A DNA stretch of 64,000 nt from an uncultured Solirubrobacterales bacterium (GTDB lineage: Bacteria; Actinomycetota; Thermoleophilia; Solirubrobacterales; 70-9), in contig CAVTPZ010000017.1 in assembly GCA_963736685.1 (NCBI GenBank), positions 9,607 through 73,606 of the forward strand. The letters are read 5' to 3'. The notes under the pieces are model-generated. The model worked only from the letters and a program-made list of their open reading frames with translations, was not told the origin of the DNA and made no database searches. How positions within the stretch are numbered: position 1 is the first letter of the stretch; every line of letters begins with the position of its first letter. The translations under genes and the position numbers were made by a program. Of the stretch, positions 1 to 64,000 are shown piece after piece.

Positions 1-191
1 GCTCCCGTTCGAGACATAGCCGCCCTATCGGCCCCCGGCCCGGCACCTTGACCCCCTCTTCGATTTGTTAAATAACGGCACGCCCGGTGGACACCAAGAC
101 CGTGCCGTCGTTGGACGAATGCAACGTGATTTGCAGCTCCGGCTCCCCCAGACACCAATCCGCGCCAGGGCCGCGGGCGTACCATGAGGTG

Positions 192-1142
192 ATGGCCACG
201 GCACCGAGGCTGGATCCGACCGAGGTGGCCGAGATCGGCAATCGCCTCAGGGAGAACATCGCGATGGCGGTGAAGGCTCCCGAGCGCGTGCTGCGGGACC
301 TGGTCGTGGCCCTGCTCGCCGACGGGCACGTGCTGATCGAGGACGCTCCCGGCGTCGGCAAGACCGCGCTCGCCCGGGCGCTCGCCCGCTCGCTCGAGGC
401 CGAGTACGCGCGGGTGCAGTGCACCTCCGACCTGCTCCCCGCCGACATGGTCGGCACCAACGTCTTCAACCAGCGGACCGCGAGCTTCGAGTTCCACCCC
501 GGGCCGGTGTTCGCGAACGTCGTCCTGGTCGACGAGATCAACCGCGCCTCGCCCAAGACCCAGTCCGGGCTGCTCGAGTGCATGCAGGAGCGGCAGATCA
601 CGATCGACGGCACCAAGCACGAGCTGGCGCGGCCGTTCGTCGTGCTGGCGACCCAGAACCCGGCCGAGTACGAGGGGACCTATCCCCTCCCCGAGGCAGA
701 GCTCGACCGCTTCATGGTCCGGGTCAGCCTCGGCTACCCGGCGGCCGACGCCGAGGCCGCGATGCTCGCCGAGCACGCCGACCGCGACCCGGTCGATGAC
801 CTCCGCCCGGTCGCGGACGTGACGACGGTGCGCGCCGCCCAGGCCGCCCTGGCCGGCATCGAGGGGACCGAGGCACTGCGCCAATACGTCGTCGCCGTCT
901 GCGAGGCGACCCGGGCCGACGAGCGGGTCGAGCTCGGGGCGAGCCCGCGCGCCGGGCTGATGCTCTTCCGCGCCGCCAAGGCCATGGCAGCGCTCGACGC
1001 GCGGGACCACGTCTTGCCCGACGACGTCCAGGCGCTCGCGCCCTCCGTCCTCTCCCACCGCCTGCTCCTCTCCTATGAGGTCGACGGCGATCAGCGCGAG
1101 GCCGTGGTTCGCGAGGCGATCGACAGGGTCCCCGCTCTGTGA
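192..1142 (+). CDS. MoxR-family AAA+ ATPase
   Basis: Lies in ORF 87..1142. Walker A is EDAPGVGKT and Walker B is VVLVDEINRA, with the FVVLATQNP region typical of MoxR. I prefer the ATG at 192 (MATAPRLD). The stop abuts the next gene. Confidence 0.9.
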   Translation: MATAPRLDPTEVAEIGNRLRENIAMAVKAPERVLRDLVVALLADGHVLIEDAPGVGKTALARALARSLEAEYARVQCTSDLLPADMVGTNVFNQRTASFEFHPGPVFANVVLVDEINRASPKTQSGLLECMQERQITIDGTKHELARPFVVLATQNPAEYEGTYPLPEAELDRFMVRVSLGYPAADAEAAMLAEHADRDPVDDLRPVADVTTVRAAQAALAGIEGTEALRQYVVAVCEATRADERVELGASPRAGLMLFRAAKAMAALDARDHVLPDDVQALAPSVLSHRLLLSYEVDGDQREAVVREAIDRVPAL

Positions 1143-1143
1143 G

Positions 1144-2265
1144 ATGACTGAGCCGAGGGAGCCCGGTACGCCCCGGGCACCGGTGACGGCGGCGCTCGGA
1201 ACGGCGCTCACACTCGTCGGGATCGGCTTCGGACTCGACGCTGCCCTCGTCTGCGGGATCGCACTGCTGCTGCTGTCGGTCGGCGCGGTGGCCTGGGTGG
1301 AGCTGGCGACCCGGCGCGGGCGGCTGATTCGGGAGCCCGGGCCCGGCCGCCTGGAGGAGAGCGAGCCCTATGCCCTCCGGATCGCCCTGCAGCGGACTCT
1401 GGTGCCGCCCCCGGGCGGTGAGCTGACCGACCCGCTGCTCGACCGCGCCGTCCCGGTCGGGCCGCGCTGGTCCCGGCGCCTGGAGCGAGACGTCTGGCTG
1501 GAGAGACCCGGCCGGCGGGTGCTGAAGCCGGCGCGGCTGGTCGTCCACGACCCGCTCGGCCTCTGGCAGCGCGAGATCGACTCGGGCCGGTCCGGGGAGC
1601 TCGTCGTCCTCCCGCGCATCGACCCGGTGCGCTGGGCCGGCGCCGGCTCCGAGCCGGGCGGGCAGTCCTCCGGCTCGGGGAATGCGAGCGACGCCACCTC
1701 GAGGCGCGGCGGCCTGGCGCAGCTGGAGGTCGACGGGCTGCGCGCCTACCGCGAGGGCAGCCCGGCGTCGCGGATCCACTGGCCCGCGGTGGCCCGCACC
1801 GGGGAGATGATCGAACGACAGCTGATCGCGGGAGGCGAGCCGCGCCCCCTGGTCGTCTTCGATCCTCGTGGAGGAACCGTGACGCAGCGCGAGCGGGCGA
1901 TGCGGGCCGCGGCCTCGCTCTGCGTGGAGCTCGCCCGCGCCGGCGGCTGCGACCTGCTCGTCCCGGGTGAGCGGAAGGCGATCTCGATCGACCAGTCGCT
2001 GCGGACGTGGCCCGAGGCCCATGTCCGGATCGCGGTCAGCGATCCGCACTCGGGGCCGCCGCTTCCGCAGAGCGGCTCGGGAGCGGCCGTGCTCTGGGTG
2101 ACGGCCGGGCGCGCTCTCCCCGGATCCCTGCGGCGGCTCGGGCCCGGGAGCTTCCTGGTCACTCCGAGCGGCACCCGCCGGGCGGCCGCCTTCCGCGTCT
2201 CGGGCTGCTTCGCCTATCCGGTCGCCGGGGAGCGGGTCGTGCCGGGCCGGAGGGTCGCCGCGTGA
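1144..2265 (+). CDS. DUF58-family protein (MoxR partner, vWA-like)
   Basis: Same frame as ORF 1075..2265, with an ATG at 1144 two bases after the moxR stop. It has an N-terminal TM hairpin and the DUF58 signature LRAYREGSPASRIHWPAVARTG. Confidence 0.85.
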   Translation: MTEPREPGTPRAPVTAALGTALTLVGIGFGLDAALVCGIALLLLSVGAVAWVELATRRGRLIREPGPGRLEESEPYALRIALQRTLVPPPGGELTDPLLDRAVPVGPRWSRRLERDVWLERPGRRVLKPARLVVHDPLGLWQREIDSGRSGELVVLPRIDPVRWAGAGSEPGGQSSGSGNASDATSRRGGLAQLEVDGLRAYREGSPASRIHWPAVARTGEMIERQLIAGGEPRPLVVFDPRGGTVTQRERAMRAAASLCVELARAGGCDLLVPGERKAISIDQSLRTWPEAHVRIAVSDPHSGPPLPQSGSGAAVLWVTAGRALPGSLRRLGPGSFLVTPSGTRRAAAFRVSGCFAYPVAGERVVPGRRVAA

Positions 2266-4528
2266 ACCCCCTCGCGCTCGATCGCTCCCGCCGGGTCGAG
2301 CTCGCCTGCTTCGCCGCCCTCGCGGCGTTCGCCGGGATCCAGTGGGCAACCCTCGTCGCCCATCCGCCGGCGGGCCGGATGCTGGTCGCCGTCGCGCTTG
2401 CGACCGGCGCCGGGGCGCTGCTGGCGGCGATCGCGCGGCTCGAGCCGCGAGGCATGCGCTGGGCATTGGCCGCCGCGGCCACCCTTGCCGTCCTCTTGGC
2501 CGGAATGGTCGTGGTCGGTCTGCCGGCGCGGCTCCTCCTCCCCGGCCACTGGGACGAGCTCGGCCACAACATCAGCCGCAGCCTGAACGGCGTCGGCGAC
2601 GTACCCGTCCCCTACTCCGGGGCCGACCACTGGACGAGGCTGGTGATCCTGCTGGCGGCCCCACTGTTCGCGGGTCTCGCCGCCTTCGTCGCGTTCTGGC
2701 CGACCCGGCGCCGGGTCGCGGGACGGATCGCGGCGCTGGTGCTGCTCGTCGGCCTCTACCTCGTGGCGGTCGCCTGGGCGGACCCCTCGCGGCAGCTGGC
2801 CGGCGGCGCACTCCTTCTCGTGCTCATCTGCGCCTGGCTCTGGCTGCCCGGCGTCTCCCTCACCCGCCGCACCGCCGCCGCGATCGCGGTGGGCGCCGCC
2901 GCCCTAATCGCCCTCCCGGCGGCCGCGGCATTCGACACGGGGCGCGGCCTGCTCGACTACCGCCACTGGGGGTTGTTCAGCGCCAACGGCCAGAGCTTCA
3001 CCTGGGACCAGAGCTACGGCCCGCTCGACTGGCCGCAGAAGGGAACCCAGCTGCTCCAGGTCTCCAGCGAGCACACGCACTACTGGAAGGCGACCAACCT
3101 CAACACCTTCGACGGCACCCGCTGGCTGCGCTCCTCGGTCTCGGGGGGCCAGCCCGCCCTCGGCGAGCCGCTCAAGTTCCACCCGAAGGCGGTGCCTCCG
3201 CGCCCCGACCCGGAGTACGTCGACCGGGTCAACATCGTCGATCGCGGGCTCAACAGCGACTTCGCGATCGGCGCGGGGACGATCCTCTCGCTCCGCGGCG
3301 TCTCGGCCCGGCCGACCACGGACGCGGTCTGGCAGATGAACCACCAGCTCAATCCCGGCACCTCCTACACCGCGCTGATCTACGACCCGCAGCCGAGCGA
3401 CATCGTGATGCGCTCGGCGGGCACCAGCTATCCCGATACCGCTCGCAGCTACACGACGTTCTCGGTGGAACCGGGCGGCCAGCGCACGATCGTGGCGCCC
3501 CTGTGGAGCTCCTCCGGACCGCCCTCGATCGCCGCGCGCGTGACGGCACCCCCTACGCCGGCATGTACGCGCTCGCCAACAAGCTGGCCGCCGGCGCGCG
3601 CGACCCGTTCCAGGCCGTCCACCGGGTCGATCTCTACCTGCGCACCCACTACACCTACCGCCAGAACGTCCCCGGCCACCAGTACCCCCTCCCCGCCTTC
3701 CTCTCCCAGGACCGGGCGGGCTACTGCCAGCAGTTCTCCGGCGCAATGGCGCTGATGCTGCGCATGCTTGGCATCCCCAGCCGGGTGGCGACCGGGTTCG
3801 CCCCGGGCGGCCGCGACCCCGAGAAGAACAACTTCCTCGTGGACGACACCGACGCCCATGACTGGGTCGAGGTCTTCTTCCCCTCGATCGGCTGGGTCAC
3901 CTTCGACCCGACACCAGGCGCCGCACCCGCCGCCACTCAGCTCGACGACAACGACCTCGGGGTCACGAAATCACCCGGGCCTGCCCAGAAGAGCACGGGG
4001 CCGGCCTTCCCCGACTCGCCCTCGGGGTCCGTCAGCCTGCACAAGCGTTCGAGCTCGGGCCTGCACGCGCCCTCGACCCAGGACTCGGGGCCGAACCTGT
4101 GGATCCCGCTCGGCGCGCTCGCGGGCGCCCTCGCCCTCGCCGCTCTGGCCGCCTACGCCTGGCGACGCCGGCGCCGGGCTCACCTGGATCCGGACCGCCT
4201 GGCCGCCGCCGAGCTCGGGGAGCTCGACCGTGCGCTGGAGCGGATCGGATCTCCGCTGCCGCCGGGCGCCACTCTGCTCGAGGCGGAGGGCCGGCTCGAC
4301 CGGCTCGCCGGGCCCGATGCGGCTCGCTACGCGGCCCTGCTCAGGGACGAGCGCTATGGACCGCCGGGCTCACCGCCGCCGGGGGTCGATGAGCGGCGGG
4401 CGCTGCGGCGCGCCCTGGCCAGGGCGGCCGGCCGGCGCTCGCTGCTGCGGGTGCTGCTCGCGATCCCGCCCGGCGGGCCTAGCCCGCGTAGGGGGCGCGC
4501 GGGGTCGAGGGCGAGGACCACTCGGTAG
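2262..4528 (+). pseudogene. Membrane transglutaminase-domain protein, reading frame broken near 3498-3501
   Basis: The GTG at 2262 overlaps the DUF58 stop (GTGA). The multi-TM N-terminus is in the frame of ORF 2007..3755. The transglutaminase core (GYCQQFSGAMALMLRMLGIPSRVATGF, DAHDWVEVFF) and C-terminal TM are in the frame of ORF 2342..4528. GC3 bias switches frame at the C-run 3498-3501. Confidence 0.8.
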
Positions 4529-5084
4529 ACGTACCCGAGGGACCGGGCGTCTCCGGGTCGTCCGGCGAGCGGCGCCTGTGCCGAGGAAGCGGGATCAGCG
4601 CGATCACGAAGGCGGCCCCCACCAGGATGGCGAGCAGCTTCCACTTGGCCGCGACGGCCGTCTCTGAATTGGTTCCGAAGTCGAGGGATGCGGATCCAGG
4701 CTGGAGGTCGCTGGCCACATTGATCCGGTAATCGCCGTCAGTCGGCACATGGAGCTTCGCGATTGCACCGTGCTCGCCGATGACCTCGCTGCGCTGGGTG
4801 CCCTCGGCCGAGATCGACCCTCCGGCCGAGCTCATGCCGATCGGGGGCCCGCCGGCGACCGGGATGGCCTGGAAGCCGAGGCCGCCGCTCTGCTGCTCCT
4901 CCGAGACCGAGCCGTCCTGGCTGTAGAAGACCGTCACCGTTCCCTTGGGGAGGTGGACGACGCCACCCGCCGGGAGTCCCACGCTGCCGTAGTCGTCGGA
5001 GTGGTCGCTGAAGACCGTCGACAGGGTCACCGCGACCGCGGCGAACAGGAGACCGGCGACGAGGGTGTTCTTGAGCCAGCGCAT
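4479..5084 (-). CDS. Hypothetical membrane-anchored protein (N- and C-terminal TM segments)
   Basis: Lies in ORF 4479..5372. I prefer the internal ATG at 5084 (MRWLKNTLVAGLLFAAVAV). A second TM is near the C-terminus. I recognise no family. Confidence 0.55.
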   Translation of the reverse strand: MRWLKNTLVAGLLFAAVAVTLSTVFSDHSDDYGSVGLPAGGVVHLPKGTVTVFYSQDGSVSEEQQSGGLGFQAIPVAGGPPIGMSSAGGSISAEGTQRSEVIGEHGAIAKLHVPTDGDYRINVASDLQPGSASLDFGTNSETAVAAKWKLLAILVGAAFVIALIPLPRHRRRSPDDPETPGPSGTSTEWSSPSTPRAPYAG

Positions 5085-5192
5085 CTGTGATCCCACCATC
5101 GGCAGAAATGGACGTTCAGTCGAGCCCTGGGCATGGTTTCTCGACTGATGTAGGGTGGATTCGAGGGTGCTCCGCCAGGAGCAACCCGATTT

Positions 5193-5721
5193 ATGTTGGC
5201 TCGTCTCGCCCTCCCCACCGCCCTCGTCGTCCTCGCCATCGCCGGTTGCGGAGGAGGCAGCGACACGACGACGGTCACGCAATCCGCGACCCAGGCACAG
5301 AGCCTCACCACCACCACCGCGCAGGGAAATACGGTCACCGTGCAGCGCTCGGCGCCCGATCCCCGCCGGCAATCAGGGCCCTCACTACTTCGAGACGCCC
5401 TCCCACAACATCGGCTGCTACCTCGATTCCAAGTCCGTGCGCTGCGACATTCGCGAGCACACCTGGACCAACCCGCCGGAGCCGCAGTACTGCATCAAGG
5501 CGGGCGTCGACTGGGGCGGGGGCGTATCCGTCGCCTCACACCGTGCCTCGGTCGTCTGCGCCGGGGACACGACGCTCGGCGGGCCCGGGCTGCTCGGCTA
5601 CGGGCACTCCGCGCGGCGCGGACCGATCTATTGCGTGAGCCGCATGGCCGGAATCACCTGCCGGAATGCCGACACCAAGCACGGCTTCTTCCTGTCGAGA
5701 GCCAGCTATAGGCTCTTCTGA
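5193..5721 (+). pseudogene. Cys-rich lipoprotein, frame broken near 5340-5365
   Basis: The signal peptide and lipobox (LAIAGCGG) are in the frame of ORF 5193..5711. The six-Cys globular domain (NIGCYLDSKSVRCDI ... VVCAGDTTLG ... ITCRNADTKHGFFLSRASYRLF) is in the frame of ORF 5155..5721, which has no signal peptide of its own. Confidence 0.7.
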
Positions 5722-5752
5722 GACTCGTCTCGTCTCGTATTAGGAGGAACCG

Positions 5753-6403
5753 GTGAAGGCAAAGTGGGGACTGGCCATCGGCGCTGCGCTGAGCGCGCTC
5801 GCGCTCGCTGCCTGCGGCGGGAGCGGCGGCAGCAACGTCTCGACGAACGGCAACTCCGACCTCTTCACCACCGCCGGCTTCCAGAAGGCCAACGACGCGG
5901 TCAAGGAGAAGGCGGGCGAGAACGCGCAGGCGCTCCAGGTCCAGATCACCGAGGGCGGCGCGGACTTCAAGCTCCGCAGCGGCGAGCAGGCGACCGGCTT
6001 CGTCTACACGGGCGGCGACCTCCACGACGAGAAGGTCGACGTGATCGGACCGGGCTCGCTCGACGGCCAGGACTTCCCCTTCTCCGAAATCGACCCGGCC
6101 GCGATCGACAAGATCGTCTCGGGCGTCAAGCAGGCGGCCGGCGTCAACGACCTGAAGGTGACCGTGATGACGCTCGAGAAGAGCGCCGTCGACGGGCAGC
6201 TCAAGTGGACGATCAACGCCGAGGGCGGCGGCCGCACCGGCCTCGTCTACAACGCGGAGCCGGACGGGTCGAACGTGACCTCGCCGCTGGGCGACATCGC
6301 CGGGTCGGGCTCGAGCTCGGGCGGCAAGACGCCCGCCGAGATCGCCCAGTGCGTCCAGGCCGCGGGCACAGACGTCGCGAAGATCCAGGCCTGCGCGAAG
6401 TAG
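5753..6403 (+). CDS. Lipoprotein, unknown function
   Basis: GTG start preceded by AGGAGGA. Lipobox is [10 protein letters not shown]. Good GC3. There is a C-terminal Cys pair. Confidence 0.75.
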
Positions 6404-6443
6404 TTCTCAGACATTTCTTAGGCGATCTCGCCAGCATGGGCTG

Positions 6444-7118
6444 GTGCGCGTACTGGTCGTAGACGACGAGCCCCAGCTGCGCCGCGCCCTGGAGCGCGCG
6501 CTGAAGCTGGAGGGCTACGAGGTGGAGCTCGCCGCCGACGGCGAGGAGGCGCTCGGCTCCGCCGGCTCGGGCTCTCCACTCGACGCGATCGTCCTCGACG
6601 TCCTGATGCCGAAGCGCGACGGGCTCGAGGTCTGCCGCGAGCTGCGGGCGCGCGGCGACCGCACACCGGTCCTGATGCTGACCGCCCGCGACGCCGTGCA
6701 GGACCGGGTCGACGGCCTCGACGCGGGCGCCGATGACTACGTGGTCAAGCCCTTCGCGCTCGAGGAGTTGCTCGCCCGCCTGCGCGCGCTGCTGCGACGG
6801 ACGAACGGCGAGCCGTCGGAGGAGCTGACCTACACCGACCTGACCCTCGATCCGGCCACCCGCGAGGTGAAGCGCGGCGACCGGCCGATCGAGCTGACCA
6901 AGACCGAGTTCGGCCTGCTCGAGCACCTGATGCGCAACCCGCGCATCGCGCTCACCCGCTCCCAGCTCTTCGAGGCGGTCTGGGGCTATGACTTCGGGCC
7001 GCGCTCGAACTCGCTCGAGGTCTACGTCGGCTATCTGCGCCGGAAGACCGAGGAGGGCGGCGAGCCGCGGCTGATCCAGACGGTCCGCGGAGTCGGGTAC
7101 TCGCTGCGCGAGAAATGA
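6444..7118 (+). CDS. OmpR/PhoB-family response regulator
   Basis: Receiver domain ([21 protein letters not shown]) plus a winged-helix C-terminus (VRGVGYSL). Confidence 0.92.
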
Positions 7119-8560
7119 GCCTGCGCCGCCGGCTCGCCCTGCTCTCCGCGCTCGCCGTCGCGGTGACCGTGCTGCTGGCGTCGGCGCTCGTCTACGTCCT
7201 GGTTCGCGACCGCCTCCGCAGCGACATCGACAACGACCTCCACCACCAGGCCGACGTCGTGACCCAGCGGGCGTCGCAGGCGGCGCCGGTGATCAACAGC
7301 TCGGCGCCGGGACCTGTGACCTTCGGCACGGGTGGGCCACCGCCCGTCCCGCCCAAGGCGAACGGCAAGCCGGCGAAGGGGGAGGAGCGAGGCGACCGCG
7401 TCTTCCTGCAGCAGGCCGTACCGCCTCCAGGCCCGGGCGGAGCGCCGGCCCTCGCACAGGTGATCGGGCCGAACGGCGCGGTCGTCGCGGACCCGACCTC
7501 CCAGTACCGGCTGCCGGTTTCGAGCGCCGATCGGGAGCTCGCCACGAGCGGCGGAGCCGCGCAGTTCAGCGATGTCTCCGTCCAGGGGACGGACCTGCGG
7601 GTGCTGACCCAGCCGATGGCCGCCGGCGGGGCGATCCAGGTGGCGCGCTCGCTCGAGGACACCAACCACACCCTCAACACGCTGATCATCATCCTGGCCG
7701 CCGTGAGCGCGGGTGGAATCGCGCTGGCCGCCGGGCTCGGGCCCGTCGTCGCGCGCACGGCGCTCGCTCCGGCGGGCGAGGTCTCCGACGCGGCCGAGGA
7801 GGTCGCCCGCACCCACGACCTGACCCACCGGATCGAGGTGCGGGGCGACGACGAGCTCGGCCGCCTGGCCGCCAGCTTCAACGAGATGCTCGCCGCGCTC
7901 GAGCGCTCCGAGTCGGCCCAGCGCCGGCTGGTCGCCGACGCCTCACACGAGCTGCGCACCCCGCTCGCCACGCTGCGGACCAACATCGAGACGCTCGGCC
8001 GCACCGAGAACCTCGACCCGGCGGAGCGCAAGCGCCTGGTCGCGGATCTGACCCAGGAGCTCGAGGAGATGACCGAGCTGGTCGGCGACGTGGTCGAGCT
8101 CGCCCGGGCGCCGGGGCAGGACGCGATCGCCCGTCAGGAGGTCGCGCTCGACGAGCTCACCCGTGACGCGATCGAGCGGGCGCAGCGCCGCGCGCGGGAC
8201 ATGAAGTTCGCCGAGGACCTCCACCCCACCCTGGTTGACGCCGACGCACAGCGGCTCGGGCGGGCGATCTCGAACATGCTCGACAACGCCTGCAAGTGGA
8301 GCCCGCCCGGAGGCGAGATCGAGGTGAAGGTCGCCGAGGGCCGGGTCACGGTCCGCGATCACGGGCCCGGCTTCCCCGCCGAGGACCTGGACAAGGTCTT
8401 CGACCGCTTCTGGCGCGCCGACGACGCACGCGGCAAGCCCGGCTCGGGCCTCGGGCTGGCGATCGTGCAGCGGGTGGCGGAGGAGCACGATGGCACCGCT
8501 CGCGCCGCGAACGCCGAGGACGGCGGCGCGGTGGTCAGCCTCGAACTGCCTGAGATCTGA
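7115..8560 (+). CDS. Sensor histidine kinase (TM-sensor-HAMP-HisKA-HATPase)
   Basis: Overlaps the regulator stop by 4 nt. H-box is ASHELRTPL; N/G boxes are NMLDNACKW and GSGLGLAIV. Confidence 0.92.
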
Positions 8561-9703
8561 GCGCGAGCTCGAGCTCGAAGCGGGCGTCCGGGTCGCCCAG
8601 CTCGTCGCCGAAGAGCTCGCGCAGCCGGCCGAGCCGGTAGCGGATCGTCTGCGGGTGGAGATGGAGCGCCCGCGCCATCGCGGCCGCGTTGCCGCCGTGC
8701 TGGACGTAGGCGAGCGCCGTCTCCTCCATCCGCGCCCTGCCGGCCGGGGTGAGCTCGTCGAGCGGCGCCAGCCGCCTGGCCGCCAGCCGCTCGGCGAGCC
8801 CGCCGGACTCGAAGAGGAGCAGCTCGGGCAGGTGCCGGTCAGCATCGATCACGCCGTCAGCCTCGATCGCACCCGCCTGCGCCGCCCGCAGGGCCGCCGA
8901 GGCGATCGCCCACGCCCGGCCCAGCTCGGCCCGCGGCACGGTCGGGCCGAGCGCCGCCGTGACGTCGCGGGTCGCCCGCTCGAGCTCGGCGGCGCGACTC
9001 GCGTCCGCCGCGCCGGCGAGCAGCGGCGCAGCCGACACCGCCCACGCTCGCGACCAGCGCGTCCGCCGGGAGGCGGCGGCCGACCCGGGCGAGGTTCTCC
9101 TCCGCGACGGCGAGCGGAGCGGCGCTCCGCGCGAGCCTCCACCCGGCCGCCTGGGCCGCAGAGCGGATCTCGGGGTCGGGCGCCGGTGGATCGCGCAGCA
9201 GCAGGGCGAGCAGCTCGCGGCGGCGGACGCTGGCGCTCGCCCTCCTGCTCGCGCTGGGCCTGCGCGTAGCCCTCGACCGAGTCGGCCGAGAGCTCGTCGA
9301 TGTAGGCGAAGATCGCCTCGGCCAGCAGGCCGAGCTCCTCGGGGTCGACCTTGGCGCGCCGAGCCGCGGCCGAGACGCGCCGCCAGGCGACCCGGGCGCC
9401 GACGCGGTAGGCGGACTGGAGCGAGTCGAGCGTCCGCCCCTCCCTGAACTCGGCCCGGCCCAGCCCCACATATACGTCGCGTCCGGACTCGCGGCCCGCG
9501 CCGGGATCTCGGATCAGGGCGACGAACTGGCGGAGCGCCTCGCTCACGCCCGTGCGGATCGCCACGCCGAAGGCGCCCTCGAGCGGCCGCGCGTACTCGG
9601 GGACCTCGCGGCCGATCGTCTCCAGGATCTCCTCGGTCGCCTCGGGCAGCTCGGGCTCGATCGCGTCGGCCACGGCGGGCGGCAGCGCGTGCCAGGGCAC
9701 CAC
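8535..9703 (-). pseudogene. PucR/CdaR-family transcriptional regulator, two frame breaks
   Basis: The N-terminal part is in ORF 8849..9703 (up to SVEGYAQAQREQEGERQ). The middle part (RRRELLALLLRDPPAPDPEIRSAAQAAGWRL) is in ORF 8857..9471. The C-terminal HTH (ALAYVQHGGNAAAMARALHLHPQTIRYRL) is in ORF 8535..9038. Breaks lie near 9222 and near 9038. Confidence 0.75.
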
Positions 9704-9737
9704 GGGGTCAGACCCCTTAATGAAGGGGTCTGACCCC
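9704..9737. repeat. Pair of 13-nt palindromes forming a larger inverted repeat
   Basis: GGGGTCAGACCCC (9704-9716) and its reverse complement GGGGTCTGACCCC (9725-9737), flanked by TT/AA. They sit at the 5' edge of the PucR-type gene in the divergent intergenic region. Confidence 0.6.
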
Positions 9738-9834
9738 TTGGGGAGTTTTTTGTCATTTAGGCTGACAAGACTTTGGTCGAAAGAGTTGGGATTCAGGCTA
9801 ACTCTTTGTGCGGTCGCCTGCCTACGCTGCTCAC

Positions 9835-10738
9835 ATGACGCGCGCCAGCAAGGTCGTGAACCTCGGCGCCATGGTGGTGCCCTTCGTGGCCACCCTGGCG
9901 GCGATCGTGCTGCTCTGGGGCAGCGTCGTCAGCTGGCATGACCTGGTCCTGTTCGCCGTGATGTACGTGCTCACCGCGGCCGGGATCACGGTCGGCTTCC
10001 ACCGGATGCTCACCCACCGCTCCTTCCGCACCCACAAGCCGACCGAGTACGTCTTCGCTTCCCTGGGCTCGATGGCGGTGCAGGGCCCGGTGATCGCCTG
10101 GGTCGCCGACCACCGCAAGCACCACGCGCACACCGACGTCGAGGGCGATCCGCACAGCCCGCACGTGGGCCACGGCGACGGCGTGGTCGGGCGTCTTCCG
10201 CGGCCTCTGGCACGCGCACATGGGCTGGCTCCTCTCCGAGCACGGCCGCGCCGACTGGAAGAAATACGCGCCGGATCTCTACGAGGACCGGGGCATGCGG
10301 CTGATCAACCGGCGCTTCGTGACGCTCGTGTTTCTCGGGCTCGGCATCCCGGCACTGGCCGGCTACCTGATCACCGGCACGCTGCTCGGTGCCGCGACCG
10401 GCCTGCTCTGGGGCGGACTCGTCCGGGTCTTCTTCGTCCACCACGTCACCTGGAGCGTCAACTCGGTCTGCCACTTCCTGGGATCCCGCCGCTTCGAGGT
10501 CGACGACCACTCCACCAACGTCTTCTGGCTCGCCCTCCCGTCACTCGGCGAGTCCTGGCACCACAACCACCACGCCTTTCCTCGCTCGGCCGTGCACGGG
10601 CTGCGTCGCTGGGAGCTCGACCCCTCCGCCCTGCTGATCGCCGGCATGGAGCGGGTCGGCCTCGCCTGGAACGTGATTCGCATCGCGCCCGAGCGACAGG
10701 CGGCGAAGGCCGTCGGCGAAGCTCAAGTCGTTTCTTAG
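9835..10738 (+). pseudogene. Membrane acyl-CoA (stearoyl-CoA-type) fatty acid desaturase, frame broken at 10189-10192
   Basis: His boxes HRMLTH and HRKHH are in ORF 9808..10959. WHAHMGW and the third His box HNHHAF are in ORF 10220..10738. The switch is at the G-run 10189-10191. Confidence 0.8.
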
Positions 10739-10822
10739 CCGAGTCTCAGCCTCCTCTCATACCCGCGTGGCTTGATGGTCGTCGAGCCCGGTTGATCCGG
10801 GAAGCGACGGACAGGAGTGGAG

Positions 10823-11362
10823 ATGGAAAAGAAGAGGAAGCGAGGACTGACCATCAGGCTCGGTCCCCTCGGGTTGTCGCTGCTGGCGGCGTGCATCACC
10901 GCGGTCGGCGTGGCCGCGGTCTCGATGGCGGCCGACGGCAACGGCGGCAGCTCGGGTAACGGAGGCAACTCGTTCACGGCCCAGGCCCCTCCGCCCGGCG
11001 GCGGTCCCGGGGTGATGACCTTCCGCGCCCCCGATCTCTCTGCCGCCGACAGGCAGAAGATGGAGGACTTCCGGAAGTGCATGGAGGACAACGGTGCCCC
11101 CGCGCCCCCGGATCCGAGCAACATCGATCCGAGCAATCCGCCGAAGCCGCCGAGCGCGGCCGACCGGGACAAGATCCAGAAGGCCTATGAGGCCTGCAAG
11201 GACAAGCTCCCGACCGACATGCAGCACGCCGGACCTCCCGGCATCGGCACGGGCAAGTGCGGCCCACCGCCGGGCGCCCCGCCCCTGCAGGGTCAGCAGC
11301 AGAACCAGAACCAGGATCAGAGCAACAGCTCGGGCACCGGCTCGAGCGGCTCCAGCTCCTGA
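10823..11362 (+). CDS. Secreted or membrane-anchored Pro/Gly/Gln-rich protein
   Basis: AGGAG lies 6 nt upstream of the ATG at 10823. It has a signal/anchor (LGLSLLAACITAVGVAAVSMAA), four Cys and a low-complexity tail. Confidence 0.6.
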   Translation: MEKKRKRGLTIRLGPLGLSLLAACITAVGVAAVSMAADGNGGSSGNGGNSFTAQAPPPGGGPGVMTFRAPDLSAADRQKMEDFRKCMEDNGAPAPPDPSNIDPSNPPKPPSAADRDKIQKAYEACKDKLPTDMQHAGPPGIGTGKCGPPPGAPPLQGQQQNQNQDQSNSSGTGSSGSSS

Positions 11363-11420
11363 CCAAGACTCGTCCGAACACAATCCGGCGTCATCGAGGC
11401 GCCTCCATAACCCCCAGCGA

Positions 11421-11445
11421 GCGGGCCCCTCTGAGCGGGGCCCGT
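11421..11445. terminator. GC-rich hairpin between convergent genes
   Basis: Stem CGGGCCCC (11422-11429) pairs with GGGGCCCG (11437-11444) around a 7-nt loop, followed by TTCGTCTT. Confidence 0.55.
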
Positions 11446-11458
11446 TCGTCTTGCACGC

Positions 11459-11920
11459 TTACACGGGCAGGTCCACCGATTCCAGCGCCGCCGACGGCTC
11501 GGAGTAGGCGGTCAGGCTCGCCACCTTGCGGTCGCGTTGCTCGAGGACGTGGGCCAGCGGGACGTCGAGCTCGTCGCCGGTCTCCTTCTCGGTGATCTGC
11601 AGCCGGCCCAGGACGACCCAGCGCCCGTCGGCGGCGGCGCGCAGGCCCTCGGGCTTGAAGCTGTCCGACTCGAACAGCTTCTCCATGTCGCTGCGCCAGT
11701 TCGCGAAGCCGCGTATCCCCTTGTAGGCCTTGCCGTCGATGAAGACGGTTTCCATGCGAATTTGGAAGTCAGGGTGCAGCAGAGCCTCAAGTCCGGCCCC
11801 TCCCCGGTCGAATTCGTCATATATGCGCCTCACCGCGTCAAGCGCAGTGCCGGTATCGGCCTCTTCCATCGCCGCGTTGAATTGACGTTCGAGCGTCTCG
11901 ACGTCGTGCTGGTCGTACAT
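11459..11920 (-). CDS. SnoaL/NTF2-like fold protein
   Basis: Lies in ORF 11459..11965, with a likely ATG at 11920 (the alternative is GTG at 11965). Length and pattern resemble ketosteroid-isomerase-like proteins. The assignment is weak. Confidence 0.5.
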   Translation of the reverse strand: MYDQHDVETLERQFNAAMEEADTGTALDAVRRIYDEFDRGGAGLEALLHPDFQIRMETVFIDGKAYKGIRGFANWRSDMEKLFESDSFKPEGLRAAADGRWVVLGRLQITEKETGDELDVPLAHVLEQRDRKVASLTAYSEPSAALESVDLPV

Positions 11921-12012
11921 TTGCTGGCCCTCAGTATCTCCCCAGTAGTGCGGATGTCGCGGCACGGCCGCTCGGGGAAGCTATCGGAGCCATCGCGAAG
12001 GCAACTTCTAGC

Positions 12013-14425
12013 GTGATGAGGGGAAGAGCGCCGGCGGGAGCCGGAGACGTCGCCGAACAGGAAATCCGCAGCCGATTGGACTCCATCGGCGTCGGCATCT
12101 GGGTGACGGTCATCGTCTGCCTCGGCGCAGGCGCCTACGCACTGCACACCTGGAGCGGGCCCCACCGCGACCTGATCCTCGTCGCGACCGCCCTCGGCCT
12201 GCTCAGCGTTCCCGTGCTCATGGCGCTCCCCGGCGAGCGCATCGTGCGCAGCCGCTATGCGGATCTCTTCTTCATCGGCTGGTCGCTAAGCGACATCCTG
12301 CTGATCGGGGCCATCGCCGGGCTCGACGGCGGATCGACCAGCCCATACGTCCTGCTCCTGGTCCTTCCCTACCTCTTCGCGGCGCTCTCCTACACGCCTC
12401 GAGCGATCGCCGTGGTCGGGCTCGCGGACCTGGTGGCCCTGGCGGTTCTCGCCTTCGTGGTCGGGGGCGGCCTGCCCCTCGACGGCTTCGGCCTGTTCGC
12501 GATGGTCTGCGTCGGCCTGCTGGGCACCTGGGAGGCCCGCAACCTGACGAGGCAGCGCAACACCCTCAGCGAGACGGCCGCCGCGCGGGCGCTCAGCGAG
12601 GAGACCAGCCGCAGGCTGACCCGTCAGCAGATGGCAGTGGCGCAGTTCGGCCAGCTCGCGCTCGAGGGCACGGACATCGACGCGCTCACCGATGAGGCCA
12701 CGGCGCTCATGGAGCGGGTGCTCGACATCGACATCGGCGGCGTCCTCAAGCTGCTGCCGGGCGGTGACGAGCTGCTCTTGATCTCAGGGGTTGGCCTCGT
12801 GGCCGAGGACGTCGGGAAAGGCGCGGGTTCCCACGGGCCACGAATCGCAGTCCGGCTACGCGCTCGCCACCGGACAGCCGGTCGTGGTCGACGATTGGCA
12901 GACCGAGACCCGCTTCCGCGAGTCGAAGCTGCAGGTGGACTCGGAGATGCGCAGCGCGGCCGCGGTGTTGATCAAGGCCAAGGGGGACCCCTATGGAGTC
13001 CTCGGGGTCGGCTCGCGGATCCCCAACAGCTTCACCCAGGACGAGGTCTCCTTCATGCAGTCGATCGCGAACGTGCTCGCCAACGGCATCGAGCGGAGGC
13101 GAAACGAGGACCGGACCCAGCACGAGGCGCTGCACGACCCGCTCACCGGGCTCCCCAACCGCAACCTGTTCCTCGACCGGCTTCAGCACGCCCTCTCGGT
13201 GGCGGCGCGACGCCAGACCGCGGTCGCGGTGCTCTTCCTCGATCTCGACCAGTTCAAGCTCGTCAACGACAGCCTCGGGCACGCGGCCGGCGACGAGCTC
13301 CTCGCCGCGGTGGCGCCCCGGATCGAGGAGGCCCTCCGGCCGGGAGACACGGTCGCGCGCTTCGGCGGCGACGAGTTCGCCGTGCTGGCCGAGGACATCG
13401 GGAACGAGCGCGGGGCGACGCGCATCGCCGAGCGCATCGCCGAGGTACTCACCCAGCCCTTCATCCTGCGCGAGCGGGAGCACTTCGTGAGCGCCAGCGT
13501 CGGCATCGCCATCGGCGCGGGCCAGGAGCCCCCCGAGGCGCTGATCCGCGACGCCGACTCGGCCCTCTACCGCGCCAAGGAGCGCGGGCGCGGCGGATAC
13601 GAGATCTTCGACGAGGTCATGCGCTCCCGCGTGATCGAGCACATGCAGATCGAGAACGACCTGCGGCGCGCGATCCAGCGCGGGGAGCTCGAGCTCCACT
13701 ACCAGCCGGTGATCAAGCTCGGCGACGGATCGATCGTCGCCCTCGAGGCGCTGCTGCGCTGGCGCCATCCCGAACGCGGGCTAGTCGGCCCGGTCGGCTT
13801 CATCCCGGTCGCCGAGGAGTCCCGGCTGATCGTGCCGATCGGGCGCTGGGTGATCGAGCAGGCCTGCCGGCAGGCGGCCGCGTGGCAGCAGCTCCAGCCC
13901 GACTCGGCGCCGATCTCGATCGCGGTCAACCTCTCGGCGCGCCAGATCGCCGACCCGGATCTGCTCTCCCACATCGAGGGCTCTGTGCGGGCGAACCGAA
14001 TCGATCCGTCCAGCCTCTGGCTCGAGCTGACCGAGACCACGCTGCTCGATGACACCGAGTTCGTCGAGCGGACCCTCGAGTCGCTCAAGGGCCTCGGGGT
14101 GCGGCTGGTCCTGGACGACTTCGGCGTGGGCTTCTCATCCCTCGGCTATCTGAAGCGCCTGCCCCTCTCGATGATCAAGCTCGATCGCAGCTTCGTCGAG
14201 AACCTCGCGGAGGGCTCGCACGACGCCGCGATCGTCCGGGCGGTCAACGAGATGGCCGACACGATCGGCATCGGCGTGGTCGCCGAGGGCGTGGAGACCG
14301 AGCAGCAGGTGCGGATGGCGAGCGCGCTCGGCTGCGGCTTCGCCCAGGGCTTCCACTTCTCCGAGCCGGTTCCGGTGTCGCACGTCGAGGATCTGCTCGG
14401 GCGGCCGATGCCGACCTTCACCTGA
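12013..14425 (+). pseudogene. Membrane sensor GAF-GGDEF-EAL protein, frame broken at 12811-12830
   Basis: The multi-TM N-terminus and the start of the GAF domain are in ORF 12013..14052. The rest of the GAF, GGDEF (RFGGDEFAVL) and EAL (VALEALLRW, DDFGVGFSSL) are in ORF 12791..14425. The switch is at GGGAAAGGCGCGGG. Confidence 0.85.
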
Positions 14426-14452
14426 TCCGCCGGTTACGCGAGACTCACGGAT

Positions 14453-14881
14453 GTGGGAAGCCCCGGCTTTTGGGATCGGACTCTGGCGAGACTTCGCGCG
14501 CGCAGCCTCGACGAACGTCTGCTCTCCGGTGATCGTCCCGATGGAAGCAGGCTGGCAAAGGCACGAAGCGCTGAGCTTCTCGATCCCAATTACCGCAAAG
14601 AGGTCGCCCGGGCGCTCAGGGAGATGCTCGATGCGGCCGAGCACGCCAGGAAGAACTTCATGAGGGCGCAGATCTTTCTCAGGGAGTTCGACCTGGTCCA
14701 GTCTCGGGCCGCAATCCGAGATCTCGCCGACGTGCTCGAGGGGAACGCACCCGTGAACCCGCGCGGGGTGATCCTGGCCGACCGGCTGGTGCGCGACGGC
14801 GACTCCCCCGTGTTCTTGGGATCCAATGGAAGCGTGAAGGCGGCGGTCAGCAGAGCACGCTCCGCACTTGACCTCGGCTAG
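14453..14881 (+). CDS. Uncharacterised small protein, paralog family member 1
   Basis: GTG start and good GC3. It shares two conserved blocks with the ORFs at 31632..32129 and 36757..37200. Confidence 0.6.
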   Translation: MGSPGFWDRTLARLRARSLDERLLSGDRPDGSRLAKARSAELLDPNYRKEVARALREMLDAAEHARKNFMRAQIFLREFDLVQSRAAIRDLADVLEGNAPVNPRGVILADRLVRDGDSPVFLGSNGSVKAAVSRARSALDLG

Positions 14882-14942
14882 TGGCACGAACTCCACGCGA
14901 GTACCATGTGATTTCACCTAGTTGTTGGCCTAGGGGGAACGC

Positions 14943-15323
14943 ATGTCGGCAACTCCAAGCGCAGACATTCCGCAGTTCGAGATCAACTCTGGGCCCGGTC
15001 CCGGGCGGGTCCGGGTGGTACGTGTTGCGGGCGAGGTCGACATGTCCCACGAGGAGGAGCTACGCGGAGAGCTTCGCACGGCTGTCGCCGCCGACTCGGC
15101 CGGGATCGTGGTCGATCTGACCGAATGCGAGTTCATCGACTCGAGCGGTGTCCGGGCACTGCTGCTGTCGCGAGAGGCTCAGAACTCGGACGAAGGATCC
15201 GAGCACCTGGCAGTGGCGGCCTCCAGCGAGCAGATCCTTCGCATCCTCACCGTGATGGGCATCGACCGGGTGATTCCCATTCGGCCGACGGTCGAGCAAG
15301 CCGCATCGGCGATCACCGGCTGA
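14943..15323 (+). CDS. STAS-domain anti-sigma-factor antagonist (SpoIIAA-like)
   Basis: Motif DLTECEFIDSSGVRALL and about 125 aa in length. GGGGGAA precedes the ATG. Confidence 0.85.
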   Translation: MSATPSADIPQFEINSGPGPGRVRVVRVAGEVDMSHEEELRGELRTAVAADSAGIVVDLTECEFIDSSGVRALLLSREAQNSDEGSEHLAVAASSEQILRILTVMGIDRVIPIRPTVEQAASAITG

Positions 15324-15327
15324 CCTG

Positions 15328-17170
15328 ATGCACGACATCGCCGAGTTCCTGGGGGGGCGAGACCCTTTCAGCGGGCTCGACGAGGCAGCGCTCGAGGCGC
15401 TCGCCGCCAAGACCGAGGTGGAGTTCTTTCCCGCCGGCACCACGATCGTTCCGCAGGGGAGGCTCTCCCAGGGACGGATCAGGGTGATCAGGCGCGGGTC
15501 CGTCGAGTTGGTCGACCGCGGGACCGTCATCGACGTGCTCGGCGAAGGCGAGATGTTCGGCCATCCCTCGGTGCTCTCCGGCCTCCCTGCGAAGAACGAG
15601 GCCCGGGCGAGTGAGGACACCCTCTGCTACTCGCTGCCCGCGGAGGAAGTCATTCCGCTGCTCGGCCGCCCCTCGAGCCTGCGGTTCCTGACCCGCTCAC
15701 TTCTCGATCGTGCCGGGCGTTCGTCTGGAGATGATGCCGTCCCCCCCAGCCCCGAGGTCGCCCAACAGCCTGCGGCGTCCCTGGTGCGGGGTCCCGCGGT
15801 CAGCTGCAAGCCGGACATGAGCCTGAGGGAGGCGGCGCGGATGATGAACACCAGGGAGGTGAGCTCGGTACTCATCGAGCTCGGCAACGGGGATTACGGG
15901 ATCGTCACCGACCGCGATCTGCGCGTGGGCGTCGTGGCCGGCCCTCTCTCACCGGACGACCCGGTCTCCTCGGCAATGAGCTCGCCCGTCATCGGAGTGG
16001 GGGCCGATCAAACGGGAGCGGACGTGATGCTGGCCATGCTGGACAACAACATCAGGCATGTCCCGGTCTTCTCGGCTCGATCCGAGCTGCTCGGTGTGAT
16101 CGTCGGGATCGATCTGATCGCCGCGGAGACCCGGTCGCCCTTCGTCTTGCGCCGGGCGATTGCCGCGGCGAGGAACCAGCGTGACCTGAGCGACGCCGCC
16201 AGCCGGCTGCGCTCGACGGTGATCGCGCTCCAACGCGCGGAGCTCTCCCCGACGCAGGTCAGCGCCGTGATCTCGGCCGTGGCGGACGCACTCATCGCTC
16301 GAATCATCGAGCTCGCGATCGACTCGCAGGGCCCGCCTCCAGCCGAGTTCTGCTTTATGTCGCTAGGCAGCCACGGCCGCCGGGAGCCGGTCCCCTCCTC
16401 CGACGTCGACTCGGGTATGGCCTGGCGGAATGTTCCGGATTCCGACGCACTCTCCTCAAACGCGAGCCGCAGCCTCGCGACGGTTCGGACCACGGAGTAC
16501 ATGCACGGGATCGCCGCGAGCGTGGCCGACTGCGTCCGAGTCGTAGGCTGGCACCTCGACCCTCACGGCGTGAACGCCTCGGGCACCTTCTCCGCGAGCT
16601 CGATCGAGGACTGGCAGCGAGCGATCGAGCAATGGCTGGCGCACCCTACGGAGAACCGTGTCCTGATCGCGACCTCCATCCTGCTCGACGGCCGGATCGT
16701 CTACGGCCCGCAACGTGGCCTCGACGTCAAGCAGCTCCTCTTCGAGACCGGCTCCCGCGACGTCCTCGAACGCTGGATGCTTCGCCTTGCTCTAGCCGCG
16801 AAGCCGCCGACCGGCTTGAGGAGAACCTTCGACATCAAGCACGGCGGGCTGTTGCCGATCGTCGACCTCGCGCGCTACGCGGCCCTGCGCGCAGGCATCC
16901 GCGTCACACCGACGCTCGCGCGGCTACGGCTGGCGGCGGCTGAGGGCGTCATCCAGGTGACCGAAGCCCGAATCCTCGAAGAGGCGTACGAACTGTTCAG
17001 CGCGCTCCGGCTCGAGCACCAGGTGGGGCAGCTCGAGGCCGGCGAAGGAGCCTGACGACGACATCGACCCGCGGGAACTCGATCCGCTCACCAGGCGATA
17101 CCTGCGCGACGCCTTCAGGGAAGTCGCCGCCGTCCAGCGCTCGATGACGGGCGAGCTCTCCCCTCGCTAG
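15328..17170 (+). pseudogene. cNMP-binding / CBS-pair / DUF294 nucleotidyltransferase signalling protein, C-terminus out of frame from about 17050
   Basis: It has a cNMP-binding domain, two CBS motifs and an NTase motif (GSHGRREPVPSSDVDS). ORF 15328..17055 stops at TGA 17053. The family-typical tail DDDIDPRELDPLTRRYLRDAFREVAAVQRSM continues in the next frame to TAG 17168-17170. Confidence 0.8.
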
Positions 17171-17173
17171 CCG

Positions 17174-17893
17174 GTGACCGAGGTCGGCTCAGACGCGGCC
17201 CGGGCCTATCGGGAGACCCCGATGCCACGCTCGAGCACCCCGTGGCGTGAGGCCGCCTTCACCGTGCTCGACTTCGAGACGACCGGGCTCGACCACGCGG
17301 CCGACGAGATCATCTCGTTTGCGACGGTGACTGTGGCCGGCGGACGGGTCAGCCTGGCGGACGCCCGCTACGAGCTCGTACGACCGCAGCGTATGCCGGA
17401 TGCCGAATCCATCCGCATCCACGGCCTGCGCGAGACCGATCTGAAGGGGGCCGACCCGCTCCACGAGCACCTCGACGGGCTGCTGGAGGCGATCACCGGC
17501 AGGCCGATCGTCGCCCATGTCGCGACAGTCGAGCGAGAATTCCTGCGTGTCGCCCTGGGGGAGCACGGGCCGAAGGTGCGCAACCTCTTCATCGACACGG
17601 CCATGCTCGACCGCGAGCTCCGTCGGCTCCGCCGGCGGTCGGCCGCCAAGAGCGATCCGATCGGCCTGTCGGCGATGTCCCGTGAGCTCGGCCTGCCCGT
17701 GCACCGCCCGCACCACGCCGACGGCGACGCGCTCACCACCGCTCAGGCATTCATCGCCCTGGTCACCCACCTCGAGGAACTCGAGCCGCAGACGGTGGGC
17801 TCGCTGGAGCGCATCTCCCAGCCGGAGCGGCGCCATAGACCCTCCCTCGCGGGACTCCTCGGCCGATTGGGCCTCGCCCGTGGCCCCGCCTAG
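17174..17893 (+). CDS. DnaQ/DEDDh-family 3'-5' exonuclease (Pol III epsilon-like)
   Basis: ExoI motif is VLDFETTGLD and ExoIII motif is HHADGDAL. It starts 3 nt after the upstream gene. Confidence 0.85.
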   Translation: MTEVGSDAARAYRETPMPRSSTPWREAAFTVLDFETTGLDHAADEIISFATVTVAGGRVSLADARYELVRPQRMPDAESIRIHGLRETDLKGADPLHEHLDGLLEAITGRPIVAHVATVEREFLRVALGEHGPKVRNLFIDTAMLDRELRRLRRRSAAKSDPIGLSAMSRELGLPVHRPHHADGDALTTAQAFIALVTHLEELEPQTVGSLERISQPERRHRPSLAGLLGRLGLARGPA

Positions 17894-17942
17894 CCAATAC
17901 GTACAACATCCACCAGACTTCCTCAATTTGCGGAAATCGGCC

Positions 17943-17972
17943 TTGACGTGTGTCCGCTTCCGCACATAGGGT
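17943..17972 (+). promoter_or_regulatory. Candidate sigma-70-type promoter for the permease gene
   Basis: TTGACG (17943-17948), an 18-nt spacer, then TAGGGT (17967-17972, fitting TANNNT). It lies in a lower-GC intergenic region. Confidence 0.3.
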
Positions 17973-18042
17973 CCACACCATTCCGGCATATATGGCCACG
18001 CCCGCAAGGATGTGGGCGGGCCGCGACGGAGGGAGAAGAGCA

Positions 18043-19623
18043 GTGACTCCACCTGAGGGCATTTCCGACGTGGACCAGACCCGGGCGGACGAGCAGCGAC
18101 TTGCAGAGCTCGGCTACAAGCAGGAGCTCTCGCGAGGTTGGAGCGCGTTCACCAACTTCGCCATCTCGTTCACCATCATCTCCGTCCTTGCGGGGACGTT
18201 CACGACGTTCTCGTTCGCCTGGCTTCACGGCGGACCCAGCATGGTGTCGATCGGCTGGCCCGTGATCTGCTTCTTCGTGATCATGGTCGGGCTCTCGATG
18301 GCCGAGCTGACGTCGAGGTATCCGACGGCGGGCGGCCCGTACTGGTGGGCCCACGACCTCGGAGGCAAGGGCTGGAGCTGGATGACCGGCTGGTTCAACA
18401 TCGTCGGCCTACTTGGCATCGTGGCCTCGGTCGCCTACGGCTGCGCTTTCTTCCTGTTCAACCTGCTGCAGCTCTACGGGCTGAACATCTTCGGCGTGAA
18501 CTTCGGAGACACCAATCACATCCTGAGCGAAACCTTCTTGCTCTTCCTGATCATCCTCCTGCTCTACACGGTCGTGAACATCTTCGCCGACCGCGTGCTC
18601 GCGCTGATGAACAACATCTCGGTGGGCTGGCACCTGCTGGGCACCGCGGTGATCATCGCGCTGCTGATCTTCGTGCCGGATCATCATCAGAGCACCAGCT
18701 TCGTCTTCAGCACACGCTTCAATGAGAGTGGCACCCTCGGAGGCACCACCGGCGGTATCGGCTTCTGGTTCCTGGTCGCGCCGGTGGGCTTCCTGCTCGC
18801 GATGTACACGCAGACCGGATACGACGCCTCTGCCCACACGGCCGAGGAGACACACGGCGCCGCGATCAGCGCCGCCCAGGGCGTCTGGCGCTCGATCTTC
18901 TTCTCAGCGATCATCGGCTGGTTGGTGCTGCTCGCGTTCCTCTACGCGGCCACCAATGTCACCGCAGTCAACGACTCGGGCGGCGCGGTATTCGGCATCT
19001 TCAACTCCGCGCTTAACCCCTGGGCCGCGAAGATGGTGGTGCTGATCGCGACGATCGGGCAGTTCTTCTGCGGGGCGGCGGGCCTGACCAGCGCCTCGCG
19101 GACCTGGTACGCGTTCTCCCGCGACCGAGCCATTCCCGGGTGGACGCTGTTCCGGCGGGTCAATCGCGACCGGGTGCCGTTCAACGCGGTGATCGCGGTC
19201 TCGTTCTTCTCGCTGCTGATCTCGATCCCGGCTCTGTTCGGCAAGAACGACATCCCATTCGCGTTCTTCGCGCTGACCGGGATCTGCACGGTGGGCCTGT
19301 ATCTCGCCTACATCATTCCGGTATTTCTGCGCCTGCGAAAGGGCGACGCTTTCCAGGCCGGGCCGTGGAATCTGGGCCGGCGTTACAGGATGATCAACAT
19401 CCTGGCGATCATCTTCGTGGTCGTCGTGGTCTACGCGCTCGACCTGCCGTACGACCCGACGGGGCTGCCGTGGAATGAGGCATTCGATGCAGCGAACGTG
19501 AACTACACGCCGTTCGCGATCATCCTGCCGCTGATCTTCGGCATCTGGTACCTGGTCTCGGCGAAGAACAAGTACCAGGGTCCGGTCAGCACGCTGGAGG
19601 AAGACGTCGTCACGCGCGACTAG
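18043..19623 (+). CDS. APC-superfamily amino acid/choline-type permease
   Basis: The GTG at 18043 is preceded by GGAGGGAGA. There are about 12 TM segments, and N-terminal motifs (FTNFAISFTIISVLAG, MAELTSRYPTAGGPYWW) are typical of APC permeases. Confidence 0.85.
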   Translation: MTPPEGISDVDQTRADEQRLAELGYKQELSRGWSAFTNFAISFTIISVLAGTFTTFSFAWLHGGPSMVSIGWPVICFFVIMVGLSMAELTSRYPTAGGPYWWAHDLGGKGWSWMTGWFNIVGLLGIVASVAYGCAFFLFNLLQLYGLNIFGVNFGDTNHILSETFLLFLIILLLYTVVNIFADRVLALMNNISVGWHLLGTAVIIALLIFVPDHHQSTSFVFSTRFNESGTLGGTTGGIGFWFLVAPVGFLLAMYTQTGYDASAHTAEETHGAAISAAQGVWRSIFFSAIIGWLVLLAFLYAATNVTAVNDSGGAVFGIFNSALNPWAAKMVVLIATIGQFFCGAAGLTSASRTWYAFSRDRAIPGWTLFRRVNRDRVPFNAVIAVSFFSLLISIPALFGKNDIPFAFFALTGICTVGLYLAYIIPVFLRLRKGDAFQAGPWNLGRRYRMINILAIIFVVVVVYALDLPYDPTGLPWNEAFDAANVNYTPFAIILPLIFGIWYLVSAKNKYQGPVSTLEEDVVTRD

Positions 19624-19641
19624 GAAAGGCGAGTGGAAACG

Positions 19642-19746
19642 ATGAACGAATCGAACAAGTCCGTCGGCGAGAAGGACCTGACGGTGGCAATCGGGATCCT
19701 CGGCTTGATCGCCTTGGCTTCGATCATCATTGAGATCGTCAGCTGA
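19642..19746 (+). CDS. Possible 34-aa single-TM peptide
   Basis: Sequence is MNESNKSVGEKDLTVAIGILGLIALASIIIEIVS. It lies 18 nt after the permease stop and is followed by hairpins. There is no homology support. Confidence 0.35.
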   Translation: MNESNKSVGEKDLTVAIGILGLIALASIIIEIVS

Positions 19747-19770
19747 CGCTCGACAGTAGCTGCGCGGTCG

Positions 19771-19792
19771 CCCACGCCCAACGGGGCGTGGG
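19771..19792 (+). terminator. Hairpin 1 (9-bp stem)
   Basis: CCCACGCCC, loop AACG, GGGCGTGGG. Confidence 0.45.
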
Positions 19793-19804
19793 GTATGCGC
19801 CGCC

Positions 19805-19835
19805 CACTCGACCCGCGATTAGCGCGGGTCGAGTG
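19805..19835 (+). terminator. Hairpin 2 (13-bp perfect stem)
   Basis: CACTCGACCCGCG, loop ATTAG, CGCGGGTCGAGTG. There is no U-tract. Confidence 0.5.
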
Positions 19836-20007
19836 CTATCTGGGGTCGCGTCACCGGTGACGGCTGGTCGGGCCAAGCCCCGGGCGGCGTAGAGATTTCG
19901 CTAGATCGCAGATGCAAAGCCGAAAACGGGCGCTGGGGGCACTACTGTGGGTCGCGGTGTGCCGGGAAGGCTGGTCGGCAATTCGTCGTCGACCCCCAAG
20001 GAGCGCA

Positions 20008-21414
20008 ATGGCTTCGCCCGGTACCACCGCCTCCCCCCCGCCCTCGACTGCGACCACCGTTCTCGTGCGAGGCGGGAAGGTCGCGCTCTTCTTCGCCTTC
20101 GCCTTCGCGGTGATGGCGGACCCGGTCTCCTCGGTCGCCTATGCGATCGAGGCGGCGCTGCGGGCGCTCAACGGCCACCTCGAGCTGCTGATGGCGACGA
20201 TGTCGATCGTGGTCGGGATCATCGCCCTGGTCACGCTCAACTACTGGCAGCTGGTCAGAGCCTTCCCCGAAGGAGGGGGCTCGCCGGAAGCCGCCGGCAG
20301 GGCCTTCGGAGAGGAATGGTCCTTTCTCCCGATCGGCGCGCTGATCGTCGACTTCGCGCTGACGATCGCGATCTCCATCGCGGCCGCGGGGAGCGCGCTG
20401 ATCGCCTACGTCCCCGCCCTCGCGCCCGAGCGAATTCCCCTCGCAATGGCTCTCCTCGCCCTCGTCGCCGGGTTGACCTGGTTCGGACACGGCGGCCGCC
20501 TGATCTTCGCCCTGATGACGAGCCTCTTCATTGTCGCGAGCCTCATCGTGTTGGCGGCGGGCTGGACCTCGCCGGCCACCGCGCATGCCCAAGCGCCGCT
20601 CACCGGATCCGCCAGCCCGGCACTGGTCGCCGTGATCTTCGCCTTCCCGGTGGCGATGGCCCTCGCCACAGGCACCGAGGCCCCGGCGACCTCGATCGCC
20701 CAGCTCGGGCAGCTCGACAACCGGGGCCGCTGGCACTTCGGGCGCGGCACGCTCGGGCTGACGATCCTGATCGTCGGCAGCCTCACCCTGGGCCTGACCG
20801 CCTTGGCGGTCCATCTCAACGTCGGCATCCCGGGGAGCGACGACACCCAGATCAGCAACCTCGCCAAGGCCGCCGTCGGCGACGGAGGCCTGTTCGGCTT
20901 CTTCCAGCTCTCCAGCAGCGTGCTGCTGCTCGCCGCCGCCGCGTCCTCGTTTCAGGCCGGTCCAGGCCTGCTGAAGGCGCTCGCGCGAACCTCGCCGGGC
21001 GGCACGCCAGGGCTCCTTCCCGGCCGACTGGCGCGCACCAACCAGCACCACACCCCGGTACTGGCGGTGATCGTCTACGCACTGATCTCGGCCGTCATCA
21101 TCCTCGCCGCCAACGGCCAGGAGCAGGAGCTGGTGCTGGTCTACGCCGTAGCGGTCTTCGTCAGCTTCCTTGCCGGGCTGCTCGCGATGGCGCGTTTCTC
21201 GCGGAGGCAGGGAAAGTGGCCGCTGTTCACGATCAACCTGATCGCCGCCGTGGTGGTCGCCTTCACGCTGGTGGTCAACCTGGCTCGCGGCTATCCGCTG
21301 ATCTCAATCGTCGGCACAGTCCTGATCGGCGGCTTTCTCTGGAACCGGTGGGTGCGCGCCGGCAGACCTCGCGGAATCGAGGCGGTGGAGCGGACGGCCG
21401 AAGGCGACGACTGA
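20008..21414 (+). CDS. APC-superfamily-like polytopic membrane transporter
   Basis: AAGGAG precedes the ATG at 20008. It has more than 10 TM segments. The family assignment is tentative. Confidence 0.65.
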   Translation: MASPGTTASPPPSTATTVLVRGGKVALFFAFAFAVMADPVSSVAYAIEAALRALNGHLELLMATMSIVVGIIALVTLNYWQLVRAFPEGGGSPEAAGRAFGEEWSFLPIGALIVDFALTIAISIAAAGSALIAYVPALAPERIPLAMALLALVAGLTWFGHGGRLIFALMTSLFIVASLIVLAAGWTSPATAHAQAPLTGSASPALVAVIFAFPVAMALATGTEAPATSIAQLGQLDNRGRWHFGRGTLGLTILIVGSLTLGLTALAVHLNVGIPGSDDTQISNLAKAAVGDGGLFGFFQLSSSVLLLAAAASSFQAGPGLLKALARTSPGGTPGLLPGRLARTNQHHTPVLAVIVYALISAVIILAANGQEQELVLVYAVAVFVSFLAGLLAMARFSRRQGKWPLFTINLIAAVVVAFTLVVNLARGYPLISIVGTVLIGGFLWNRWVRAGRPRGIEAVERTAEGDD

Positions 21415-21440
21415 CGGTCCGAACTATCGTCCGCGCGGAG

Positions 21441-21863
21441 ATGAGCGACGAACGTCACAGCTACCGGTCTCACCTGAAGACGGCGGTGGCGACCAGCGCA
21501 GCTCCCTATGGATACACACTGACGATCTGGACCTCCGGCGCAGTGACGACGCATTCCCGTGGCATCCCCACGGCGTGGGAGGCCCTGCTCTTTCTCGCCG
21601 GTGCCGTGCTCGGCTTTGGAGTCACGGCGGCCTTGGCCTACGGGCGTCCGAGTGAGATTCTCGCTTCGAGGGAGCACGGCACGGTGCGCCTTTGGGGCGG
21701 CTTCCACCTGGTCTCGGTCGGGCTCGCGATCGGCGGAGCGGCGCTCGTCACGGCGACGGTGAAGGACCCGGTTGCCTGGATGATCGTCGGCTTCGTCGCG
21801 ACGTTCGTGTACCTGGTCGTGATCGCCGGCCAGTTCACGTTGGCGGATTCCCACGGGGGGTGA
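21441..21863 (+). CDS. Hypothetical 4-TM membrane protein
   Basis: The ATG at 21441 is within ORF 19947..21863. Sequence is hydrophobic with good GC3. Confidence 0.55.
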   Translation: MSDERHSYRSHLKTAVATSAAPYGYTLTIWTSGAVTTHSRGIPTAWEALLFLAGAVLGFGVTAALAYGRPSEILASREHGTVRLWGGFHLVSVGLAIGGAALVTATVKDPVAWMIVGFVATFVYLVVIAGQFTLADSHGG

Positions 21864-21893
21864 TCCCACCCTCGGCGGGTATGGCCGGCGCCG

Positions 21894-23360
21894 CTAGCGC
21901 GGGTCCAGCACCTCGGTTGCACGCACGAATTCGCGCCAGCGCTCGTGCTCCGTTGAGCGCCAGTTCTCGTCCTGCTGAGCGTCGACGCTGCGGTCGGCGG
22001 GAAGCATCTCGGGCAGGTCGGCGAGCGAGCCGATCACCCCTGCCCCAACTCCGGCCAGAGCCGCCGCGCCCAGGACCGTGGCATCGGCGCCGGCGGCCTC
22101 TACCGGCGCGCCGATCATGTCCGCCTGGAGCTGGAGCAGCAGCGGCTCGTTGGTGAGGCCGCCGTCGACGCGCAGCCTCTCGATCGGGGATGTCTCCTGG
22201 ATCGCCGCGACCACATCGGCGACGCGCCACGCGATCCCCTCCAGAGCCGCCCGGGCCACCATTTCGCGGGTCGTCCCCCCGTAGATACCCGAGATCACGG
22301 CACGGGCGTTGGGCCGCCACCAGGGGGCGCCGACCCCGGCGAGCCCCGGAAGCACCCGGGCCCCTGCGGAGCTCTCCGCCCCGCGGGCCAGTTTGCTGAG
22401 CTCGGGAGGGCTCTCCGCGATGCCGAGCTGGTTGCACATCCATTCGAGCATCGCCCCGGCGGCGAAGACACCGCCGTCGAGCGCGTACTCGAGCCTGCCG
22501 TCGATGCTCCAGGCGACGGTGGGAAGCAGGCCCCCGGCGGGCTTCGGCACTTCCGCGCCGACGTGGGCGAGCACGAAGACGCCGGTGCCGTAGGTGGCCT
22601 TGACCCGGCCGGGCTCCACGCAGGCGGCGCCTGCGAGGGCCGCCTGCTGGTCGACCACCTGCCCCCGGAAGGGCAGCTCGACGGGCCAGCTCTCGTGCTT
22701 CATCGTGCCGAGGTCGCCGGCTGTCTCGCGGATCTCGGGGAGGACCTCCATGGGAATGCCGAAGATCTCGCAGAGGCGCTCGTCCCAGCCCGGCCTGTCG
22801 ATCCGCTGGAGCTGGGTACGCGACGCGGTGGCCGGTTCGGTCGCGAAGCCGGCGCCGAGCTGGTCGCAGAGGAAGGAGTCGACGGTCCCCATCCGCAGGC
22901 GGCCGTCCTCGCGCGCCTTCTTCACGTCGTCGTCGTTCTTCAGCAGCCAGGCCAGCTTCGCCGCCGAGAAGTACGGGTCGAAGGGCAGGCCGCTGAGCTC
23001 CTTGACCTCATCCTCCTCCTCCGTGAGAGTGTCCAGCACCTCCTGGGAGCGCTTGTCCTGCCAGACGACGATCGGGCTGAGCGGTTTCCCGGTCTCCGAG
23101 TCCCAGGCGAGCACCGATTCGCCCTGATGGTCCAGCCCGCATGCGATCACATCGCCGTCCGCGTCATCGAGCAGCTCGGCCACCGACTCGGTGACGGCGG
23201 CGATCACCTCCTCGCCGTCCTGCTCCACCCAGCCCTCACGCGGATGGCGGTTCACCTTGTCGCGGCGCGCTTCCCCGACCGGCTGGAGCCGCTGGTCGAA
23301 GAGCGCGGCCTTGACGCCGGTGGTCCCTTCGTCGATGCCGAGCAACATCCCGTCGCTCAT
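21894..23360 (-). CDS. glpK: Glycerol kinase (FGGY family)
   Basis: N-terminal GIDEGTTGVKA, motif WVEQDGEEV, and an FGGY C-terminal domain. Confidence 0.85.
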   Translation of the reverse strand: MSDGMLLGIDEGTTGVKAALFDQRLQPVGEARRDKVNRHPREGWVEQDGEEVIAAVTESVAELLDDADGDVIACGLDHQGESVLAWDSETGKPLSPIVVWQDKRSQEVLDTLTEEEDEVKELSGLPFDPYFSAAKLAWLLKNDDDVKKAREDGRLRMGTVDSFLCDQLGAGFATEPATASRTQLQRIDRPGWDERLCEIFGIPMEVLPEIRETAGDLGTMKHESWPVELPFRGQVVDQQAALAGAACVEPGRVKATYGTGVFVLAHVGAEVPKPAGGLLPTVAWSIDGRLEYALDGGVFAAGAMLEWMCNQLGIAESPPELSKLARGAESSAGARVLPGLAGVGAPWWRPNARAVISGIYGGTTREMVARAALEGIAWRVADVVAAIQETSPIERLRVDGGLTNEPLLLQLQADMIGAPVEAAGADATVLGAAALAGVGAGVIGSLADLPEMLPADRSVDAQQDENWRSTEHERWREFVRATEVLDPR

Positions 23361-23370
23361 GGGCCCAACC

Positions 23371-24606
23371 CTATTTCACCGCCACGATCACGGGGCCCGC
23401 TTCAGCATCAACCTGCGCGGTCCAGTTGGCCGGAATGTATGAAGAGCGTCCCGGCACCAGGCGGCCGACCCGTCCGCTCCACAGCTCGCGACCGCCCTGG
23501 CGGACCTGCAGGCGGGCGCGCCGGACGAATTCCGTCGACCGGAAGAGGAACCGGTCGCGCGGCGGCGGATGCCCCGTGGACAGCAGCAGGTTGGGCGCGA
23601 CCCAGGCCAGGGGGCTTTGCGAGGCCAGCCTGATGTGGGACGGCCATTCGCCGGGGCCCCGCAGGTACGCCGCAACCGCCGGCGCGACGTGCCGCCCGTC
23701 GAGCGCGCAGACATCAGCGGTCTCGGCGGGGTGAAGAAGATTCCCGGCAGCGAAGACTCCCCGGCGGGTCGTCCGCAGCGCCGGATCGATGAGCGGGCCG
23801 AGACTGCCCGGGTCGAGCTCACATCCCGCCATCACCGCGAGCTCGTGGTCCGGAATCCAGTCCGCGGTGAAGACGACCAGGTCGCATTCGACCGTCCGGC
23901 TCAGCCCGGACTCGACCTCGGTCAACTCGACCGACTCCACCCGCTCGGCGCCGTGAATTGCGCTCACCCTGGTCCCGGTCCAGACCGGAGCCCGATAGCG
24001 AACCGCGGCCCCCGCCCTGAAGGCCCGCAGCGTCTGATGATGCGGCAGCTCAGTGACCAGTCCCGCCACCGACGCCCCGCCGTGCGCCAGGGTCGCGACC
24101 GCCGAGAAGCTGACGTGCTCGGCGCCGACGATCACCGCCCTTCGTCCCACCTTCTTGCCACGCATGTGGACGAGCTGCTGGAGGGTCGCGGTCGTCATCA
24201 CCCCCGCGGGACGCGAGCCCGGCACGAGGCGCGCAGACCGCGGCCGCTCGCGGCAGCCCGTGGCGAGGACGACTGCCGGCGGTTCCAGCTCCCGACGGCC
24301 ACCGGGACCCGTCAGCTTCAGCAAGCGGTCCCCCTCCCACTCGGTGACCATCGTCTCGGCGAAAACCTCGACTCCGGCGGCTTCCGCGAGCTCGCGGTAG
24401 CGAGCCGCATAGCGAGGGCCGGAGACGACGGTCCGCAGGTCGCGCAGGCCGAAGCCTGTGTGGTCGGAGTGGCGGGGGATCCCGCCGGCCTCGCGCTCCC
24501 GCTCGATCACGGTGACCGGCGAGATGCCTTGCTCACGCAGTCCGATCGCCGCCGCCAGGCCGGATGGCCCACCCCCGACGACGACGGGCCCGTCATCGAT
24601 CGCCAT
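23371..24606 (-). CDS. FAD/NAD(P)-binding oxidoreductase (pyridine nucleotide-disulfide family)
   Basis: Has VVVGGGPSGLAAA and a second Rossmann motif VIVGAEHVS. It overlaps the upstream dehydrogenase gene by 14 nt. Confidence 0.8.
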   Translation of the reverse strand: MAIDDGPVVVGGGPSGLAAAIGLREQGISPVTVIEREREAGGIPRHSDHTGFGLRDLRTVVSGPRYAARYRELAEAAGVEVFAETMVTEWEGDRLLKLTGPGGRRELEPPAVVLATGCRERPRSARLVPGSRPAGVMTTATLQQLVHMRGKKVGRRAVIVGAEHVSFSAVATLAHGGASVAGLVTELPHHQTLRAFRAGAAVRYRAPVWTGTRVSAIHGAERVESVELTEVESGLSRTVECDLVVFTADWIPDHELAVMAGCELDPGSLGPLIDPALRTTRRGVFAAGNLLHPAETADVCALDGRHVAPAVAAYLRGPGEWPSHIRLASQSPLAWVAPNLLLSTGHPPPRDRFLFRSTEFVRRARLQVRQGGRELWSGRVGRLVPGRSSYIPANWTAQVDAEAGPVIVAVK

Positions 24607-25966
24607 CGCGGCCCTCCATCAACTCGGCGATCTCAGCTCCGCAGAAGAAGCCCTGGCACCGGCCCATCAGGGCCCTGGTGCGGCGGCGCAGCCCGTCGGG
24701 GTCGGCGGGTGGGATGGGGCTCCTGAGCGCCGCGTCGATCTCCCCTCGGGTGACCCGCTCGCAGAAGCAGACGATCGTGCCGCCCTCTTGGTACGGGCGC
24801 TCGCCGAATTCGCCGATGTTCGGCATTTGCAGGCCGACGGACTGCGGATCCGACGCGAGGTCGAGGCCGGCGTCCGCGAGCGCCTCACGCACCCACTCCG
24901 CGATCGCCAGCGAACCGGTGATGCCCGTGGAGCGAATGCCGCCCGCGCAGACATAGCGCTGCTCGGCGTGTGCGGTGAGCTGGTAGTCGCGATGCTCCGT
25001 GGCGGCGCGCAGGCCGACGTAGGTCGCCGTGACCTCATGCCGCTCGAGTGCCGGCATGATCCGGGCCCCGGCCTTCATCAGGGAGGCGAGCCCGGCCTCG
25101 GTGGTCGAACGGTCGGTCTTGTCCGGGACGTCGTCAGCGGTCGGGCCGAGCAGGACGTTCCCGTAGATCGTCGGCGAGACCAGCACGCCCTTGGTCTTCT
25201 CCGTGGGAACCGGAAGCAGGACATGCTCGAGCAGACTGCGAGCGAGCTTGTCGAAGACGATCAGCTCGCCGCGGCGCGGGGTGACGTGAAAATTCGTGTG
25301 GCCGAGCATGGCGTCCACCTCGTCGCTGCGCAGTCCGGCCGCATTGACCAGGTACCGCGCGCGGACCGGCCCTCTCGCCGTGTCGATCTCATGGACGTCA
25401 CCGCTCGCTCGCACTCCGATGACCTCGGCGTTCAGGGCAAGCTCGCAACCGGACGCCAGCGCCTCGGTGGCATAGGCGAGCGTGGTGGTGAACGGGCAGA
25501 CGATGCCCTCGCCGGGGATCTCCAGAGCCCCCTCCGCTCCCGAGCCGATGTTCGGCTCGCGCGCGTAGAGCTCCTCGAGGTCCACGGGCCGGGCTTCCTC
25601 GTAGCCGTTCTCGCGAGCCTTCGCCTCGACCCCGGTCAGAGCCTCCCGCTGCTCACCGTTCCAGGCGATCATCAGCGCTCCGATCTCGGCAGTCGGAATC
25701 CCGACCTCGCCTGCATAGGCGCTCAGCAACTCATACCCGCGGGCAACGAGGCCCGATTCGGCCGTCCCCGGCTTGGCGTCGAAGCCCGTGTGCAGGATCG
25801 CAGTGTTGGCCTTGCTGGTGCCGGTGCCGACATCGGGCGCCGCCTCGATCAGCACGCAGTTCGTGCCGCGAAGGCTCAACTCCCGCGCGATGGCGCAACC
25901 GACCGCTCCCGCCCCGACAACGGCTACGTCGAACGGTCCTCGCGGAGCAGCACCCTGGTGGTTCAT
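24593..25966 (-). CDS. FAD-dependent glycerol-3-phosphate dehydrogenase/oxidase-like enzyme with a C-terminal BFD-like Cys motif
   Basis: ATG at 25966 (MNHQGAAP). Motifs are VAVVGAGAVGCAIA and a C-terminal CFCERVTRGEID...GRCQGFFC. Confidence 0.8.
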   Translation of the reverse strand: MNHQGAAPRGPFDVAVVGAGAVGCAIARELSLRGTNCVLIEAAPDVGTGTSKANTAILHTGFDAKPGTAESGLVARGYELLSAYAGEVGIPTAEIGALMIAWNGEQREALTGVEAKARENGYEEARPVDLEELYAREPNIGSGAEGALEIPGEGIVCPFTTTLAYATEALASGCELALNAEVIGVRASGDVHEIDTARGPVRARYLVNAAGLRSDEVDAMLGHTNFHVTPRRGELIVFDKLARSLLEHVLLPVPTEKTKGVLVSPTIYGNVLLGPTADDVPDKTDRSTTEAGLASLMKAGARIMPALERHEVTATYVGLRAATEHRDYQLTAHAEQRYVCAGGIRSTGITGSLAIAEWVREALADAGLDLASDPQSVGLQMPNIGEFGERPYQEGGTIVCFCERVTRGEIDAALRSPIPPADPDGLRRRTRALMGRCQGFFCGAEIAELMEGRDGDR

Positions 25967-26012
25967 CGGACGAACTCTGCCGCATGAGCTGTGCCTACGA
26001 TGGTGCCGCACC

Positions 26013-28151
26013 GTGAGCGAGCCCGATCCCAGGCACAGGCATCCTCTGCACGAGGCCTCGCACAGGGTCGGCGTCAAGACGCCTCCAGGATCACCCGAGG
26101 ACGACGACGGCAAGGTCCGCACGGGCCATAAGCCCGGAGCGAAGCGGACCTTCAACGAGGCGGCGCACAAGCTCGGCTACTGGCGGCCGGAGACCCTCTC
26201 CGAGAAGGACGAGGAGTCTGAGGCGGTTCGCAAGCGCTTCGAGGCGCTGAAGGACAACCAACGGGACGTGGTCGCCGACGCCGGCAAGGCTGTGCTCGCG
26301 CTCGGCGCGCTCGGCGTCGTCTACGGGGACATCGGCACCAGCCCGCTCTACACCGAGCAGGTGATCTTCACGACCCACAAAGCCGCCGCTCAGGCCACAA
26401 CAGCGGGCGTCTACGGGGTCGTCTCGCTGATCTTCTGGGCGCTGACGATCGTCGTCTCGATCAAGTACGCGGGCTTCATCATGCGGGCCCACAACCGCGG
26501 TGACGGCGGGATCATGGCTCTCGCCTCGCTGCTCCAGCGCAACCGGGTCGCGCGCAGGGCGACCCTCGTGACACTCGGGATCTTCGGGGCCGCTCTCTTC
26601 TTCGGCGACGGGATCATCACGCCCGCGATCTCGGTCCTCGGCTCGGTTCAAGGCCTGAAGGTGATCGAACCGGACCTGGCCCACCTCGTGGTGCCGATAT
26701 CGGTCGTGATCCTGCTCGGCCTCTTCTTCCTTCAGCGGCGCGGGTCGGGCACCATCGGATGGCTGTTCGGCCCGGTGATCCTGGTTTGGTTCGTCGTGAT
26801 CGGGCTCCTGGGGCTGAGCCAAGTGGTGAAGGACCCCGCGGTCTTTCAAGCGCTCTCACCCACGTGGGGGGCACGGTTCCTCCTCGACCACGGCGTGGCG
26901 GGATTCCTCACGCTCGGCGGCGTCGTGCTCGCCGTCACCGGCGCCGAGGCTCTCTATGCGGACCGCGGTCATTTCGGCGCCGCGCCGATCCGCCTCGGCT
27001 GGTTCGCGGTGGCGCTTCCCGCGCTGGTCCTCAACTATCTCGGGCAGGGCGTGGCGATCCACGACGACCCGAGCAAGGCGTCAAATCCCTTCTTCCTGAT
27101 GGCGCCGCACTGGGCTCTCTATCCCCTGCTGATCCTGGCGACCGCCGCAACGATCATCGCCTCCCAGGCGGCAATCGCCGGTTCGTTCTCGGTCGCCCGG
27201 CAGGCGGTCCAGCTGGGCTTCCTGCCCCGGCTCACCATCCGGCATCCATCCACGATGGAGGGGCAGATCTACGTCCCGATCGTCAACTGGGCGCTCTGCA
27301 TCGGGGTGATCGCACTGACCCTGATCTTCCAGTCCGCCGACAAGCTCGGCGATATCTACGGAGTGGCGGTCACCGGCACGTTCGTCCTCAACACGCTGCT
27401 CTTCCTGGCGGTGGCTCGCTTCCTCTGGGGTACTCCGAAGCGGAGGCTCGTCCCGATCGCAGTGCTGTTCCTGACGGTCGAGGTGTCTTTCTTTGCCGCC
27501 AACATCGCCAAGGTCGAGCACGGCGCCTGGCTGCCGCTCGTGGTGGCGGCCGTGGTCTCGGTGGTGATGATCAACTGGCGCCGCGGGCAGACGATCGTCA
27601 GCCGCGAGCGAACCGCCAGAGAGGGAAGCCTGACGGAGTTCCTCAGCGGCCTCGACGCACACGAGGACCCCCTGATCAACATCGTCCCCGGCGTGTCGGT
27701 CTATCTTCACCCGACCAAGGAGACGACCCCGCTCGCGCTCAGGATCGAGACGGAGCACTCCCGGACCTTCCCGAAGCGCGTCGTGATCGTCTCCGTCGAC
27801 CTGGTCAGCATCCCCAACGTGGACGAGTTCGAGCGCTTCACGGTCGAGCAGATCGGCGGCCCCTTCAGGGTCTTCCACGTGACGATCAGGGCCGGCTATC
27901 ACGACAAGGTCGATGTACCGGCGGCGCTGCGCCTCTGCCGCAAGCAGGGCCTGCTCGAGCGCAACCTGGACCTCGAGCACGCCTCGTACCACGTCTCGCG
28001 GATCGCGATCAAGCCGACCGACGACTCTCCGCTGAACAACTGGCGCAAGAGGCTGTTCGTGGTGATGGCCCGCAACGCGGCGAGCCCGATCGAGGCCTTC
28101 CACCTACCGAGCGAGGACACGGTCTACGTCGGCGAGCAGATCCCGGTCTAG
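26013..28151 (+). CDS. kup: KUP/HAK/KT potassium transporter
   Basis: Signature GVVYGDIGTSPLY, 12 TM segments and a cytoplasmic C-domain. The start is uncertain. GTG 26013 is the first in-frame start after the divergent gene, and GC3 supports coding from about 26090. Confidence 0.9.
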   Translation: MSEPDPRHRHPLHEASHRVGVKTPPGSPEDDDGKVRTGHKPGAKRTFNEAAHKLGYWRPETLSEKDEESEAVRKRFEALKDNQRDVVADAGKAVLALGALGVVYGDIGTSPLYTEQVIFTTHKAAAQATTAGVYGVVSLIFWALTIVVSIKYAGFIMRAHNRGDGGIMALASLLQRNRVARRATLVTLGIFGAALFFGDGIITPAISVLGSVQGLKVIEPDLAHLVVPISVVILLGLFFLQRRGSGTIGWLFGPVILVWFVVIGLLGLSQVVKDPAVFQALSPTWGARFLLDHGVAGFLTLGGVVLAVTGAEALYADRGHFGAAPIRLGWFAVALPALVLNYLGQGVAIHDDPSKASNPFFLMAPHWALYPLLILATAATIIASQAAIAGSFSVARQAVQLGFLPRLTIRHPSTMEGQIYVPIVNWALCIGVIALTLIFQSADKLGDIYGVAVTGTFVLNTLLFLAVARFLWGTPKRRLVPIAVLFLTVEVSFFAANIAKVEHGAWLPLVVAAVVSVVMINWRRGQTIVSRERTAREGSLTEFLSGLDAHEDPLINIVPGVSVYLHPTKETTPLALRIETEHSRTFPKRVVIVSVDLVSIPNVDEFERFTVEQIGGPFRVFHVTIRAGYHDKVDVPAALRLCRKQGLLERNLDLEHASYHVSRIAIKPTDDSPLNNWRKRLFVVMARNAASPIEAFHLPSEDTVYVGEQIPV

Positions 28152-28160
28152 GTCCCCGCT

Positions 28161-29129
28161 TCACCCGTGGGTCAGGTGAACGGCGACGAAGGCGAGGTAG
28201 AGGGAGACGAGCAGGGCGCCGTCCAGACGGTGGGCCCCGCTCGGCCTAGCGAGCACGAGGAGGGTGACAATCGTCATCCCGGTGAACCAGGCGAGGTCGA
28301 ACCTGACCAGGCCCGTCGCCCCACCGAGCCCGACCAGCAGTGCCGGAAGCATCACCCCTCCGGCGAGGTTGATCGTGTTGGAGTTGAGCGTCTCGCTGAC
28401 CAGAGCGGTCCCGCGATCGCTCGCCCCGAGCCGGATCGCGGTGAAAGCGTTCGGCAGGCTGGTCAGAACCGCGAGAATCAGGACGCCGACCACGACGGGC
28501 GAGACATCCCACTGGCCCGCGAGGGAGAGCGCCGTCCGCACCATGCCCTCAGCGCCGAGCACGATCCAGACGATGCAGAGCCCGATCAGGACGATCGCCT
28601 CACGCACCGCCTGAGGCGGTGGATCCGGGATCGCGGCGATCGCGAAGGCGCGTGCCCTCGCCTCTGCCGGGCTCGTGTGAAGGCGGCCTCGCCCGAGCAG
28701 CACCACGTACGGAACCGCCACCATCATGAAGGCGAGCACCGCCAGCCAGGCCGGGATCAGGTCCAGGATCAGTCCGCCGGCGATCAGCGCCGCCAGCAGC
28801 GCCACAGCACCCTCGACCGCGAGCGAGCGCCGTGTCAGGTGAACGGCGCCCGCGAGCAAAGCGCTCATGCCGATCATCGCCGCCAGGTTGAAGACGTTCG
28901 AGCCAAGGACGACCCCCATGCTCACGCTCTTCTCCCCCGCACTCAGGGCGATAAGCGCCGAGGCGATCTCGGGGGCATCGGCCGCGAGGGCGGTGAGCAG
29001 GCCGACGAGCGGCTCGGACAGGCCCAGCTCGGGCCCGACGTGGTCGAGCCTGTCCGCGAAGAGAGCCGCCGCGCCGAGGCAGACGGCCGCCGAGGCACAG
29101 AAGAGCGGAATGGCAAGCGCGGGGCTGAT
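28161..29129 (-). CDS. CaCA-family cation/Ca2+ exchanger (YrbG-like)
   Basis: The alpha-2 repeat (GVLILAVLTSLPNAFTAI) is present. GSNVFNL and the alpha-1 repeat (GLLTALAADAPEIASALIAL) are in the same frame upstream of the first ATG (28925). The frame is open to 29153, but there is no ATG/GTG/TTG upstream of 28931. Confidence 0.75.
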   Translation of the reverse strand: MSPALAIPLFCASAAVCLGAAALFADRLDHVGPELGLSEPLVGLLTALAADAPEIASALIALSAGEKSVSMGVVLGSNVFNLAAMIGMSALLAGAVHLTRRSLAVEGAVALLAALIAGGLILDLIPAWLAVLAFMMVAVPYVVLLGRGRLHTSPAEARARAFAIAAIPDPPPQAVREAIVLIGLCIVWIVLGAEGMVRTALSLAGQWDVSPVVVGVLILAVLTSLPNAFTAIRLGASDRGTALVSETLNSNTINLAGGVMLPALLVGLGGATGLVRFDLAWFTGMTIVTLLVLARPSGAHRLDGALLVSLYLAFVAVHLTHG

Positions 29130-29227
29130 GCGGGAGTGTCCTTCGAGGCAGGTTCAGGGACCGCCGACCAGTCTTCCCGGCACACCTGCTCGCAGGCTAA
29201 CGGTTGGCGGTCGATAACTTGCGTCGC

Positions 29228-29941
29228 ATGCCTCGCCCCCTGATCGGAGTCTGCGCCGCTGTCGAGAACGCCCACTTCGGGGCCTGGAAGGACGAGCCGG
29301 CCGTCCTCCTGCCCCTCTCCTACTCGAGAGCGATTCACGGCGCCGGCGGGATGGTGGCCATGCTCCCTCCGGACCGCCGGGCCACCGAGGATCCCTCGGA
29401 GCTGCTCGACCACCTGGACGCGCTGGTGCTCGGCGGCGGCTCGGACATCGATCCCGGAAGCCACGGCGCCGAGCCGCACGAGGAGACGGTCGGGACGAAC
29501 CCGGACCGGGACCGCTTCGAGATCGCCCTGGCCCAGGCCGCCCTGGAGCGGGGGATTCCCCTGCTCGGCATCTGCCGCGGGATGCAGGTCCTCAACGTCG
29601 CCTGCGGCGGGACCCTCGACCAGCATCTGCCCGACCGTCTGGGTCACGAGCGCCACCGTCCCATCCCGGGATCCTGGACGGAGCACGACGTCCGGATCGA
29701 GCCCGGGTCGCTCGCCGCCCGAGCCGCCGGTTCCGAGCAGCTCACCGTAAAGAGCCATCACCACCAGGGTGTTGACGCCGTTCCCGACTCGCTCTCCGCG
29801 ACCGCCTGGGCGACGGACGACGAGAGCGTCGAGGCGATCGAATCAGACGACGGGGGCTTCGTCCTCGGCGTGCTCTGGCATCCGGAAGAGGACCCGTCGG
29901 ACTCGGTGATTCCGGCGCTGATCGCGCGCGCGGCCGGCTAG
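29228..29941 (+). CDS. Gamma-glutamyl-GABA hydrolase-like class I amidotransferase (peptidase C26, PuuD-like)
   Basis: Motifs GICRGMQVLNVACGG and LGVLWHPE. Confidence 0.85.
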   Translation: MPRPLIGVCAAVENAHFGAWKDEPAVLLPLSYSRAIHGAGGMVAMLPPDRRATEDPSELLDHLDALVLGGGSDIDPGSHGAEPHEETVGTNPDRDRFEIALAQAALERGIPLLGICRGMQVLNVACGGTLDQHLPDRLGHERHRPIPGSWTEHDVRIEPGSLAARAAGSEQLTVKSHHHQGVDAVPDSLSATAWATDDESVEAIESDDGGFVLGVLWHPEEDPSDSVIPALIARAAG

Positions 29942-30466
29942 CTTCGACCGCTTCACGGTCGGGCGCAGGATCAGGATCTCCCCGGGGGCATTCTCGAGCA
30001 TCCAGGCGACGTCGTCGGCTGTGAAGCCGTCCCCGTTGGTGGCGCCCGCCGCCACGATCTGATCGAAGCGCTCGTGTTCCATCAGCATGCGCAGCGCGTG
30101 CCGGACGGTCCTCCCGGGCTCGATCCGAGAGTCGACCGGAACGCCCTGGCTCGCGGCGCGCTGCTCGATCGCCTCGAGCAGCGGCAGGGCCGCTTCGGCC
30201 TGCTTCTTCAGCGGGGTGTCGAGCTGGACACTGAGGGGGACGATGGCCAGGTAGGCCGGGACCAGTGTCGCCCCCTCCGCACGGGCCAACCGCAGGGCCG
30301 CGTCGAAGGCTGGCGTCGAGAGCGCCTGCCCTACGAAGGGGAAGAGGATGCGCTTGGGAGCTGGGGTGATCGCAGCGTCGGTCCGGCGGCGCTTGAGCTC
30401 ACGCACCAGCAGGTAGCCGGTGGAGACGACGAGGGCGGCAATCACCACGATCTCGATCGGGCTCAC
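29843..30466 (-). CDS. Membrane-anchored universal stress protein (Usp) domain protein
   Basis: The GTG at 30466 overlaps the stop of the upstream gene (GTGA). It has an N-terminal TM and a Usp-like fold. The last ~33 codons overlap the convergent gene, so they may not be genuine. Confidence 0.65.
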   Translation of the reverse strand: MSPIEIVVIAALVVSTGYLLVRELKRRRTDAAITPAPKRILFPFVGQALSTPAFDAALRLARAEGATLVPAYLAIVPLSVQLDTPLKKQAEAALPLLEAIEQRAASQGVPVDSRIEPGRTVRHALRMLMEHERFDQIVAAGATNGDGFTADDVAWMLENAPGEILILRPTVKRSKLAGRARDQRRNHRVRRVLFRMPEHAEDEAPVV

Positions 30467-31629
30467 GCCTCCCCCTCCTCAGCGCGCAGGGTGCGATCCG
30501 CCACGACCCGGAGGTCGACTCCCGGCAGGAACTCGAGCAGCCGGGTGGGAAGCCCGGGGCGGAAGCGTTCGAATCCGGTTCTCGGGCTCGGGGTGCCGAT
30601 CAGAACGTAGGTCGTGCCCTTCTCCTCGGCGACCTCCTTGACCGTCTGTGCGATGTCGTCGCCCTCCTCGATGATCAGGTGAGCGCCGAGAACGGCTGCA
30701 AGGCGACCGATCGCATCGAGCTGGTTCTGCTCCTCGGCGCTCGGCTTGTGGCCGGGCCGTTTGACCCAGAGGAGATCCAGATCGGCGCCGAGCCGCTGGG
30801 CGGAGCGCCAGGCCCGCCTCACCAGTCGCTGGGCTCTCGGGGTCGGCTTGATCAGTGCGAGCAGCCGCTCGCCGACGGCCTGCGCCGAGGCGCTGTCCGC
30901 GAGACGGTCCTCGCGCCGGCCGACGGGCTCCTTGACCATCCGCTTCGCCTCGACATCCTCAGCGACCTCGCGCAGCGCCACCTCGCGAAGGGCGGCGAGA
31001 TTCTCGATGCGAAAGAAGTTGTTGAGCGCCGAGTCGATCCGCTCGGAGGGATAGATCTTGCCGGCGCGCAGCCGGGCCAGCAGCGCCTCCGGCGTCAGGT
31101 CCATCAGCACGACCTCGTCGGCTGACGCGAGGACCGCGTCGGGAAGCGTCTCCCGTACACGGACACCAGTCAGCTCGCAGACGCTGTCGTTGAGGCTCTC
31201 GAGGTGCTGCACGTTGACCGTCGAGTAAACGTCGATCCCGGAGGCGAGCACGTCAGCGACGTCCTCGTAGCGCTTCTCGTGCTCGAGGCCGGGCGCGTTG
31301 GTGTGCGCCAATTCGTCGATCAGCGCCAGGTCGGGCGCGCGCTCGATGACGGCGGGAAGGTCCATCTCCTCGAGATCCGTGTCGCGGTAAGTGACATGCC
31401 GGCGCGGAACGAATTCGAGACCGTCCGCCTGGTCGACCGTCTCCTGGCGTCCGTGTGGCTCCAGATAGCCGATGACCACGTCCCGCCCGGAGTCCGCCTC
31501 GGCGCGCCCCTCCTGCAGCATTCGATAGGTCTTTCCGACACCGGCGGCCATACCCAGGAAGACCTTGAGGCTGCCACGGTCCACCTCGGCGCTGCCGCGC
31601 TCGCGACTCTCTTCGGTGGGCTCGGCCAT
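30463..31629 (-). CDS. kdpD: Stand-alone KdpD N-terminal sensor domain plus Usp domain (no TM or kinase part)
   Basis: Has the KdpD N-domain Walker-A-like motif GMAAGVGKTYRML, plus LIDELAHTN and NVQHLESLND. The C-terminal half is Usp-like. ATG 31629 is 3 nt after the upstream stop (the alternative start is TTG 31638). Confidence 0.85.
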   Translation of the reverse strand: MAEPTEESRERGSAEVDRGSLKVFLGMAAGVGKTYRMLQEGRAEADSGRDVVIGYLEPHGRQETVDQADGLEFVPRRHVTYRDTDLEEMDLPAVIERAPDLALIDELAHTNAPGLEHEKRYEDVADVLASGIDVYSTVNVQHLESLNDSVCELTGVRVRETLPDAVLASADEVVLMDLTPEALLARLRAGKIYPSERIDSALNNFFRIENLAALREVALREVAEDVEAKRMVKEPVGRREDRLADSASAQAVGERLLALIKPTPRAQRLVRRAWRSAQRLGADLDLLWVKRPGHKPSAEEQNQLDAIGRLAAVLGAHLIIEEGDDIAQTVKEVAEEKGTTYVLIGTPSPRTGFERFRPGLPTRLLEFLPGVDLRVVADRTLRAEEGEA

Positions 31630-31631
31630 CG

Positions 31632-32129
31632 TCACCAAGTTTCCTCCCGTCCCTCCATGGCGTCGAGGATGTCCTCCGCCTCGTGGGCGAGGTGACTGCC
31701 GATCTTCGGGTCAAACAGGACGCTGTTGGGGTGTGTGAGCAGCAGGTGCACCCGTGCCACGCCCCGGGGGCTGACGGCCCTGTCCGACTCGAGCATCGAG
31801 GCGACCCATGTGAGCGGGACCCGCGCCGCCACCAAGCCGTTCCGGTTCGGCGTCACGGCGGCGCTCGGGCCGCGGCTGACCTCGTCCCGGTTGAGCAGGT
31901 GCCTGATGGCACCGGCCAGGCGGCGCCGTGACTCGGGACTCGTCAGCCAGGCGGAGCGCTGCGCGAGTGAGGGGGACAACGCGGGGTCGGCGCCATCGCT
32001 GAGGGCCTGGTCGAAGGTGGCGCCGTTCAGGTGGGCCCAGAGACGGACGCGGATCCCGGCCCTGCGAGGGCTCGGGATCCGTGGCCGGCTGTCGGCGACG
32101 AAGCCTGTTCCGGTGAGCTGCTCGGCCAT
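31632..32129 (-). CDS. Uncharacterised small protein, paralog family member 2 (inside the kdp operon)
   Basis: The ATG at 32129 is 1 nt after the kdpB stop, and its stop is 3 nt before the kdpD-N ATG. It shares conserved blocks with 14453..14881 and 36757..37200. Confidence 0.65.
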   Translation of the reverse strand: MAEQLTGTGFVADSRPRIPSPRRAGIRVRLWAHLNGATFDQALSDGADPALSPSLAQRSAWLTSPESRRRLAGAIRHLLNRDEVSRGPSAAVTPNRNGLVAARVPLTWVASMLESDRAVSPRGVARVHLLLTHPNSVLFDPKIGSHLAHEAEDILDAMEGREETW

Positions 32130-32130
32130 C

Positions 32131-34200
32131 TCACGCCCCGAACAGACCGTGGACGATCAGGTCGATCAGCTTGATCCCGATGAAGGGCGCGATGATGCCG
32201 CCGAGGCCGTAGATGAAGAGGTTGCGCCGCAGGAGGGCGGACGCGCCCGAAGGCCGATAGCGGACGCCGCGCAGTGCCAGCGGGATCAGCAGCGGGATCA
32301 CCAGCGCGTTGAAGATGATCGCCGAGATGATCGCCGACTCGGGCGTACCCAGATCCATGATGTTGAGCTTGTTGAGGGGCCCGTCTCCACCCGCTGACGT
32401 CGCATAGGTGGCGGCGAAGATCGCCGGCAGGATGGCGAAGTACTTCGCCACGTCGTTCGCGATCGAGAACGTGGTGAGGGCGCCGCGGGTGATCAGCAGC
32501 TGCTTTCCGACCTCGACGATCTCGATGAGCTTCGTCGGGTTCGAATCGAGGTCGACCATGTTCCCCGCCTCGCGTGCCGCCTGAGTTCCCGTGTTCATGG
32601 TCACGCCGACGTCGGCCTGCGCCAGCGCCGGGGCGTCGTTCGTCCCGTCGCCGGTCATCGCGATCATCCGTCCCCCCGCCTGCTGCTCCTTGATCAGGTC
32701 GAGCTTCTTCTCCGGAGTGGCCTCAGCCAGGAAGTCGTCGACGCCGGACTCGTCGGCGATCTTGGCGGCCGTCAGCTTGTTGTCGCCGGTGATCATCACC
32801 GTGCGAATGCCCATCGCCCTCAGCTGATCGAAGCGATGGCGCATGCCGTCCTTGACGACGTCCTTCAGGTAGATGACACCGAGGACCTGGCTGTCCTGCG
32901 CCACCGCGAGCGGCGTACCGCCCTCTCGACCGATCCGGTCGAGCTGCTCCTGCAGCGCCGGCGGAGCCGTGCCGCCCTCCGCCTTGACGAAGTCGATGAT
33001 CGCGTCGCCCGCGCCCTTGCGCAGGCGCTGCCCGTTGACGTCCACGCCGCTCATCCGGGTCTCGGCGCTGAACGGGACGAAGTTCGCCTTGTGTGAGGAC
33101 ATCTCGTGCTCGCGGATTCCGTACTTCTTCGCGAGCACGACGATCGAGCGGCCCTCGGGGGTCTCGTCGGCCAGCGACGACATCTGCGCCGCCTCCGCCA
33201 GGTCTGCCTCGGCCACCCCCGGCATCGGGACGAACTCGGTGGCCTCGCGGTTGCCGAGCGTGATCGTGCCCGTCTTGTCGAGGAGAAGGACGTCGACATC
33301 GCCCGAGGCCTCCACTGCACGCCCGGAAAGGGCCAGCACGTTCCGCCGGACGAGGCGATCCATGCCCGCAATCCCGATCGCGGAGAGCAGGGCACCGATC
33401 GTGGTCGGAATCAGGGCGACGAGCAGGGCGATCAGGGTCGCAACGGAGGCAGCCGTGCTCGAGAACTCCGCCATCGGCCGCAGCACGACGACGACCGCCA
33501 GGAAGACGATGGTCAGACCCGAGAGCAGGATGTTGAGGGCGATCTCGTTCGGCGTCTTGCGCCGTTCGGCGCCCTCGACTAGCGCGATCATGCGGTCGAG
33601 GAAGCTCTTGCCGGGCTCCTGGGTGATCTCGACCACGATCCGGTCCGAGAGCACCTTTGTGCCGCCGGTGACCGCACTGCGGTCGCCGCCCGCCTCGCGG
33701 ATCACGGGAGCCGACTCGCCGGTGATCGCGGACTCGTCGACCGAGGCGATGCCCTCGATCACGGTGCCGTCGCCCGGGATCACCTCCCCGGCCTGGATCA
33801 CCACCAGGTCGCCCTTCTGCAGCTCCGAGGCGGTCACCTCGCGGCCGTCCTTCAGGTGGGCAACGGTCTCGGTGCGCGCGGCGCGGAGGGCGTCGGCCTG
33901 GGCCTTGCCGCGGCCCTCGGCGAGCGCCTCGGCAAGGTTCGCGAAGACCACGGTCAGCCAGAGCCAGAACGCCACCGTGAAGGTGAACCAGGCCGGCTCG
34001 TCGCCGCCGCCCAGCGGGCCATTGCCGAACGCCTGGTTGATCCAGCCGATCGTGGTGATGACGGCGCCGACCTCGACCACGAACATCACCGGGTTGTGGA
34101 TCTGGTGGCGCGGGCTGAGCTTCTTGACGCTCGACCAGATCGCCGGGAGCACCAGCTCACGGTCGAACATGGATACACGTCGGCGGTTGTTCTCGGTCAC
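32131..34200 (-). CDS. kdpB: K+-transporting P-type ATPase subunit B
   Basis: Motifs DKTGTIT, TGDN and [10 protein letters not shown]. The GTG overlaps the kdpC stop (GTGA). Confidence 0.97.
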
Positions 34201-34844
34201 TGCGGGGACTCCTTATCGAGGGCGATGTTGAGCTCGAGCACGTTCACCCCGGGCTCGCCGAGGACGCCGAGAGCGCGTCCGTCGGTGTTGTCGTCGATCA
34301 GCTGGTTCACCCGGTCAAGCGGGATGCCGCGCACCTTCGAGATCCGGCGAGCCTGGATCCGGGCGTTGGCCTGGGAGATGTCGGGGTCGACGCCTGACGC
34401 CGAGGAGGTGATCGCGTCGACGGGGATGTCTCGCCGGGTCAGTCCCGAGTCGTAGGGCCGCTCCAGCGCGAGGTACTTGCGGATGTAGCCCTTGAACTCC
34501 TGCATCAGCTCCCGGTTGTTCGGCCCTAGGTTGTTGAAGAAGGCTGTATCGGCGCTGTAGGTCGTGACCGACGGGCGCGGCTGGAAGTACTTCGGGTCGG
34601 GCGTCTTGATCTGCTTCTTGCCGAACTTGCCGCGCTGGGCGGCCGGAATCGGATGCCGGATCGTGAAGCTCTGGCCGATCAGCTTGGACCCGACGGTCCT
34701 GCCGTCGACCTTCACCTGGCTGCCATCCGACCCGTTCGGGAAGAGCACCTGCGAGACACCCGTCGCGATCAGCGGGTAGGCCACGCCGAAGAGCAGCGTG
34801 AAGGCCACCACGGCGATGATCGAGGCTGTCAGGTCGCGTCTCAT
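34197..34844 (-). CDS. kdpC: K+-transporting ATPase subunit C
   Basis: N-terminal TM, then [16 protein letters not shown] and [11 protein letters not shown]. The ATG at 34844 is 1 nt after the kdpA stop. Confidence 0.93.
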
Positions 34845-34845
34845 C

Positions 34846-36603
34846 TCAGAAGAGCTGGTTGGTGAGGCCCTGGACGACCGGTCCAAGCAGGAGGGCGGGG
34901 AAGAAAGTCAGAGCCGCGACGATCACGATCACCGCGAGCAGCAGGATCACGAAGGTGGGGTTGTCGGTTCGGAAGGTGCCGGGTCCGGCGGGCACCACGC
35001 GCTTCATCGAGAGCGAACCGGCGACGGCCAAAGCCGAGAGCAGGGGAACGAAGCGGGCCATCAGCATCGAAAGCCCGCCGAGGATGTCTGCGAAGGTGAT
35101 CCCATAGGCACCGACGTTGCCCGGGGCGTTCGGCTGTACGAAGCCGGTGTAGCCGGCGAACGCGGAGCCGTTGTTGTTCGCCTGGGAGGTGTAGGCGTAG
35201 AGCGTCTCCGAGAATCCCTGCGGACCCGGATTGAAGATCGAAGGCGCCCCGTACTTGCTCGAGATCGCGATCCCGGTTGCAATCAGGGCCACCATCGGCG
35301 TGAACAGCAGCCCGATCAGCACCAGCTTCATCTCCCGGGACTCCACCTTCTTGCCCAGGTACTCGGGGGTTCTTCCCACCATCAGGCCGGCTATGAAGAC
35401 CGCCAGGAGAACCGTCAAGAGCATCCCGTACAGCCCCGAGCCGACCCCGCCGAAGATCACCTCCCCGGTCATCATGTTGGTGAGCGGCACGAGGCCGCCG
35501 ATGCCGGTGAGGGAGTCGTGGGCGCCGTTGACGGAGCCGTTGGAGGCGTCCGTCGTGAAGTTCGCCCACTCGGCGGTTGCCGTGATCCCGTTGCGCTGCT
35601 CCTTGCCCTCGAGGTTGCCGCCGGTCGTGCCATCCGCTGCGGCGGTGTTCTCGCCTGCGACGTGCTGCGCGGGGGATCCGTTCTGCTCGGCGGCGTAGGC
35701 GACGCCGAACAGGCTGATGGCGAAGACGACCATCGTCGCGTACAGGGCCCAGCCCTGGCGGCGGTTGCCCACCATGCGGCCGAACTGAGCCGTGGCGGCG
35801 GCGGGAATCAGGAGGATGAAGATCATCTCGACGAAACCCGAGAACTGCGTCGGGTTCTCGAACGGGAAGGAGCTGTTGAGGTTGAAGAACCCGCCTCCGT
35901 TGGTTCCCAGCTGCTTGATCGCGATCTGCGAGGCGGCGGGTCCCATCGGCAGGGTCTGGTCGAGGCCGCCGAGCCCGTGGATCGTCACGTAGCCGCCGAG
36001 CGACTGGACCACGCCCTGGGAGACGAGGATCAGGGTTCCGATCACCGACAGGGGAAGCAGGATGTAGAGCAGCGTGCGGGTGACGTCTCGCCAGAAGTTG
36101 CCGAGCTCCCTGACGCCGCGGCTGGCGAAGCCACGGATGACAGCGGCGAGGACGGCCATGCCGACCGCCGCCGAGACGAAGTTCTGGACGGCCAGGCCGG
36201 CCATCTGCGAGAAGTACGTCATCGTCGTCTCGCCGCCGTAGTACTGCCAGTTGGTGTTGGTGATGAACGACGAGGTCGTGTTGAAGGTCACGTCCCAGGG
36301 GGCGGAACGGAATCCCTCGGGGTTCCACGGGTGGATGTTCTGCGTGCGGAGGATCAGATAGAGGACGAGAAAGAAGACGAAGGAGAAGATCACCGTCGTC
36401 TTGCCGTATGCCTTCCAGTCCTGCTCCGTGCGAGCCGAGGGTCCCAGCACGCGGTAGATCAGCCGCTCGAGCCAGCCGAGCGGCCGCTCGAGGAAGAGGC
36501 GCTCGCCCTGGTAGACCCGCGCCATGTATCCGCCCAGGAGCGGCACCAGCGCGGTGAGAACCGCGACGTAGATCGCCAGCTGCAGCCAGCCGTTGACGGT
36601 CAC
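34846..36603 (-). CDS. kdpA: K+-transporting ATPase subunit A
   Basis: 585-aa polytopic protein with KdpA selectivity-filter-like repeats (TNTNWQYYGGE, QLGTNGGGFFN). The GTG overlaps the kdpF stop. Confidence 0.96.
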   Translation of the reverse strand: MTVNGWLQLAIYVAVLTALVPLLGGYMARVYQGERLFLERPLGWLERLIYRVLGPSARTEQDWKAYGKTTVIFSFVFFLVLYLILRTQNIHPWNPEGFRSAPWDVTFNTTSSFITNTNWQYYGGETTMTYFSQMAGLAVQNFVSAAVGMAVLAAVIRGFASRGVRELGNFWRDVTRTLLYILLPLSVIGTLILVSQGVVQSLGGYVTIHGLGGLDQTLPMGPAASQIAIKQLGTNGGGFFNLNSSFPFENPTQFSGFVEMIFILLIPAAATAQFGRMVGNRRQGWALYATMVVFAISLFGVAYAAEQNGSPAQHVAGENTAAADGTTGGNLEGKEQRNGITATAEWANFTTDASNGSVNGAHDSLTGIGGLVPLTNMMTGEVIFGGVGSGLYGMLLTVLLAVFIAGLMVGRTPEYLGKKVESREMKLVLIGLLFTPMVALIATGIAISSKYGAPSIFNPGPQGFSETLYAYTSQANNNGSAFAGYTGFVQPNAPGNVGAYGITFADILGGLSMLMARFVPLLSALAVAGSLSMKRVVPAGPGTFRTDNPTFVILLLAVIVIVAALTFFPALLLGPVVQGLTNQLF

Positions 36604-36668
36604 AGGTTCTCGCCCCGGAGCAGCGAGTAGAGGAGGTAGAAGAACAGGAGGATCGAGACGACCAGCAT
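36600..36668 (-). CDS. kdpF: KdpF small subunit (22 aa)
   Basis: Hand-translated as MLVVSILLFFYLLYSLLRGENL. Its stop TGA overlaps the kdpA GTG. Confidence 0.75.
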   Translation of the reverse strand: MLVVSILLFFYLLYSLLRGENL

Positions 36669-36685
36669 TGAGCCCTCCGCGAAGC

Positions 36686-36766
36686 TCATATGCGGTCCAG
36701 CCCGTCGATCAGGAAATAGAGCGCGGCGAAGACCACGACCGCGATTGCGATGGAGATCAGATCCAT
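36686..36766 (-). CDS. Second KdpF-like hydrophobic peptide (26 aa)
   Basis: Hand-translated as MDLISIAIAVVVFAALYFLIDGLDRI. It lies 17 nt upstream of kdpF, and its ATG overlaps the end of the upstream ORF. Confidence 0.4.
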   Translation of the reverse strand: MDLISIAIAVVVFAALYFLIDGLDRI

Positions 36767-37200
36767 GGGTCGGAGGATCGCCGCGCCGCCGTCAAGCCGG
36801 CATGGGGCTTTGCCGGTTGCACATCAAGATTTCGTGAAGCCACCCCGGTGGGCAGCGAGTCCGTGGCGCGCAGGGCCTCGCCGGCGACCTCGGCGAGCCT
36901 GGCTGCGCCTCCCACTCCCCACAGCGGGCCGTCACATTCCGTGATCATCAGCAGCGCCTTCGCCACACCCCCGGGGGCGATCGGCCCGGGCGCCATCAGC
37001 CGCTCAACCAGCCGGTCGAGCTCGACTCCCGAGCCGGGCGGGGAGAGCTCCTCGAGCGACAACGCGAGGCGGCGCCGGTCCTCCAGGTCAACGAGTTCGG
37101 CGGCCCGCACGGCGAGCAGGGGGTCAAGGCTCGGGTCGGCTCCCGCCGCCAGCCGGCGGTCGAGCGTTCGCCTATGGAGCCATGCCCGTACGCGATTCAC
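36757..37200 (-). CDS. Uncharacterised small protein, paralog family member 3 (between kdpE and kdpF)
   Basis: ORF 36757..37200. It shares the LDxxLxxGxDP...LAxRxxxL...RRRLA block and the PxGV...D.P.W block with the other two paralogs. The C-terminal ~35 aa may be read-through. Confidence 0.6.
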   Translation of the reverse strand: MNRVRAWLHRRTLDRRLAAGADPSLDPLLAVRAAELVDLEDRRRLALSLEELSPPGSGVELDRLVERLMAPGPIAPGGVAKALLMITECDGPLWGVGGAARLAEVAGEALRATDSLPTGVASRNLDVQPAKPHAGLTAARRSSDPWI

Positions 37201-37278
37201 ATGGCCATGCTGGGGGCCATCGCATGATCAGAACGCAAAGATCCGAGGGACCTGGATCAAGATCGTGTGAAGGGGTGG

Positions 37279-37953
37279 TCAGGCCCCGAACCGATACCCG
37301 ACGCCGGGATCGGTGCGTATGTAGCGAGGGCCGTCAGACGGTTCGATCTTGCGCCGCAGGTTCGCGATATGCGTACGGAGCGTCTGGGTGTCCTCCTCCC
37401 AGCCCGGGCCCCAGACCTCGGTGAGCAGCGCCCTGTGGGTCATCAGCCGGCCGCGGTTGCGCGCCAGCGTGCCGAGCAGCCGGAACTCGATCGGCGTCAG
37501 ATGCACCTCCTCCCCGTCGCGTTTCACGGTGTGACCGGCCAGGTCGATCTCCAGGCCGTCCGCGCTGAGCGCGGGCTCCTCGGCGGCCTCGCCCGCACGG
37601 CGAAGGGCCGCGTTCAGCCTGGCGACCAGCTCCCTGGGGCCGAACGGCTTGGTCACGTAGTCGTCGGCGCCAGCCTCGAGCGCGCGGACTTTCTGCTCCT
37701 CCTCTCCGACGGCGGAGAGGACGAGAATCGGCATCTCGCTCCAGGAGCGGATGCTGCGTGTGACCTCGACGCCGTCGCCGTCGGGCAGGATCAGGTCGAT
37801 GATCGCGGCGTCGGGAGGCTTCACGGACGCGGCATCGAGCGCCTCTGTCGCATCGGCGGTCTCGACCACCTCGAAGCCGGCGTCCTTGAGGACGACCCGG
37901 AGCGCCCGCCGGATCTGCATCTCGTCATCGCAGACCAGAATGCGCTGCGTCAT
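37279..37953 (-). CDS. kdpE: KdpE-type OmpR-family response regulator
   Basis: Receiver plus winged helix. It overlaps the upstream kinase gene by 4 nt and lies in the kdp context. Confidence 0.9.
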   Translation of the reverse strand: MTQRILVCDDEMQIRRALRVVLKDAGFEVVETADATEALDAASVKPPDAAIIDLILPDGDGVEVTRSIRSWSEMPILVLSAVGEEEQKVRALEAGADDYVTKPFGPRELVARLNAALRRAGEAAEEPALSADGLEIDLAGHTVKRDGEEVHLTPIEFRLLGTLARNRGRLMTHRALLTEVWGPGWEEDTQTLRTHIANLRRKIEPSDGPRYIRTDPGVGYRFGA

Positions 37954-39386
37954 CGCGCGGGGGCCGGCGCGACCGGCTCAGCACGCTCATCCGACCTCGG
38001 GCTGTCCAGCGGGAACTCCACGACGAACGTGGTCCCCTGCCCGGGCAGCGACTCGACCGAGACGCGTCCTCCGTTCGCTTCCACGAACCCCTTGACGATC
38101 GCGAGGCCAAGGCCCGCGCCCGTGTGCGAAGGATCGTTGGAGCCTCGGTAGAAGGCCTCGAAGATGCGGTCGAGATCGCGGTCGGCGATCCCAGGCCCCC
38201 GATCCACGACCCGGATCACGAGGCGGCCGGAGACCTCCCGGGCTCGAACAGAGACCCGCTCGCCCCCCGAGTAGCGGGCGGCATTCGAGAGGAGATTGAC
38301 GAACACGCGCTCCAGCTGGGCGGCGTCGGCCCGGATGAACGGCAGCTGCTGGTCGATGGAGAGCTGGAAGCGATCGCGATCGATCTCGAGATCGTTGATC
38401 GCCACTTCGACGACCTCCTCGATCGACGTCCAGTCGGTCGAGGGCTCCGCGGTGCCCGTGCGCAGCCGCGACAGGTCGAGCAGGTTGTCGACAAGGTCTC
38501 CCAGTCGATCCGCATCGTCGATGATCGCCTCGCGCAGGTCCGCTCTGTCCTTTTCGTCGATCGTCGGCGACGTGAGCGCCTCGGCGGCCGCCCGGATCGC
38601 CGTGATTGGCGTACGCAGGTCATGGGAGACCGTGCGCAGCAGCGCGGTCTTGATCTCGTCGCTGCGACGCAGGGCCTCGGTCTCGACCGTCGCACTCATC
38701 AGCGACTCGCGGTCGATCGCCGCGACCAGCAGGGCCTCGAGTCCGGGCACCAGCCGCTGCTGGAGGCGATCCAAGTTGCCACGGTCGATGCCAAGCGGGA
38801 CGACCAGCGTGCCCAGGCGCCGTCCCTGGTGACGGAGCGGCAGCTCGAGGCGCGCAGGGTGATCCACGGCTTCACCGAGCTGGAGCGCCGCAGAGGGGAG
38901 CTCGAGCGCCGTGGCAATGCGCTCGGCGGCGACCGGTAGCGCCGCCATCAGGCTCGGACCGCCGAGCAGGGTTCGCGCCAGCTCCGCCATCAGGTCCGCC
39001 TCACGCCGTCTTGCCTCCGCCTCCTGAGTGCGGCTGCGGGCCAGCTCCGAGAGCGTGCTCGCCATAGCCGCGGTGACGAAGAATGCGGCGAGCGCGACCC
39101 AGTTCCGCGAGTCGGCGATCGTGAACCGCCCGGTCGGCGGCAGGTGGAAGAAGTTGAACGCAGCTGCGCTGAGGAGCGCGGTCAGCATTCCCCACCTGAA
39201 GCCCCAGAAGATCGAGACGCCGAGCACCGCCAGCAGGTAGACGACCCCGAGGGAGACCGCGGGGGCGATCTGCCTGAGCGGATAGATCGCGAGCGTGCAC
39301 AGAGCCACCGACGCGACGGCGACGATCAGTCCCAGGGTCCGTGAGCGAGGCGGCTCGCGGAGCAGGAGCGGTGTGCTCAGCTCCAT
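37950..39386 (-). CDS. kdpD: KdpD C-terminal-type membrane histidine kinase (DUF4118 TM bundle, GAF-like, HisKA, HATPase), lacking the KdpD N-domain
   Basis: ATG at 39386 (MELSTPLLL). Four TM segments are typical of the KdpD core. H-box is VSHDLRTPI and G-box is GAGLGLAIV. Confidence 0.88.
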   Translation of the reverse strand: MELSTPLLLREPPRSRTLGLIVAVASVALCTLAIYPLRQIAPAVSLGVVYLLAVLGVSIFWGFRWGMLTALLSAAAFNFFHLPPTGRFTIADSRNWVALAAFFVTAAMASTLSELARSRTQEAEARRREADLMAELARTLLGGPSLMAALPVAAERIATALELPSAALQLGEAVDHPARLELPLRHQGRRLGTLVVPLGIDRGNLDRLQQRLVPGLEALLVAAIDRESLMSATVETEALRRSDEIKTALLRTVSHDLRTPITAIRAAAEALTSPTIDEKDRADLREAIIDDADRLGDLVDNLLDLSRLRTGTAEPSTDWTSIEEVVEVAINDLEIDRDRFQLSIDQQLPFIRADAAQLERVFVNLLSNAARYSGGERVSVRAREVSGRLVIRVVDRGPGIADRDLDRIFEAFYRGSNDPSHTGAGLGLAIVKGFVEANGGRVSVESLPGQGTTFVVEFPLDSPRSDERAEPVAPAPAR

Positions 39387-39463
39387 CTCGAGAGCAGGGT
39401 ACGACGCTCGGCGCACCGGCAGCGGGCACGCTTGCCCGCGCACGTATATTCGAAGCGGCTGCA

Positions 39464-41371
39464 ATGGCTCGACGGATTCCAAGGGACGAATCGCTGGCGC
39501 GAGTCCACGGGGTGGGCGCGCTCTTCTCGGCGGCCTACGGCAACGTGGGCAGCTCGATCTACTACGCACTCGGCGTCACGGCGGCCTTCGCGCTCGGCCT
39601 GACGCCGGTCGCCTTCGTGATCGCCGGCCTGATCTTCATGGCCACCGCCGCCACCTACGCCGAGGCGACCGTGATGTTCCCCGAGGCCGGCGGCTCGGCG
39701 AGCTTCGCGCGGCATGCCTTCAACGAGCTGGTCAGCTTCTTCGCGGGGTGGGGCCAGATGCTCAACTACATCATCACGGTCGCCATCTCGGCCTTCTTCG
39801 TCCCGCACTACCTGGCGGTGTTCTGGCCGTGGCTCGGGAACTCGCCGGGAGACATCCTCGGCGGCGTCGCGGTGATCGTCTTCCTCGCCGCGCTCAACGT
39901 GAAGGGGACCCAGGAGTCGACGCGGCTCAACCTCGTCCTCGCCGTCGTCGACCTCTGCACCCAGGCCATTCTGGTCGTGATCGGGATGGTGCTCGTCTTC
40001 AGCCCCAGCGTCCTGGTGGACAACGTCCACCTCGGCGTTGCGCCGAGCTGGGGCGACTTCCTGCTCGGGATCGCCGTCGGCATGATCGCCTACACCGGGA
40101 TCGAGACGATCTCCAACATGTCCGAAGAGGCGAAGGACGCCTCCAAGACGATCCCGAAGGGCGTCGGGCTGACTGTCCTGGCCGTCCTCGGCCTCTACGC
40201 GCTGTTGCCGCTGATCGCGCTCTCGGCGATGCCCGTTCATCACGTCGCCGGCCACTACACGACGGATCTGGGCACCAAGTTCGCCGACGACCCGGTGCTC
40301 GGCATTGTCGAGAACCTCGGGCTGAGCTCCGGCCTGACCGACATCCTCCGCTACTACGTCGGGGTGCTCGCCGCGGTCATCCTGCTGATCGCCACGAACG
40401 CCGGACTGATCGGGGTCTCACGACTCACCTTCTCGATGGGCCACTATCGTCAGCTCCCCGAGCGGCTCAGGCAGGTTCACCCCAAGTATCGGACGCCCTA
40501 CGTGGCGATCCTGGTCTTCTCGGCGATCGCGATCATCACCCTGATCCCCGGTGAGACCAAGCTGCTGGCGACGCTCTACTCGTTCGGCGCGATGCTCTCC
40601 TTCACGATCGCCCACATCTCGGTGATCAGGCTGCGCCAGCGCTTTCCGGACCAAGAGCGCGATTGGAAGCCTCCCGGGAGCATCCGTGCCTTTGGCTTCG
40701 ACCTCCCGCTGACCGCCGCCTTCGGCGGGTTCGGGACATTCGCCGCCTGGATCGTCGTGCTGGCCCTCAACCCGCGCACCCTCGTGATCGGCACCGCGTG
40801 GATGCTCCTCGGGATCTCGATCTACCTGCTCTACCGCCGCTCGCAGGGGCTCTCCCCCGTGCAGACCCACAAGGTCGTACTGCCGGAGCCCCTCGGGGTC
40901 GAGGAGGTCGAGTACAAGAGCGTCCTGGTCGCCTTCGAAGAGGACGAGCCGTTCTCGGAACAGACGATGGTCACCGCGGTCAAGCTGGCCTCCAAGAAGC
41001 GCCGCGCAATCCATGTGATCTCGGTCGTCATCGTGCCCAGCCACCTGCCGCTCGACGCCTCGCTGACCGAGCAGGAGGAGGCGGCCCGCTCGAAGATCGA
41101 GCAGGCGAAGCTGATCGGCGGCATGCGCGTCAGCGGGCACGTCCACCGGGCGCGGCCGAACCAGGCGGGCCACTCGATCGCCGAGGAGGCGCGCGAGCTG
41201 AAGGCAAGCGCCCTCGTCATGGGCCTGCGCTACCGCAACGGGGCGCCGCTCTACGGCAAGACGCTGCAGACCGTGCTCGCGGAGCGTCCCTGCCGGGTGA
41301 TCGTGGTCGGCGAGCCGGAGTTGGCCAGGGAGGCGGCCGGGCTCAGCGGACCGGTCGGAGCTTCGGCCTAG
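39464..41371 (+). CDS. APC-family amino acid/polyamine permease with a C-terminal Usp domain
   Basis: ATG at 39464 (MARRIPRDE). It has 12 TM segments and a ~150-aa Usp-like C-terminus (YKSVLVAFEEDE...ASALVMG...RVIVV). Confidence 0.85.
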   Translation: MARRIPRDESLARVHGVGALFSAAYGNVGSSIYYALGVTAAFALGLTPVAFVIAGLIFMATAATYAEATVMFPEAGGSASFARHAFNELVSFFAGWGQMLNYIITVAISAFFVPHYLAVFWPWLGNSPGDILGGVAVIVFLAALNVKGTQESTRLNLVLAVVDLCTQAILVVIGMVLVFSPSVLVDNVHLGVAPSWGDFLLGIAVGMIAYTGIETISNMSEEAKDASKTIPKGVGLTVLAVLGLYALLPLIALSAMPVHHVAGHYTTDLGTKFADDPVLGIVENLGLSSGLTDILRYYVGVLAAVILLIATNAGLIGVSRLTFSMGHYRQLPERLRQVHPKYRTPYVAILVFSAIAIITLIPGETKLLATLYSFGAMLSFTIAHISVIRLRQRFPDQERDWKPPGSIRAFGFDLPLTAAFGGFGTFAAWIVVLALNPRTLVIGTAWMLLGISIYLLYRRSQGLSPVQTHKVVLPEPLGVEEVEYKSVLVAFEEDEPFSEQTMVTAVKLASKKRRAIHVISVVIVPSHLPLDASLTEQEEAARSKIEQAKLIGGMRVSGHVHRARPNQAGHSIAEEARELKASALVMGLRYRNGAPLYGKTLQTVLAERPCRVIVVGEPELAREAAGLSGPVGASA

Positions 41372-42783
41372 CCCCTTTCGAACATCCGCTTGCGCTCGTA
41401 GTCCGTCACGACCTTGTCGAACAGGCCCTGCTCCAGCTGGCCGTAGTTCAGGTAGTGCTTGTGGACCGGCTCGCCGAACGCCTTCTTCGCGAAGTCCGAC
41501 TTCTCCCAGAGCGCGACCGCCTCCCGCAGCGAGGCGGGGAACGCCTCGGCCTCGCCGGCCTCATACGCATTGCCCTTCAGCTCGGGGCCGGGGTCCGTCT
41601 CGTTCTCGATGCCGTCGAGTCCCGCCGCCAGCAGGGCGGCGAAGGCAAGGTACGGGTTGGCGTCCGCGCCCGGGATCCGGCACTCGACCCGGCGCGACTG
41701 CCCGTGCCCGACGACGCGGAAGCCACAGGTGCGGTTGTCCCGGCCCCAGGAGACCGAGGTCGGCGCCCAGCTCTCAGCCGCGTAGCGCTTGTAGGAGTTG
41801 ATGGCGGGAGCGACGAACAGCGACAGCTCGCGGATATGGTTCCGCATCCCGCCGATGAAGTGCATGAAGGTGTCGGTCTCCTCGCCGTCGCCGTCCACGA
41901 AGGCGCTCTTTCCGTCCTCGCCCACCAGGCTCTGGTGGATGTGGCAGGAACTCCCGATGTCGTCCTCGGAGGGCTTCGCCATGAAGCTCGCCGAGATGTC
42001 GTTCAGGAACGCGATCTCCTTGACGCCGTTCTTGTAGATCGTGTGCCGGTCGGCGGAGGTGACCGCGTCCGCGTAGCGGAAGTTGACCTCATGCTGGCCG
42101 TACCAGGCCTCGCCCTTGGAGAACTCGACCGGGATCCCGGCGCCCATCATGCCTCGGCGGATCGCGCCCAGGTACTGCTCGTCCATCGTCGTGGCGAGGA
42201 TGTGGTAGTCGAGGATGTAGGGGATCGTCGGGGTTAGGTCCTTGTATCCCTTCTCCCAGGCCTCGGCGTAGCTCTCCTTGTAGAGGTAGAACTCGAGCTC
42301 GGATGCCGCGTAGGGCGTGAAGCCCATCTCGACCGCCTTCTCGTAGACGGCGATCAGGATCTGGCGCGGCGAGGCGACGACCGGGCTGCCGTCCTCGTTG
42401 ACGACATCCGCCAGAACCAGCGCGGTGCGGTCGAGCCAGGGGATCCGGCGCAGGGTCGACATGTCGGGCTGGATCCCGAAGTCACCGTAGCCGTCCTCCC
42501 AGTTGGCCATCTCATAGCCGGGCAGCGGCTCCATGTCCATGTCGAGGGCCAGCAGGTAGTTGCAGCCCTCGACCCCGTGACCCGTGACCTCCTCGAGGAA
42601 ATACTCGATCTCGATCCGCTTCCCGAACAGCCGGCCCTGCATGTCGGTGAAGGCGGTGACGACGGTGTCGATCGTCCCGTCGTCGCCGGCCTTCTTCAGC
42701 TCATCGAGCGTGAGCATCCCCCGCGTGCCGCCGGGACCGCCTGGTCTGGGAGCAGCTTCCTTGCCCTTCTCCCCTGATGCCAT
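41368..42783 (-). CDS. Glutamine synthetase-family gamma-glutamyl-amine ligase (GlnA3/GlnA4/PuuA-like)
   Basis: GS catalytic-domain motifs (KPSEDDIGSSCHIHQSL, NSYKR, ECRIPGADANPYL). The start is 42783 or the ATG at 42717. Confidence 0.85.
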   Translation of the reverse strand: MASGEKGKEAAPRPGGPGGTRGMLTLDELKKAGDDGTIDTVVTAFTDMQGRLFGKRIEIEYFLEEVTGHGVEGCNYLLALDMDMEPLPGYEMANWEDGYGDFGIQPDMSTLRRIPWLDRTALVLADVVNEDGSPVVASPRQILIAVYEKAVEMGFTPYAASELEFYLYKESYAEAWEKGYKDLTPTIPYILDYHILATTMDEQYLGAIRRGMMGAGIPVEFSKGEAWYGQHEVNFRYADAVTSADRHTIYKNGVKEIAFLNDISASFMAKPSEDDIGSSCHIHQSLVGEDGKSAFVDGDGEETDTFMHFIGGMRNHIRELSLFVAPAINSYKRYAAESWAPTSVSWGRDNRTCGFRVVGHGQSRRVECRIPGADANPYLAFAALLAAGLDGIENETDPGPELKGNAYEAGEAEAFPASLREAVALWEKSDFAKKAFGEPVHKHYLNYGQLEQGLFDKVVTDYERKRMFERG

Positions 42784-42807
42784 CGCCGGACCCTATATCG
42801 TCGGAAC

Positions 42808-44184
42808 ATGGCGAGCAAGGACGCAATCCAGGTGATTGAGCCGGCCACTGCGGAGGTGATGGGGGAGCTGCCTCGCGCCGGTGCGCAGGAGGCGGACGAA
42901 GCGGTGGAGAGGGCCAGGGCGGCCTATCCATCCTGGAGGAAGTTGCCGCCTGGGGATCGCTCGGCGCTGCTTCACCGCCTGACCGACGCGATTGCGGAGC
43001 GGCAGGACGAGCTCGCCAAGCTCGAGGCGCGGAATGCGGGCAAGCCCATCTCCGATGCGCGCGGCGAGATGGGGATGGTGGTCGAAACCTTCCGCTACTA
43101 CGCCGGCGCCCCGGAGCGGCTCACCGGGAAGACGATCCCGGTCGCCGGCGGCATCGACATGACCTTCCGCGAGCCGCTCGGTGTGATCGGGCTGATCACC
43201 CCCTGGAACTTCCCGCTCACGATCGCCTCCTGGAAGATCGCCCCCGCTCTGGCGGCGGGCAACACGATCGTCCTGAAGCCGGCCGAGCTCACCCCGCTGA
43301 CCGCGGTCGAGCTCGAGAAGATCGCGCTCGAGGCCGGCGTGCCCGAGGGCGTGCTCAACGTCGTACCCGGCAAGGGCAGCGTCGCCGGCCAGCGCATCGT
43401 GGAGCACCCCGACGTCGCCAAGATCGCGTTCACCGGCTCGACCGAGGTCGGCCGCGGCATCGCCGAGGCCGCGGCGGCGACCATCAAGCGGGTCACCCTC
43501 GAGCTCGGCGGCAAATCCGCCAACGTGATCTTCGCCGACGCGGACCTGGAGGCCGCCGCAGCCTCCGCCCCGCTCGCCGTCTTCGGCAACGCTGGCCAGG
43601 ACTGCTGCGCCCGCTCGAGGATCCTGGTGGAGCGCTCGGCGATGGACGAGTTCATGTCGGCGCTGGAGAAGGCGGTGACCTCGATCAAGGTCGGTGACCC
43701 GCTCGACGAGTCGACCGAGATGGGCCCGGTGATCTCGGCCGACCAGCTGGAGACGGTCTCCTCATACGTCAACGGCGACGCCCCGGTCGCCTTCCGCGGA
43801 TCGGCGCCCGAGGGCCCCGGCTACTGGTTCCCGCCCACCGTGCTCGCCCCGGTCTCCAATGAGGACCGTCCCGCCCGTGAGGAGATCTTCGGCCCGGTCG
43901 CCTGCGTCATCCCGTTCGACGACGAGGACGAGGCTGTCCGGATCGCCAACGACACGATCTACGGCCTCTCGGGCTCGGTCTGGACGCGCGACGGCGCCAA
44001 GGCGCTGCGCACGGCGCGCGCGATCGAGACGGGCGTCGTCTCGATCAACTCCAACACCTCGGTTCGCGTCTCCACTCCATTCGGTGGCTTCAAGCAGTCC
44101 GGGGTGGGCCGCGAGCTCGGCCCGGACGCGCTCGAGGCGTACAGCGAGGTCAAGAACGTCTACTACGCGACTGAGGAGGAATAG
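42808..44184 (+). CDS. NAD-dependent aldehyde dehydrogenase
   Basis: Motifs ELGGKSA and GQDCCA (catalytic Glu and Cys), plus FTGSTEVG. Confidence 0.92.
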   Translation: MASKDAIQVIEPATAEVMGELPRAGAQEADEAVERARAAYPSWRKLPPGDRSALLHRLTDAIAERQDELAKLEARNAGKPISDARGEMGMVVETFRYYAGAPERLTGKTIPVAGGIDMTFREPLGVIGLITPWNFPLTIASWKIAPALAAGNTIVLKPAELTPLTAVELEKIALEAGVPEGVLNVVPGKGSVAGQRIVEHPDVAKIAFTGSTEVGRGIAEAAAATIKRVTLELGGKSANVIFADADLEAAAASAPLAVFGNAGQDCCARSRILVERSAMDEFMSALEKAVTSIKVGDPLDESTEMGPVISADQLETVSSYVNGDAPVAFRGSAPEGPGYWFPPTVLAPVSNEDRPAREEIFGPVACVIPFDDEDEAVRIANDTIYGLSGSVWTRDGAKALRTARAIETGVVSINSNTSVRVSTPFGGFKQSGVGRELGPDALEAYSEVKNVYYATEEE

Positions 44185-44931
44185 ATGCCCGGACGCCTGG
44201 AGGGGAAGGTGTGCGTGATCACGGGCGCAGCCAGCGGGATCGGCGCCGAGTCGGCCCGGCTCTTCGCCGAGGAGGGCGCCCGGGTCGTCGGCGTCGACCT
44301 GGCGGAGGGGGCGGAGGGCGAGCTCGCCCTGCAGGCCGACGTCGCCGATGAGGACTCGGTCCGGGAGATGTACGCGAAGGCGGCGAGCGAGATGGGCCGC
44401 ATCGACGTGCTCTTCAACAACGCCGGGATCAATCCGACGGACGACCAGTCGGCACTCGAGACCACACTCGAGACCTGGCAGCGCGTCCAGGACGTCAACC
44501 TGAAGTCGGTCTTCCTCTGCTGCAAGTACGGCATCCCCCACCTGCAAGAGGCCGGCGGGGGATCCGTGGTCAACACGGCCTCGTTCGTCGCCGTGATGGG
44601 CGCCGCGACCTCGCAGATCTCCTACACCGCCTCGAAGGGCGGCGTCCTCGCCCTCTCGCGCGAGCTCGGGGTGCAGTTCGGCAAGGAGGGAGTGCGCGTG
44701 AACGCGCTCTGCCCCGGGCCGGTCAACACACCGCTGCTCCAGGAGCTCTTCGCGAAGGACCCCGAGCGGGCGGCCCGCCGCCTGATCCACGTGCCGATGG
44801 GGCGCTTCGGCGAGGCCCGCGAGATCGCGCAGGGCGCGCTCTTCCTCGCGAGCGACGACAGCTCTTACGTGACCGCCTCCACCTTCCTGGTCGACGGCGG
44901 GCTCTCCGGGGCCTACGTCACACCGGAGTAA
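44185..44931 (+). CDS. Short-chain dehydrogenase/reductase
   Basis: Motifs TGAASGIG, NNAG and YTASKGG. It starts directly after the ALDH stop. Confidence 0.9.
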   Translation: MPGRLEGKVCVITGAASGIGAESARLFAEEGARVVGVDLAEGAEGELALQADVADEDSVREMYAKAASEMGRIDVLFNNAGINPTDDQSALETTLETWQRVQDVNLKSVFLCCKYGIPHLQEAGGGSVVNTASFVAVMGAATSQISYTASKGGVLALSRELGVQFGKEGVRVNALCPGPVNTPLLQELFAKDPERAARRLIHVPMGRFGEAREIAQGALFLASDDSSYVTASTFLVDGGLSGAYVTPE

Positions 44932-45628
44932 TCGTTTCCAGGAACCTGCCGCAGAGCTCGCGGCCGAGCCAGTTCCAGTCGCCGACCTTCTCGCGCGTCT
45001 CGTTTCGCAGCGCCTCCGGGTCGACGCCGATCCGGACGGCGTCCTCGTCGGAGCGGTAGTCCTCGATCCACGCCTCGGCATCCGCCGCGCTCACCTCGGC
45101 GTGGAACTGGATCGCCCAGGCCACCTCGCCGACTCGGTAGGCCTGCGCGCAGACCGGGCTGCGCGCGATGACCGTGGCGGACTCGGGTGGCACGGCCTCG
45201 TAGCTGTGCCACTGGAAGGCCTCGAAGCTCGGCGCCAGGGCCCCGAGCAGCGGGTCCGCCATCCCCTCCTCGGTCACCTCGACGGAGTGCCACCCGATCT
45301 CCGGCTCGCTCGCCCGCCGCGCGGATCCGCCCGCCGCCTCGGCCAGCAGCTGCGAACCGAGGCAGACGGCGAGCACGGGCATGCGGTCGTCGATCATCGC
45401 GGCGAGGAAGTCCTTCTCGAAGCGCAGCCAGGGGTGGCGATCCTCCTGGTCGGCGTGCATCGCCCCGCCGAAGGTCAGCACGGCGTCGTACTCGGCGATC
45501 TCTAGCGGCGGTCCGGTTCCCCGCTCCGAGAGCAGCCACTCGTGCAGGTCCACCCCACGCTCGGCCATCTCCTCGGCGAACACCCCGGGACCCGCATCCC
45601 TCTGGTGGACGATGGCGAGCGCCTTCAT
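44918..45628 (-). CDS. Class I glutamine amidotransferase-like protein
   Basis: Motifs LAVCLGSQLL (nucleophile elbow) and IQFHAE. Confidence 0.8.
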   Translation of the reverse strand: MKALAIVHQRDAGPGVFAEEMAERGVDLHEWLLSERGTGPPLEIAEYDAVLTFGGAMHADQEDRHPWLRFEKDFLAAMIDDRMPVLAVCLGSQLLAEAAGGSARRASEPEIGWHSVEVTEEGMADPLLGALAPSFEAFQWHSYEAVPPESATVIARSPVCAQAYRVGEVAWAIQFHAEVSAADAEAWIEDYRSDEDAVRIGVDPEALRNETREKVGDWNWLGRELCGRFLETITPV

Positions 45629-45652
45629 CGGTGAGATACTGGCGAATCCGGC

Positions 45653-46054
45653 ATGGATTCATCGGAGAGCATCAGACGCGTGATCGAGACGGGGGACGCA
45701 CCCGAGCCCATCGGGCCGTACTCGCAGGCCGTGGTGGCGAACGGCGTCCTCTACTGCAGCGGTCAGGTGCCGCTCGATCCCGAGAGCGGCGAGTTGATCG
45801 AAGGTGGGATAGCGGAGCAGGCGGCCAGGTGCCTCGAGAGCCTCGCGGCGGTCTGTCGGGCGGCGGGCACCCGGCTCCAGGACGCTGCGCGGATTGGGAT
45901 TTACCTGACCGACATGGCGGAGTTCCCGAAGGTGAACGACGTGTATGCGACCTTCTTCGAGCAGCCCTTTCCCGTTCGCACCACGGTCGGGGTCGCCGCC
46001 CTTCCCAAGGGCGCGCTGGTGGAGATGGACGCCACCGTTCCGCTGGCCACGTGA
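45653..46054 (+). CDS. ridA: RidA/YjgF-family enamine/imine deaminase
   Basis: Motifs APEPIGPYSQAV and RTTVGVAALPKGALVEMD. Confidence 0.9.
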   Translation: MDSSESIRRVIETGDAPEPIGPYSQAVVANGVLYCSGQVPLDPESGELIEGGIAEQAARCLESLAAVCRAAGTRLQDAARIGIYLTDMAEFPKVNDVYATFFEQPFPVRTTVGVAALPKGALVEMDATVPLAT

Positions 46055-47205
46055 CCGACACCGTCTCGCTCGGAGACATCGAACGCGCTCGCGAAGTCGT
46101 CGCCGACGTCGTCCGGCGCACCTACGTCTTCGAGACCCGCTACCTCTCCCGCACGACCGGAGGGACGATTGCGCTGAAGGCCGAGAACCTCCAGCGGACC
46201 GGCTCCTTCAAGCTGCGCGGCGCCCTCAACAAGATCGCCGCCGTCGAGGAGGGGACCGAGGGCGTCGTGGCGGCGAGCGCCGGGAACCACGGCCAGTCGG
46301 TCGCCTACGCGGCCCGGTCGCGCGGGTTGGCGGCGACGATCTTCATGCCGGAGCGCGCCGCCCTGGCGAAGATCGCCGCGGCGCGTGAGTCCGGTGCGGA
46401 GATCGTGCTTCAGGGTGAGTCGATCGACGCCTCCGTCGAGGACGCTCGCGCCCACGCCGAGAGCGAGGGCCTCGCCTTCATCCACCCCTTCGACGATCCG
46501 GCGGTCATCGCCGGTCAGGGAACGATCGGCCTGGAGCTGGTGGAGGAGGTCGAGGACCTCTCGAAGGTGCTGATCCCGATCGGCGGCGGCGGCCTCGCAT
46601 CCGGTATCGCAACAGCGATCAAGGCGACCCGGCCCAGTGTCGAGATCGTCGGGATTCGGTCGCAGTGCGCGCTCGCCGACGGCATCGCCGTGAAGCACCC
46701 GGGCGAGATCACCGAACCTCTGCTCGAGGAGCTGATTGACCAGGTGGTGACGGTGGACGAGGACGCGATCGCGGACGCGATCATGCTCCTGCTCGAGCGG
46801 ACCAAGCTGGTCGTGGAGGGCGCGGGCGCCGTCGGGGTCGCCGCCCTTGTCGGAGGGCAGGTCGCGCCGGCGGAGACGGGAACGACGGTGGTGATTCTCT
46901 CGGGCGGGAACATCGATACAGGCGTCCTCGCCGATCTCGCCCGCCACCACGAGACCGGGCGCGGCAGGCGCCTGCGGATATTCACCAAGATCCCCGACGA
47001 GCCGGGCTCCCTGGCCGCGCTGCTCACCATGATCGGCGAAGGCGGAGGGAACCTGATCGATGTCGATCACGTGCGGGAGGGCGTCGGGCTGGCGGTCAGC
47101 GAGACCGGGATCGAGCTGGTGATGGAGACCCGGGGGCCCGAACACGCCGAGCGCCTCCTCCGGAACCTCAGGGGGATGGGCTACAAGCCCGACGTGCTCA
47201 GCTGA
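46051..47205 (+). CDS. PLP-dependent threonine ammonia-lyase (short form with one ACT-like domain)
   Basis: The GTG overlaps the ridA stop (GTGA). Motifs are SFKLRGA (PLP Lys) and GAGNHGQ-like SAGNHGQS, plus GGGGL. Confidence 0.88.
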   Translation: MTDTVSLGDIERAREVVADVVRRTYVFETRYLSRTTGGTIALKAENLQRTGSFKLRGALNKIAAVEEGTEGVVAASAGNHGQSVAYAARSRGLAATIFMPERAALAKIAAARESGAEIVLQGESIDASVEDARAHAESEGLAFIHPFDDPAVIAGQGTIGLELVEEVEDLSKVLIPIGGGGLASGIATAIKATRPSVEIVGIRSQCALADGIAVKHPGEITEPLLEELIDQVVTVDEDAIADAIMLLLERTKLVVEGAGAVGVAALVGGQVAPAETGTTVVILSGGNIDTGVLADLARHHETGRGRRLRIFTKIPDEPGSLAALLTMIGEGGGNLIDVDHVREGVGLAVSETGIELVMETRGPEHAERLLRNLRGMGYKPDVLS

Positions 47206-49606
47206 ACTCGTACTCGGCCGGATCAAGGTGCCGCGTACGGCGCCGGTACTCGAGCGTGAAGCCCGGCCAGTTGTTCGAGTTCCTGCCGTTCTCGTCGACG
47301 TACCAGTTGCTGCAGCCGGTCTGCCAGACCGAGGTGGAGAGCCGCTCCTGCATCTCGCGATCGAATGCCTCTGCGACGTCGGGGCGCACGGCCATCCAGC
47401 CACCGCGCCGGCGCAGTCTCTCCACCGCGTCGGCGATGTAGCTCATTTGGCTCTCGAGCTGGAAGACGATCGAACCCGAGCCGAGGTTGGTGTTGGGGCC
47501 GTACATCACGAAGAGGTTCGGGAAGCCGGCGACCGTCATGCCCAGATATGCGCTGGCGCCCTCGCTCCAGACGTCGTTCAGGTCACGGCCGCCGCGCCCG
47601 CGGATTTCCATCGGAGCGAGGAAGCGAGTGCTCTCGAAGCCCGTCGAAAGGACAATCACGTCCGCCGGGCGCTCGGTACCGTCCTCGGCGACGATGCCGT
47701 TCTCGGTCAGCTCCCTCACGCCCTGGGCGATCAGCTCGACGTTGTCCCGGGCGAACGCCGGGTAGTACTCGTCTGAGATCAGGACCCGCTTGCAGCCGAG
47801 CACGTGGTCGGGCGTCAACGCGCCGCGCAGCTCGGGGTCCGCAATCTGGTCGCGCAACTGCCGGTCTGCCATCCTCGTGCCGAGACGGCCCATCGCCCTG
47901 AACTGGTTGAAGGCCGAGACGAAGACCTCGAAGCGCAGCCAGACGAGGAAGCGCTGGGCCAGGCGCAGAGGTGGAAAGCGCCGGAACAGGGTGCGCTCCC
48001 AGCTTCTGAAAGGCCGGTCCTTCTTCGGGATCACGTAGGGCGCCGAGCGCTGATAGACGTCGAGCTGGCCGACCTGCGGCGCGATCGCTGGCACCACCTG
48101 GATGGTGCTCGCGCCGGTTCCGACCACGGCCACTCGCTTGCCCTCCAGGTCGACTTCGTGGTCCCAGCGTGCGGTGTGGAAGATCGGCCCGCGGAACCGT
48201 TCCGCTCCGGGAATCCGCCCCAGCGCCGGGAGGCTGAGCTGACCGCAGGCGGACACCAGGACCTCCGCCTCGATCTCGTCACCCTCGGTCGTCCGGATCC
48301 GCCAGACGCCCGCCTGCTCGTCGAAGTCAGCGCGTTCGACCTCCGTGCTCAGGCGCAGATGGCGCTCGAGGCCGTACTTGGATGCGCAGCGCTCGAGGTA
48401 GTCGAGGATCTCCGGCTGGGGCGAGTACTGCCGGGTCCAGTCCGGGTTCGGCTCGAAGGAGAACGAGTAGAGCAGCGAGGGCACGTCGCAGGTCGCTCCC
48501 GGATAGGTGTTGTGGCGCCACACCCCGCCCACCCCGTCGGCCTTCTCGAAGATCGTCAGCTCTTCGACTCCCGCCTTCTTCAGGGTGATCGCGAGGCCAA
48601 GCCCACCGAAGCCTGCACCGATGATCGCCACCCGCGGCGCCCTCGGAGCCCCGCCGTTGCTCGACCCGATGAACGCGACCGAGGCTCGCTCCGCCAGAGG
48701 CCGCCCTGCCCAGATGTCATCGAGGGCGCGGCCCAGGTCGGCCATCGCCTCGTCAGCCTCGCGCAGGAGCCCTGCAGCAAGCTGGAAGTCGTGCCACATG
48801 CCGTCGAAGCGCGCATACCCGACATCCACCCCGGCGGCGCGGGCGCGCTCGGCGAAGCGGTCCGAATCGTCCAGCAGGAGGTCGTGCGTCCCCACCTGGA
48901 GGTAGGTCGGAGGGAGACCGTCCAGGTCCGCAAACACCGGAGAGAGCTCCGGGTCGGCCGCATCAGAGGTGCCCCGGTAGAGCTCGGCGCCCTGCTCGAT
49001 CAGGTCCCGGCGCAGCCCGAAGTCGCTGCCGGCGTTGGCCGCGACCGACGAGCCCGAATTGGTGAGATCGAGCCAGCCGTTCAGGATCGCGAGGCCTGCG
49101 GGCTGCAGCTCCCCCGCATCGCGCAGACGCGCCGCCAGCGCCACCGCCAGGCCACCGCCGGCGGAGTCTCCGGCGATCACGATCGAGCGGGCATCGAAGC
49201 CGCGCTCGAGCAGCTCGCGATACGCGGCCATGGCGTCCTCGAGCGCCGCCGGGTGGACATGTTCCGGGCCGAGCCGGTAGTCGAGCAGGTGGACGGGCGC
49301 CCCGCCGGCCGTGGCGATCTGAGCGGCGAGCCCGCGGTGGGTGCGGCGTGAGCCGAGCAGATAGCCACCGCCATGGAGGTAGAGCACCGCCCGTCCATCA
49401 TGCGCGTCCGGCGGCACCAGGCGGTCGCAGGGGCGACCCCCGAGCGAGCCGTGTTCGATCGAGACGCCCGCCGGAATCCGCGTGATTGTCGCCGCGACCT
49501 CGGTCCATGCGCGCTGCGCGCCGACCGGGATCCAGGCGCGCTGGATCGAGCGCTGGAGCACCCGCGTCAGTCCCTTGACCGCGGTGGTGGGCAGATACCG
49601 GCTCAC
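47198..49606 (-). CDS. Single ORF fusing a family-IV (HSL-type) esterase to a Baeyer-Villiger/flavin monooxygenase
   Basis: N-terminal half has HGGGY and GDSAGG. C-terminal half has GAGFGG, the BVMO fingerprint FRGPIFHTARWD, and GTGAST. There is no stop or frame change between the halves. I prefer the GTG at 49606, because the longer ORF extension overlaps the divergent gene. Confidence 0.8.
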   Translation of the reverse strand: MSRYLPTTAVKGLTRVLQRSIQRAWIPVGAQRAWTEVAATITRIPAGVSIEHGSLGGRPCDRLVPPDAHDGRAVLYLHGGGYLLGSRRTHRGLAAQIATAGGAPVHLLDYRLGPEHVHPAALEDAMAAYRELLERGFDARSIVIAGDSAGGGLAVALAARLRDAGELQPAGLAILNGWLDLTNSGSSVAANAGSDFGLRRDLIEQGAELYRGTSDAADPELSPVFADLDGLPPTYLQVGTHDLLLDDSDRFAERARAAGVDVGYARFDGMWHDFQLAAGLLREADEAMADLGRALDDIWAGRPLAERASVAFIGSSNGGAPRAPRVAIIGAGFGGLGLAITLKKAGVEELTIFEKADGVGGVWRHNTYPGATCDVPSLLYSFSFEPNPDWTRQYSPQPEILDYLERCASKYGLERHLRLSTEVERADFDEQAGVWRIRTTEGDEIEAEVLVSACGQLSLPALGRIPGAERFRGPIFHTARWDHEVDLEGKRVAVVGTGASTIQVVPAIAPQVGQLDVYQRSAPYVIPKKDRPFRSWERTLFRRFPPLRLAQRFLVWLRFEVFVSAFNQFRAMGRLGTRMADRQLRDQIADPELRGALTPDHVLGCKRVLISDEYYPAFARDNVELIAQGVRELTENGIVAEDGTERPADVIVLSTGFESTRFLAPMEIRGRGGRDLNDVWSEGASAYLGMTVAGFPNLFVMYGPNTNLGSGSIVFQLESQMSYIADAVERLRRRGGWMAVRPDVAEAFDREMQERLSTSVWQTGCSNWYVDENGRNSNNWPGFTLEYRRRTRHLDPAEYEFS

Positions 49607-49631
49607 GAGCCCGGGAGAATAGGGTTCAGCC

Positions 49632-50426
49632 GTGGCCTCCCACGAGACGGTCGACCTGATCACCGACGGCCCGGCGGCCCGCATCGTGCTCAACCGGCCC
49701 GAGGCTCTGAACGCCTGGAATGAGCAGTTTGGCATCGACCTGCTCGACGCCGTGAACACGGTCGGGGGCGACGAGGAGATCCGCGCCGTTCTGATCACCG
49801 GAGCCGGGCGAGGCTTCTCCTCCGGCGCGGACCTGAAGGAGCAGCGTGGGCCCGGCGATGGCGGGCTCCCCGACCTGAGCGCCCGCCTCAAGGAGCGCTA
49901 TCACCCGATCATCATCAGCCTCCGCGAGATGCCCAAGCCCGTGATCTCCGCGGTGAACGGGCCGGCAGTCGGCATCGGCTGCTCGCTGGCGCTCGCGGCC
50001 GACCTGGTCGTCGCCGCGGAGTCCGCCTACTTCCTGCTCGCCTTCGTCAACATCGGCCTGGTGCCTGACGGTGGCTCGACCGCCTTCATCCCTGCCCGGG
50101 TTGGGTACGCCCGAGCCGCGGAGATGGCGATGCTCGGGGAGCGGGTGCCGGCGAAGCAGGCCCTCGACTGGGGGCTGATCAACCGGGTGGTCGGTGACGA
50201 CGAGCTCGAATCGGTCGCCTCTGCCCTGCTCGAGAAGCTCGCCAACGGGCCGACGCTCTCATATGCCGGTGCGAAGCGGCTGCTCAACCGGAGGCTGTAC
50301 GCCGATCTCGCCGGGCAGCTCGACGCCGAGGCGGACGCCCAGAGGGCGCAGGGTCAGAGCAAGGACTTCATCGAGGGCGTGCTGGCCTTCGTCGAGAAGC
50401 GCCCGCCGAACTTCACCGGCACCTAG
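49632..50426 (+). CDS. Enoyl-CoA hydratase/isomerase (crotonase) family
   Basis: Motifs ITGAGRGFSSGADL and NGPAVGIGCSLALAADL. Confidence 0.9.
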   Translation: MASHETVDLITDGPAARIVLNRPEALNAWNEQFGIDLLDAVNTVGGDEEIRAVLITGAGRGFSSGADLKEQRGPGDGGLPDLSARLKERYHPIIISLREMPKPVISAVNGPAVGIGCSLALAADLVVAAESAYFLLAFVNIGLVPDGGSTAFIPARVGYARAAEMAMLGERVPAKQALDWGLINRVVGDDELESVASALLEKLANGPTLSYAGAKRLLNRRLYADLAGQLDAEADAQRAQGQSKDFIEGVLAFVEKRPPNFTGT

Positions 50427-50445
50427 CCGAGCCTAAGCTGACCCG

Positions 50446-51822
50446 GTGCTGTTCCGGCAGATCCTGCATGAGGACCTGAGCTGCGCGTCCTATCTCGTCG
50501 GAGACACCGACACTGGCGTGGCGGCCGTCATCGACCCGCAGTGGTCGATCGAGCCCTACCTGCGGCTGAGCCGGCTCCACGGCGTCCGGATCGAGCATGT
50601 GCTCGAGACCCACAACCACGCCGACCACGTCTCCGGCCATGGACGGCTGGCACGGGCGACCGGAGCGACGATCCACGTCCACGAGCTGGCCGACGCCGAG
50701 TACCCGCACGAGGCGTTCACGGACGGCTGGCGGCTCGACCTCGGCCGCGTCGGGATCGAGGCGGTCCACACTCCCGGGCACCGCCCCGAGCACACCTCAT
50801 TCGTGCTTCGCGATGCCGGCCGCGGCGGCGATCCCTGGGCGGTGCTGACCGGGGACTCGCTGTTCGTCGGCGACGTCGCGCGGCCGGACCTGGCGATCGA
50901 GAAGCGCGAGGGCGCGGCCGGAATCTTCCACTCCCTGCACGACAGGCTGATGGTGCTCCCCGACGACGTCGAGGTCTGGCCGGGGCACCTGGGCGGCTCC
51001 GCCTGCGGCAGCTCCGGCATCGACCACAAGTCGAGCTCCACGATCGGCTTCGAGCGCGAGCACAACCGGGCGCTGCGGTTTGCGACCGAGGGCGAATTCG
51101 TCGAGGACGCCATCGCGACACTGGGTGCGCCACCGCCCAACGTCGAGCAGATCGTCGCGATCAACCAGGGGCCGCTGATCGAGGACATGGGCACGCCGGT
51201 CCCCCTCGCGCCCAGGTCGGTCGAGGTCGGGATCGCCGGGGGCGCACTGCTCGTCGACGCGCGCACCAACGAGCAGTTCGACGAAGCGCACATCCCGGGA
51301 GCGATCAGCGCCTCCGCCTACGAGACCGGCTTCGCGACCAAGGTCGCCAAGGTCGTTCCGCCCGACGCCGAGCTGATCGTCGTCGCGGCCTCCGACGGCT
51401 ACGAGCTCGAGGCCGCCGAGCTGCTCGCCTCCGTCGCCCTTCGGGTGCGCGGTTACCTCGAGGGCGGGATGACCGCCTGGCGCTCCGAGGGCAGGCCGGT
51501 GGGGCGCATCGAGCTGATCGACCCGGAGGAGCTCGCCGGCCGTCTGGAGGAAGACGACCTGATGGTGCTGGACGTCCGCGATGAGGACGAGTACGCCGGC
51601 GGCCACATCCCCGGCTCGGTCAACCTGCCCTACGGCGAGCTGCCCGATCGCCAGGGCGAGCTGCCTCGCGACCGCGTGATCGCGGCGATCTGCAGCGGCG
51701 GCAAGCGCAGCGGCCTAGCCGCCTCGATCCTCCAGCGCGAGGGCTTCGAGCGGGTCCTGCACGTCGCCAACGGCGGCGTCGGCACCTGGGAGCGCGGCGG
51801 GCGCCCCGTTGAGTCCGGCTAG
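50446..51822 (+). CDS. MBL-fold persulfide-dioxygenase-like protein fused to two rhodanese domains
   Basis: Motif HNHADH, then two rhodanese-like modules. The second has the active-site loop CSGGKRS. Confidence 0.85.
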   Translation: MLFRQILHEDLSCASYLVGDTDTGVAAVIDPQWSIEPYLRLSRLHGVRIEHVLETHNHADHVSGHGRLARATGATIHVHELADAEYPHEAFTDGWRLDLGRVGIEAVHTPGHRPEHTSFVLRDAGRGGDPWAVLTGDSLFVGDVARPDLAIEKREGAAGIFHSLHDRLMVLPDDVEVWPGHLGGSACGSSGIDHKSSSTIGFEREHNRALRFATEGEFVEDAIATLGAPPPNVEQIVAINQGPLIEDMGTPVPLAPRSVEVGIAGGALLVDARTNEQFDEAHIPGAISASAYETGFATKVAKVVPPDAELIVVAASDGYELEAAELLASVALRVRGYLEGGMTAWRSEGRPVGRIELIDPEELAGRLEEDDLMVLDVRDEDEYAGGHIPGSVNLPYGELPDRQGELPRDRVIAAICSGGKRSGLAASILQREGFERVLHVANGGVGTWERGGRPVESG

Positions 51823-53252
51823 CCCTTCTTCTTCGCCGACTTGTTTGTGGCGCTGATCGACTTCAGGAACGGAATCAGCTTCTTCAGGAACGCATTCACC
51901 TTCGGATCGGCGGCGCTCGGATCGTTGTGCGCGTAGGTCGCCGAGCGGTCCACCAGCTTCAGGTTCTTGCGCGGGATGCGTGCCTCAGCCGCCAGCGACT
52001 GCGCGGCCGAGATCACCCTCGCTCCACCGAGCGCAGCGGCGAAGGCGTAGATCTTCAGCCGCTTGCGGAGCTTGGTCGCGTCCGTCGAGTGGACGTCGAG
52101 GACCGACTGCGCCGGGTTCGGGAGCCCGTCGCCCACCGCGCCCGAATCGATCGACAGGCGCAACGGGTGGTACCAGGCGGTGCCGTCGAGGTTCTGGAGG
52201 CCCCAGCCCGAGAACATGCTCGCCCAGCGCTGGATCGGCGTGATGTTTCCGGCGCGATCCCAGCCGCGTGGGTCGCCGCTGGCGGCCAGCTGGCCACTGT
52301 GAACCTGGGCCGCGAGCAGCGAGGAGGGCGAGGTCTTGACGTCGGTCGAGTACCCGTAGCCAGCCTCATTGGTGGCATTGACCCCGGCCGGAGGCTGCAG
52401 GTTGGAGGGCAGGAGCGGCCAGCCCTGAAAGACCGAGGTGGTGTTGGGTGACGCCTTCGTGGCCGCTGAGCCGACCATCCCGAACAGGCCCGCGAGCGGC
52501 GCCGGAATGCCGCCGAAGGCGAGCCATGGGGTTGAGGTCTGCAGATTGTTCAGCGAGGTCTGTGCCTGGTCGGCCGTCACGGGGGTCGGGCTGCTGGCGC
52601 CGTCGATCAGGACGAGCCCCGACAGGTCGCGGCCGCCCGGTTGACCGTTGAAGTCCCAGGTCGCATAGGCCGTGGCGATCGATCCGCCGAGCGAATGGCC
52701 ACCCATCGCCACGTTGCGGCCGCCCTTGCCGGCGGCCTTGGCCACGACGCGGAGGTCGTTGATCTCGGTGTTCATCCCCCACTGGCGAGCGAAGGGAACC
52801 GCCGAGTCAGGCACGTTGTGGACGTGGTTCGTGACGCTCGAGTTCGACAGGTATCCCAGGTAGTAGTTGAAGAAGTCGGTGGGGCTGACCTTCCCCTGCT
52901 TGAGGAGGTTGAGCTCGGACTGGTCCTCGAGGTAGTTCTCGCGGCGCTCCACGGACCAGATCTGCCAATTGGGCAGCATCTTGACGATCGACCTGGCGAG
53001 CGGCTCGAAGTAGGCGGCGCTCGCCGAGGTTCCGGGGTTGAGGATGAGGACGTTCTTGGCCTTCGGATCGCCGGTCTTGAGCACGCCGACCACGTTCAGG
53101 TTCGCGGGGGTGCCGGGCGACTGGTAGCCCGCCATCGTCTTGAACTTCACCGGCACCTTCGCGCTCGCCGCCGGCGCCAGCACCGCACACGTCGCGGCGG
53201 CCGCAATCGCAACCAGCGTGACGCGCGCGGACATCCTGTCCCTTCGCCTCAT
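51819..53252 (-). CDS. Secreted alpha/beta hydrolase (lipase/esterase-like)
   Basis: Signal peptide (VTLVAIAAAATCAVLAPAASA) and nucleophile elbow GHSLGG. Confidence 0.75.
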   Translation of the reverse strand: MRRRDRMSARVTLVAIAAAATCAVLAPAASAKVPVKFKTMAGYQSPGTPANLNVVGVLKTGDPKAKNVLILNPGTSASAAYFEPLARSIVKMLPNWQIWSVERRENYLEDQSELNLLKQGKVSPTDFFNYYLGYLSNSSVTNHVHNVPDSAVPFARQWGMNTEINDLRVVAKAAGKGGRNVAMGGHSLGGSIATAYATWDFNGQPGGRDLSGLVLIDGASSPTPVTADQAQTSLNNLQTSTPWLAFGGIPAPLAGLFGMVGSAATKASPNTTSVFQGWPLLPSNLQPPAGVNATNEAGYGYSTDVKTSPSSLLAAQVHSGQLAASGDPRGWDRAGNITPIQRWASMFSGWGLQNLDGTAWYHPLRLSIDSGAVGDGLPNPAQSVLDVHSTDATKLRKRLKIYAFAAALGGARVISAAQSLAAEARIPRKNLKLVDRSATYAHNDPSAADPKVNAFLKKLIPFLKSISATNKSAKKKG

Positions 53253-53381
53253 TGCCCTCTCCTCATTCTCTCGCCTGCCCGATTACTGACACATCGAACA
53301 CGGAATGTATTGATAAGTCTCGCTTCCTCGCGCCTGCCCGGACGCGCAACTTCTCGGTAGCTCGCGGGTTCTGATCGATCC

Positions 53382-54694
53382 ATGAGGCGATTTGCTCTGA
53401 CCATCTCGCTGATCGCCGTCGCGGCGGGGCTGCTCGTCACGGCCTCGAACGCGTTTGCGATCAAGGCGGGCTTCAGCCTCCCGACCAAGCGGCTCGAGGC
53501 GTCCTACAAGGTGGCGCTCTTCGAGCGCCGCTTCAGCGATGACGGCTGCTACCCGCCGCCACCGCAGCTCGCGAAGGCGATCAAGAAGGAGACCAAGCGC
53601 AAGGTCGGCGTGGCCTCCAACACCAAGCACCTGGCCAATGTCAACCAGGTCTACGTGCTGAGGCAGGGCACCGACTGCGACCACCTGCGCATGGCGCTGC
53701 GAGCGGTCGGCGGCGTCTACGTGCTCGACTCGAAGCTGGGCACGGTCCGTCTCCAGGGGCACAAGGGAGCGGCGACTTCCGGGCTGGCGAAGCCGATCAC
53801 CAACTTCACCGTGGCGACCAAGAGCTTCCGGGTCACACAGCCCGACACAGCTCCGCGCCTCCAGACGATCTGTCCCGGCGGCAGGTTCCCGCTCGGCGGC
53901 GGGATGTCGCAGAGCCCGGTCGTCGGCAATGACGGCGAGGGCGTCTATCCGCACTCCTACGAGCGCCTCGGCGCCCAGCGCGGCTGGCACATCAGCGTCG
54001 TCTTCCTCGATCCCAGCCGCTCGAGCACCACCCCGCGCGACGTCACGGTGCAGGCGATCTGCGGGTTCGGCGTGATCCCGGCGACGCCGACTCCCCACGT
54101 CACCGCCTACCTGCGCCCGGGTGAGACCAAGACCGTCACCGCCCGCTGCCCGAGCGGACAGTCCCTGGTCTCCGGCGGCTTCCAGCGCACCGACTTCCGC
54201 TCAGACGGCGGCGACTACGTCACCGAGTCCCACGCCGTCGGCACCAAAGCCTGGGTCGTCAGCGGCCATGCCTACGGGACCGGCTCCGGCGAGCTCACCG
54301 CGATCGCCTACTGCGCCCGGATGAAGAAGCCGATCATCACGGAGGTTGCCTCCTCGCCTGCGCCGGTCGGCGTCCGGCGGGTCCACGACCGCCACCACCC
54401 CGGCCTGCCCGAAGGGCAAGCGGATGGTGACTGGGGGGTTCAGCAGCAACGACTCGACCGATGGGCTCTTCTCCCAGGGCGTCTTCAACCCCGACGGGAC
54501 CTTCTCGGCGACGCTCCTACGGATTCTTCGGCCCTGTGCCGCAGCTGACAGCGTACGGCTACTGCCTGCCGGCGAAGGCGCTAGCTACCTACGCGCCCGA
54601 GGCTGGGCGCCTCGTCCCGTGTCCGAACGGACATCGGGAAGGATCCGGTCGGCCCAGCGCGGCAGGTACCAGGCCCAGGGGCCGAGCAGCCTGA
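53382..54694 (+). pseudogene. Secreted protein with three Cys-bracketed repeats; the third repeat is split over three frames
   Basis: Signal peptide, then repeats starting CPGGRFPLGGG, CPSGQSLVSGG and CPKGKRMVTGG, and ending AICG, AYCA and GYCL. Frame changes lie near 54360-54378 and 54505-54520. The 3' end is uncertain: a TAG at 54582 is reachable only with another shift. Confidence 0.6.
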
Positions 54695-56717
54695 GCAGGA
54701 CCGGCATCAGCAGCAGCCTGATCAGCATCGCGTCGAGCAGCACGGCGATCCCGAGGATCAATCCCATCTCCTTCGGCGGCAGCGGACCGGAGAGCGCGAA
54801 GGTGAAGAAGACCGCCACCATCACAGCGCCGGCGGCGAAGATCACGCGGCCCGAGTGGGCGAGGCCGCCGACCATCGCCTCCTTGGGGTCGTGGGTGCGA
54901 TCCCAGTGCTCCTTGGCGGAGGAGAGCAGGAACACCGTGTAGTCCATCGAGATCGCGAAGATCATCGCGAAGAAGAAGACGGGTCCCCAGGCGTCAAGGA
55001 AGCCCTGCGGCTCGAACCCGAGCAGCGAATGGAGGGCACCGTCCTGGAAGATCCATTTCGCCACGCCGAATGCGGCTCCGGTGGCGAGCAGGTTGGTGAC
55101 CACGCCCGCAGCGGCAATCAGCGGGGCCTGCAGTGCGACCAGCAGAAGGACGAAGCCCAGGGCCAGCACGACGCCGATCACCAGTGGCGTCTTCCCGGTG
55201 AGCGCAGCCGCCAGATCGTGGTTCTCGGCCACCGCGCCGCCGACGATGGTCTCCGCGGGAAGCTTGGTGCGCAGCCGGTCGATCGTTGCGCTCACGGCCG
55301 AGCTCGAGGGATCCTGCCTCGGGATCGCATAGATCAGGTCGAGATCTCCTGACCGCTGTGCGGGCAACACCTGGCCGATGCCAGGATCGCGTCGCGCGAT
55401 CGCAGTTGCTGCACCGGCCTCGGATGCCGGCGCGACGAGCTGAAGCGGCCCGGTAGCCCCGGGGCCGAACGCCGCCTGCACCTGGCCGTAGCCGACGCGA
55501 GAGGAGTCGCCTGGCGGGACGACCTTGATCGAGGGCATCGCCGTATCGAGTGCCAGCACCGGCAGGGTGAGGGCCACCAGGACCGCGACGGCGGGAACGC
55601 CGTAGCGAAGGGGGTGGCGCCAGAGCCTCTCGCCCCAGGCGGCGAAGCGCGGCGAGCGGTGCTCGCCGGAGTGGGCCCACGGCAGCGAGAGCTTGTCGAC
55701 TCGGGGCCCCAGCTTCGCGAGCACCGCGGGCAGCAGGGTCAGTGTCGCGGCGAGCACGAAGACGACGGCCAGCATGATCCCGACGCTGACCGACCGGAAG
55801 GCGGGGCTCGGCACCAGCATCACCGCGCTCAGGGAGATCAGGACGGTCACGGCCGAGAAGACCACGGCCTTGCCGGCCGTGTCCATGGTCTGCGCCACCG
55901 CCTCCTCGGGCGGGAGCCCGGTCCCGAAGAATGCGCCGCGGAAGCGATAGACAACGAACAGCGCGTAGTCGATGCCCAGGGCAAGGGCGAACATCAGCGC
56001 GAAGTTCATGGCCCAGATCGAGATCGGCAGGACCTGCGCGCCGAGGTAGAGGGAACCGGCCGCGGCGACCAGGCCGACGAGGGTCAGCATCAGCGGGAGG
56101 CCGGCGGCGACCAGTGAGCCGAAAGCGATCAACATGATCGCCAGGGTCACGGGCCAGGAGATCACCTCCGAGCGCAGCATCGCGCTCTTGTTGGCCGCGT
56201 TGAAGTCCGACCACATCCCCGAGGCACCGGTCAGGTGGACCTGCGTACCGTCGGCGCCCAACGACGAGAGCGGACCCTTGAGGTCCTCCGCCGCGGCGAC
56301 CATGGCATTCGCGTCCTTCGCGGCGCCGGCCTGCACGATCGCGGTGTGCCCGTCGGGCGAGATCGAAACGCCCGGCTGCGGACCGACCACGGATCGCACG
56401 GCGGAGTCCGAGCGCAGCTTCCGCTCGACGGCCGCCACGGTCGAATCGAAGTTCCCGTCACCGCTGGATGACGTCGAAGAGTGAACGACGACCATTAGGC
56501 CGTAGCTGGAGAGCCCCTGGAAGTTGCGGTCGATCAGCTTCCGCGCCTGGACCGACTCGGAGCCCGTGGCCTCCCAGCCCGCGCCGGAGAGAGCCTGCTC
56601 GACCCGTGGCGCAAGAAACCCGAGTCCGAGGGCGATGACGGCCCAGCCGATCACCACTGCCCGGAAGTGGGTCGCCGTGTAGCGCCCCAGCCTTCCGATT
56701 GGACCGACCTTGGTCAT
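54585..56717 (-). CDS. MMPL-family (RND superfamily) membrane transporter
   Basis: I prefer the ATG at 56717 (MTKVGPIG). It has 12 TM segments with two large extracytoplasmic loops and typical MMPL blocks. Confidence 0.88.
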   Translation of the reverse strand: MTKVGPIGRLGRYTATHFRAVVIGWAVIALGLGFLAPRVEQALSGAGWEATGSESVQARKLIDRNFQGLSSYGLMVVVHSSTSSSGDGNFDSTVAAVERKLRSDSAVRSVVGPQPGVSISPDGHTAIVQAGAAKDANAMVAAAEDLKGPLSSLGADGTQVHLTGASGMWSDFNAANKSAMLRSEVISWPVTLAIMLIAFGSLVAAGLPLMLTLVGLVAAAGSLYLGAQVLPISIWAMNFALMFALALGIDYALFVVYRFRGAFFGTGLPPEEAVAQTMDTAGKAVVFSAVTVLISLSAVMLVPSPAFRSVSVGIMLAVVFVLAATLTLLPAVLAKLGPRVDKLSLPWAHSGEHRSPRFAAWGERLWRHPLRYGVPAVAVLVALTLPVLALDTAMPSIKVVPPGDSSRVGYGQVQAAFGPGATGPLQLVAPASEAGAATAIARRDPGIGQVLPAQRSGDLDLIYAIPRQDPSSSAVSATIDRLRTKLPAETIVGGAVAENHDLAAALTGKTPLVIGVVLALGFVLLLVALQAPLIAAAGVVTNLLATGAAFGVAKWIFQDGALHSLLGFEPQGFLDAWGPVFFFAMIFAISMDYTVFLLSSAKEHWDRTHDPKEAMVGGLAHSGRVIFAAGAVMVAVFFTFALSGPLPPKEMGLILGIAVLLDAMLIRLLLMPVLLRLLGPWAWYLPRWADRILPDVRSDTGRGAQPRARR

Positions 56718-56941
56718 CTGGTCTCCGGATAGACGACCGAGTCGAGATGCAGAGCATGCCTCAAGACATAGGAGGCCGGACAGACGCCCGCGAGGACGTA
56801 GAGCCAGAGGTTCACGCCGACGAATGCGGTCAGCACCAAGAACCAGGGGGAGATCAACGCGACCAGGGCGACACTGATCAGGACGACCGTACCGGCGAGG
56901 GCGAAGAGGACCCGCTCGAGCGGCCACCGGGAGCGAGACAT
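56714..56941 (-). CDS. DUF2892 (YgaP-like) small membrane protein
   Basis: 75 aa, with ERVLFALAG and a two-TM pattern. It overlaps the MMPL start. Confidence 0.7.
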   Translation of the reverse strand: MSRSRWPLERVLFALAGTVVLISVALVALISPWFLVLTAFVGVNLWLYVLAGVCPASYVLRHALHLDSVVYPETR

Positions 56942-57292
56942 CTACGGGCTCCCTTCCAGCAGGGTGTCGAGCCGGTCGATTTCGTCGCGCATGCCATCGC
57001 AGACGTCGTCACAGAGCGACCAGACGACGGGGTCGGCGATCGAGTACAGGGAGAAGTTGCCCTGCTTGCGGCGCTCGACGATCCGGGCGCGGAGCAGCAC
57101 TCCGAGATGCTGAGAAACGTTCTGCTGCGAGGCGCCCGTGAGCTCCTGCAGGTCCTTCACGCTCTTCTCGCCCTCGCGCATGGCCTCCAGCAGACGAATG
57201 CGCATCGGCTCTGCAAGCACGCGAAAGCGCTCGGCGATCCGTTCGACCAGCAATGCGGGCAGCGGATGTGGAAGCTCGGTCTTGGTTGCCAT
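56942..57292 (-). CDS. ArsR/SmtB-family transcriptional regulator
   Basis: ATG at 57292. The HTH is SVKDLQELTGASQQNVSQHLGVL. The only cysteines are a C-terminal CDDVC pair. Confidence 0.88.
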   Translation of the reverse strand: MATKTELPHPLPALLVERIAERFRVLAEPMRIRLLEAMREGEKSVKDLQELTGASQQNVSQHLGVLLRARIVERRKQGNFSLYSIADPVVWSLCDDVCDGMRDEIDRLDTLLEGSP

Positions 57293-57303
57293 GGCGGGCA
57301 GGT

Positions 57304-57346
57304 TAGCACAACTATACCGTTGTATGCTAGTGTGATTGTGATCACA
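57304..57346. promoter_or_regulatory. Candidate operator(s) in the ArsR/OsmC divergent intergenic region
   Basis: An imperfect inverted repeat TAGCACAAC-N6-GTTGTATGCTA (57304-57329) and a perfect palindrome TGTGATCACA (57337-57346) preceded by a TGTGAT half-site. Confidence 0.35.
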
Positions 57347-57348
57347 CC

Positions 57349-57762
57349 ATGAGGATGACAGCGGCAACAGAACGAGTCGGAAAGCTTCGCCACCGCGTCG
57401 ATGTCAACGGGCGGCACACGATCGTCACGGACGAGCCGCGCACGCTCGGCGGGACGGACGAGGGGCCGGCCCCTCACGAGCTCCTCCCCGCCGCGCTCGC
57501 CTCCTGCATCGCCACAATGGTCGCCCTGTACGCGGAACGCCACGAGTGGGAGGTCGGTGACGCGAGGGTCGAGGTGGAGTACGACCCCGAGTCCGAACCG
57601 CGTCACTTCGAGATCGAGCTTCTCCTGCCGAGCGACCTCTCTCCCGATCAGGTCCGCAGGCTCGAGCGAGTCGCCGAGAGTTGCCCGCTTCGACGTGCCC
57701 TGGAGACCGGCTTCGAGTTCGAGGAGAGGATCGTCACGCAGCCGTCAGGCGTCGCGGCGTAA
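57349..57762 (+). CDS. OsmC/Ohr-family protein
   Basis: 137 aa with GPAPHELLPAALASC and AESCPLRRAL (the two conserved Cys regions). Confidence 0.85.
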   Translation: MRMTAATERVGKLRHRVDVNGRHTIVTDEPRTLGGTDEGPAPHELLPAALASCIATMVALYAERHEWEVGDARVEVEYDPESEPRHFEIELLLPSDLSPDQVRRLERVAESCPLRRALETGFEFEERIVTQPSGVAA

Positions 57763-57782
57763 ACCGGGAACGTTCGCGGGCT

Positions 57783-58973
57783 CTAGTAGCCGGCGGGATG
57801 GCGCGCGACGAAGTCGGCCGTGTTCTCGTTCAGCTCAGTCGACCAGCGCGGGCCGTCGGAGCCATTGCCGGCCGTGTCCCAGCGCAGGCCGGCGATCATC
57901 GCCCAGGCGTGGCCGCTGTTGGCGAAGACGGTGATCCAATTGCCGGCGCCCGGCTCCCCCCAGACCTCGAAGCCGGTCGAGTCGAGCGGACTGGAGAGGA
58001 GACCGCCGCCGTGCAGGGCGAAGCTGACCGCTCCCGAGCAGTCGTAGCCGCTCGCGGTGAACGAGCCGTGCCCCCCACCCCATATGTAGGGCAGGTCGTC
58101 GATCTGGTTGGCGGCCTCGATCGCACCGCGGACGGCGAGGGGAGCGTTGGAGGGCGGGATGGCATCCCCGTTGGAGTCGATCGTCGCCCGTCCGGCCGGT
58201 GCCGGGATGTGGGAGATGTCGAGCTGGATCTGGCGCTCCTTCGCGAGGAGCGCGTTCAGCACGCCCTGGCGGGCGTTGCGCGCGGAGACCAGCGAGGACT
58301 GCTGCTGCTGGATCTGGGCGTGCTGGGACGCGATCTGCCGTTCCTTGGCCGCGACGGCGTCGCGGGCGGCCAGGATTCGGTCGTGGGTGACCTGCAGCTG
58401 GTTCACCAGGGCGGTGATCTGGTCGCGAAGGCCGCGGACGCGCGAGACGACCTCGTTGTCGTAGCTCTGGATGTGGTCGATGTACTCGGTGCGGGTGAGC
58501 AGATCCGACCAGTTGGCGGACTGCATGATCACCGAGGTGACGTCGGGGTCGTTCGACTTGTACATCTGAACGAGCAGCTGCTCGAGGGCGCCGACCGCCT
58601 TCTGCAGCTTCGCGCGGATCCGGCGCAGCTCGGCCTTCTCCGCGTTGAGCTCCGCCGTTGCTTTGTCAAGCTCGGCCTGCTTCTGGTCGAGCTGAGCCTG
58701 GGCCGCCGCCTGCGCCTCGCGCAGGTGCGACTCCTCGCCGATCAGCTGATCGACGCGCTGGTTCATGGCGTCGATCTGGCTCTGCAGCGAGCCTGAGCTC
58801 GACTGGATGCGGCTGAGCTCGTCCTGCTTCTGGGCGATCTTCGACGCCGGGTCGCCGAAGGCGCTCTGCCCGACGGTGACTCCCGCCACCACCAGCGCGA
58901 TGAAGACGATCAGCGAGAGCACCGCCATGCGGCCGCGGCGAGTCGTTCTCGGTCTCTGGGTACGAGTCGGCAT
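57783..58973 (-). CDS. Coiled-coil NlpC/P60 (C40) peptidoglycan hydrolase
   Basis: TM/signal anchor, a ~230-aa Gln/Ala-rich coiled coil, and the C-terminal motif YIWGGGHGSFTASGYDCSG. I prefer the ATG at 58973 (the alternative is TTG 59000). Confidence 0.85.
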   Translation of the reverse strand: MPTRTQRPRTTRRGRMAVLSLIVFIALVVAGVTVGQSAFGDPASKIAQKQDELSRIQSSSGSLQSQIDAMNQRVDQLIGEESHLREAQAAAQAQLDQKQAELDKATAELNAEKAELRRIRAKLQKAVGALEQLLVQMYKSNDPDVTSVIMQSANWSDLLTRTEYIDHIQSYDNEVVSRVRGLRDQITALVNQLQVTHDRILAARDAVAAKERQIASQHAQIQQQQSSLVSARNARQGVLNALLAKERQIQLDISHIPAPAGRATIDSNGDAIPPSNAPLAVRGAIEAANQIDDLPYIWGGGHGSFTASGYDCSGAVSFALHGGGLLSSPLDSTGFEVWGEPGAGNWITVFANSGHAWAMIAGLRWDTAGNGSDGPRWSTELNENTADFVARHPAGY

Positions 58974-59236
58974 CGGCAGTTCAGCGCGCGAGCCCTGCAA
59001 GCCCGGCGGCTGCAGCCAGGCTAGAGCTTCGACCCCGAATTGTCAGCAGTTGCTAACAGGCCTGCAAGATTGCTTGCGCCTGGCCTACCCAGAAACGACC
59101 AGGAACGTCCGGCCCACTCGAGATCCGGCACGTCGCTGATGAACACGTCGAGCACGTCCGGATCGAAGTGCTTTCCCCGACCCTCCGACATGATCTCCCT
59201 AACGCCCCACCGCTCGCCTGTCTACGATCGCTTCCC

Positions 59237-60139
59237 ATGAGCGAGCAATTCTGCGACGTCGGCCGAGGCGTGACCCTCTGCTACGAGACGTTCGGCGACC
59301 GTGCCGACCCGCCGATCCTCCTGATCATGGGGCTGGCGACCCAGATGATCGCCTGGCACGAGGACTTCTGCGAGGCGCTGGCCGAGCGCGGCTTCTACGT
59401 CGTGCGCTTCGACAACCGGGACATCGGCCGCTCGACGCACTTCGACTTCCGCCCGCCGAGCGTGGGCCAGATGCTCCGCCGGCGGGTCGGACCCGAGCAG
59501 TACACGCTCTCCGACATGGCCGAGGACACCGCAACGCTGATGCGCAAGCTCGAGATCGCGCCCGCGCACGTCGTGGGCGCCTCGATGGGCGGGATGATCG
59601 GCCAGATGCTGGCGGCTGAGCATCCCGAGGTGGTCCGCTCGCTCACCTCGATCATGTCGACGACCGGCAGTCGCTGGCACGGCCAGCCCCACCCCTCGGT
59701 CTACCGGTATCTGCTCCGCCCCCCTCCCCATGACCGAGAGGGCTACGTCGAGCGCTCGGCGGAGGTCTTCGGCCTGGTCGGATCGACGGGATTCCCGCGC
59801 GACGAGCAGTACGTCCGCGAGCGGGCGGCCCGCAGCTACGACCGCGGCTTCGACGTCAGAGCGGGCGGGCGGCAGCTGGGCGCGATCATCGCCTCGGGCG
59901 ACCGCACCGACAAGCTCGCCCGCATCACCGCCCCCACGCTGGTGATCCACGGAACGGTCGACAAGCTGGTCCGCCCGTCGGGCGGCAGGGCCACAGCAAA
60001 GGCCATTCCCGGCGCTCGCCTGATGATGATCGAGGGCATGGGCCACGACCTGCCGCGCGGCGTCTGGCCGACGATCATCGACGCGGTCGCCGAACATGCG
60101 CGCGCCGCCGACGGCGCCCGGGCGCGCGCGGCCGCCTAG
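59237..60139 (+). CDS. Alpha/beta hydrolase
   Basis: Motifs ILLIMGL, GASMGG and GHDLP. Confidence 0.85.
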   Translation: MSEQFCDVGRGVTLCYETFGDRADPPILLIMGLATQMIAWHEDFCEALAERGFYVVRFDNRDIGRSTHFDFRPPSVGQMLRRRVGPEQYTLSDMAEDTATLMRKLEIAPAHVVGASMGGMIGQMLAAEHPEVVRSLTSIMSTTGSRWHGQPHPSVYRYLLRPPPHDREGYVERSAEVFGLVGSTGFPRDEQYVRERAARSYDRGFDVRAGGRQLGAIIASGDRTDKLARITAPTLVIHGTVDKLVRPSGGRATAKAIPGARLMMIEGMGHDLPRGVWPTIIDAVAEHARAADGARARAAA

Positions 60140-60825
60140 GCGCGCAGCAGCGATGCGTGGACCGCCCCATCGGGACTGGCGATCCACAGCGATGATTCAT
60201 CCCTGATCAACGCGACCTCGCCCGCCATGGCCGGGTCGCGGTATTCGATCTCGACGTCGATCGACTCGGGTTCAGGATCAGCGGCGAGCTCCTCCTCGAG
60301 CGGGGTCCAGTAGTGGGAGTTGTTGATGTGCCCGGCGGGATCCATCTCGGTGGCGCGGAATGTCCAGGGCGAGGTCGCGGCGCCCTCCGGCGGATCTGGG
60401 TGCCGCAGCCGCACGTTCGCGTCCCGCCCGGCGGCGCTCTCCTCATAGACGGCGGCGAAGTCCGGCGGAAAGCGCATCGGCCGTCCGCGATCGGGATCGA
60501 GGCAGACCCAGAGCGAGACCGTCTCCACCGCCGCGGTCTCCCCGGCGATGGAGGTCCGGCGCTCCGCGGAGAAGCGGCCGAAGCCGCTGCAGAAGGTCCG
60601 CAGGGTGAGCGGCTCACCGAAGCGCGGGAACCGCTCGACCCGGATCCGCGTCCGCCGCACGATCCAGGCCCCGCGACCCTCGAAGCCGGCGTCCACCAGG
60701 TCGGCGTAGGCCACGTCCTGCAGCCACCTCGCCATGGCGTCCAGGCGGCAACGTCCGGCCGCGTCGGCGTCGGCTATTCCAGGCAGCATCGCCTGGTCGT
60801 AGGCGCGGCCGCCGGGCCAATCCAC
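60136..60825 (-). CDS. Acyl-ACP thioesterase-family (double hotdog) protein
   Basis: Pattern RLDAMARWLQDVAYAD, RRTRIRVERFPRFGE and MDPAGHINNSHYW. Confidence 0.7.
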   Translation of the reverse strand: MDWPGGRAYDQAMLPGIADADAAGRCRLDAMARWLQDVAYADLVDAGFEGRGAWIVRRTRIRVERFPRFGEPLTLRTFCSGFGRFSAERRTSIAGETAAVETVSLWVCLDPDRGRPMRFPPDFAAVYEESAAGRDANVRLRHPDPPEGAATSPWTFRATEMDPAGHINNSHYWTPLEEELAADPEPESIDVEIEYRDPAMAGEVALIRDESSLWIASPDGAVHASLLRA

Positions 60826-60845
60826 CAGCTCCGCGAGCTCCGCCG

Positions 60846-62291
60846 CTACTTGAGCTCCTCGAGCGAGTCGCGCAGCCGGTCCAGCATGGACCAGAGATCC
60901 GGCATCTGGTCGCGGTCGGCGACGATGCCGAAGTCCAGCTTCCCGCAGTAGCTCATCACGGTCATGTTGAGGCCCATGCCGTCGGTGATCACCGAGATCG
61001 GATAGTTCCCGACCAGCCTGGCGCCCGCGCAGTAGAGGGGAAACTGGGGGCCGGGTACGTTGGAGACGACCAGGTTCCAGGTCGGCCGGCCCGGCCCACT
61101 GGTGGAAATCGCGAAGGTCGCCCGAGCAGCCCTGGCGAAGACGGCTGGCGGGATGAAGTGGTTCGTGTCCTGAAGCAGCTCGGCCGGGAGCGCCCGGTGG
61201 TGCTCCTTCATCGCCGCCAGAGCGCGATGGGTCTTCTCCAACCGCCTGACCGCGTTGGGCTCGTTGGTGAAGAGAGGCGCGCTCATCAGCATGATCCGGT
61301 TGCCGTAGGTGCCCATCTCCTCGTCCGTCCTGACGGAGACCGGCACCTGGACGACGAGCGGGTCAGGCGGCAGGTCGTCGTGCTCGAGCAGCCAGCTGCG
61401 GACGGCGCCCGCGCAGACCGAGACGACCACGTCGTTCACGGTCACGCCGTGCTTGTTCTTCACCTCCTTCACCTCGTCCAGCGTGAGCTGGCCGAAGGCG
61501 AAGCGCCGGTGAGGCGAGATCCGGCCGTTGAAGCAGGTCTTCGGCGCCTTGAAGTGGGTGTGGGCGAGCACCCCGCTCTCCCGATTGCTGAATGGCCGGG
61601 TGAGCCGGTCGGTCACCCTGGCGAGCAGCCCGATTCCCGGGATCCCCGCGAACACGGGGGACTCGTCCAGGTTCGGCAGCGCCCGCGGCAGGGACCGCAG
61701 GATCCGCAGCGGGTAGCGCGGGAAGCCCAGCAGCCCCCGCGTGAGCATCTCGAGCTCAGACGGCTGCCGGTCCCCCCCGTTCTCACTGGGCTCGGGCAGG
61801 TCTCTTCCCTCTGCCTCCAGGTCAAAGAGCACCCCCATGATCTCCGCACCGGACAGACCGTCGATCAGCGAGTGGTGGATCTTGGTGAGCAGGGCCTTGT
61901 GGCCGTCCTCGAGGCCGTGAATCAGGTACAGCTCCCAAAGCGGCCGGGAGCGATCGAGCGGCCGCTCCGCGATCCGCGCCGCCTGCTCCGCGAGCTTCTC
62001 CTTCGCTCCCCCCGGCGGCAGGGCGAGCTCGCGGACGTGGAAGTCGAGCTCGAAGTGGGGATCGTCGAGCCAGTACGGATAGTCGAGCCCGAAGGGGACC
62101 TCCACCAGCCGCCAGCGCAGCGGCGGCAGCAGCGGCAATCGCTCCTCCATCAGGTCGCGGATGTCCTGGAAGGTGAGCTCTCCGCTCGGCGTGGTCGAGG
62201 GGTCGAGGATCGTCAGGCTGGCGACGTGGCCGGTCTGGTGTGAGCTCTCCAGCGCCAGGAACTGCGCGTCGAGGCTGGTCAGCTGGCGCAT
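60846..62291 (-). CDS. Wax ester synthase/diacylglycerol acyltransferase (WS/DGAT)
   Basis: ATG at 62291 (MRQLTSLDAQFL). Active site is HHSLIDG. C-terminal motif is NVPGP. Confidence 0.9.
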   Translation of the reverse strand: MRQLTSLDAQFLALESSHQTGHVASLTILDPSTTPSGELTFQDIRDLMEERLPLLPPLRWRLVEVPFGLDYPYWLDDPHFELDFHVRELALPPGGAKEKLAEQAARIAERPLDRSRPLWELYLIHGLEDGHKALLTKIHHSLIDGLSGAEIMGVLFDLEAEGRDLPEPSENGGDRQPSELEMLTRGLLGFPRYPLRILRSLPRALPNLDESPVFAGIPGIGLLARVTDRLTRPFSNRESGVLAHTHFKAPKTCFNGRISPHRRFAFGQLTLDEVKEVKNKHGVTVNDVVVSVCAGAVRSWLLEHDDLPPDPLVVQVPVSVRTDEEMGTYGNRIMLMSAPLFTNEPNAVRRLEKTHRALAAMKEHHRALPAELLQDTNHFIPPAVFARAARATFAISTSGPGRPTWNLVVSNVPGPQFPLYCAGARLVGNYPISVITDGMGLNMTVMSYCGKLDFGIVADRDQMPDLWSMLDRLRDSLEELK

Positions 62292-62297
62292 GGGACG

Positions 62298-62972
62298 ATG
62301 ATATGGATGCTCGTCCATTTCGTTCGCCACGGCGAATCGGCCTCGAATGCCGCGCCGGGTGCGATGGCACTGCCGGGGAATTCCGGCGATCGGCTTACCG
62401 AGCGCGGGTTCGAGCAGGCGCGCGCCGTCGCCGAGCGCCTCGGCGAGGCTGGTGCCACGCACATCCTGACCAGCACGCTGCGGCGCGCCCGCGAGACAGC
62501 CGACGTGATCGCCGAGAGGCTCGAGCTGCCCGTCACCGAGGTCGAGGAGCTGCGCGAGCTCCGCGAGTCCGAGGACTTCGGCGAGCTCTCACTGGAGGAC
62601 CAGCGCCTCCGCCGCTGGTCGGTATGGATGGCCGAGCACGGCGACGATCCGGATCACTCCTATCGCGGCGGCGAGTCCTTCAACGAGATCATGGGCCGCG
62701 TCCAGGTGCTCCAGGAGCGCCTGGTCGCGGACGAGAGCGATTCCGTGATCGCGGTCAGCCACGGCATCTTCCTGCGCTTCTTCCTGATGCGGGTCCTCTT
62801 CGGCCCGGAGTTCCGGCCGTCCCAGGTCCGCAGCCTTTGGCAGCTCGCCTCCCTCAACTGCGGGATCTGCGGATTCGAGTACCGGGAGCGGGATCTCGAG
62901 GCGAACTACGCCACCGAGCCCTGGCGCTGCTTCAGTTGGATGGCGCCGGCGCCGACGCGCCCGCCACGGTGA
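62298..62972 (+). CDS. Histidine phosphatase (phosphoglycerate mutase-like) family
   Basis: Motifs RHGES, LRRARETA and VSHG. Confidence 0.85.
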   Translation: MIWMLVHFVRHGESASNAAPGAMALPGNSGDRLTERGFEQARAVAERLGEAGATHILTSTLRRARETADVIAERLELPVTEVEELRELRESEDFGELSLEDQRLRRWSVWMAEHGDDPDHSYRGGESFNEIMGRVQVLQERLVADESDSVIAVSHGIFLRFFLMRVLFGPEFRPSQVRSLWQLASLNCGICGFEYRERDLEANYATEPWRCFSWMAPAPTRPPR

Positions 62973-64000
62973 CCGGCTCGTCGGGCGAGACCTGTGTGTC
63001 CAGGTTGAACTCTGCTCCCGGCGGTGGCTCCACGTCGCCCTCGAGCAGGGGGTCGTCGGTCTCGCGCATCCATTCGGTGAGCCGGCCGGAGAGCTGGGAG
63101 AGGACCTGCTCGTGGGCCGGGTCGCCGGCCAGGTTGCGGCCCTCCCCCGGATCGAGCACCAGGTCGTAGAGCTGCTCGCGGTCGACATGCTCCTCGCCCC
63201 ATCCCGCCTCCACCAGCAGCTCCTTGCTGGCGCTGTCGTCGCAGTTGGCCAGGACCGGGCGGTCATAGTCGAGGTAGCGGCGGATGTACTTCCAGCGATC
63301 GGTCCGGATCGCGCGCTGGGGCTCGTAGGCCGCGTGGTAGGTGACCTCGGAGAAGACCTCGTCGTTGACCCGGTCGACCTCGCCGTGGACGAGCGGCATC
63401 AGGGAGCGGCCCTGGAGGAAATCCGGCTTCTCGGTCCCGGCGACCTCGCAGAGCGTCGGATAGATGTCGAGGTGGCTGACCAGGGAATCGATCACCCGCC
63501 CGCCCGTGAAGCCACCGGGCCCGCGCATCACGAGCATCACACCAGTGCCGCGGTCAAACAGCGTGGCCTTGGCCCCCGGGAAGGCGAGCCCATGGTCGGT
63601 CGTGCAGATCACGAGCGTCCTCTCCTGCAGCTCGAGGTCGTGAACGGCGTGCAGGACGGCGCCGATCCCCTGATCCAGTGAGCGGGCGCTGGCCTTGAAG
63701 GCGGCGATGTCCTGTCGCGTCGCCTTCGCGTCGGGCAGGTTCGACGGGGGCAGCGAGTAGAGGGAGTCGCGCACCGAGGTCGGCGCAGCGAAGTCCCGGT
63801 GCGTCTCGAAGAACCCGACCGACATGAACCAGGGCTCGGCCGCGCCGGCCATCGCCTTGGCGGTGATCGGAGCGACGTCGCTCGCGTGATTCGAGTCGAC
63901 GTGGATGACCTCGTCGTAGCCGATCACGGCGGGATCCACCGAGATGTGCTGCTCGCCGACGAGGATGGTGCGATAGCCCGCGTGGCTCAGGGGATGCACG
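62932..64000 (-). CDS. Sulfatase-family protein (partial; N-terminus beyond the window)
   Basis: Central and C-terminal sulfatase blocks (TTDHGLAFPGAKATLFD, DIYPTLCE). The ORF is open at the window edge. Confidence 0.8.
   Translation of the reverse strand, partial: VHPLSHAGYRTILVGEQHISVDPAVIGYDEVIHVDSNHASDVAPITAKAMAGAAEPWFMSVGFFETHRDFAAPTSVRDSLYSLPPSNLPDAKATRQDIAAFKASARSLDQGIGAVLHAVHDLELQERTLVICTTDHGLAFPGAKATLFDRGTGVMLVMRGPGGFTGGRVIDSLVSHLDIYPTLCEVAGTEKPDFLQGRSLMPLVHGEVDRVNDEVFSEVTYHAAYEPQRAIRTDRWKYIRRYLDYDRPVLANCDDSASKELLVEAGWGEEHVDREQLYDLVLDPGEGRNLAGDPAHEQVLSQLSGRLTEWMRETDDPLLEGDVEPPPGAEFNLDTQVSPDEPVTVAGASAPAPSN

Follow-up and report, generated by a model that had tools for sequence, protein, structure and literature searches.

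The division of KdpD between two separately encoded chains is already catalogued, and partly characterised, in other bacteria. A two-chain class, "KdpD/Usp + TM/GAF/DHpCA", accounts for 140 of 5,495 species and is commonest in Acidobacteriota and Chloroflexota (Silberberg et al. 2024, PMC11018627). [quoted passage not shown] 2017, PMC5716572). The N-domain of KdpD suffices for phosphorylation of KdpB at S162, an activity on the KdpB serine so far demonstrated for two proteins alone, those of E. coli and D. geothermalis; the KdpD/Usp-only protein of D. geothermalis acts under c-di-AMP stimulation with no kinase half, and KdpD/Usp-only proteins function in species having neither a kinase half nor KdpE (PMC11018627). 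The locus described here, from a soil-dwelling actinobacterium of the Solirubrobacterales, is a new example of the two-piece layout.

In the window, by which we mean the whole 64-kb stretch of DNA analysed, both KdpD chains are intact and separately encoded, a KdpE-like regulator is present and no full-length KdpD was found. The N half (30463-31629, minus strand) corresponds to residues 17-373 of E. coli KdpD and the C half (37950-39386, minus strand) to residues 391-880; together they tile the E. coli protein, with the break in the linker between Usp and TM1. The distance between them (37950-31629) is 6,321 bp and holds the whole pump operon, in agreement with the preliminary description, which had read one E. 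coli-type KdpD as two pieces separated by about 6.3 kb; the pieces are two intact genes flanking the pump genes. Our preferred reading, to which we assign a probability of roughly 70%, is a naturally split KdpD/KdpE system whose halves would be separable modules, the kinase and KdpE running transcription and the N-domain protein phosphorylating KdpB.

The N half is a soluble protein of 388 AA counted from the ATG at 31629 (the open reading frame taken from its TTG start, 30463-31638 on the minus strand, encodes 391 AA), composed of KdpD_N, an atypical serine-kinase domain, and a Usp-like half. Its match to Pfam PF02702 (KdpD), with E=2.3e-92, takes in positions 2-210 of the 210-position profile; it also matches the solved KdpD N-domain structure PDB 2R8R with E=3.7e-66, and its BLASTP alignment to residues 17-373 of E. 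coli K-12 KdpD, spanning the KdpD and Usp domains, has 40% identity (E=9e-72). These matches confirm the earlier assignment of KdpD_N to this product and agree with a Usp-like half, for which the Pfam score is just sub-threshold (20.7 bits for the whole protein and 23.7 bits for its C-terminal half alone, the cut-off being 24); the motifs GVGKTYRML, LIDELAHTN and NVQHLESL, which had been read in it, were all three found. The NCBIfam model NF038185, 'KdpD-like non-kinase potassium sensor', is matched with 358 bits over positions 15-372 of 373, below its curated cut-off of 550 bits; judged by this coverage and score, the N half has the NF038185 architecture and stands outside its curated clade. 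No second KdpD_N-like sequence was found within the 64-kb window.

Both the Walker A variant G-X5-GKT (GMAAGVGKT) and the Walker B D-E pair (IDELAH; D109/E110 in E. coli) are present in the N half, and none of the 89 clade sequences departs from these motifs or from the equivalent of R190 (R186). At the position of W39, which forms with R190 the adenine-coordinating pair, the N half has a Tyr; the clade has Tyr in 81 and Phe in 7 of the 89 sequences, both aromatic. The Usp region of the N half reads KPTPRAQRLVRRAWRSAQRLGADLDLLWV and contains neither SXS nor FTAXY; the S. aureus-type c-di-AMP motif SXS-X20-FTAXY, sought in this region, is absent and the Usp ligand is thus uncertain, the helix RRAWRSAQRL...LDLLWV being nearer to the E. 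coli RXXXR-X8-WXAVY type. Since the c-di-AMP-responsive KdpD of D. geothermalis also lacks SXS-X20-FTAXY, the absence of this motif is compatible with control by c-di-AMP.

The C half, 478 AA long, is a histidine kinase. Its four TM helices (DUF4118, PF13493; Pfam E=4.6e-25) are followed by a short alpha/beta linker module, by HisKA (DHp; Pfam E=3.9e-17) and by HATPase_c (CA; Pfam E=8.5e-29). The gene start at 39386 is supported by a codon-position GC that is flat upstream, by homologues of ~478 AA and by the source gene call, also 478 AA. The alignment to residues 391-880 of E. coli KdpD is colinear (BLASTP, E=7e-46), with most of its 59 gaps in the GAF region. The best NCBIfam match is KdpD PRK10490, with 197 bits in two stretches, under the cut-off of this full-length model as expected for a half protein. 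The SHDLRTP segment aligns to H673 of E. coli, HATPase_c carries its N, G1 and G2 boxes, and among 47 homologues neither H255 nor the G1/G2 boxes vary; the best 120 kinase homologues are all without an N half, most of them measuring ~460-510 AA, with a few shorter fragments and one 705-AA protein carrying an added receiver domain. By these matches KdpD is the closest of the histidine kinases to the C half, which is paired with a KdpE-like response regulator of the OmpR family (37279-37953, minus strand; 224 AA, Response_reg and Trans_reg_C), whose start overlaps the kinase stop codon by 4 nt and whose best NCBIfam match is KdpE (216.8 bits; cut-off 325 bits).

The preliminary description had given the kinase product a four-TM DUF4118 bundle, a GAF domain and HisKA/HATPase; DUF4118, HisKA and HATPase_c are supported by Pfam, while the GAF domain was unconfirmed by Pfam, AlphaFold and the gapped BLASTP alignment. 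The AF2 model (pLDDT 79) displays helices at residues 16-39, 43-61 and 63-80 and one starting at 93, followed at about residues 146-197 by a linker of one helix and a three-stranded sheet, in place of the larger GAF domain of E. coli; Pfam gave no GAF family in the linker region even at E<=10. In the model the GAF region, which in E. coli belongs to the machinery of K+ sensing, thus appears strongly reduced, and K+ sensing by the kinase half is for this reason assumed only.

The operon reads, in order, a 26-AA peptide, kdpF, kdpA, kdpC, kdpB, a 165-AA ORF, kdpD-N and a gene for a TM-Usp protein, all on the minus strand. The conserved hydrophobic 26-AA peptide (36686-36766; translation MDLISIAIAVVVFAALYFLIDGLDRI) lies directly upstream of kdpF and is kept in all eight aligned sequences, from the window and seven related loci; Pfam and NCBIfam gave no match for it. 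For kdpF (36600-36689, 29 AA) the scores of 24.2 bits with TIGR02115 and 18.2 bits with PF09604 are both just under the cut-offs, and kdpA (34846-36603; PF03814, E=1.9e-216), kdpC (34197-34886, between kdpA and kdpB; PF02669, E=1.5e-59) and the P-type ATPase subunit gene kdpB (32131-34200; product 62% identical to E. coli KdpB) follow. The kdpA-kdpC-kdpB order is unusual; it was observed in all 66 related loci where the three genes were found, and a literature search for the gene orders kdpACB or kdpFACB returned incidental strings only, with no description of the order. KdpB keeps the substrate site of its cognate N-domain, the TGES motif with the equivalents of E. coli E161/S162, and the motif S-A-[IV]-TGES-APV is present in 61 of 68 related KdpB matches, the other seven being unscored (six where a loose pattern caught an earlier TGE and one without a match). 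The N-half gene had been taken as the end of the operon, which proved incorrect: the last gene encodes the TM-Usp protein (29843-30466, minus strand; 207 AA, one N-terminal TM helix and a Usp-like domain), and it overlaps the N-half stop codon by 4 nt. Scans for sigma-70 promoters and intrinsic terminators over 29000-40500 gave nothing exceeding the shuffled background, so the operon boundaries are not set by them.

The locus was compared with 80 Solirubrobacterales species-level genomes or loci, containing 88 KdpD_N homologues. The split was seen in 80/80 of the genomes examined, and in these 80 related loci there is no fusion of an N half to a kinase: 87 of the 88 KdpD_N homologues stop 0-53 codons past the Usp-domain alignment and the remaining one after 173, with no in-frame kinase-half match downstream of any of the 88. 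These counts bear directly on the reading of the two ORFs as remnants of a full-length kdpD broken by frameshift, rearrangement or an assembly artefact, with a functional copy elsewhere in the genome. Our inspection covers 64 kb of the genome, and some genomes in the published survey hold extra KdpD variants beside a full-length copy (PMC11018627), both of which favour such decay; it is nevertheless extremely improbable in view of the order-wide split, of the complete pump operon lying between the halves, of the full length of both for their domains, of a coding-type GC3 (0.86-0.92 across the genes of the locus, both halves included) and of catalytic residues that are invariant in 89 N-half and 47 kinase-half sequences. 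We rejected the pseudogene or assembly-artefact reading on conservation and codon composition; on the same grounds, the split is a matter of intact genes and not of decay, and it is conserved, under selection.

A different question is whether the two chains work together. The split had been taken to imply assembly or signalling in trans, which is plausible in the light of data from E. coli, where KdpD's two cytoplasmic domains bind each other directly and where its N-domain by itself (residues 1-395) makes the KdpE~P-DNA complex more stable and kdp expression constitutive (PMC2714519); it is, however, neither implied nor required. An obligate form of this reading, with the N half docking on the membrane kinase and/or on KdpE~P-DNA and tuning the kinase/phosphatase balance as its main job, would fit the position of the kinase half and regulator, which lie upstream of the N half on the same strand in 45 of the 63 loci with full 10 kb upstream sequence, so that the two halves share a locus in most relatives, and also one related locus (L055) where a second KdpD_N copy sits inside a kinase-regulator-KdpD_N gene string. 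We consider it rather unlikely, because catalysis by the N-domain in vitro needs no other part of KdpD and KdpD/Usp-only proteins function by themselves (PMC11018627), because in 12 of those 63 loci no kinase half lies 10 kb or less from the N half, and because the tightest linkage of the N half is to the pump genes and to the TM-Usp gene, directly downstream of it in 80/80 related loci, and not to the kinase.

This linkage, with the 4-nt overlap observed here, suggests a possible role for the TM-Usp protein, that of a partner anchoring the serine kinase beside KdpFACB and replacing the covalent link to the TM bundle of full-length KdpD. Such tethering is tentative, and refines the split-system reading instead of competing with it. 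In the clade the alpha-1 helix of the N-half Usp region hardly varies, at R271, A273, W274, R279, L280 and D285 among other positions, and E. coli UspC binds the Usp domain of KdpD (PMC2714519), both of which would suit a Usp partner; against this, no similarity could be detected between the TM-Usp protein and the Usp domain of KdpD. Its own Pfam Usp score is 23.1 bits (cut-off 24), and some of its homologues have precomputed PF00582 matches and the JGI name UspA-family. For the same lack of BLASTP similarity we rejected the idea that the TM-Usp gene arose by duplication of the Usp part of KdpD.

On the preferred reading of a split system, the first module would be the membrane kinase with its KdpE-like regulator, sensing K+ limitation and switching on the downstream operon, probably through CTTCAC-N5-CTTGAT direct repeats. 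The second would be the soluble KdpD_N+Usp protein, which is encoded on the pump transcript and whose amount would therefore follow that of the pump. Acting as an atypical serine kinase, it would phosphorylate the TGES serine of KdpB and turn the pump off at sufficient K+, with its activity set through the Usp domain, the signal being a small ligand (c-di-AMP, for instance) or else a Usp partner, for which the TM-Usp protein is a candidate. Conservation of the split speaks for the view that KdpD combines two separable modules, one with the function of a serine kinase and one with that of a histidine kinase.

When compared with the systems described above, the locus shares with the published two-chain class (PMC11018627) the split into two chains, the presence of KdpE and an ASK chain downstream of the pump genes, whereas its GAF module is strongly reduced. 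The entry for Conexibacter woesei D3F9J1 in that survey, to which our N half is 69% identical, gives, as far as that entry goes, 'KdpD domain, Usp domain', KdpE present and '# KdpD = 2' (PMC11018627). The survey may have left the separate kinase half of this lineage unscored and, with an entry that as it stands displays the N half only, may under-count the two-chain class in Actinomycetota; the Solirubrobacterales (Thermoleophilia) add a well-documented lineage to this catalogued class.

The likeness to the short KdpD proteins of cyanobacteria and Deinococcus that had been noted at the outset is apt. As in D. radiodurans, the N half comes after the pump genes, the C-half kinase lies with its regulator beside the operon and the pump order is permuted; the kinase/regulator operon is divergent and the order B-A-C in D. 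radiodurans, whereas here the pair is upstream on the same strand and the order A-C-B, with an additional TM-Usp gene, 165-AA helical-family gene and 26-AA peptide, in Actinomycetota and not Deinococcota. KdpD of D. geothermalis (Q1J2K3) is 42% identical over the whole length (E=1e-87) and shares the KdpD_N+Usp architecture with Walker A and B; none of the 28 Deinococcota in the survey has KdpE (PMC11018627), while this locus keeps kinase and regulator. The short KdpD of Anabaena is likewise an N-domain+Usp-only protein encoded with the pump genes; among cyanobacteria KdpE occurs in 5/131 (PMC11018627) and the locus does not include a kinase half as ours does. With respect to KdpD/KdpE and kdpFABC of E. 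coli, all domains are recognisably orthologous and the regulatory serine motif of KdpB is kept; E. coli has one 894-AA polypeptide, the order kdpFABC-kdpDE, a full GAF domain and W39, in contrast to two genes and a Tyr at the W39 site in our locus.

Two copies of the CTTCAC-N5-CTTGAT repeat were found in the 64-kb window against 0.27 expected, both at this locus, and the motif is kept in relatives; we propose them as putative KdpE boxes. Box 1, CTTCACACGATCTTGAT (37256-37272, minus strand), is a 6-5-6 direct repeat just past the regulator stop codon and upstream of a 147-AA ORF; box 2, CTTCACGAAATCTTGAT (36823-36839, minus strand), lies upstream of the small peptides and kdpA, and aligns with the motif after the regulator stop codon in the eight-sequence alignment (A3) of the window and seven related loci. 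Rfam was searched with the whole window for a riboswitch ahead of kdp, of the c-di-AMP (ydaO) or any other type, and no family came up to its gathering score.

The 165-AA ORF (31632-32129, minus strand), placed between kdpB and the N-half gene with a stop codon 2 nt ahead of the N-half ATG, is a member of an all-helical family of ~160 AA that is uncharacterised, comprises at least 3,490 clusters at 50% identity and has no Pfam, NCBIfam or PDB-fold match. Its GC3 is 0.89, and its 165-AA orthologues share a conserved terminal REETW; the AF2 model (pLDDT 76.7) has eight helices, and a Foldseek search of PDB with it assigned no fold (best E=2.6). The 147-AA ORF (36757-37200, minus strand) is a paralogue (BLASTP, 32% identity, E=6e-12), missing at the matching position in most close relatives, and Pfam and NCBIfam gave no matches for the 147-AA, 165-AA and 142-AA paralogues. 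From its composition the core of the 147-AA ORF looks coding (residues 1-114, GC3 0.85), and its 3' tail, over the conserved promoter region, looks non-coding-like (GC3 0.67).

Nine distant members of the helical family were looked up: four are near cation transporters (KdpA, Kup, Na_Ca_ex and Cation_efflux), two near other transporters and three near none, so that a general link between the family and kdp was borne out in part only, by the four of nine. It is conceivable, if doubtful, that Kdp control in Solirubrobacterales is a conserved multi-part system and more than a KdpD in two pieces, in which KdpE and a kinase whose sensor module is minimal and not of GAF type would act together with the soluble serine kinase and its Usp domain, with an obligatorily co-encoded membrane-anchored Usp protein tethering or gating it by Usp-Usp pairing, and with members of the helical family; if this were true, the family would bring a new factor, accessory or regulatory, to cation transport. 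The TM-Usp gene, the putative KdpE box and the helical family are testable leads on how a free-standing KdpD N-domain may be positioned and controlled, and in this they are more useful than the main finding. Some members of the helical family sit behind this same putative box.

The KdpD sensor of this locus is encoded in two pieces, and the split noted in the preliminary description is, as a whole, confirmed. The 388-aa product of 30463-31629 (minus strand; hereafter the N half) covers the whole of the Pfam profile PF02702 (KdpD; E=2.3e-92), with a Usp match falling just below threshold, and aligns with residues 17-373 of E. coli K-12 KdpD (40% identity, E=9e-72); the 478-aa product of 37950-39386 (minus strand; the kinase half), to which Pfam assigned DUF4118, HisKA and HATPase_c, gave a single colinear alignment with residues 391-880 (E=7e-46). 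The two halves thus tile the E. coli protein, the break falling in the Usp-TM1 linker. A kinase start at 39386 is supported by codon-position GC: GC3 is 0.86 within the gene but 0.62 where the ORF extends upstream. The computed gap between the halves is 6,321 bp, in agreement with the ~6.3 kb first estimated. The GAF domain originally attributed to the kinase half was not recovered by Pfam even at E<=10, and the AlphaFold model (pLDDT 79) has no more than a single helix and a sheet of three strands between TM4 and the DHp helix.

Scanning the N-half protein against one genome per species (GTDB) yielded 80 related kdp loci, the closest of them 96% identical; all come from Solirubrobacterales, Thermoleophilia or records with a broader Actinomycetota label. 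Among the 88 KdpD_N-like matches in these loci, a stop codon was found 0-53 codons past the end of the alignment in 87 and after 173 codons in the other one, and none was followed by an in-frame kinase-half match. Walker A (G-x5-GKT), Walker B (D-E) and the R190 equivalent were unvarying in 89/89 N-half sequences, as were the phospho-acceptor His and the G1/G2 boxes in a 47-sequence alignment of the kinase half. The best 120 homologues of the latter all lack the N half; they are mostly ~460-510 aa long, with a few shorter fragments and one 705-aa protein having an added receiver domain, and many are named KdpD by JGI. Within the 64-kb window there is no other KdpD_N sequence. Taken together, these results mark the split as an ancient and selected feature of the Solirubrobacterales rather than a broken or decaying gene.

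The genes described next all lie on the minus strand, and every gene of the locus, including a 165-aa ORF, displays coding-type composition by codon-position GC. The kinase gene (39386-37950) is followed by that of a 224-aa OmpR-type response regulator (37953-37279), whose start overlaps the kinase stop codon, a 147-aa ORF (37200-36757), a 26-aa hydrophobic peptide, MDLISIAIAVVVFAALYFLIDGLDRI (36766-36686), directly 5' of kdpF and overlapping its start, kdpF (36689-36600), kdpA (36603-34846), kdpC (34886-34197), kdpB (34200-32131), the 165-aa ORF (32129-31632) and the N-half gene (31629-30463). The N-half gene, initially placed at the operon end, is actually penultimate; a gene encoding a 207-aa one-TM Usp-like protein (TM-Usp, 29843-30466), which overlaps it by 4 nt, comes last. 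KdpA, KdpC and KdpB were assigned by Pfam, while the 26-aa peptide, without family assignment, is kept in 8/8 aligned sequences (the window and seven related loci). The pump genes (32131-36603) run kdpF-kdpA-kdpC-kdpB and not F-A-B-C, an order for which our literature search gave no description; D. radiodurans has another permutation, B-A-C. The A-C-B order was seen in 66/66 related loci in which all three genes were found. Of the 63 loci with the full 10 kb of upstream sequence, 45 have the kinase half and regulator upstream and on the same strand, 5 have them downstream and inverted, and 12 lack them within 10 kb. A second KdpD_N/Usp copy, also N-only, lies less than 10 kb from the first in eight loci (L017, L029, L046, L053, L055, L059, L073 and L076) and in L055 is part of a kinase-regulator-KdpD_N gene string; such loci correspond to the class 'KdpD domain, Usp domain x2' of the Silberberg survey (PMC11018627).

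This arrangement adds a new lineage to a class of split KdpD systems already described. Dani et al. (2017) reported in D. radiodurans a kdpBAC-kdpD-N operon and a divergent sensor kinase/response regulator operon, the regulator being shown to control kdp (PMC5716572). Silberberg et al. (2024) found the KdpD N-domain to act as an atypical serine kinase, phosphorylating S162 of KdpB and inhibiting the pump; isolated residues 1-230 are active by themselves, and a natural KdpD/Usp-only protein of D. geothermalis (42% identical to the N half) phosphorylates E. coli KdpB, stimulated by c-di-AMP and not by K+ (PMC11018627). Their table also lists Conexibacter woesei D3F9J1, 69% identical to the N half, alongside KdpE D3F9I6 and diadenylate cyclase D3F137 (PMC11018627); it is labelled only "KdpD domain, Usp domain", and the survey may therefore have overlooked the kinase half that this lineage encodes separately.

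The best-supported reading is one of two separable modules: the kinase half and KdpE would exert transcriptional control, and the N half, presumably co-transcribed with the pump, would phosphorylate the serine in the conserved TGES-containing motif of KdpB. The initial interpretation, that the halves assemble or signal in trans, is partly supported: it is possible and has precedent in E. coli, where the two cytoplasmic domains of KdpD interact and the N-domain on its own stabilises DNA-bound KdpE~P (PMC2714519), but trans-assembly is not required by the gene layout. What regulates the N half is uncertain: it does not contain the c-di-AMP motif of S. aureus, SXS-X20-FTAXY (PMC4686210), and neither does the c-di-AMP-responsive D. 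geothermalis protein. The Usp alpha-1 helix, RRAWRSAQRL, is almost unvarying across the clade, which points to a putative conserved ligand or partner site. TM-Usp, for its part, could act as a UspC-like partner or tether the N half to the membrane, given that its gene directly follows the N-half gene in 80/80 related loci and that E. coli UspC binds the KdpD Usp domain (PMC2714519). No paralogy between TM-Usp and the KdpD Usp domain was detectable.

Worth following up are the local extras of the locus. The window contains exactly two copies of the direct repeat CTTCAC-N5-CTT[GT][AG]T where 0.27 would be expected, both in the kdp locus and of the CTTCAC-N5-CTTGAT type: one at 37256-37272 (minus strand), right after the regulator stop codon, and one at 36823-36839 (minus strand), ahead of the small peptides and kdpA. 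The repeat is conserved after the regulator stop codon, in the regulator-to-kdpF intergenic region of relatives, and its 6-5-6 geometry is that of typical OmpR-family binding sites; we propose it as a candidate KdpE box. CTTCAC-N5-CTTGAT was also found elsewhere, upstream of genes of the helical protein family to which the 165-aa ORF belongs (L030, L040, L069 and L082).

The 165-aa and 147-aa ORFs are paralogues (32% identity, E=6e-12), with a third copy at 14453-14881 (plus strand), and none of the three has a Pfam or NCBIfam match; they belong to an uncharacterised, all-helical family of ~160-aa proteins. The AlphaFold model of the 165-aa protein comprises eight helices (pLDDT 76.7, pTM 0.70), with no fold match in the PDB, and its closest orthologues conserve REETW at the C-terminal end. 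Among 1.84 billion representative proteins, a profile search retrieved 3,490 clusters (50% identity) at E<=1e-3, 1,993 of them at E<=1e-10. The family is present in 34/80 related kdp loci, at three recurrent positions, some copies sitting behind the putative KdpE box. Of nine distant members whose neighbours were looked up, four lie near cation transporters (upstream of KdpA, overlapping a Kup gene start, upstream of a Na+/Ca2+ exchanger (Na_Ca_ex) and near a Cation_efflux gene), two near other transporters and three near none. The 147-aa ORF is missing at its position in most close relatives, and its 3' tail, of non-coding composition, extends into the conserved promoter segment; the ORF appears to have been recently inserted or duplicated, bringing the second box copy with it.

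Beside the third helical copy, a STAS-domain protein and a cNMP-binding/CBS/DUF294 nucleotidyltransferase protein (14943-17055, plus strand) form a possible signalling cluster. Divergent from the kinase gene, in an arrangement kept in the closest relatives (L002-L005, L008 and L012), lies an amino-acid permease (AA_permease_2; 39341-41371, plus strand) whose C-terminal Usp domain is the third in the locus. At the other end, a peptidase C26/GATase gene (29204-29941, plus strand) is convergent with TM-Usp, overlapping its 3' end by ~100 bp, and the ORF past it (28161-28925, minus strand) resembles, by eye, a Na+/Ca2+-exchanger membrane region.

Follow-up and report, generated by a model that had tools for sequence, protein, structure and literature searches.

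Two members of a large unannotated protein family within a split-KdpD kdp operon, and their possible role as accessory regulators

Two small ORFs embedded in the kdp cluster of the window (the whole 64-kb stretch of DNA analysed here), A165 and B147, have been shown by sequence comparison to be genuine translated-type genes and two divergent members of one large unannotated family. On the same grounds, this family is shown to have been built repeatedly into split-KdpD kdp operons of Thermoleophilia-like actinobacteria, and its linkage to Kdp is well supported. Among inducible K+ pumps Kdp is the textbook case, and its KdpD/KdpE pair serves as a model for two-component systems. With regard to function, A165 and B147 may be Kdp-embedded accessory regulators of split-KdpD signalling, co-expressed with kdp, rather than pump subunits, a reading to which we give even credence.

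The cluster (Table 1) is of the split-KdpD operon type, with HK-kdpE followed by kdpF'-F-A-C-B-kdpD-N/Usp-usp, the pump genes being in the order A-C-B. The translated KdpB retains TGES and KdpD-N the Walker A motif G-x5-GKT (GMAAGVGKT), while the 5' end of the longest ORF of the histidine kinase is probably over-extended, its relatives being called at 478-497 aa. The pair of hydrophobic peptide genes is kept in all the loci compared, and the 29-aa product of one related locus (L003) gives a weak Potass_KdpF match. An Rfam scan of the whole window gave no match, so that the kdp leader has no c-di-AMP riboswitch, and a generic promoter/terminator scan yielded nothing informative. B147 was found where an earlier note on this DNA had placed it, between kdpE and the KdpF-like peptides.

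Table 1. Positions of the kdp cluster genes, the three family members and the associated sequence elements in the window
Feature	Positions	Strand	Basis or remarks
C142, third family paralog	14453-14881	+	Directly downstream of a GAF-GGDEF-EAL gene (12791-14425); family HMM E=1.8e-42
Usp-like protein, 207 aa	29843-30466	-	Final gene of the cluster; weak Pfam Usp match; kept in all loci
Stand-alone KdpD N-terminal domain + Usp protein (half of split KdpD)	30463-31638	-	Pfam KdpD E=2.3e-92 + Usp
Coupling element	31621-31655	-	Last A165 codons (GGA CGG GAG GAA ACT TGG TGA) + CGATGGCC
A165, family member of 165 aa, flanked by kdpB and the kdpD-N/Usp gene	31632-32129	-	ORF; family HMM E=4e-49
kdpB	32131-34200	-	Pfam + translation
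kdpC	34197-34886	-	Pfam + translation
kdpA	34846-36603	-	Pfam + translation
Small hydrophobic peptide pair	36600-36766	-	26 aa at 36686-36766; KdpF-like 29 aa at 36600-36689
B147, 147-aa family member	36757-37200	-	ORF; family HMM E=6e-32, HMM positions 26-83 and 109-173
Candidate operator copy 2	36824-36839	-	CTTCACGAAATCTTGA; within the B147 3' tail, 57 nt before the ATG that starts the first KdpF-like peptide
Candidate operator copy 1	37257-37272	-	CTTCACACGATCTTGA; direct repeat CTTCAC-N5-CTTGA; just past the stop codon of kdpE and 56 nt before the GTG of B147
kdpE	37279-37953	-	OmpR-type response regulator; Pfam Response_reg + Trans_reg_C
C-terminal half of split KdpD, membrane histidine kinase	37950-39569	-	Pfam DUF4118-HisKA-HATPase

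The two sequence blocks previously reported as common to A165 and B147 are both seen in their BLASTP alignment (E=6e-12, 32% identity over 133 columns), and the HMM E-values of Table 1 were obtained with a profile built from unrelated members. Block 1 (LDxxLxxGxxPxxSxxLxxRxxxLxxxxxRxxLA) is found in A165, B147 and C142, with an invariant Asp, Gly and two Arg, and its invariant or near-invariant columns are, in A165 numbering, D40, L43, G46, R58, L62, R68 and A72; the invariant Asp, Arg, Arg and Gly of the family correspond to D40, R58, R68 and G123. A block 2 resembling V.PRGVAxxxxLLTDGxSPLY, together with a full-length profile match, is likewise present in A165, C142 and B147, the profile match of the last being split by an internal gap. 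The GC contents by codon position (0.70/0.55/0.89 for A165 and 0.79/0.56/0.80 for B147) resemble those of the neighbouring kdp genes, and dN/dS against orthologs is 0.24-0.71 and 0.34, respectively. The suggested duplication holds as homology, but not as a recent event within the operon: B147 is nearer to another family member, P0154 (41% identity), than to A165 (33%). A third paralog in the window, also announced in the earlier note, does exist as C142 (E=9e-10 vs A165, 1e-6 vs B147), although it lies outside the kdp cluster. A further tblastn match at 13265-13453(-) was discarded as spurious, being antisense to the GGDEF-EAL gene.

Membership of the family, defined by a match to a profile built from family alignments, extends to about 4,100 clusters (4,138) at 50% identity and E<=1e-3. 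Its members are predicted to be soluble, all-alpha proteins of ~115-165 aa. The AF2 model of A165 (pLDDT 79, pTM 0.71) has 8 helices, with residues 1-25 predicted to be disordered and the remainder forming a helical core; that of B147 reaches a pLDDT of 84.7 overall. Scans of the three window paralogs against Pfam, NCBIfam, PHROG and PADLOC matched no family, in keeping with the earlier view that no accessory Kdp subunit or regulator of this type was known; among 49 diverse members, one chance-level match was obtained (DUF4350, E=0.0068). Neither Usp (PF00582) nor KdpD (PF02702) matched A165 or B147, whose models are all-helical and not of the alpha/beta ATP-binding fold. The profile search against PDB sequences gave a best E of 1.1, and the Foldseek comparison of the models matched no known fold (taken as E<=0.001 or a TM of about 0.5 or more): against PDB the best E-values were 1.9 for A165 and 5.8 for B147, with TM <=0.27, and against BFVD 3.4 for the one model searched. 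No match to a family member was found by tblastn in 72,556 plasmids, nor any domain fusion in the long family ORFs and long representatives. By these searches the family is to be regarded as an unnamed domain family, lacking annotation or a recognisable fold, and one which would deserve a name in the databases.

Mapping of gene neighbourhoods showed that the family recurs in kdp operons at two positions, between kdpE and kdpF (B147 type) and between kdpB and the KdpD-N/Usp gene (A165 type). Metagenomic loci were picked with a hand-made degenerate DNA pattern of the family motif alone, while genomes were searched with the A165 subfamily. Kdp genes were present in 30 of the 105 motif-selected metagenomic loci; a kdp gene directly flanked the family gene on the same strand in 22 of 110 cases, and in 10 of 39 when at least 800 nt were available on both sides. 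Homologs in related genomes were thus found and were kdp-linked, as opposed to the absence of homologs or of any kdp association that the earlier note had set out as grounds for rejection. Its description of the proteins as lineage-specific applies to the A165 orthogroup alone, and not to the family as a whole, which is large and occurs in other contexts too.

Orthologs of A165 occur in 13 GTDB species representatives, all of them Solirubrobacterales MAGs, with no others found, and A165-position orthologs are held by loci L001-L017. The placement between kdpB and kdpD-N was seen in every ortholog locus (the 13 species representatives and L001-L004). The orthogroup is marked by a length of ~165 aa, this site, a 3' end carrying the kdpD-N Shine-Dalgarno sequence and start, and the tail EGREETW, all of which A165 displays. 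The 1-nt spacing from kdpB is as previously described (kdpB stop at 32131-32133, A165 ATG at 32129); the 3-nt spacing claimed on the other side is not, the A165 stop TGA (31634-31632) being either 2 nt from an ATG at 31629 or in a 4-nt overlap with a GTG at 31635. Both the Shine-Dalgarno sequence GGGAGGAA and the kdpD-N start codon (GTG/ATG) fall within the coupling element at this end. This element shows no base change, even at synonymous sites, in 10 of the 14 loci, and the other four differ at 1-4 bases, while dS in the remainder of the gene is 0.7-1.0. The invariance of synonymous sites at the A165 stop points to translational coupling to kdpD-N, and since the last A165 codons contain the kdpD-N ribosome-binding site and start codon, A165 and KdpD-N/Usp should be co-produced. 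The EGREETW tail was also considered as a docking peptide, an idea weakened by the extension of its conservation to synonymous sites and its coincidence with the kdpD-N Shine-Dalgarno sequence and start; it is a cautionary case of an 'invariant C-terminal peptide' which is really a conserved ribosome-binding site.

A165 has evolved at 3-5 times the rate of the adjoining genes: between the window and locus L009 it is 45% identical, vs 96% for KdpD-N. Such fast divergence beside a conserved KdpD-N is not what one would expect if the two formed a tight complex and co-evolved. A165 is simply less constrained at the protein level. Hypervariability of A165 between near-identical strains was rejected, the whole 30000-34000 tract having diverged as a recombination tract.

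B147, for its part, is flanked by both copies of the direct repeat CTTCAC-N5-CTTGAT. This box has 2 matches in the window (0.16 expected), and in related loci it occurs between kdpE and kdpF or before a family gene. The loci, 893 kb in all, contain 26 matches. In 20 of them a gene on the same strand lies within the next 400 nt (a family gene in 8 cases, kdpA in 10 and kdpE in 2), and the other six are mostly in kdp loci, farther from the nearest recognised gene. The direct-repeat layout of the window box, CTTNAY-N5-CTTNAY, is shared by the footprinted KdpE site of M. smegmatis, in reverse complement CCGTAAAGAAACCATCAAGGCC (PMC5401905). By resemblance and position, the direct repeat is likely a KdpE operator; as B147 has a copy of its own upstream, it is probably induced alongside the pump when K+ is limiting.

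Split forms of KdpD are documented, as is the action of KdpD-N as a serine kinase: in E. coli and D. geothermalis the KdpD-N/Usp module is an atypical serine kinase which turns KdpB off, the shutting off of the pump having been reported in 2024, while K+-status sensing by the stand-alone forms was left partly open (PMC11018627). As accessory regulators, A165 and B147 would work by protein-protein contact, as 'connectors' of Kdp signalling, a proposal suggested by gene position. Their most likely role would be the tuning of the stand-alone KdpD-N/Usp module, with the membrane HK/KdpE pair as the alternative target. A165 would be translationally coupled on both sides, to kdpB (1 nt) and to kdpD-N, whereas expression of B147 would follow its own operator copy. 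Split-KdpD operons would thus have two candidate regulators, one coupled to the kinase gene and the other behind a copy of the likely KdpE operator. A bolder version, which we consider doubtful, is that the family is a Kdp signalling adaptor class specific to split-KdpD, A165 gating the phosphorylation of KdpB by KdpD-N/Usp, kdpE-kdpF members such as B147 feeding back on HK/KdpE, and both jointly supplying K+ or second-messenger input. If true, the family would provide precisely the input that is missing from the short KdpD forms.

Most family members do not stand beside kdp genes, and the function of the family may be more general than Kdp control. It could be a general stress-response or regulatory family with no Kdp-specific activity, some copies of which came under KdpE control or into the kdp operon since K+/osmotic stress is one useful condition, a possibility to be taken seriously even if we judge it somewhat unlikely. 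About 70% of the sampled loci are without kdp genes, and multiple paralogs occur per genome. C142, with at least 146 homologs, has orthologs (P0025 and P0131) which also follow a GAF-GGDEF-EAL gene, and the non-kdp neighbours of family genes include ABATE/zf-CGNR 'stress-induced regulators' (14/69) and APC permeases (7/69). These permeases were considered as K+ importers of the KimA type, but KimA is just one among many equal APC matches. However, a general role does not account well for two distinct subfamilies at two precise positions of the kdp operon, for the exact translational coupling of one to kdpD-N and the operator duplication of the other, or for a kdp-linked fraction (20-29%) far above that expected by chance from one ~8-kb operon per genome.

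Another reading takes A165 and B147 as sensors of small molecules or ions (c-di-AMP, c-di-GMP, K+), giving input to the KdpD-N/Usp kinase and the short HK. The short KdpD/Usp form, having no TM/GAF domains for K+ sensing, depends on a signal from elsewhere (PMC11018627), one paralog is conserved beside a c-di-GMP enzyme gene, and D40, R58, R68 and G123 of A165 are invariant; nevertheless, the searches gave no similarity to folds or motifs known to bind nucleotides or ions, and the Usp domain is already a documented c-di-AMP receptor, so that direct sensing is judged quite unlikely.

B147 itself might be a decaying, non-functional insertion, a truncated family gene landed in the kdp promoter region. 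Its family domain (residues 1-114, 36859-37200) is without ~25 residues of the central insert of the family, and residues 117-147 are a read-through tail coded by the kdp promoter/leader copy, with a low pLDDT (~57) and a stop overlapping the ATG of the first KdpF-like peptide; moreover, its GC3 of 0.80 is below that of its neighbours and it was present in 2 of the ~12 distinct Solirubrobacterales lineages sampled. Yet its L003 ortholog (57% identity, dN/dS 0.34) keeps the kdpE-X-kdpF-kdpA position and has the identical internal gap, with its stop before the operator. Furthermore, B147 has neither frameshifts nor stops, the pLDDT of its core is >90, and intact family genes fill the same position in many metagenomic operons, all of which makes decay highly unlikely. 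Finally, that the ORFs are chance frames, the window having ~69% GC and being rich in spurious long ORFs, or additional membrane subunits, of which KdpF-type examples exist, is contradicted by thousands of homologs under purifying selection (dN/dS), with conserved length and position, and by the absence from A165 and B147 of a KdpF-type single transmembrane helix in the Kyte-Doolittle scan (19-residue maxima of 0.77 and 1.35, GRAVY negative, no hydrophobic segment), and is extremely improbable.

Among the known systems, KdpF and other small Kdp peptides are encoded beside kdpA, KdpF consisting of one transmembrane helix (~29 aa); A165 and B147 are also small products, but as predicted soluble helical domains of 115-165 aa. 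UspC has the Usp fold, PtsN belongs to the PTS, and LprF and LprJ are lipoproteins. All of these are small, lineage-restricted modulators of KdpD or KdpE acting by direct contact, which is the class proposed for A165 and B147, although the latter belong to other families and are encoded within the kdp operon. UspC of E. coli and LprF/LprJ of M. tuberculosis have been mentioned as KdpD-acting small proteins (PMC11018627, PMC5401905). The stand-alone KdpD-N/Usp protein of D. geothermalis (short KdpD), the KdpQ of Halobacterium and the truncated KdpD of cyanobacteria are encoded by accessory genes at the 3' end of the kdp operon, as is the case downstream of A165; they carry KdpD and Usp domains, whereas A165 and B147 have neither. 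In Clostridium acetobutylicum, kdpX was reportedly described by Treuner-Lange et al. 1997 as an extra ORF between the pump genes and kdpD, co-transcribed under K+ limitation. The operon has been named kdpZYABCXDE (PMC5401905). It resembles A165 as an additional lineage-specific ORF placed after the pump genes and before kdpD, a likeness of position, and kdpX differs in belonging to another phylum, with a fused KdpD and the A-B-C gene order.

The kdp cluster of the window (GC content ~69%) is a split-KdpD system, the genes of which are listed in the table below. The related loci found later all come from Solirubrobacterales MAGs (Actinomycetota, Thermoleophilia). The structural genes are arranged as kdpF'-kdpF-kdpA-kdpC-kdpB, as opposed to the canonical kdpFABC, both in the window (32131-36766, -) and in every related locus covering them (L001-L017, L023, L027, L066, L104). 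Among the metagenomic operons, the A-C-B order with a separate kdpD-N (the stand-alone gene for the KdpD N-terminal domain and Usp) is found in all three that are readable from kdpA through kdpD-N (L023, L027, L066), and the A-C-B order extends in L104 as far as the contig end. A 26-aa hydrophobic peptide (MDLISIAIAVVVFAALYFLIDGLDRI, 36686-36766, -), the sequence of which is kept in all Solirubrobacterales loci examined, is encoded 5' of a KdpF-like peptide of 29 aa and is possibly a further small subunit of the pump. Directly 5' of the ATG of this first peptide a conserved GCGATCCTCC (36767-36790, -) is present in all loci; it resembles the complement of a Shine-Dalgarno sequence, at the place where a ribosome-binding site is expected. 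Moreover, cation-homeostasis genes are numerous in this region, since a Kup-type K+ transporter (25773-28151, +) and, on the other strand, a protein of the Na/Ca-exchanger family (28161-28925, -) are encoded within 2 kb of the cluster.

Genes of the kdp cluster and copies of the operator-like box (window positions)
Feature	Position	Strand	Remark
Membrane histidine kinase (DUF4118-HisKA-HATPase)	37950-39569	-	Pfam; first in transcription order
kdpE	37279-37953	-	Second in transcription order
Box copy 1	37257-37272		Between kdpE and B147
B147	36757-37200	-	ORF after kdpE
Box copy 2	36824-36839		In B147 3' tail, 57 nt 5' of first KdpF-like peptide
Two small hydrophobic peptide genes	36686-36766 and 36600-36689	-	After B147
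kdpA	34846-36603	-	
kdpC	34197-34886	-	Between kdpA and kdpB
kdpB	32131-34200	-	
A165	31632-32129	-	ORF after kdpB
Stand-alone KdpD-N + Usp protein	30463-31638	-	After A165
Usp-like protein	29843-30466	-	Last gene listed

Two of these ORFs, A165 (165 aa) and B147 (147 aa), had been described as sharing two sequence blocks, and both blocks lie inside an alignment of 133 columns (E=6e-12, 32% identity). A third paralog, C142 (14453-14881, +), is located outside the cluster (E=9e-10 with A165, 1e-6 with B147). A family HMM built from 49 diverse relatives and searched against the six-frame translation of the window matched exactly these three ORFs (A165 E=4e-49, B147 6e-32, C142 2e-42). Judged by their GC content by codon position, which is as usual for genes of this genome, and by dN/dS against orthologs (A165 0.24-0.71, B147 0.34; KdpD-N, KdpE and KdpB of the same genome pairs 0.05-0.14), A165 and B147 are genuine coding sequences subject to purifying selection, though the constraint on them is clearly relaxed. 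The spacing of 1 nt reported between kdpB and A165 is correct, but that of 3 nt to kdpD-N has to be replaced by a 4-nt GTGA overlap, or by 2 nt to the ATG; with such small corrections, the observation of the earlier note is confirmed.

The family is large and missing from curated libraries. In Pfam-A, NCBIfam, PHROGs and PADLOC no convincing match was obtained for the three window proteins and 49 diverse members, the sole hit being that of one member to DUF4350 (E=0.0068), and the family profile found nothing among PDB sequences. A Usp, KdpD-N or KdpF-like identity was not found for A165 or B147 by Pfam and hydrophobicity; the proteins lack a hydrophobic segment and are thus soluble. The AF2 models are all-helical, with eight helices in A165 (pLDDT 79, pTM 0.71; residues 1-25 and 84-89 disordered) and a folded core 1-113 followed by a tail of pLDDT ~57 in B147 (pLDDT 84.7, pTM 0.76); Foldseek comparison with PDB and BFVD gave no match better than E=1.9 (TM <=0.27). 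When 1.84 billion cluster representatives were searched with the profile, 4,138 clusters matched at E<=1e-3, of which 2,460 reached E<=1e-10; most are of 135-185 aa, and a few are tandem duplications. The members, mostly from metagenomes, are annotated as 'hypothetical protein' in all cases sampled, and no paper on the family, or on Kdp in Solirubrobacterales, was found.

A165 is a fixed operon component in Solirubrobacterales. Only 10 close homologs, all of ~165 aa, were retrieved by word-based search (43-91% identity), while two A165-specific peptide patterns located 13 loci among 185,579 GTDB species representatives, all in Solirubrobacterales MAGs. For A165 the proposed association with kdp holds without exception, the gene occupying the kdpB-X-kdpD-N position in the 13 GTDB loci and in L001-L004. 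Across A165 loci the flanking Kdp proteins mostly share 80-96% identity and A165 39-61%. At its C-terminus, EGREETW, the nucleotides are invariant too, including synonymous positions, and the sequence GGACGGGAGGAAACTTGGTGACGATGGCC is the same in 10 of 14 loci and differs by 1-4 bases in the other four, dS being 0.7-1.0 in the rest of the gene. Since synonymous sites are invariant and this stretch holds both the GTG/ATG start of kdpD-N and a GGGAGGAA Shine-Dalgarno, the conserved end is best read as a putative translational-coupling element, and it speaks strongly for joint production of A165 and KdpD-N/Usp. EGREETW should not be taken as a peptide motif, its nucleotide-level conservation matching the kdpD-N Shine-Dalgarno and start.

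The same junction start, TGA-N(1-2)-ATGGCCGAG, is found for A165 and kdpD-N (31627-31634 and 32121-32133, -), and kdpB abuts kdpD-N in metagenomic operons with no gene between them (L023, L027); it looks as if the junction had been duplicated upon insertion of the family gene. Furthermore, the kdpB-A165-kdpD-N tract (30000-34000) is 3.5-5% diverged from L004, which is elsewhere ~99.9% identical, and between the window and L009 A165 is 45% and KdpD-N 96% identical, discordances that suggest recombination within the operon.

B147 has a different distribution, being present, out of 17 Solirubrobacterales loci, only in the window, in the near-identical L004 and, as an uncalled ORF of 51-57% identity, in L003. 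The earlier note took it for a duplicate of A165; this does not stand for a recent in-operon event, because its identity to A165 (33%) is lower than that to other family members (P0154, 41%). It also lacks ~25 central profile positions, a gap shared by the L003 ortholog. In loci without B147 the kdpE-kdpF spacer measures ~75 nt and starts with the direct repeat CTTCAC-N5-CTTGAT. The 64-kb window holds two copies of this box against 0.16 expected and, because one of them lies in the tail of B147, its last ~30 codons are read-through of a duplicated promoter/leader, in agreement with the low pLDDT and with the L003 ortholog, which ends before the box. This spacer is an insertion hot spot (L010:1904-4247; L016:4046-4300), holding a 124-aa ORF and a truncated second kdpA flanked by two copies of the box in L010, and a small membrane ORF in L016.

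The box has 26 matches in the related and metagenomic loci, which total 893 kb. Of these, 20 have, at most 400 nt downstream and in the same orientation, kdpF-kdpA (10, ~220 nt upstream of kdpA), a family gene (8) or kdpE (2); most of the other six are in kdp loci too, at a greater distance from a recognised gene. In M. smegmatis the footprinted KdpE site is CCGTAAAGAAACCATCAAGGCC (PMC5401905), which on the other strand reads CTTGAT-N5-CTTTAC, the same CTTNAY direct repeat of 11-bp period. We infer that the box is a KdpE operator and that B147 would be KdpE-regulated. In L094 (363-2677) a family gene and then an AA_permease-Usp gene come after an operator-like box, all on one strand; the homolog of this permease gene in the window (39341-41371, +) is divergent from the kdp histidine kinase. 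The permease may be part of the K+ regulon; it resembles KimA no more closely than it does other APC transporters.

The wider family was sampled in metagenomes with a degenerate DNA pattern for LL(T/R)DGxxPLY, which pulled 120 loci, 105 of them encoding a member. Kdp genes are present in 30 of these 105 motif-selected loci; of the 110 family genes, 22 have a kdp gene as immediate neighbour on the same strand, as do 10 of the 39 with at least 800 nt of sequence to either side. Each of the two positions is found repeatedly, kdpE-X-(kdpF)-kdpA in L023, L036, L039, L044 (two copies), L111, L118, L123, L139 and others, and kdpB-X-kdpD-N in L076, L082, L093 and L130; in L104, where the contig ends, a family gene is directly 3' of kdpB. 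Around kdpE, L044, L073 and L123 carry clusters of two or three family genes, with a tandem pair between kdpE and kdpA and one divergent gene.

The link to kdp is not exclusive. C142 orthologs are conserved 3' of a GAF-GGDEF-EAL gene, P0129 adjoins mraZ, and the 69 neighbours in non-kdp loci include 14 ABATE/zf-CGNR regulators (mostly divergent), 7 APC permeases and one kup directly downstream. The C142 block (12791-21414, +) comprises GAF-GGDEF-EAL, C142, a cNMP/CBS/DUF294 nucleotidyltransferase, RNase_T and two APC permeases; in L018 and L021 the block is found again, followed by a cation-efflux gene and kup. Many non-kdp members have a divergent ABATE/zf-CGNR putative regulator and a flanking APC permease (e.g. 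L026, L029, L034, L067, L108, L125), and this combination is a second conserved context of the family. The suggestion of a Kdp-associated factor is supported by the recurrence at two kdp-operon positions, with two caveats: this large family is only partly Kdp-linked, and B147 is no copy of A165.

As regards function, KdpD-N acts as an atypical serine kinase, shutting off the pump by phosphorylation of KdpB at the TGES serine, and short KdpD/Usp forms exist without the K+-sensing TM/GAF domains, that of D. geothermalis responding to c-di-AMP (PMC11018627). The G-x5-GKT motif of KdpD-N and TGES of KdpB are kept in the window proteins. A165 and B147 would be co-expressed with the pump under K+ limitation and, as soluble helical proteins without catalytic signature, would influence Kdp control by contacting other proteins of the circuit. 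A165 is a plausible modulator of KdpB phosphorylation by KdpD-N, because it would be made stoichiometrically with the kinase and its gene sits between those of kinase and substrate; B147, as a presumably KdpE-induced family member beside kdpE, is a plausible feedback element. The much faster divergence of A165 (45% identity between window and L009, against 96% for KdpD-N) counts against a tight complex of the two. A genuine Kdp-linked accessory family is highly probable, and the specific role as signalling modulators is a tentative proposal that we rather doubt; for both taken together we regard the chances as evenly balanced.

The finding so far stops short of mechanism, which existing Kdp assays can test directly. 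Among known systems, the nearest functional class is that of small connector proteins acting on KdpD (UspC, LprF/LprJ, PtsN), although A165 and B147 lie outside all of those families, and the closest positional analogue is kdpX in the kdpZYABCXDE operon of C. acetobutylicum (PMC5401905). The known part is Kdp with a split KdpD; the new part is the unannotated accessory family that it carries.
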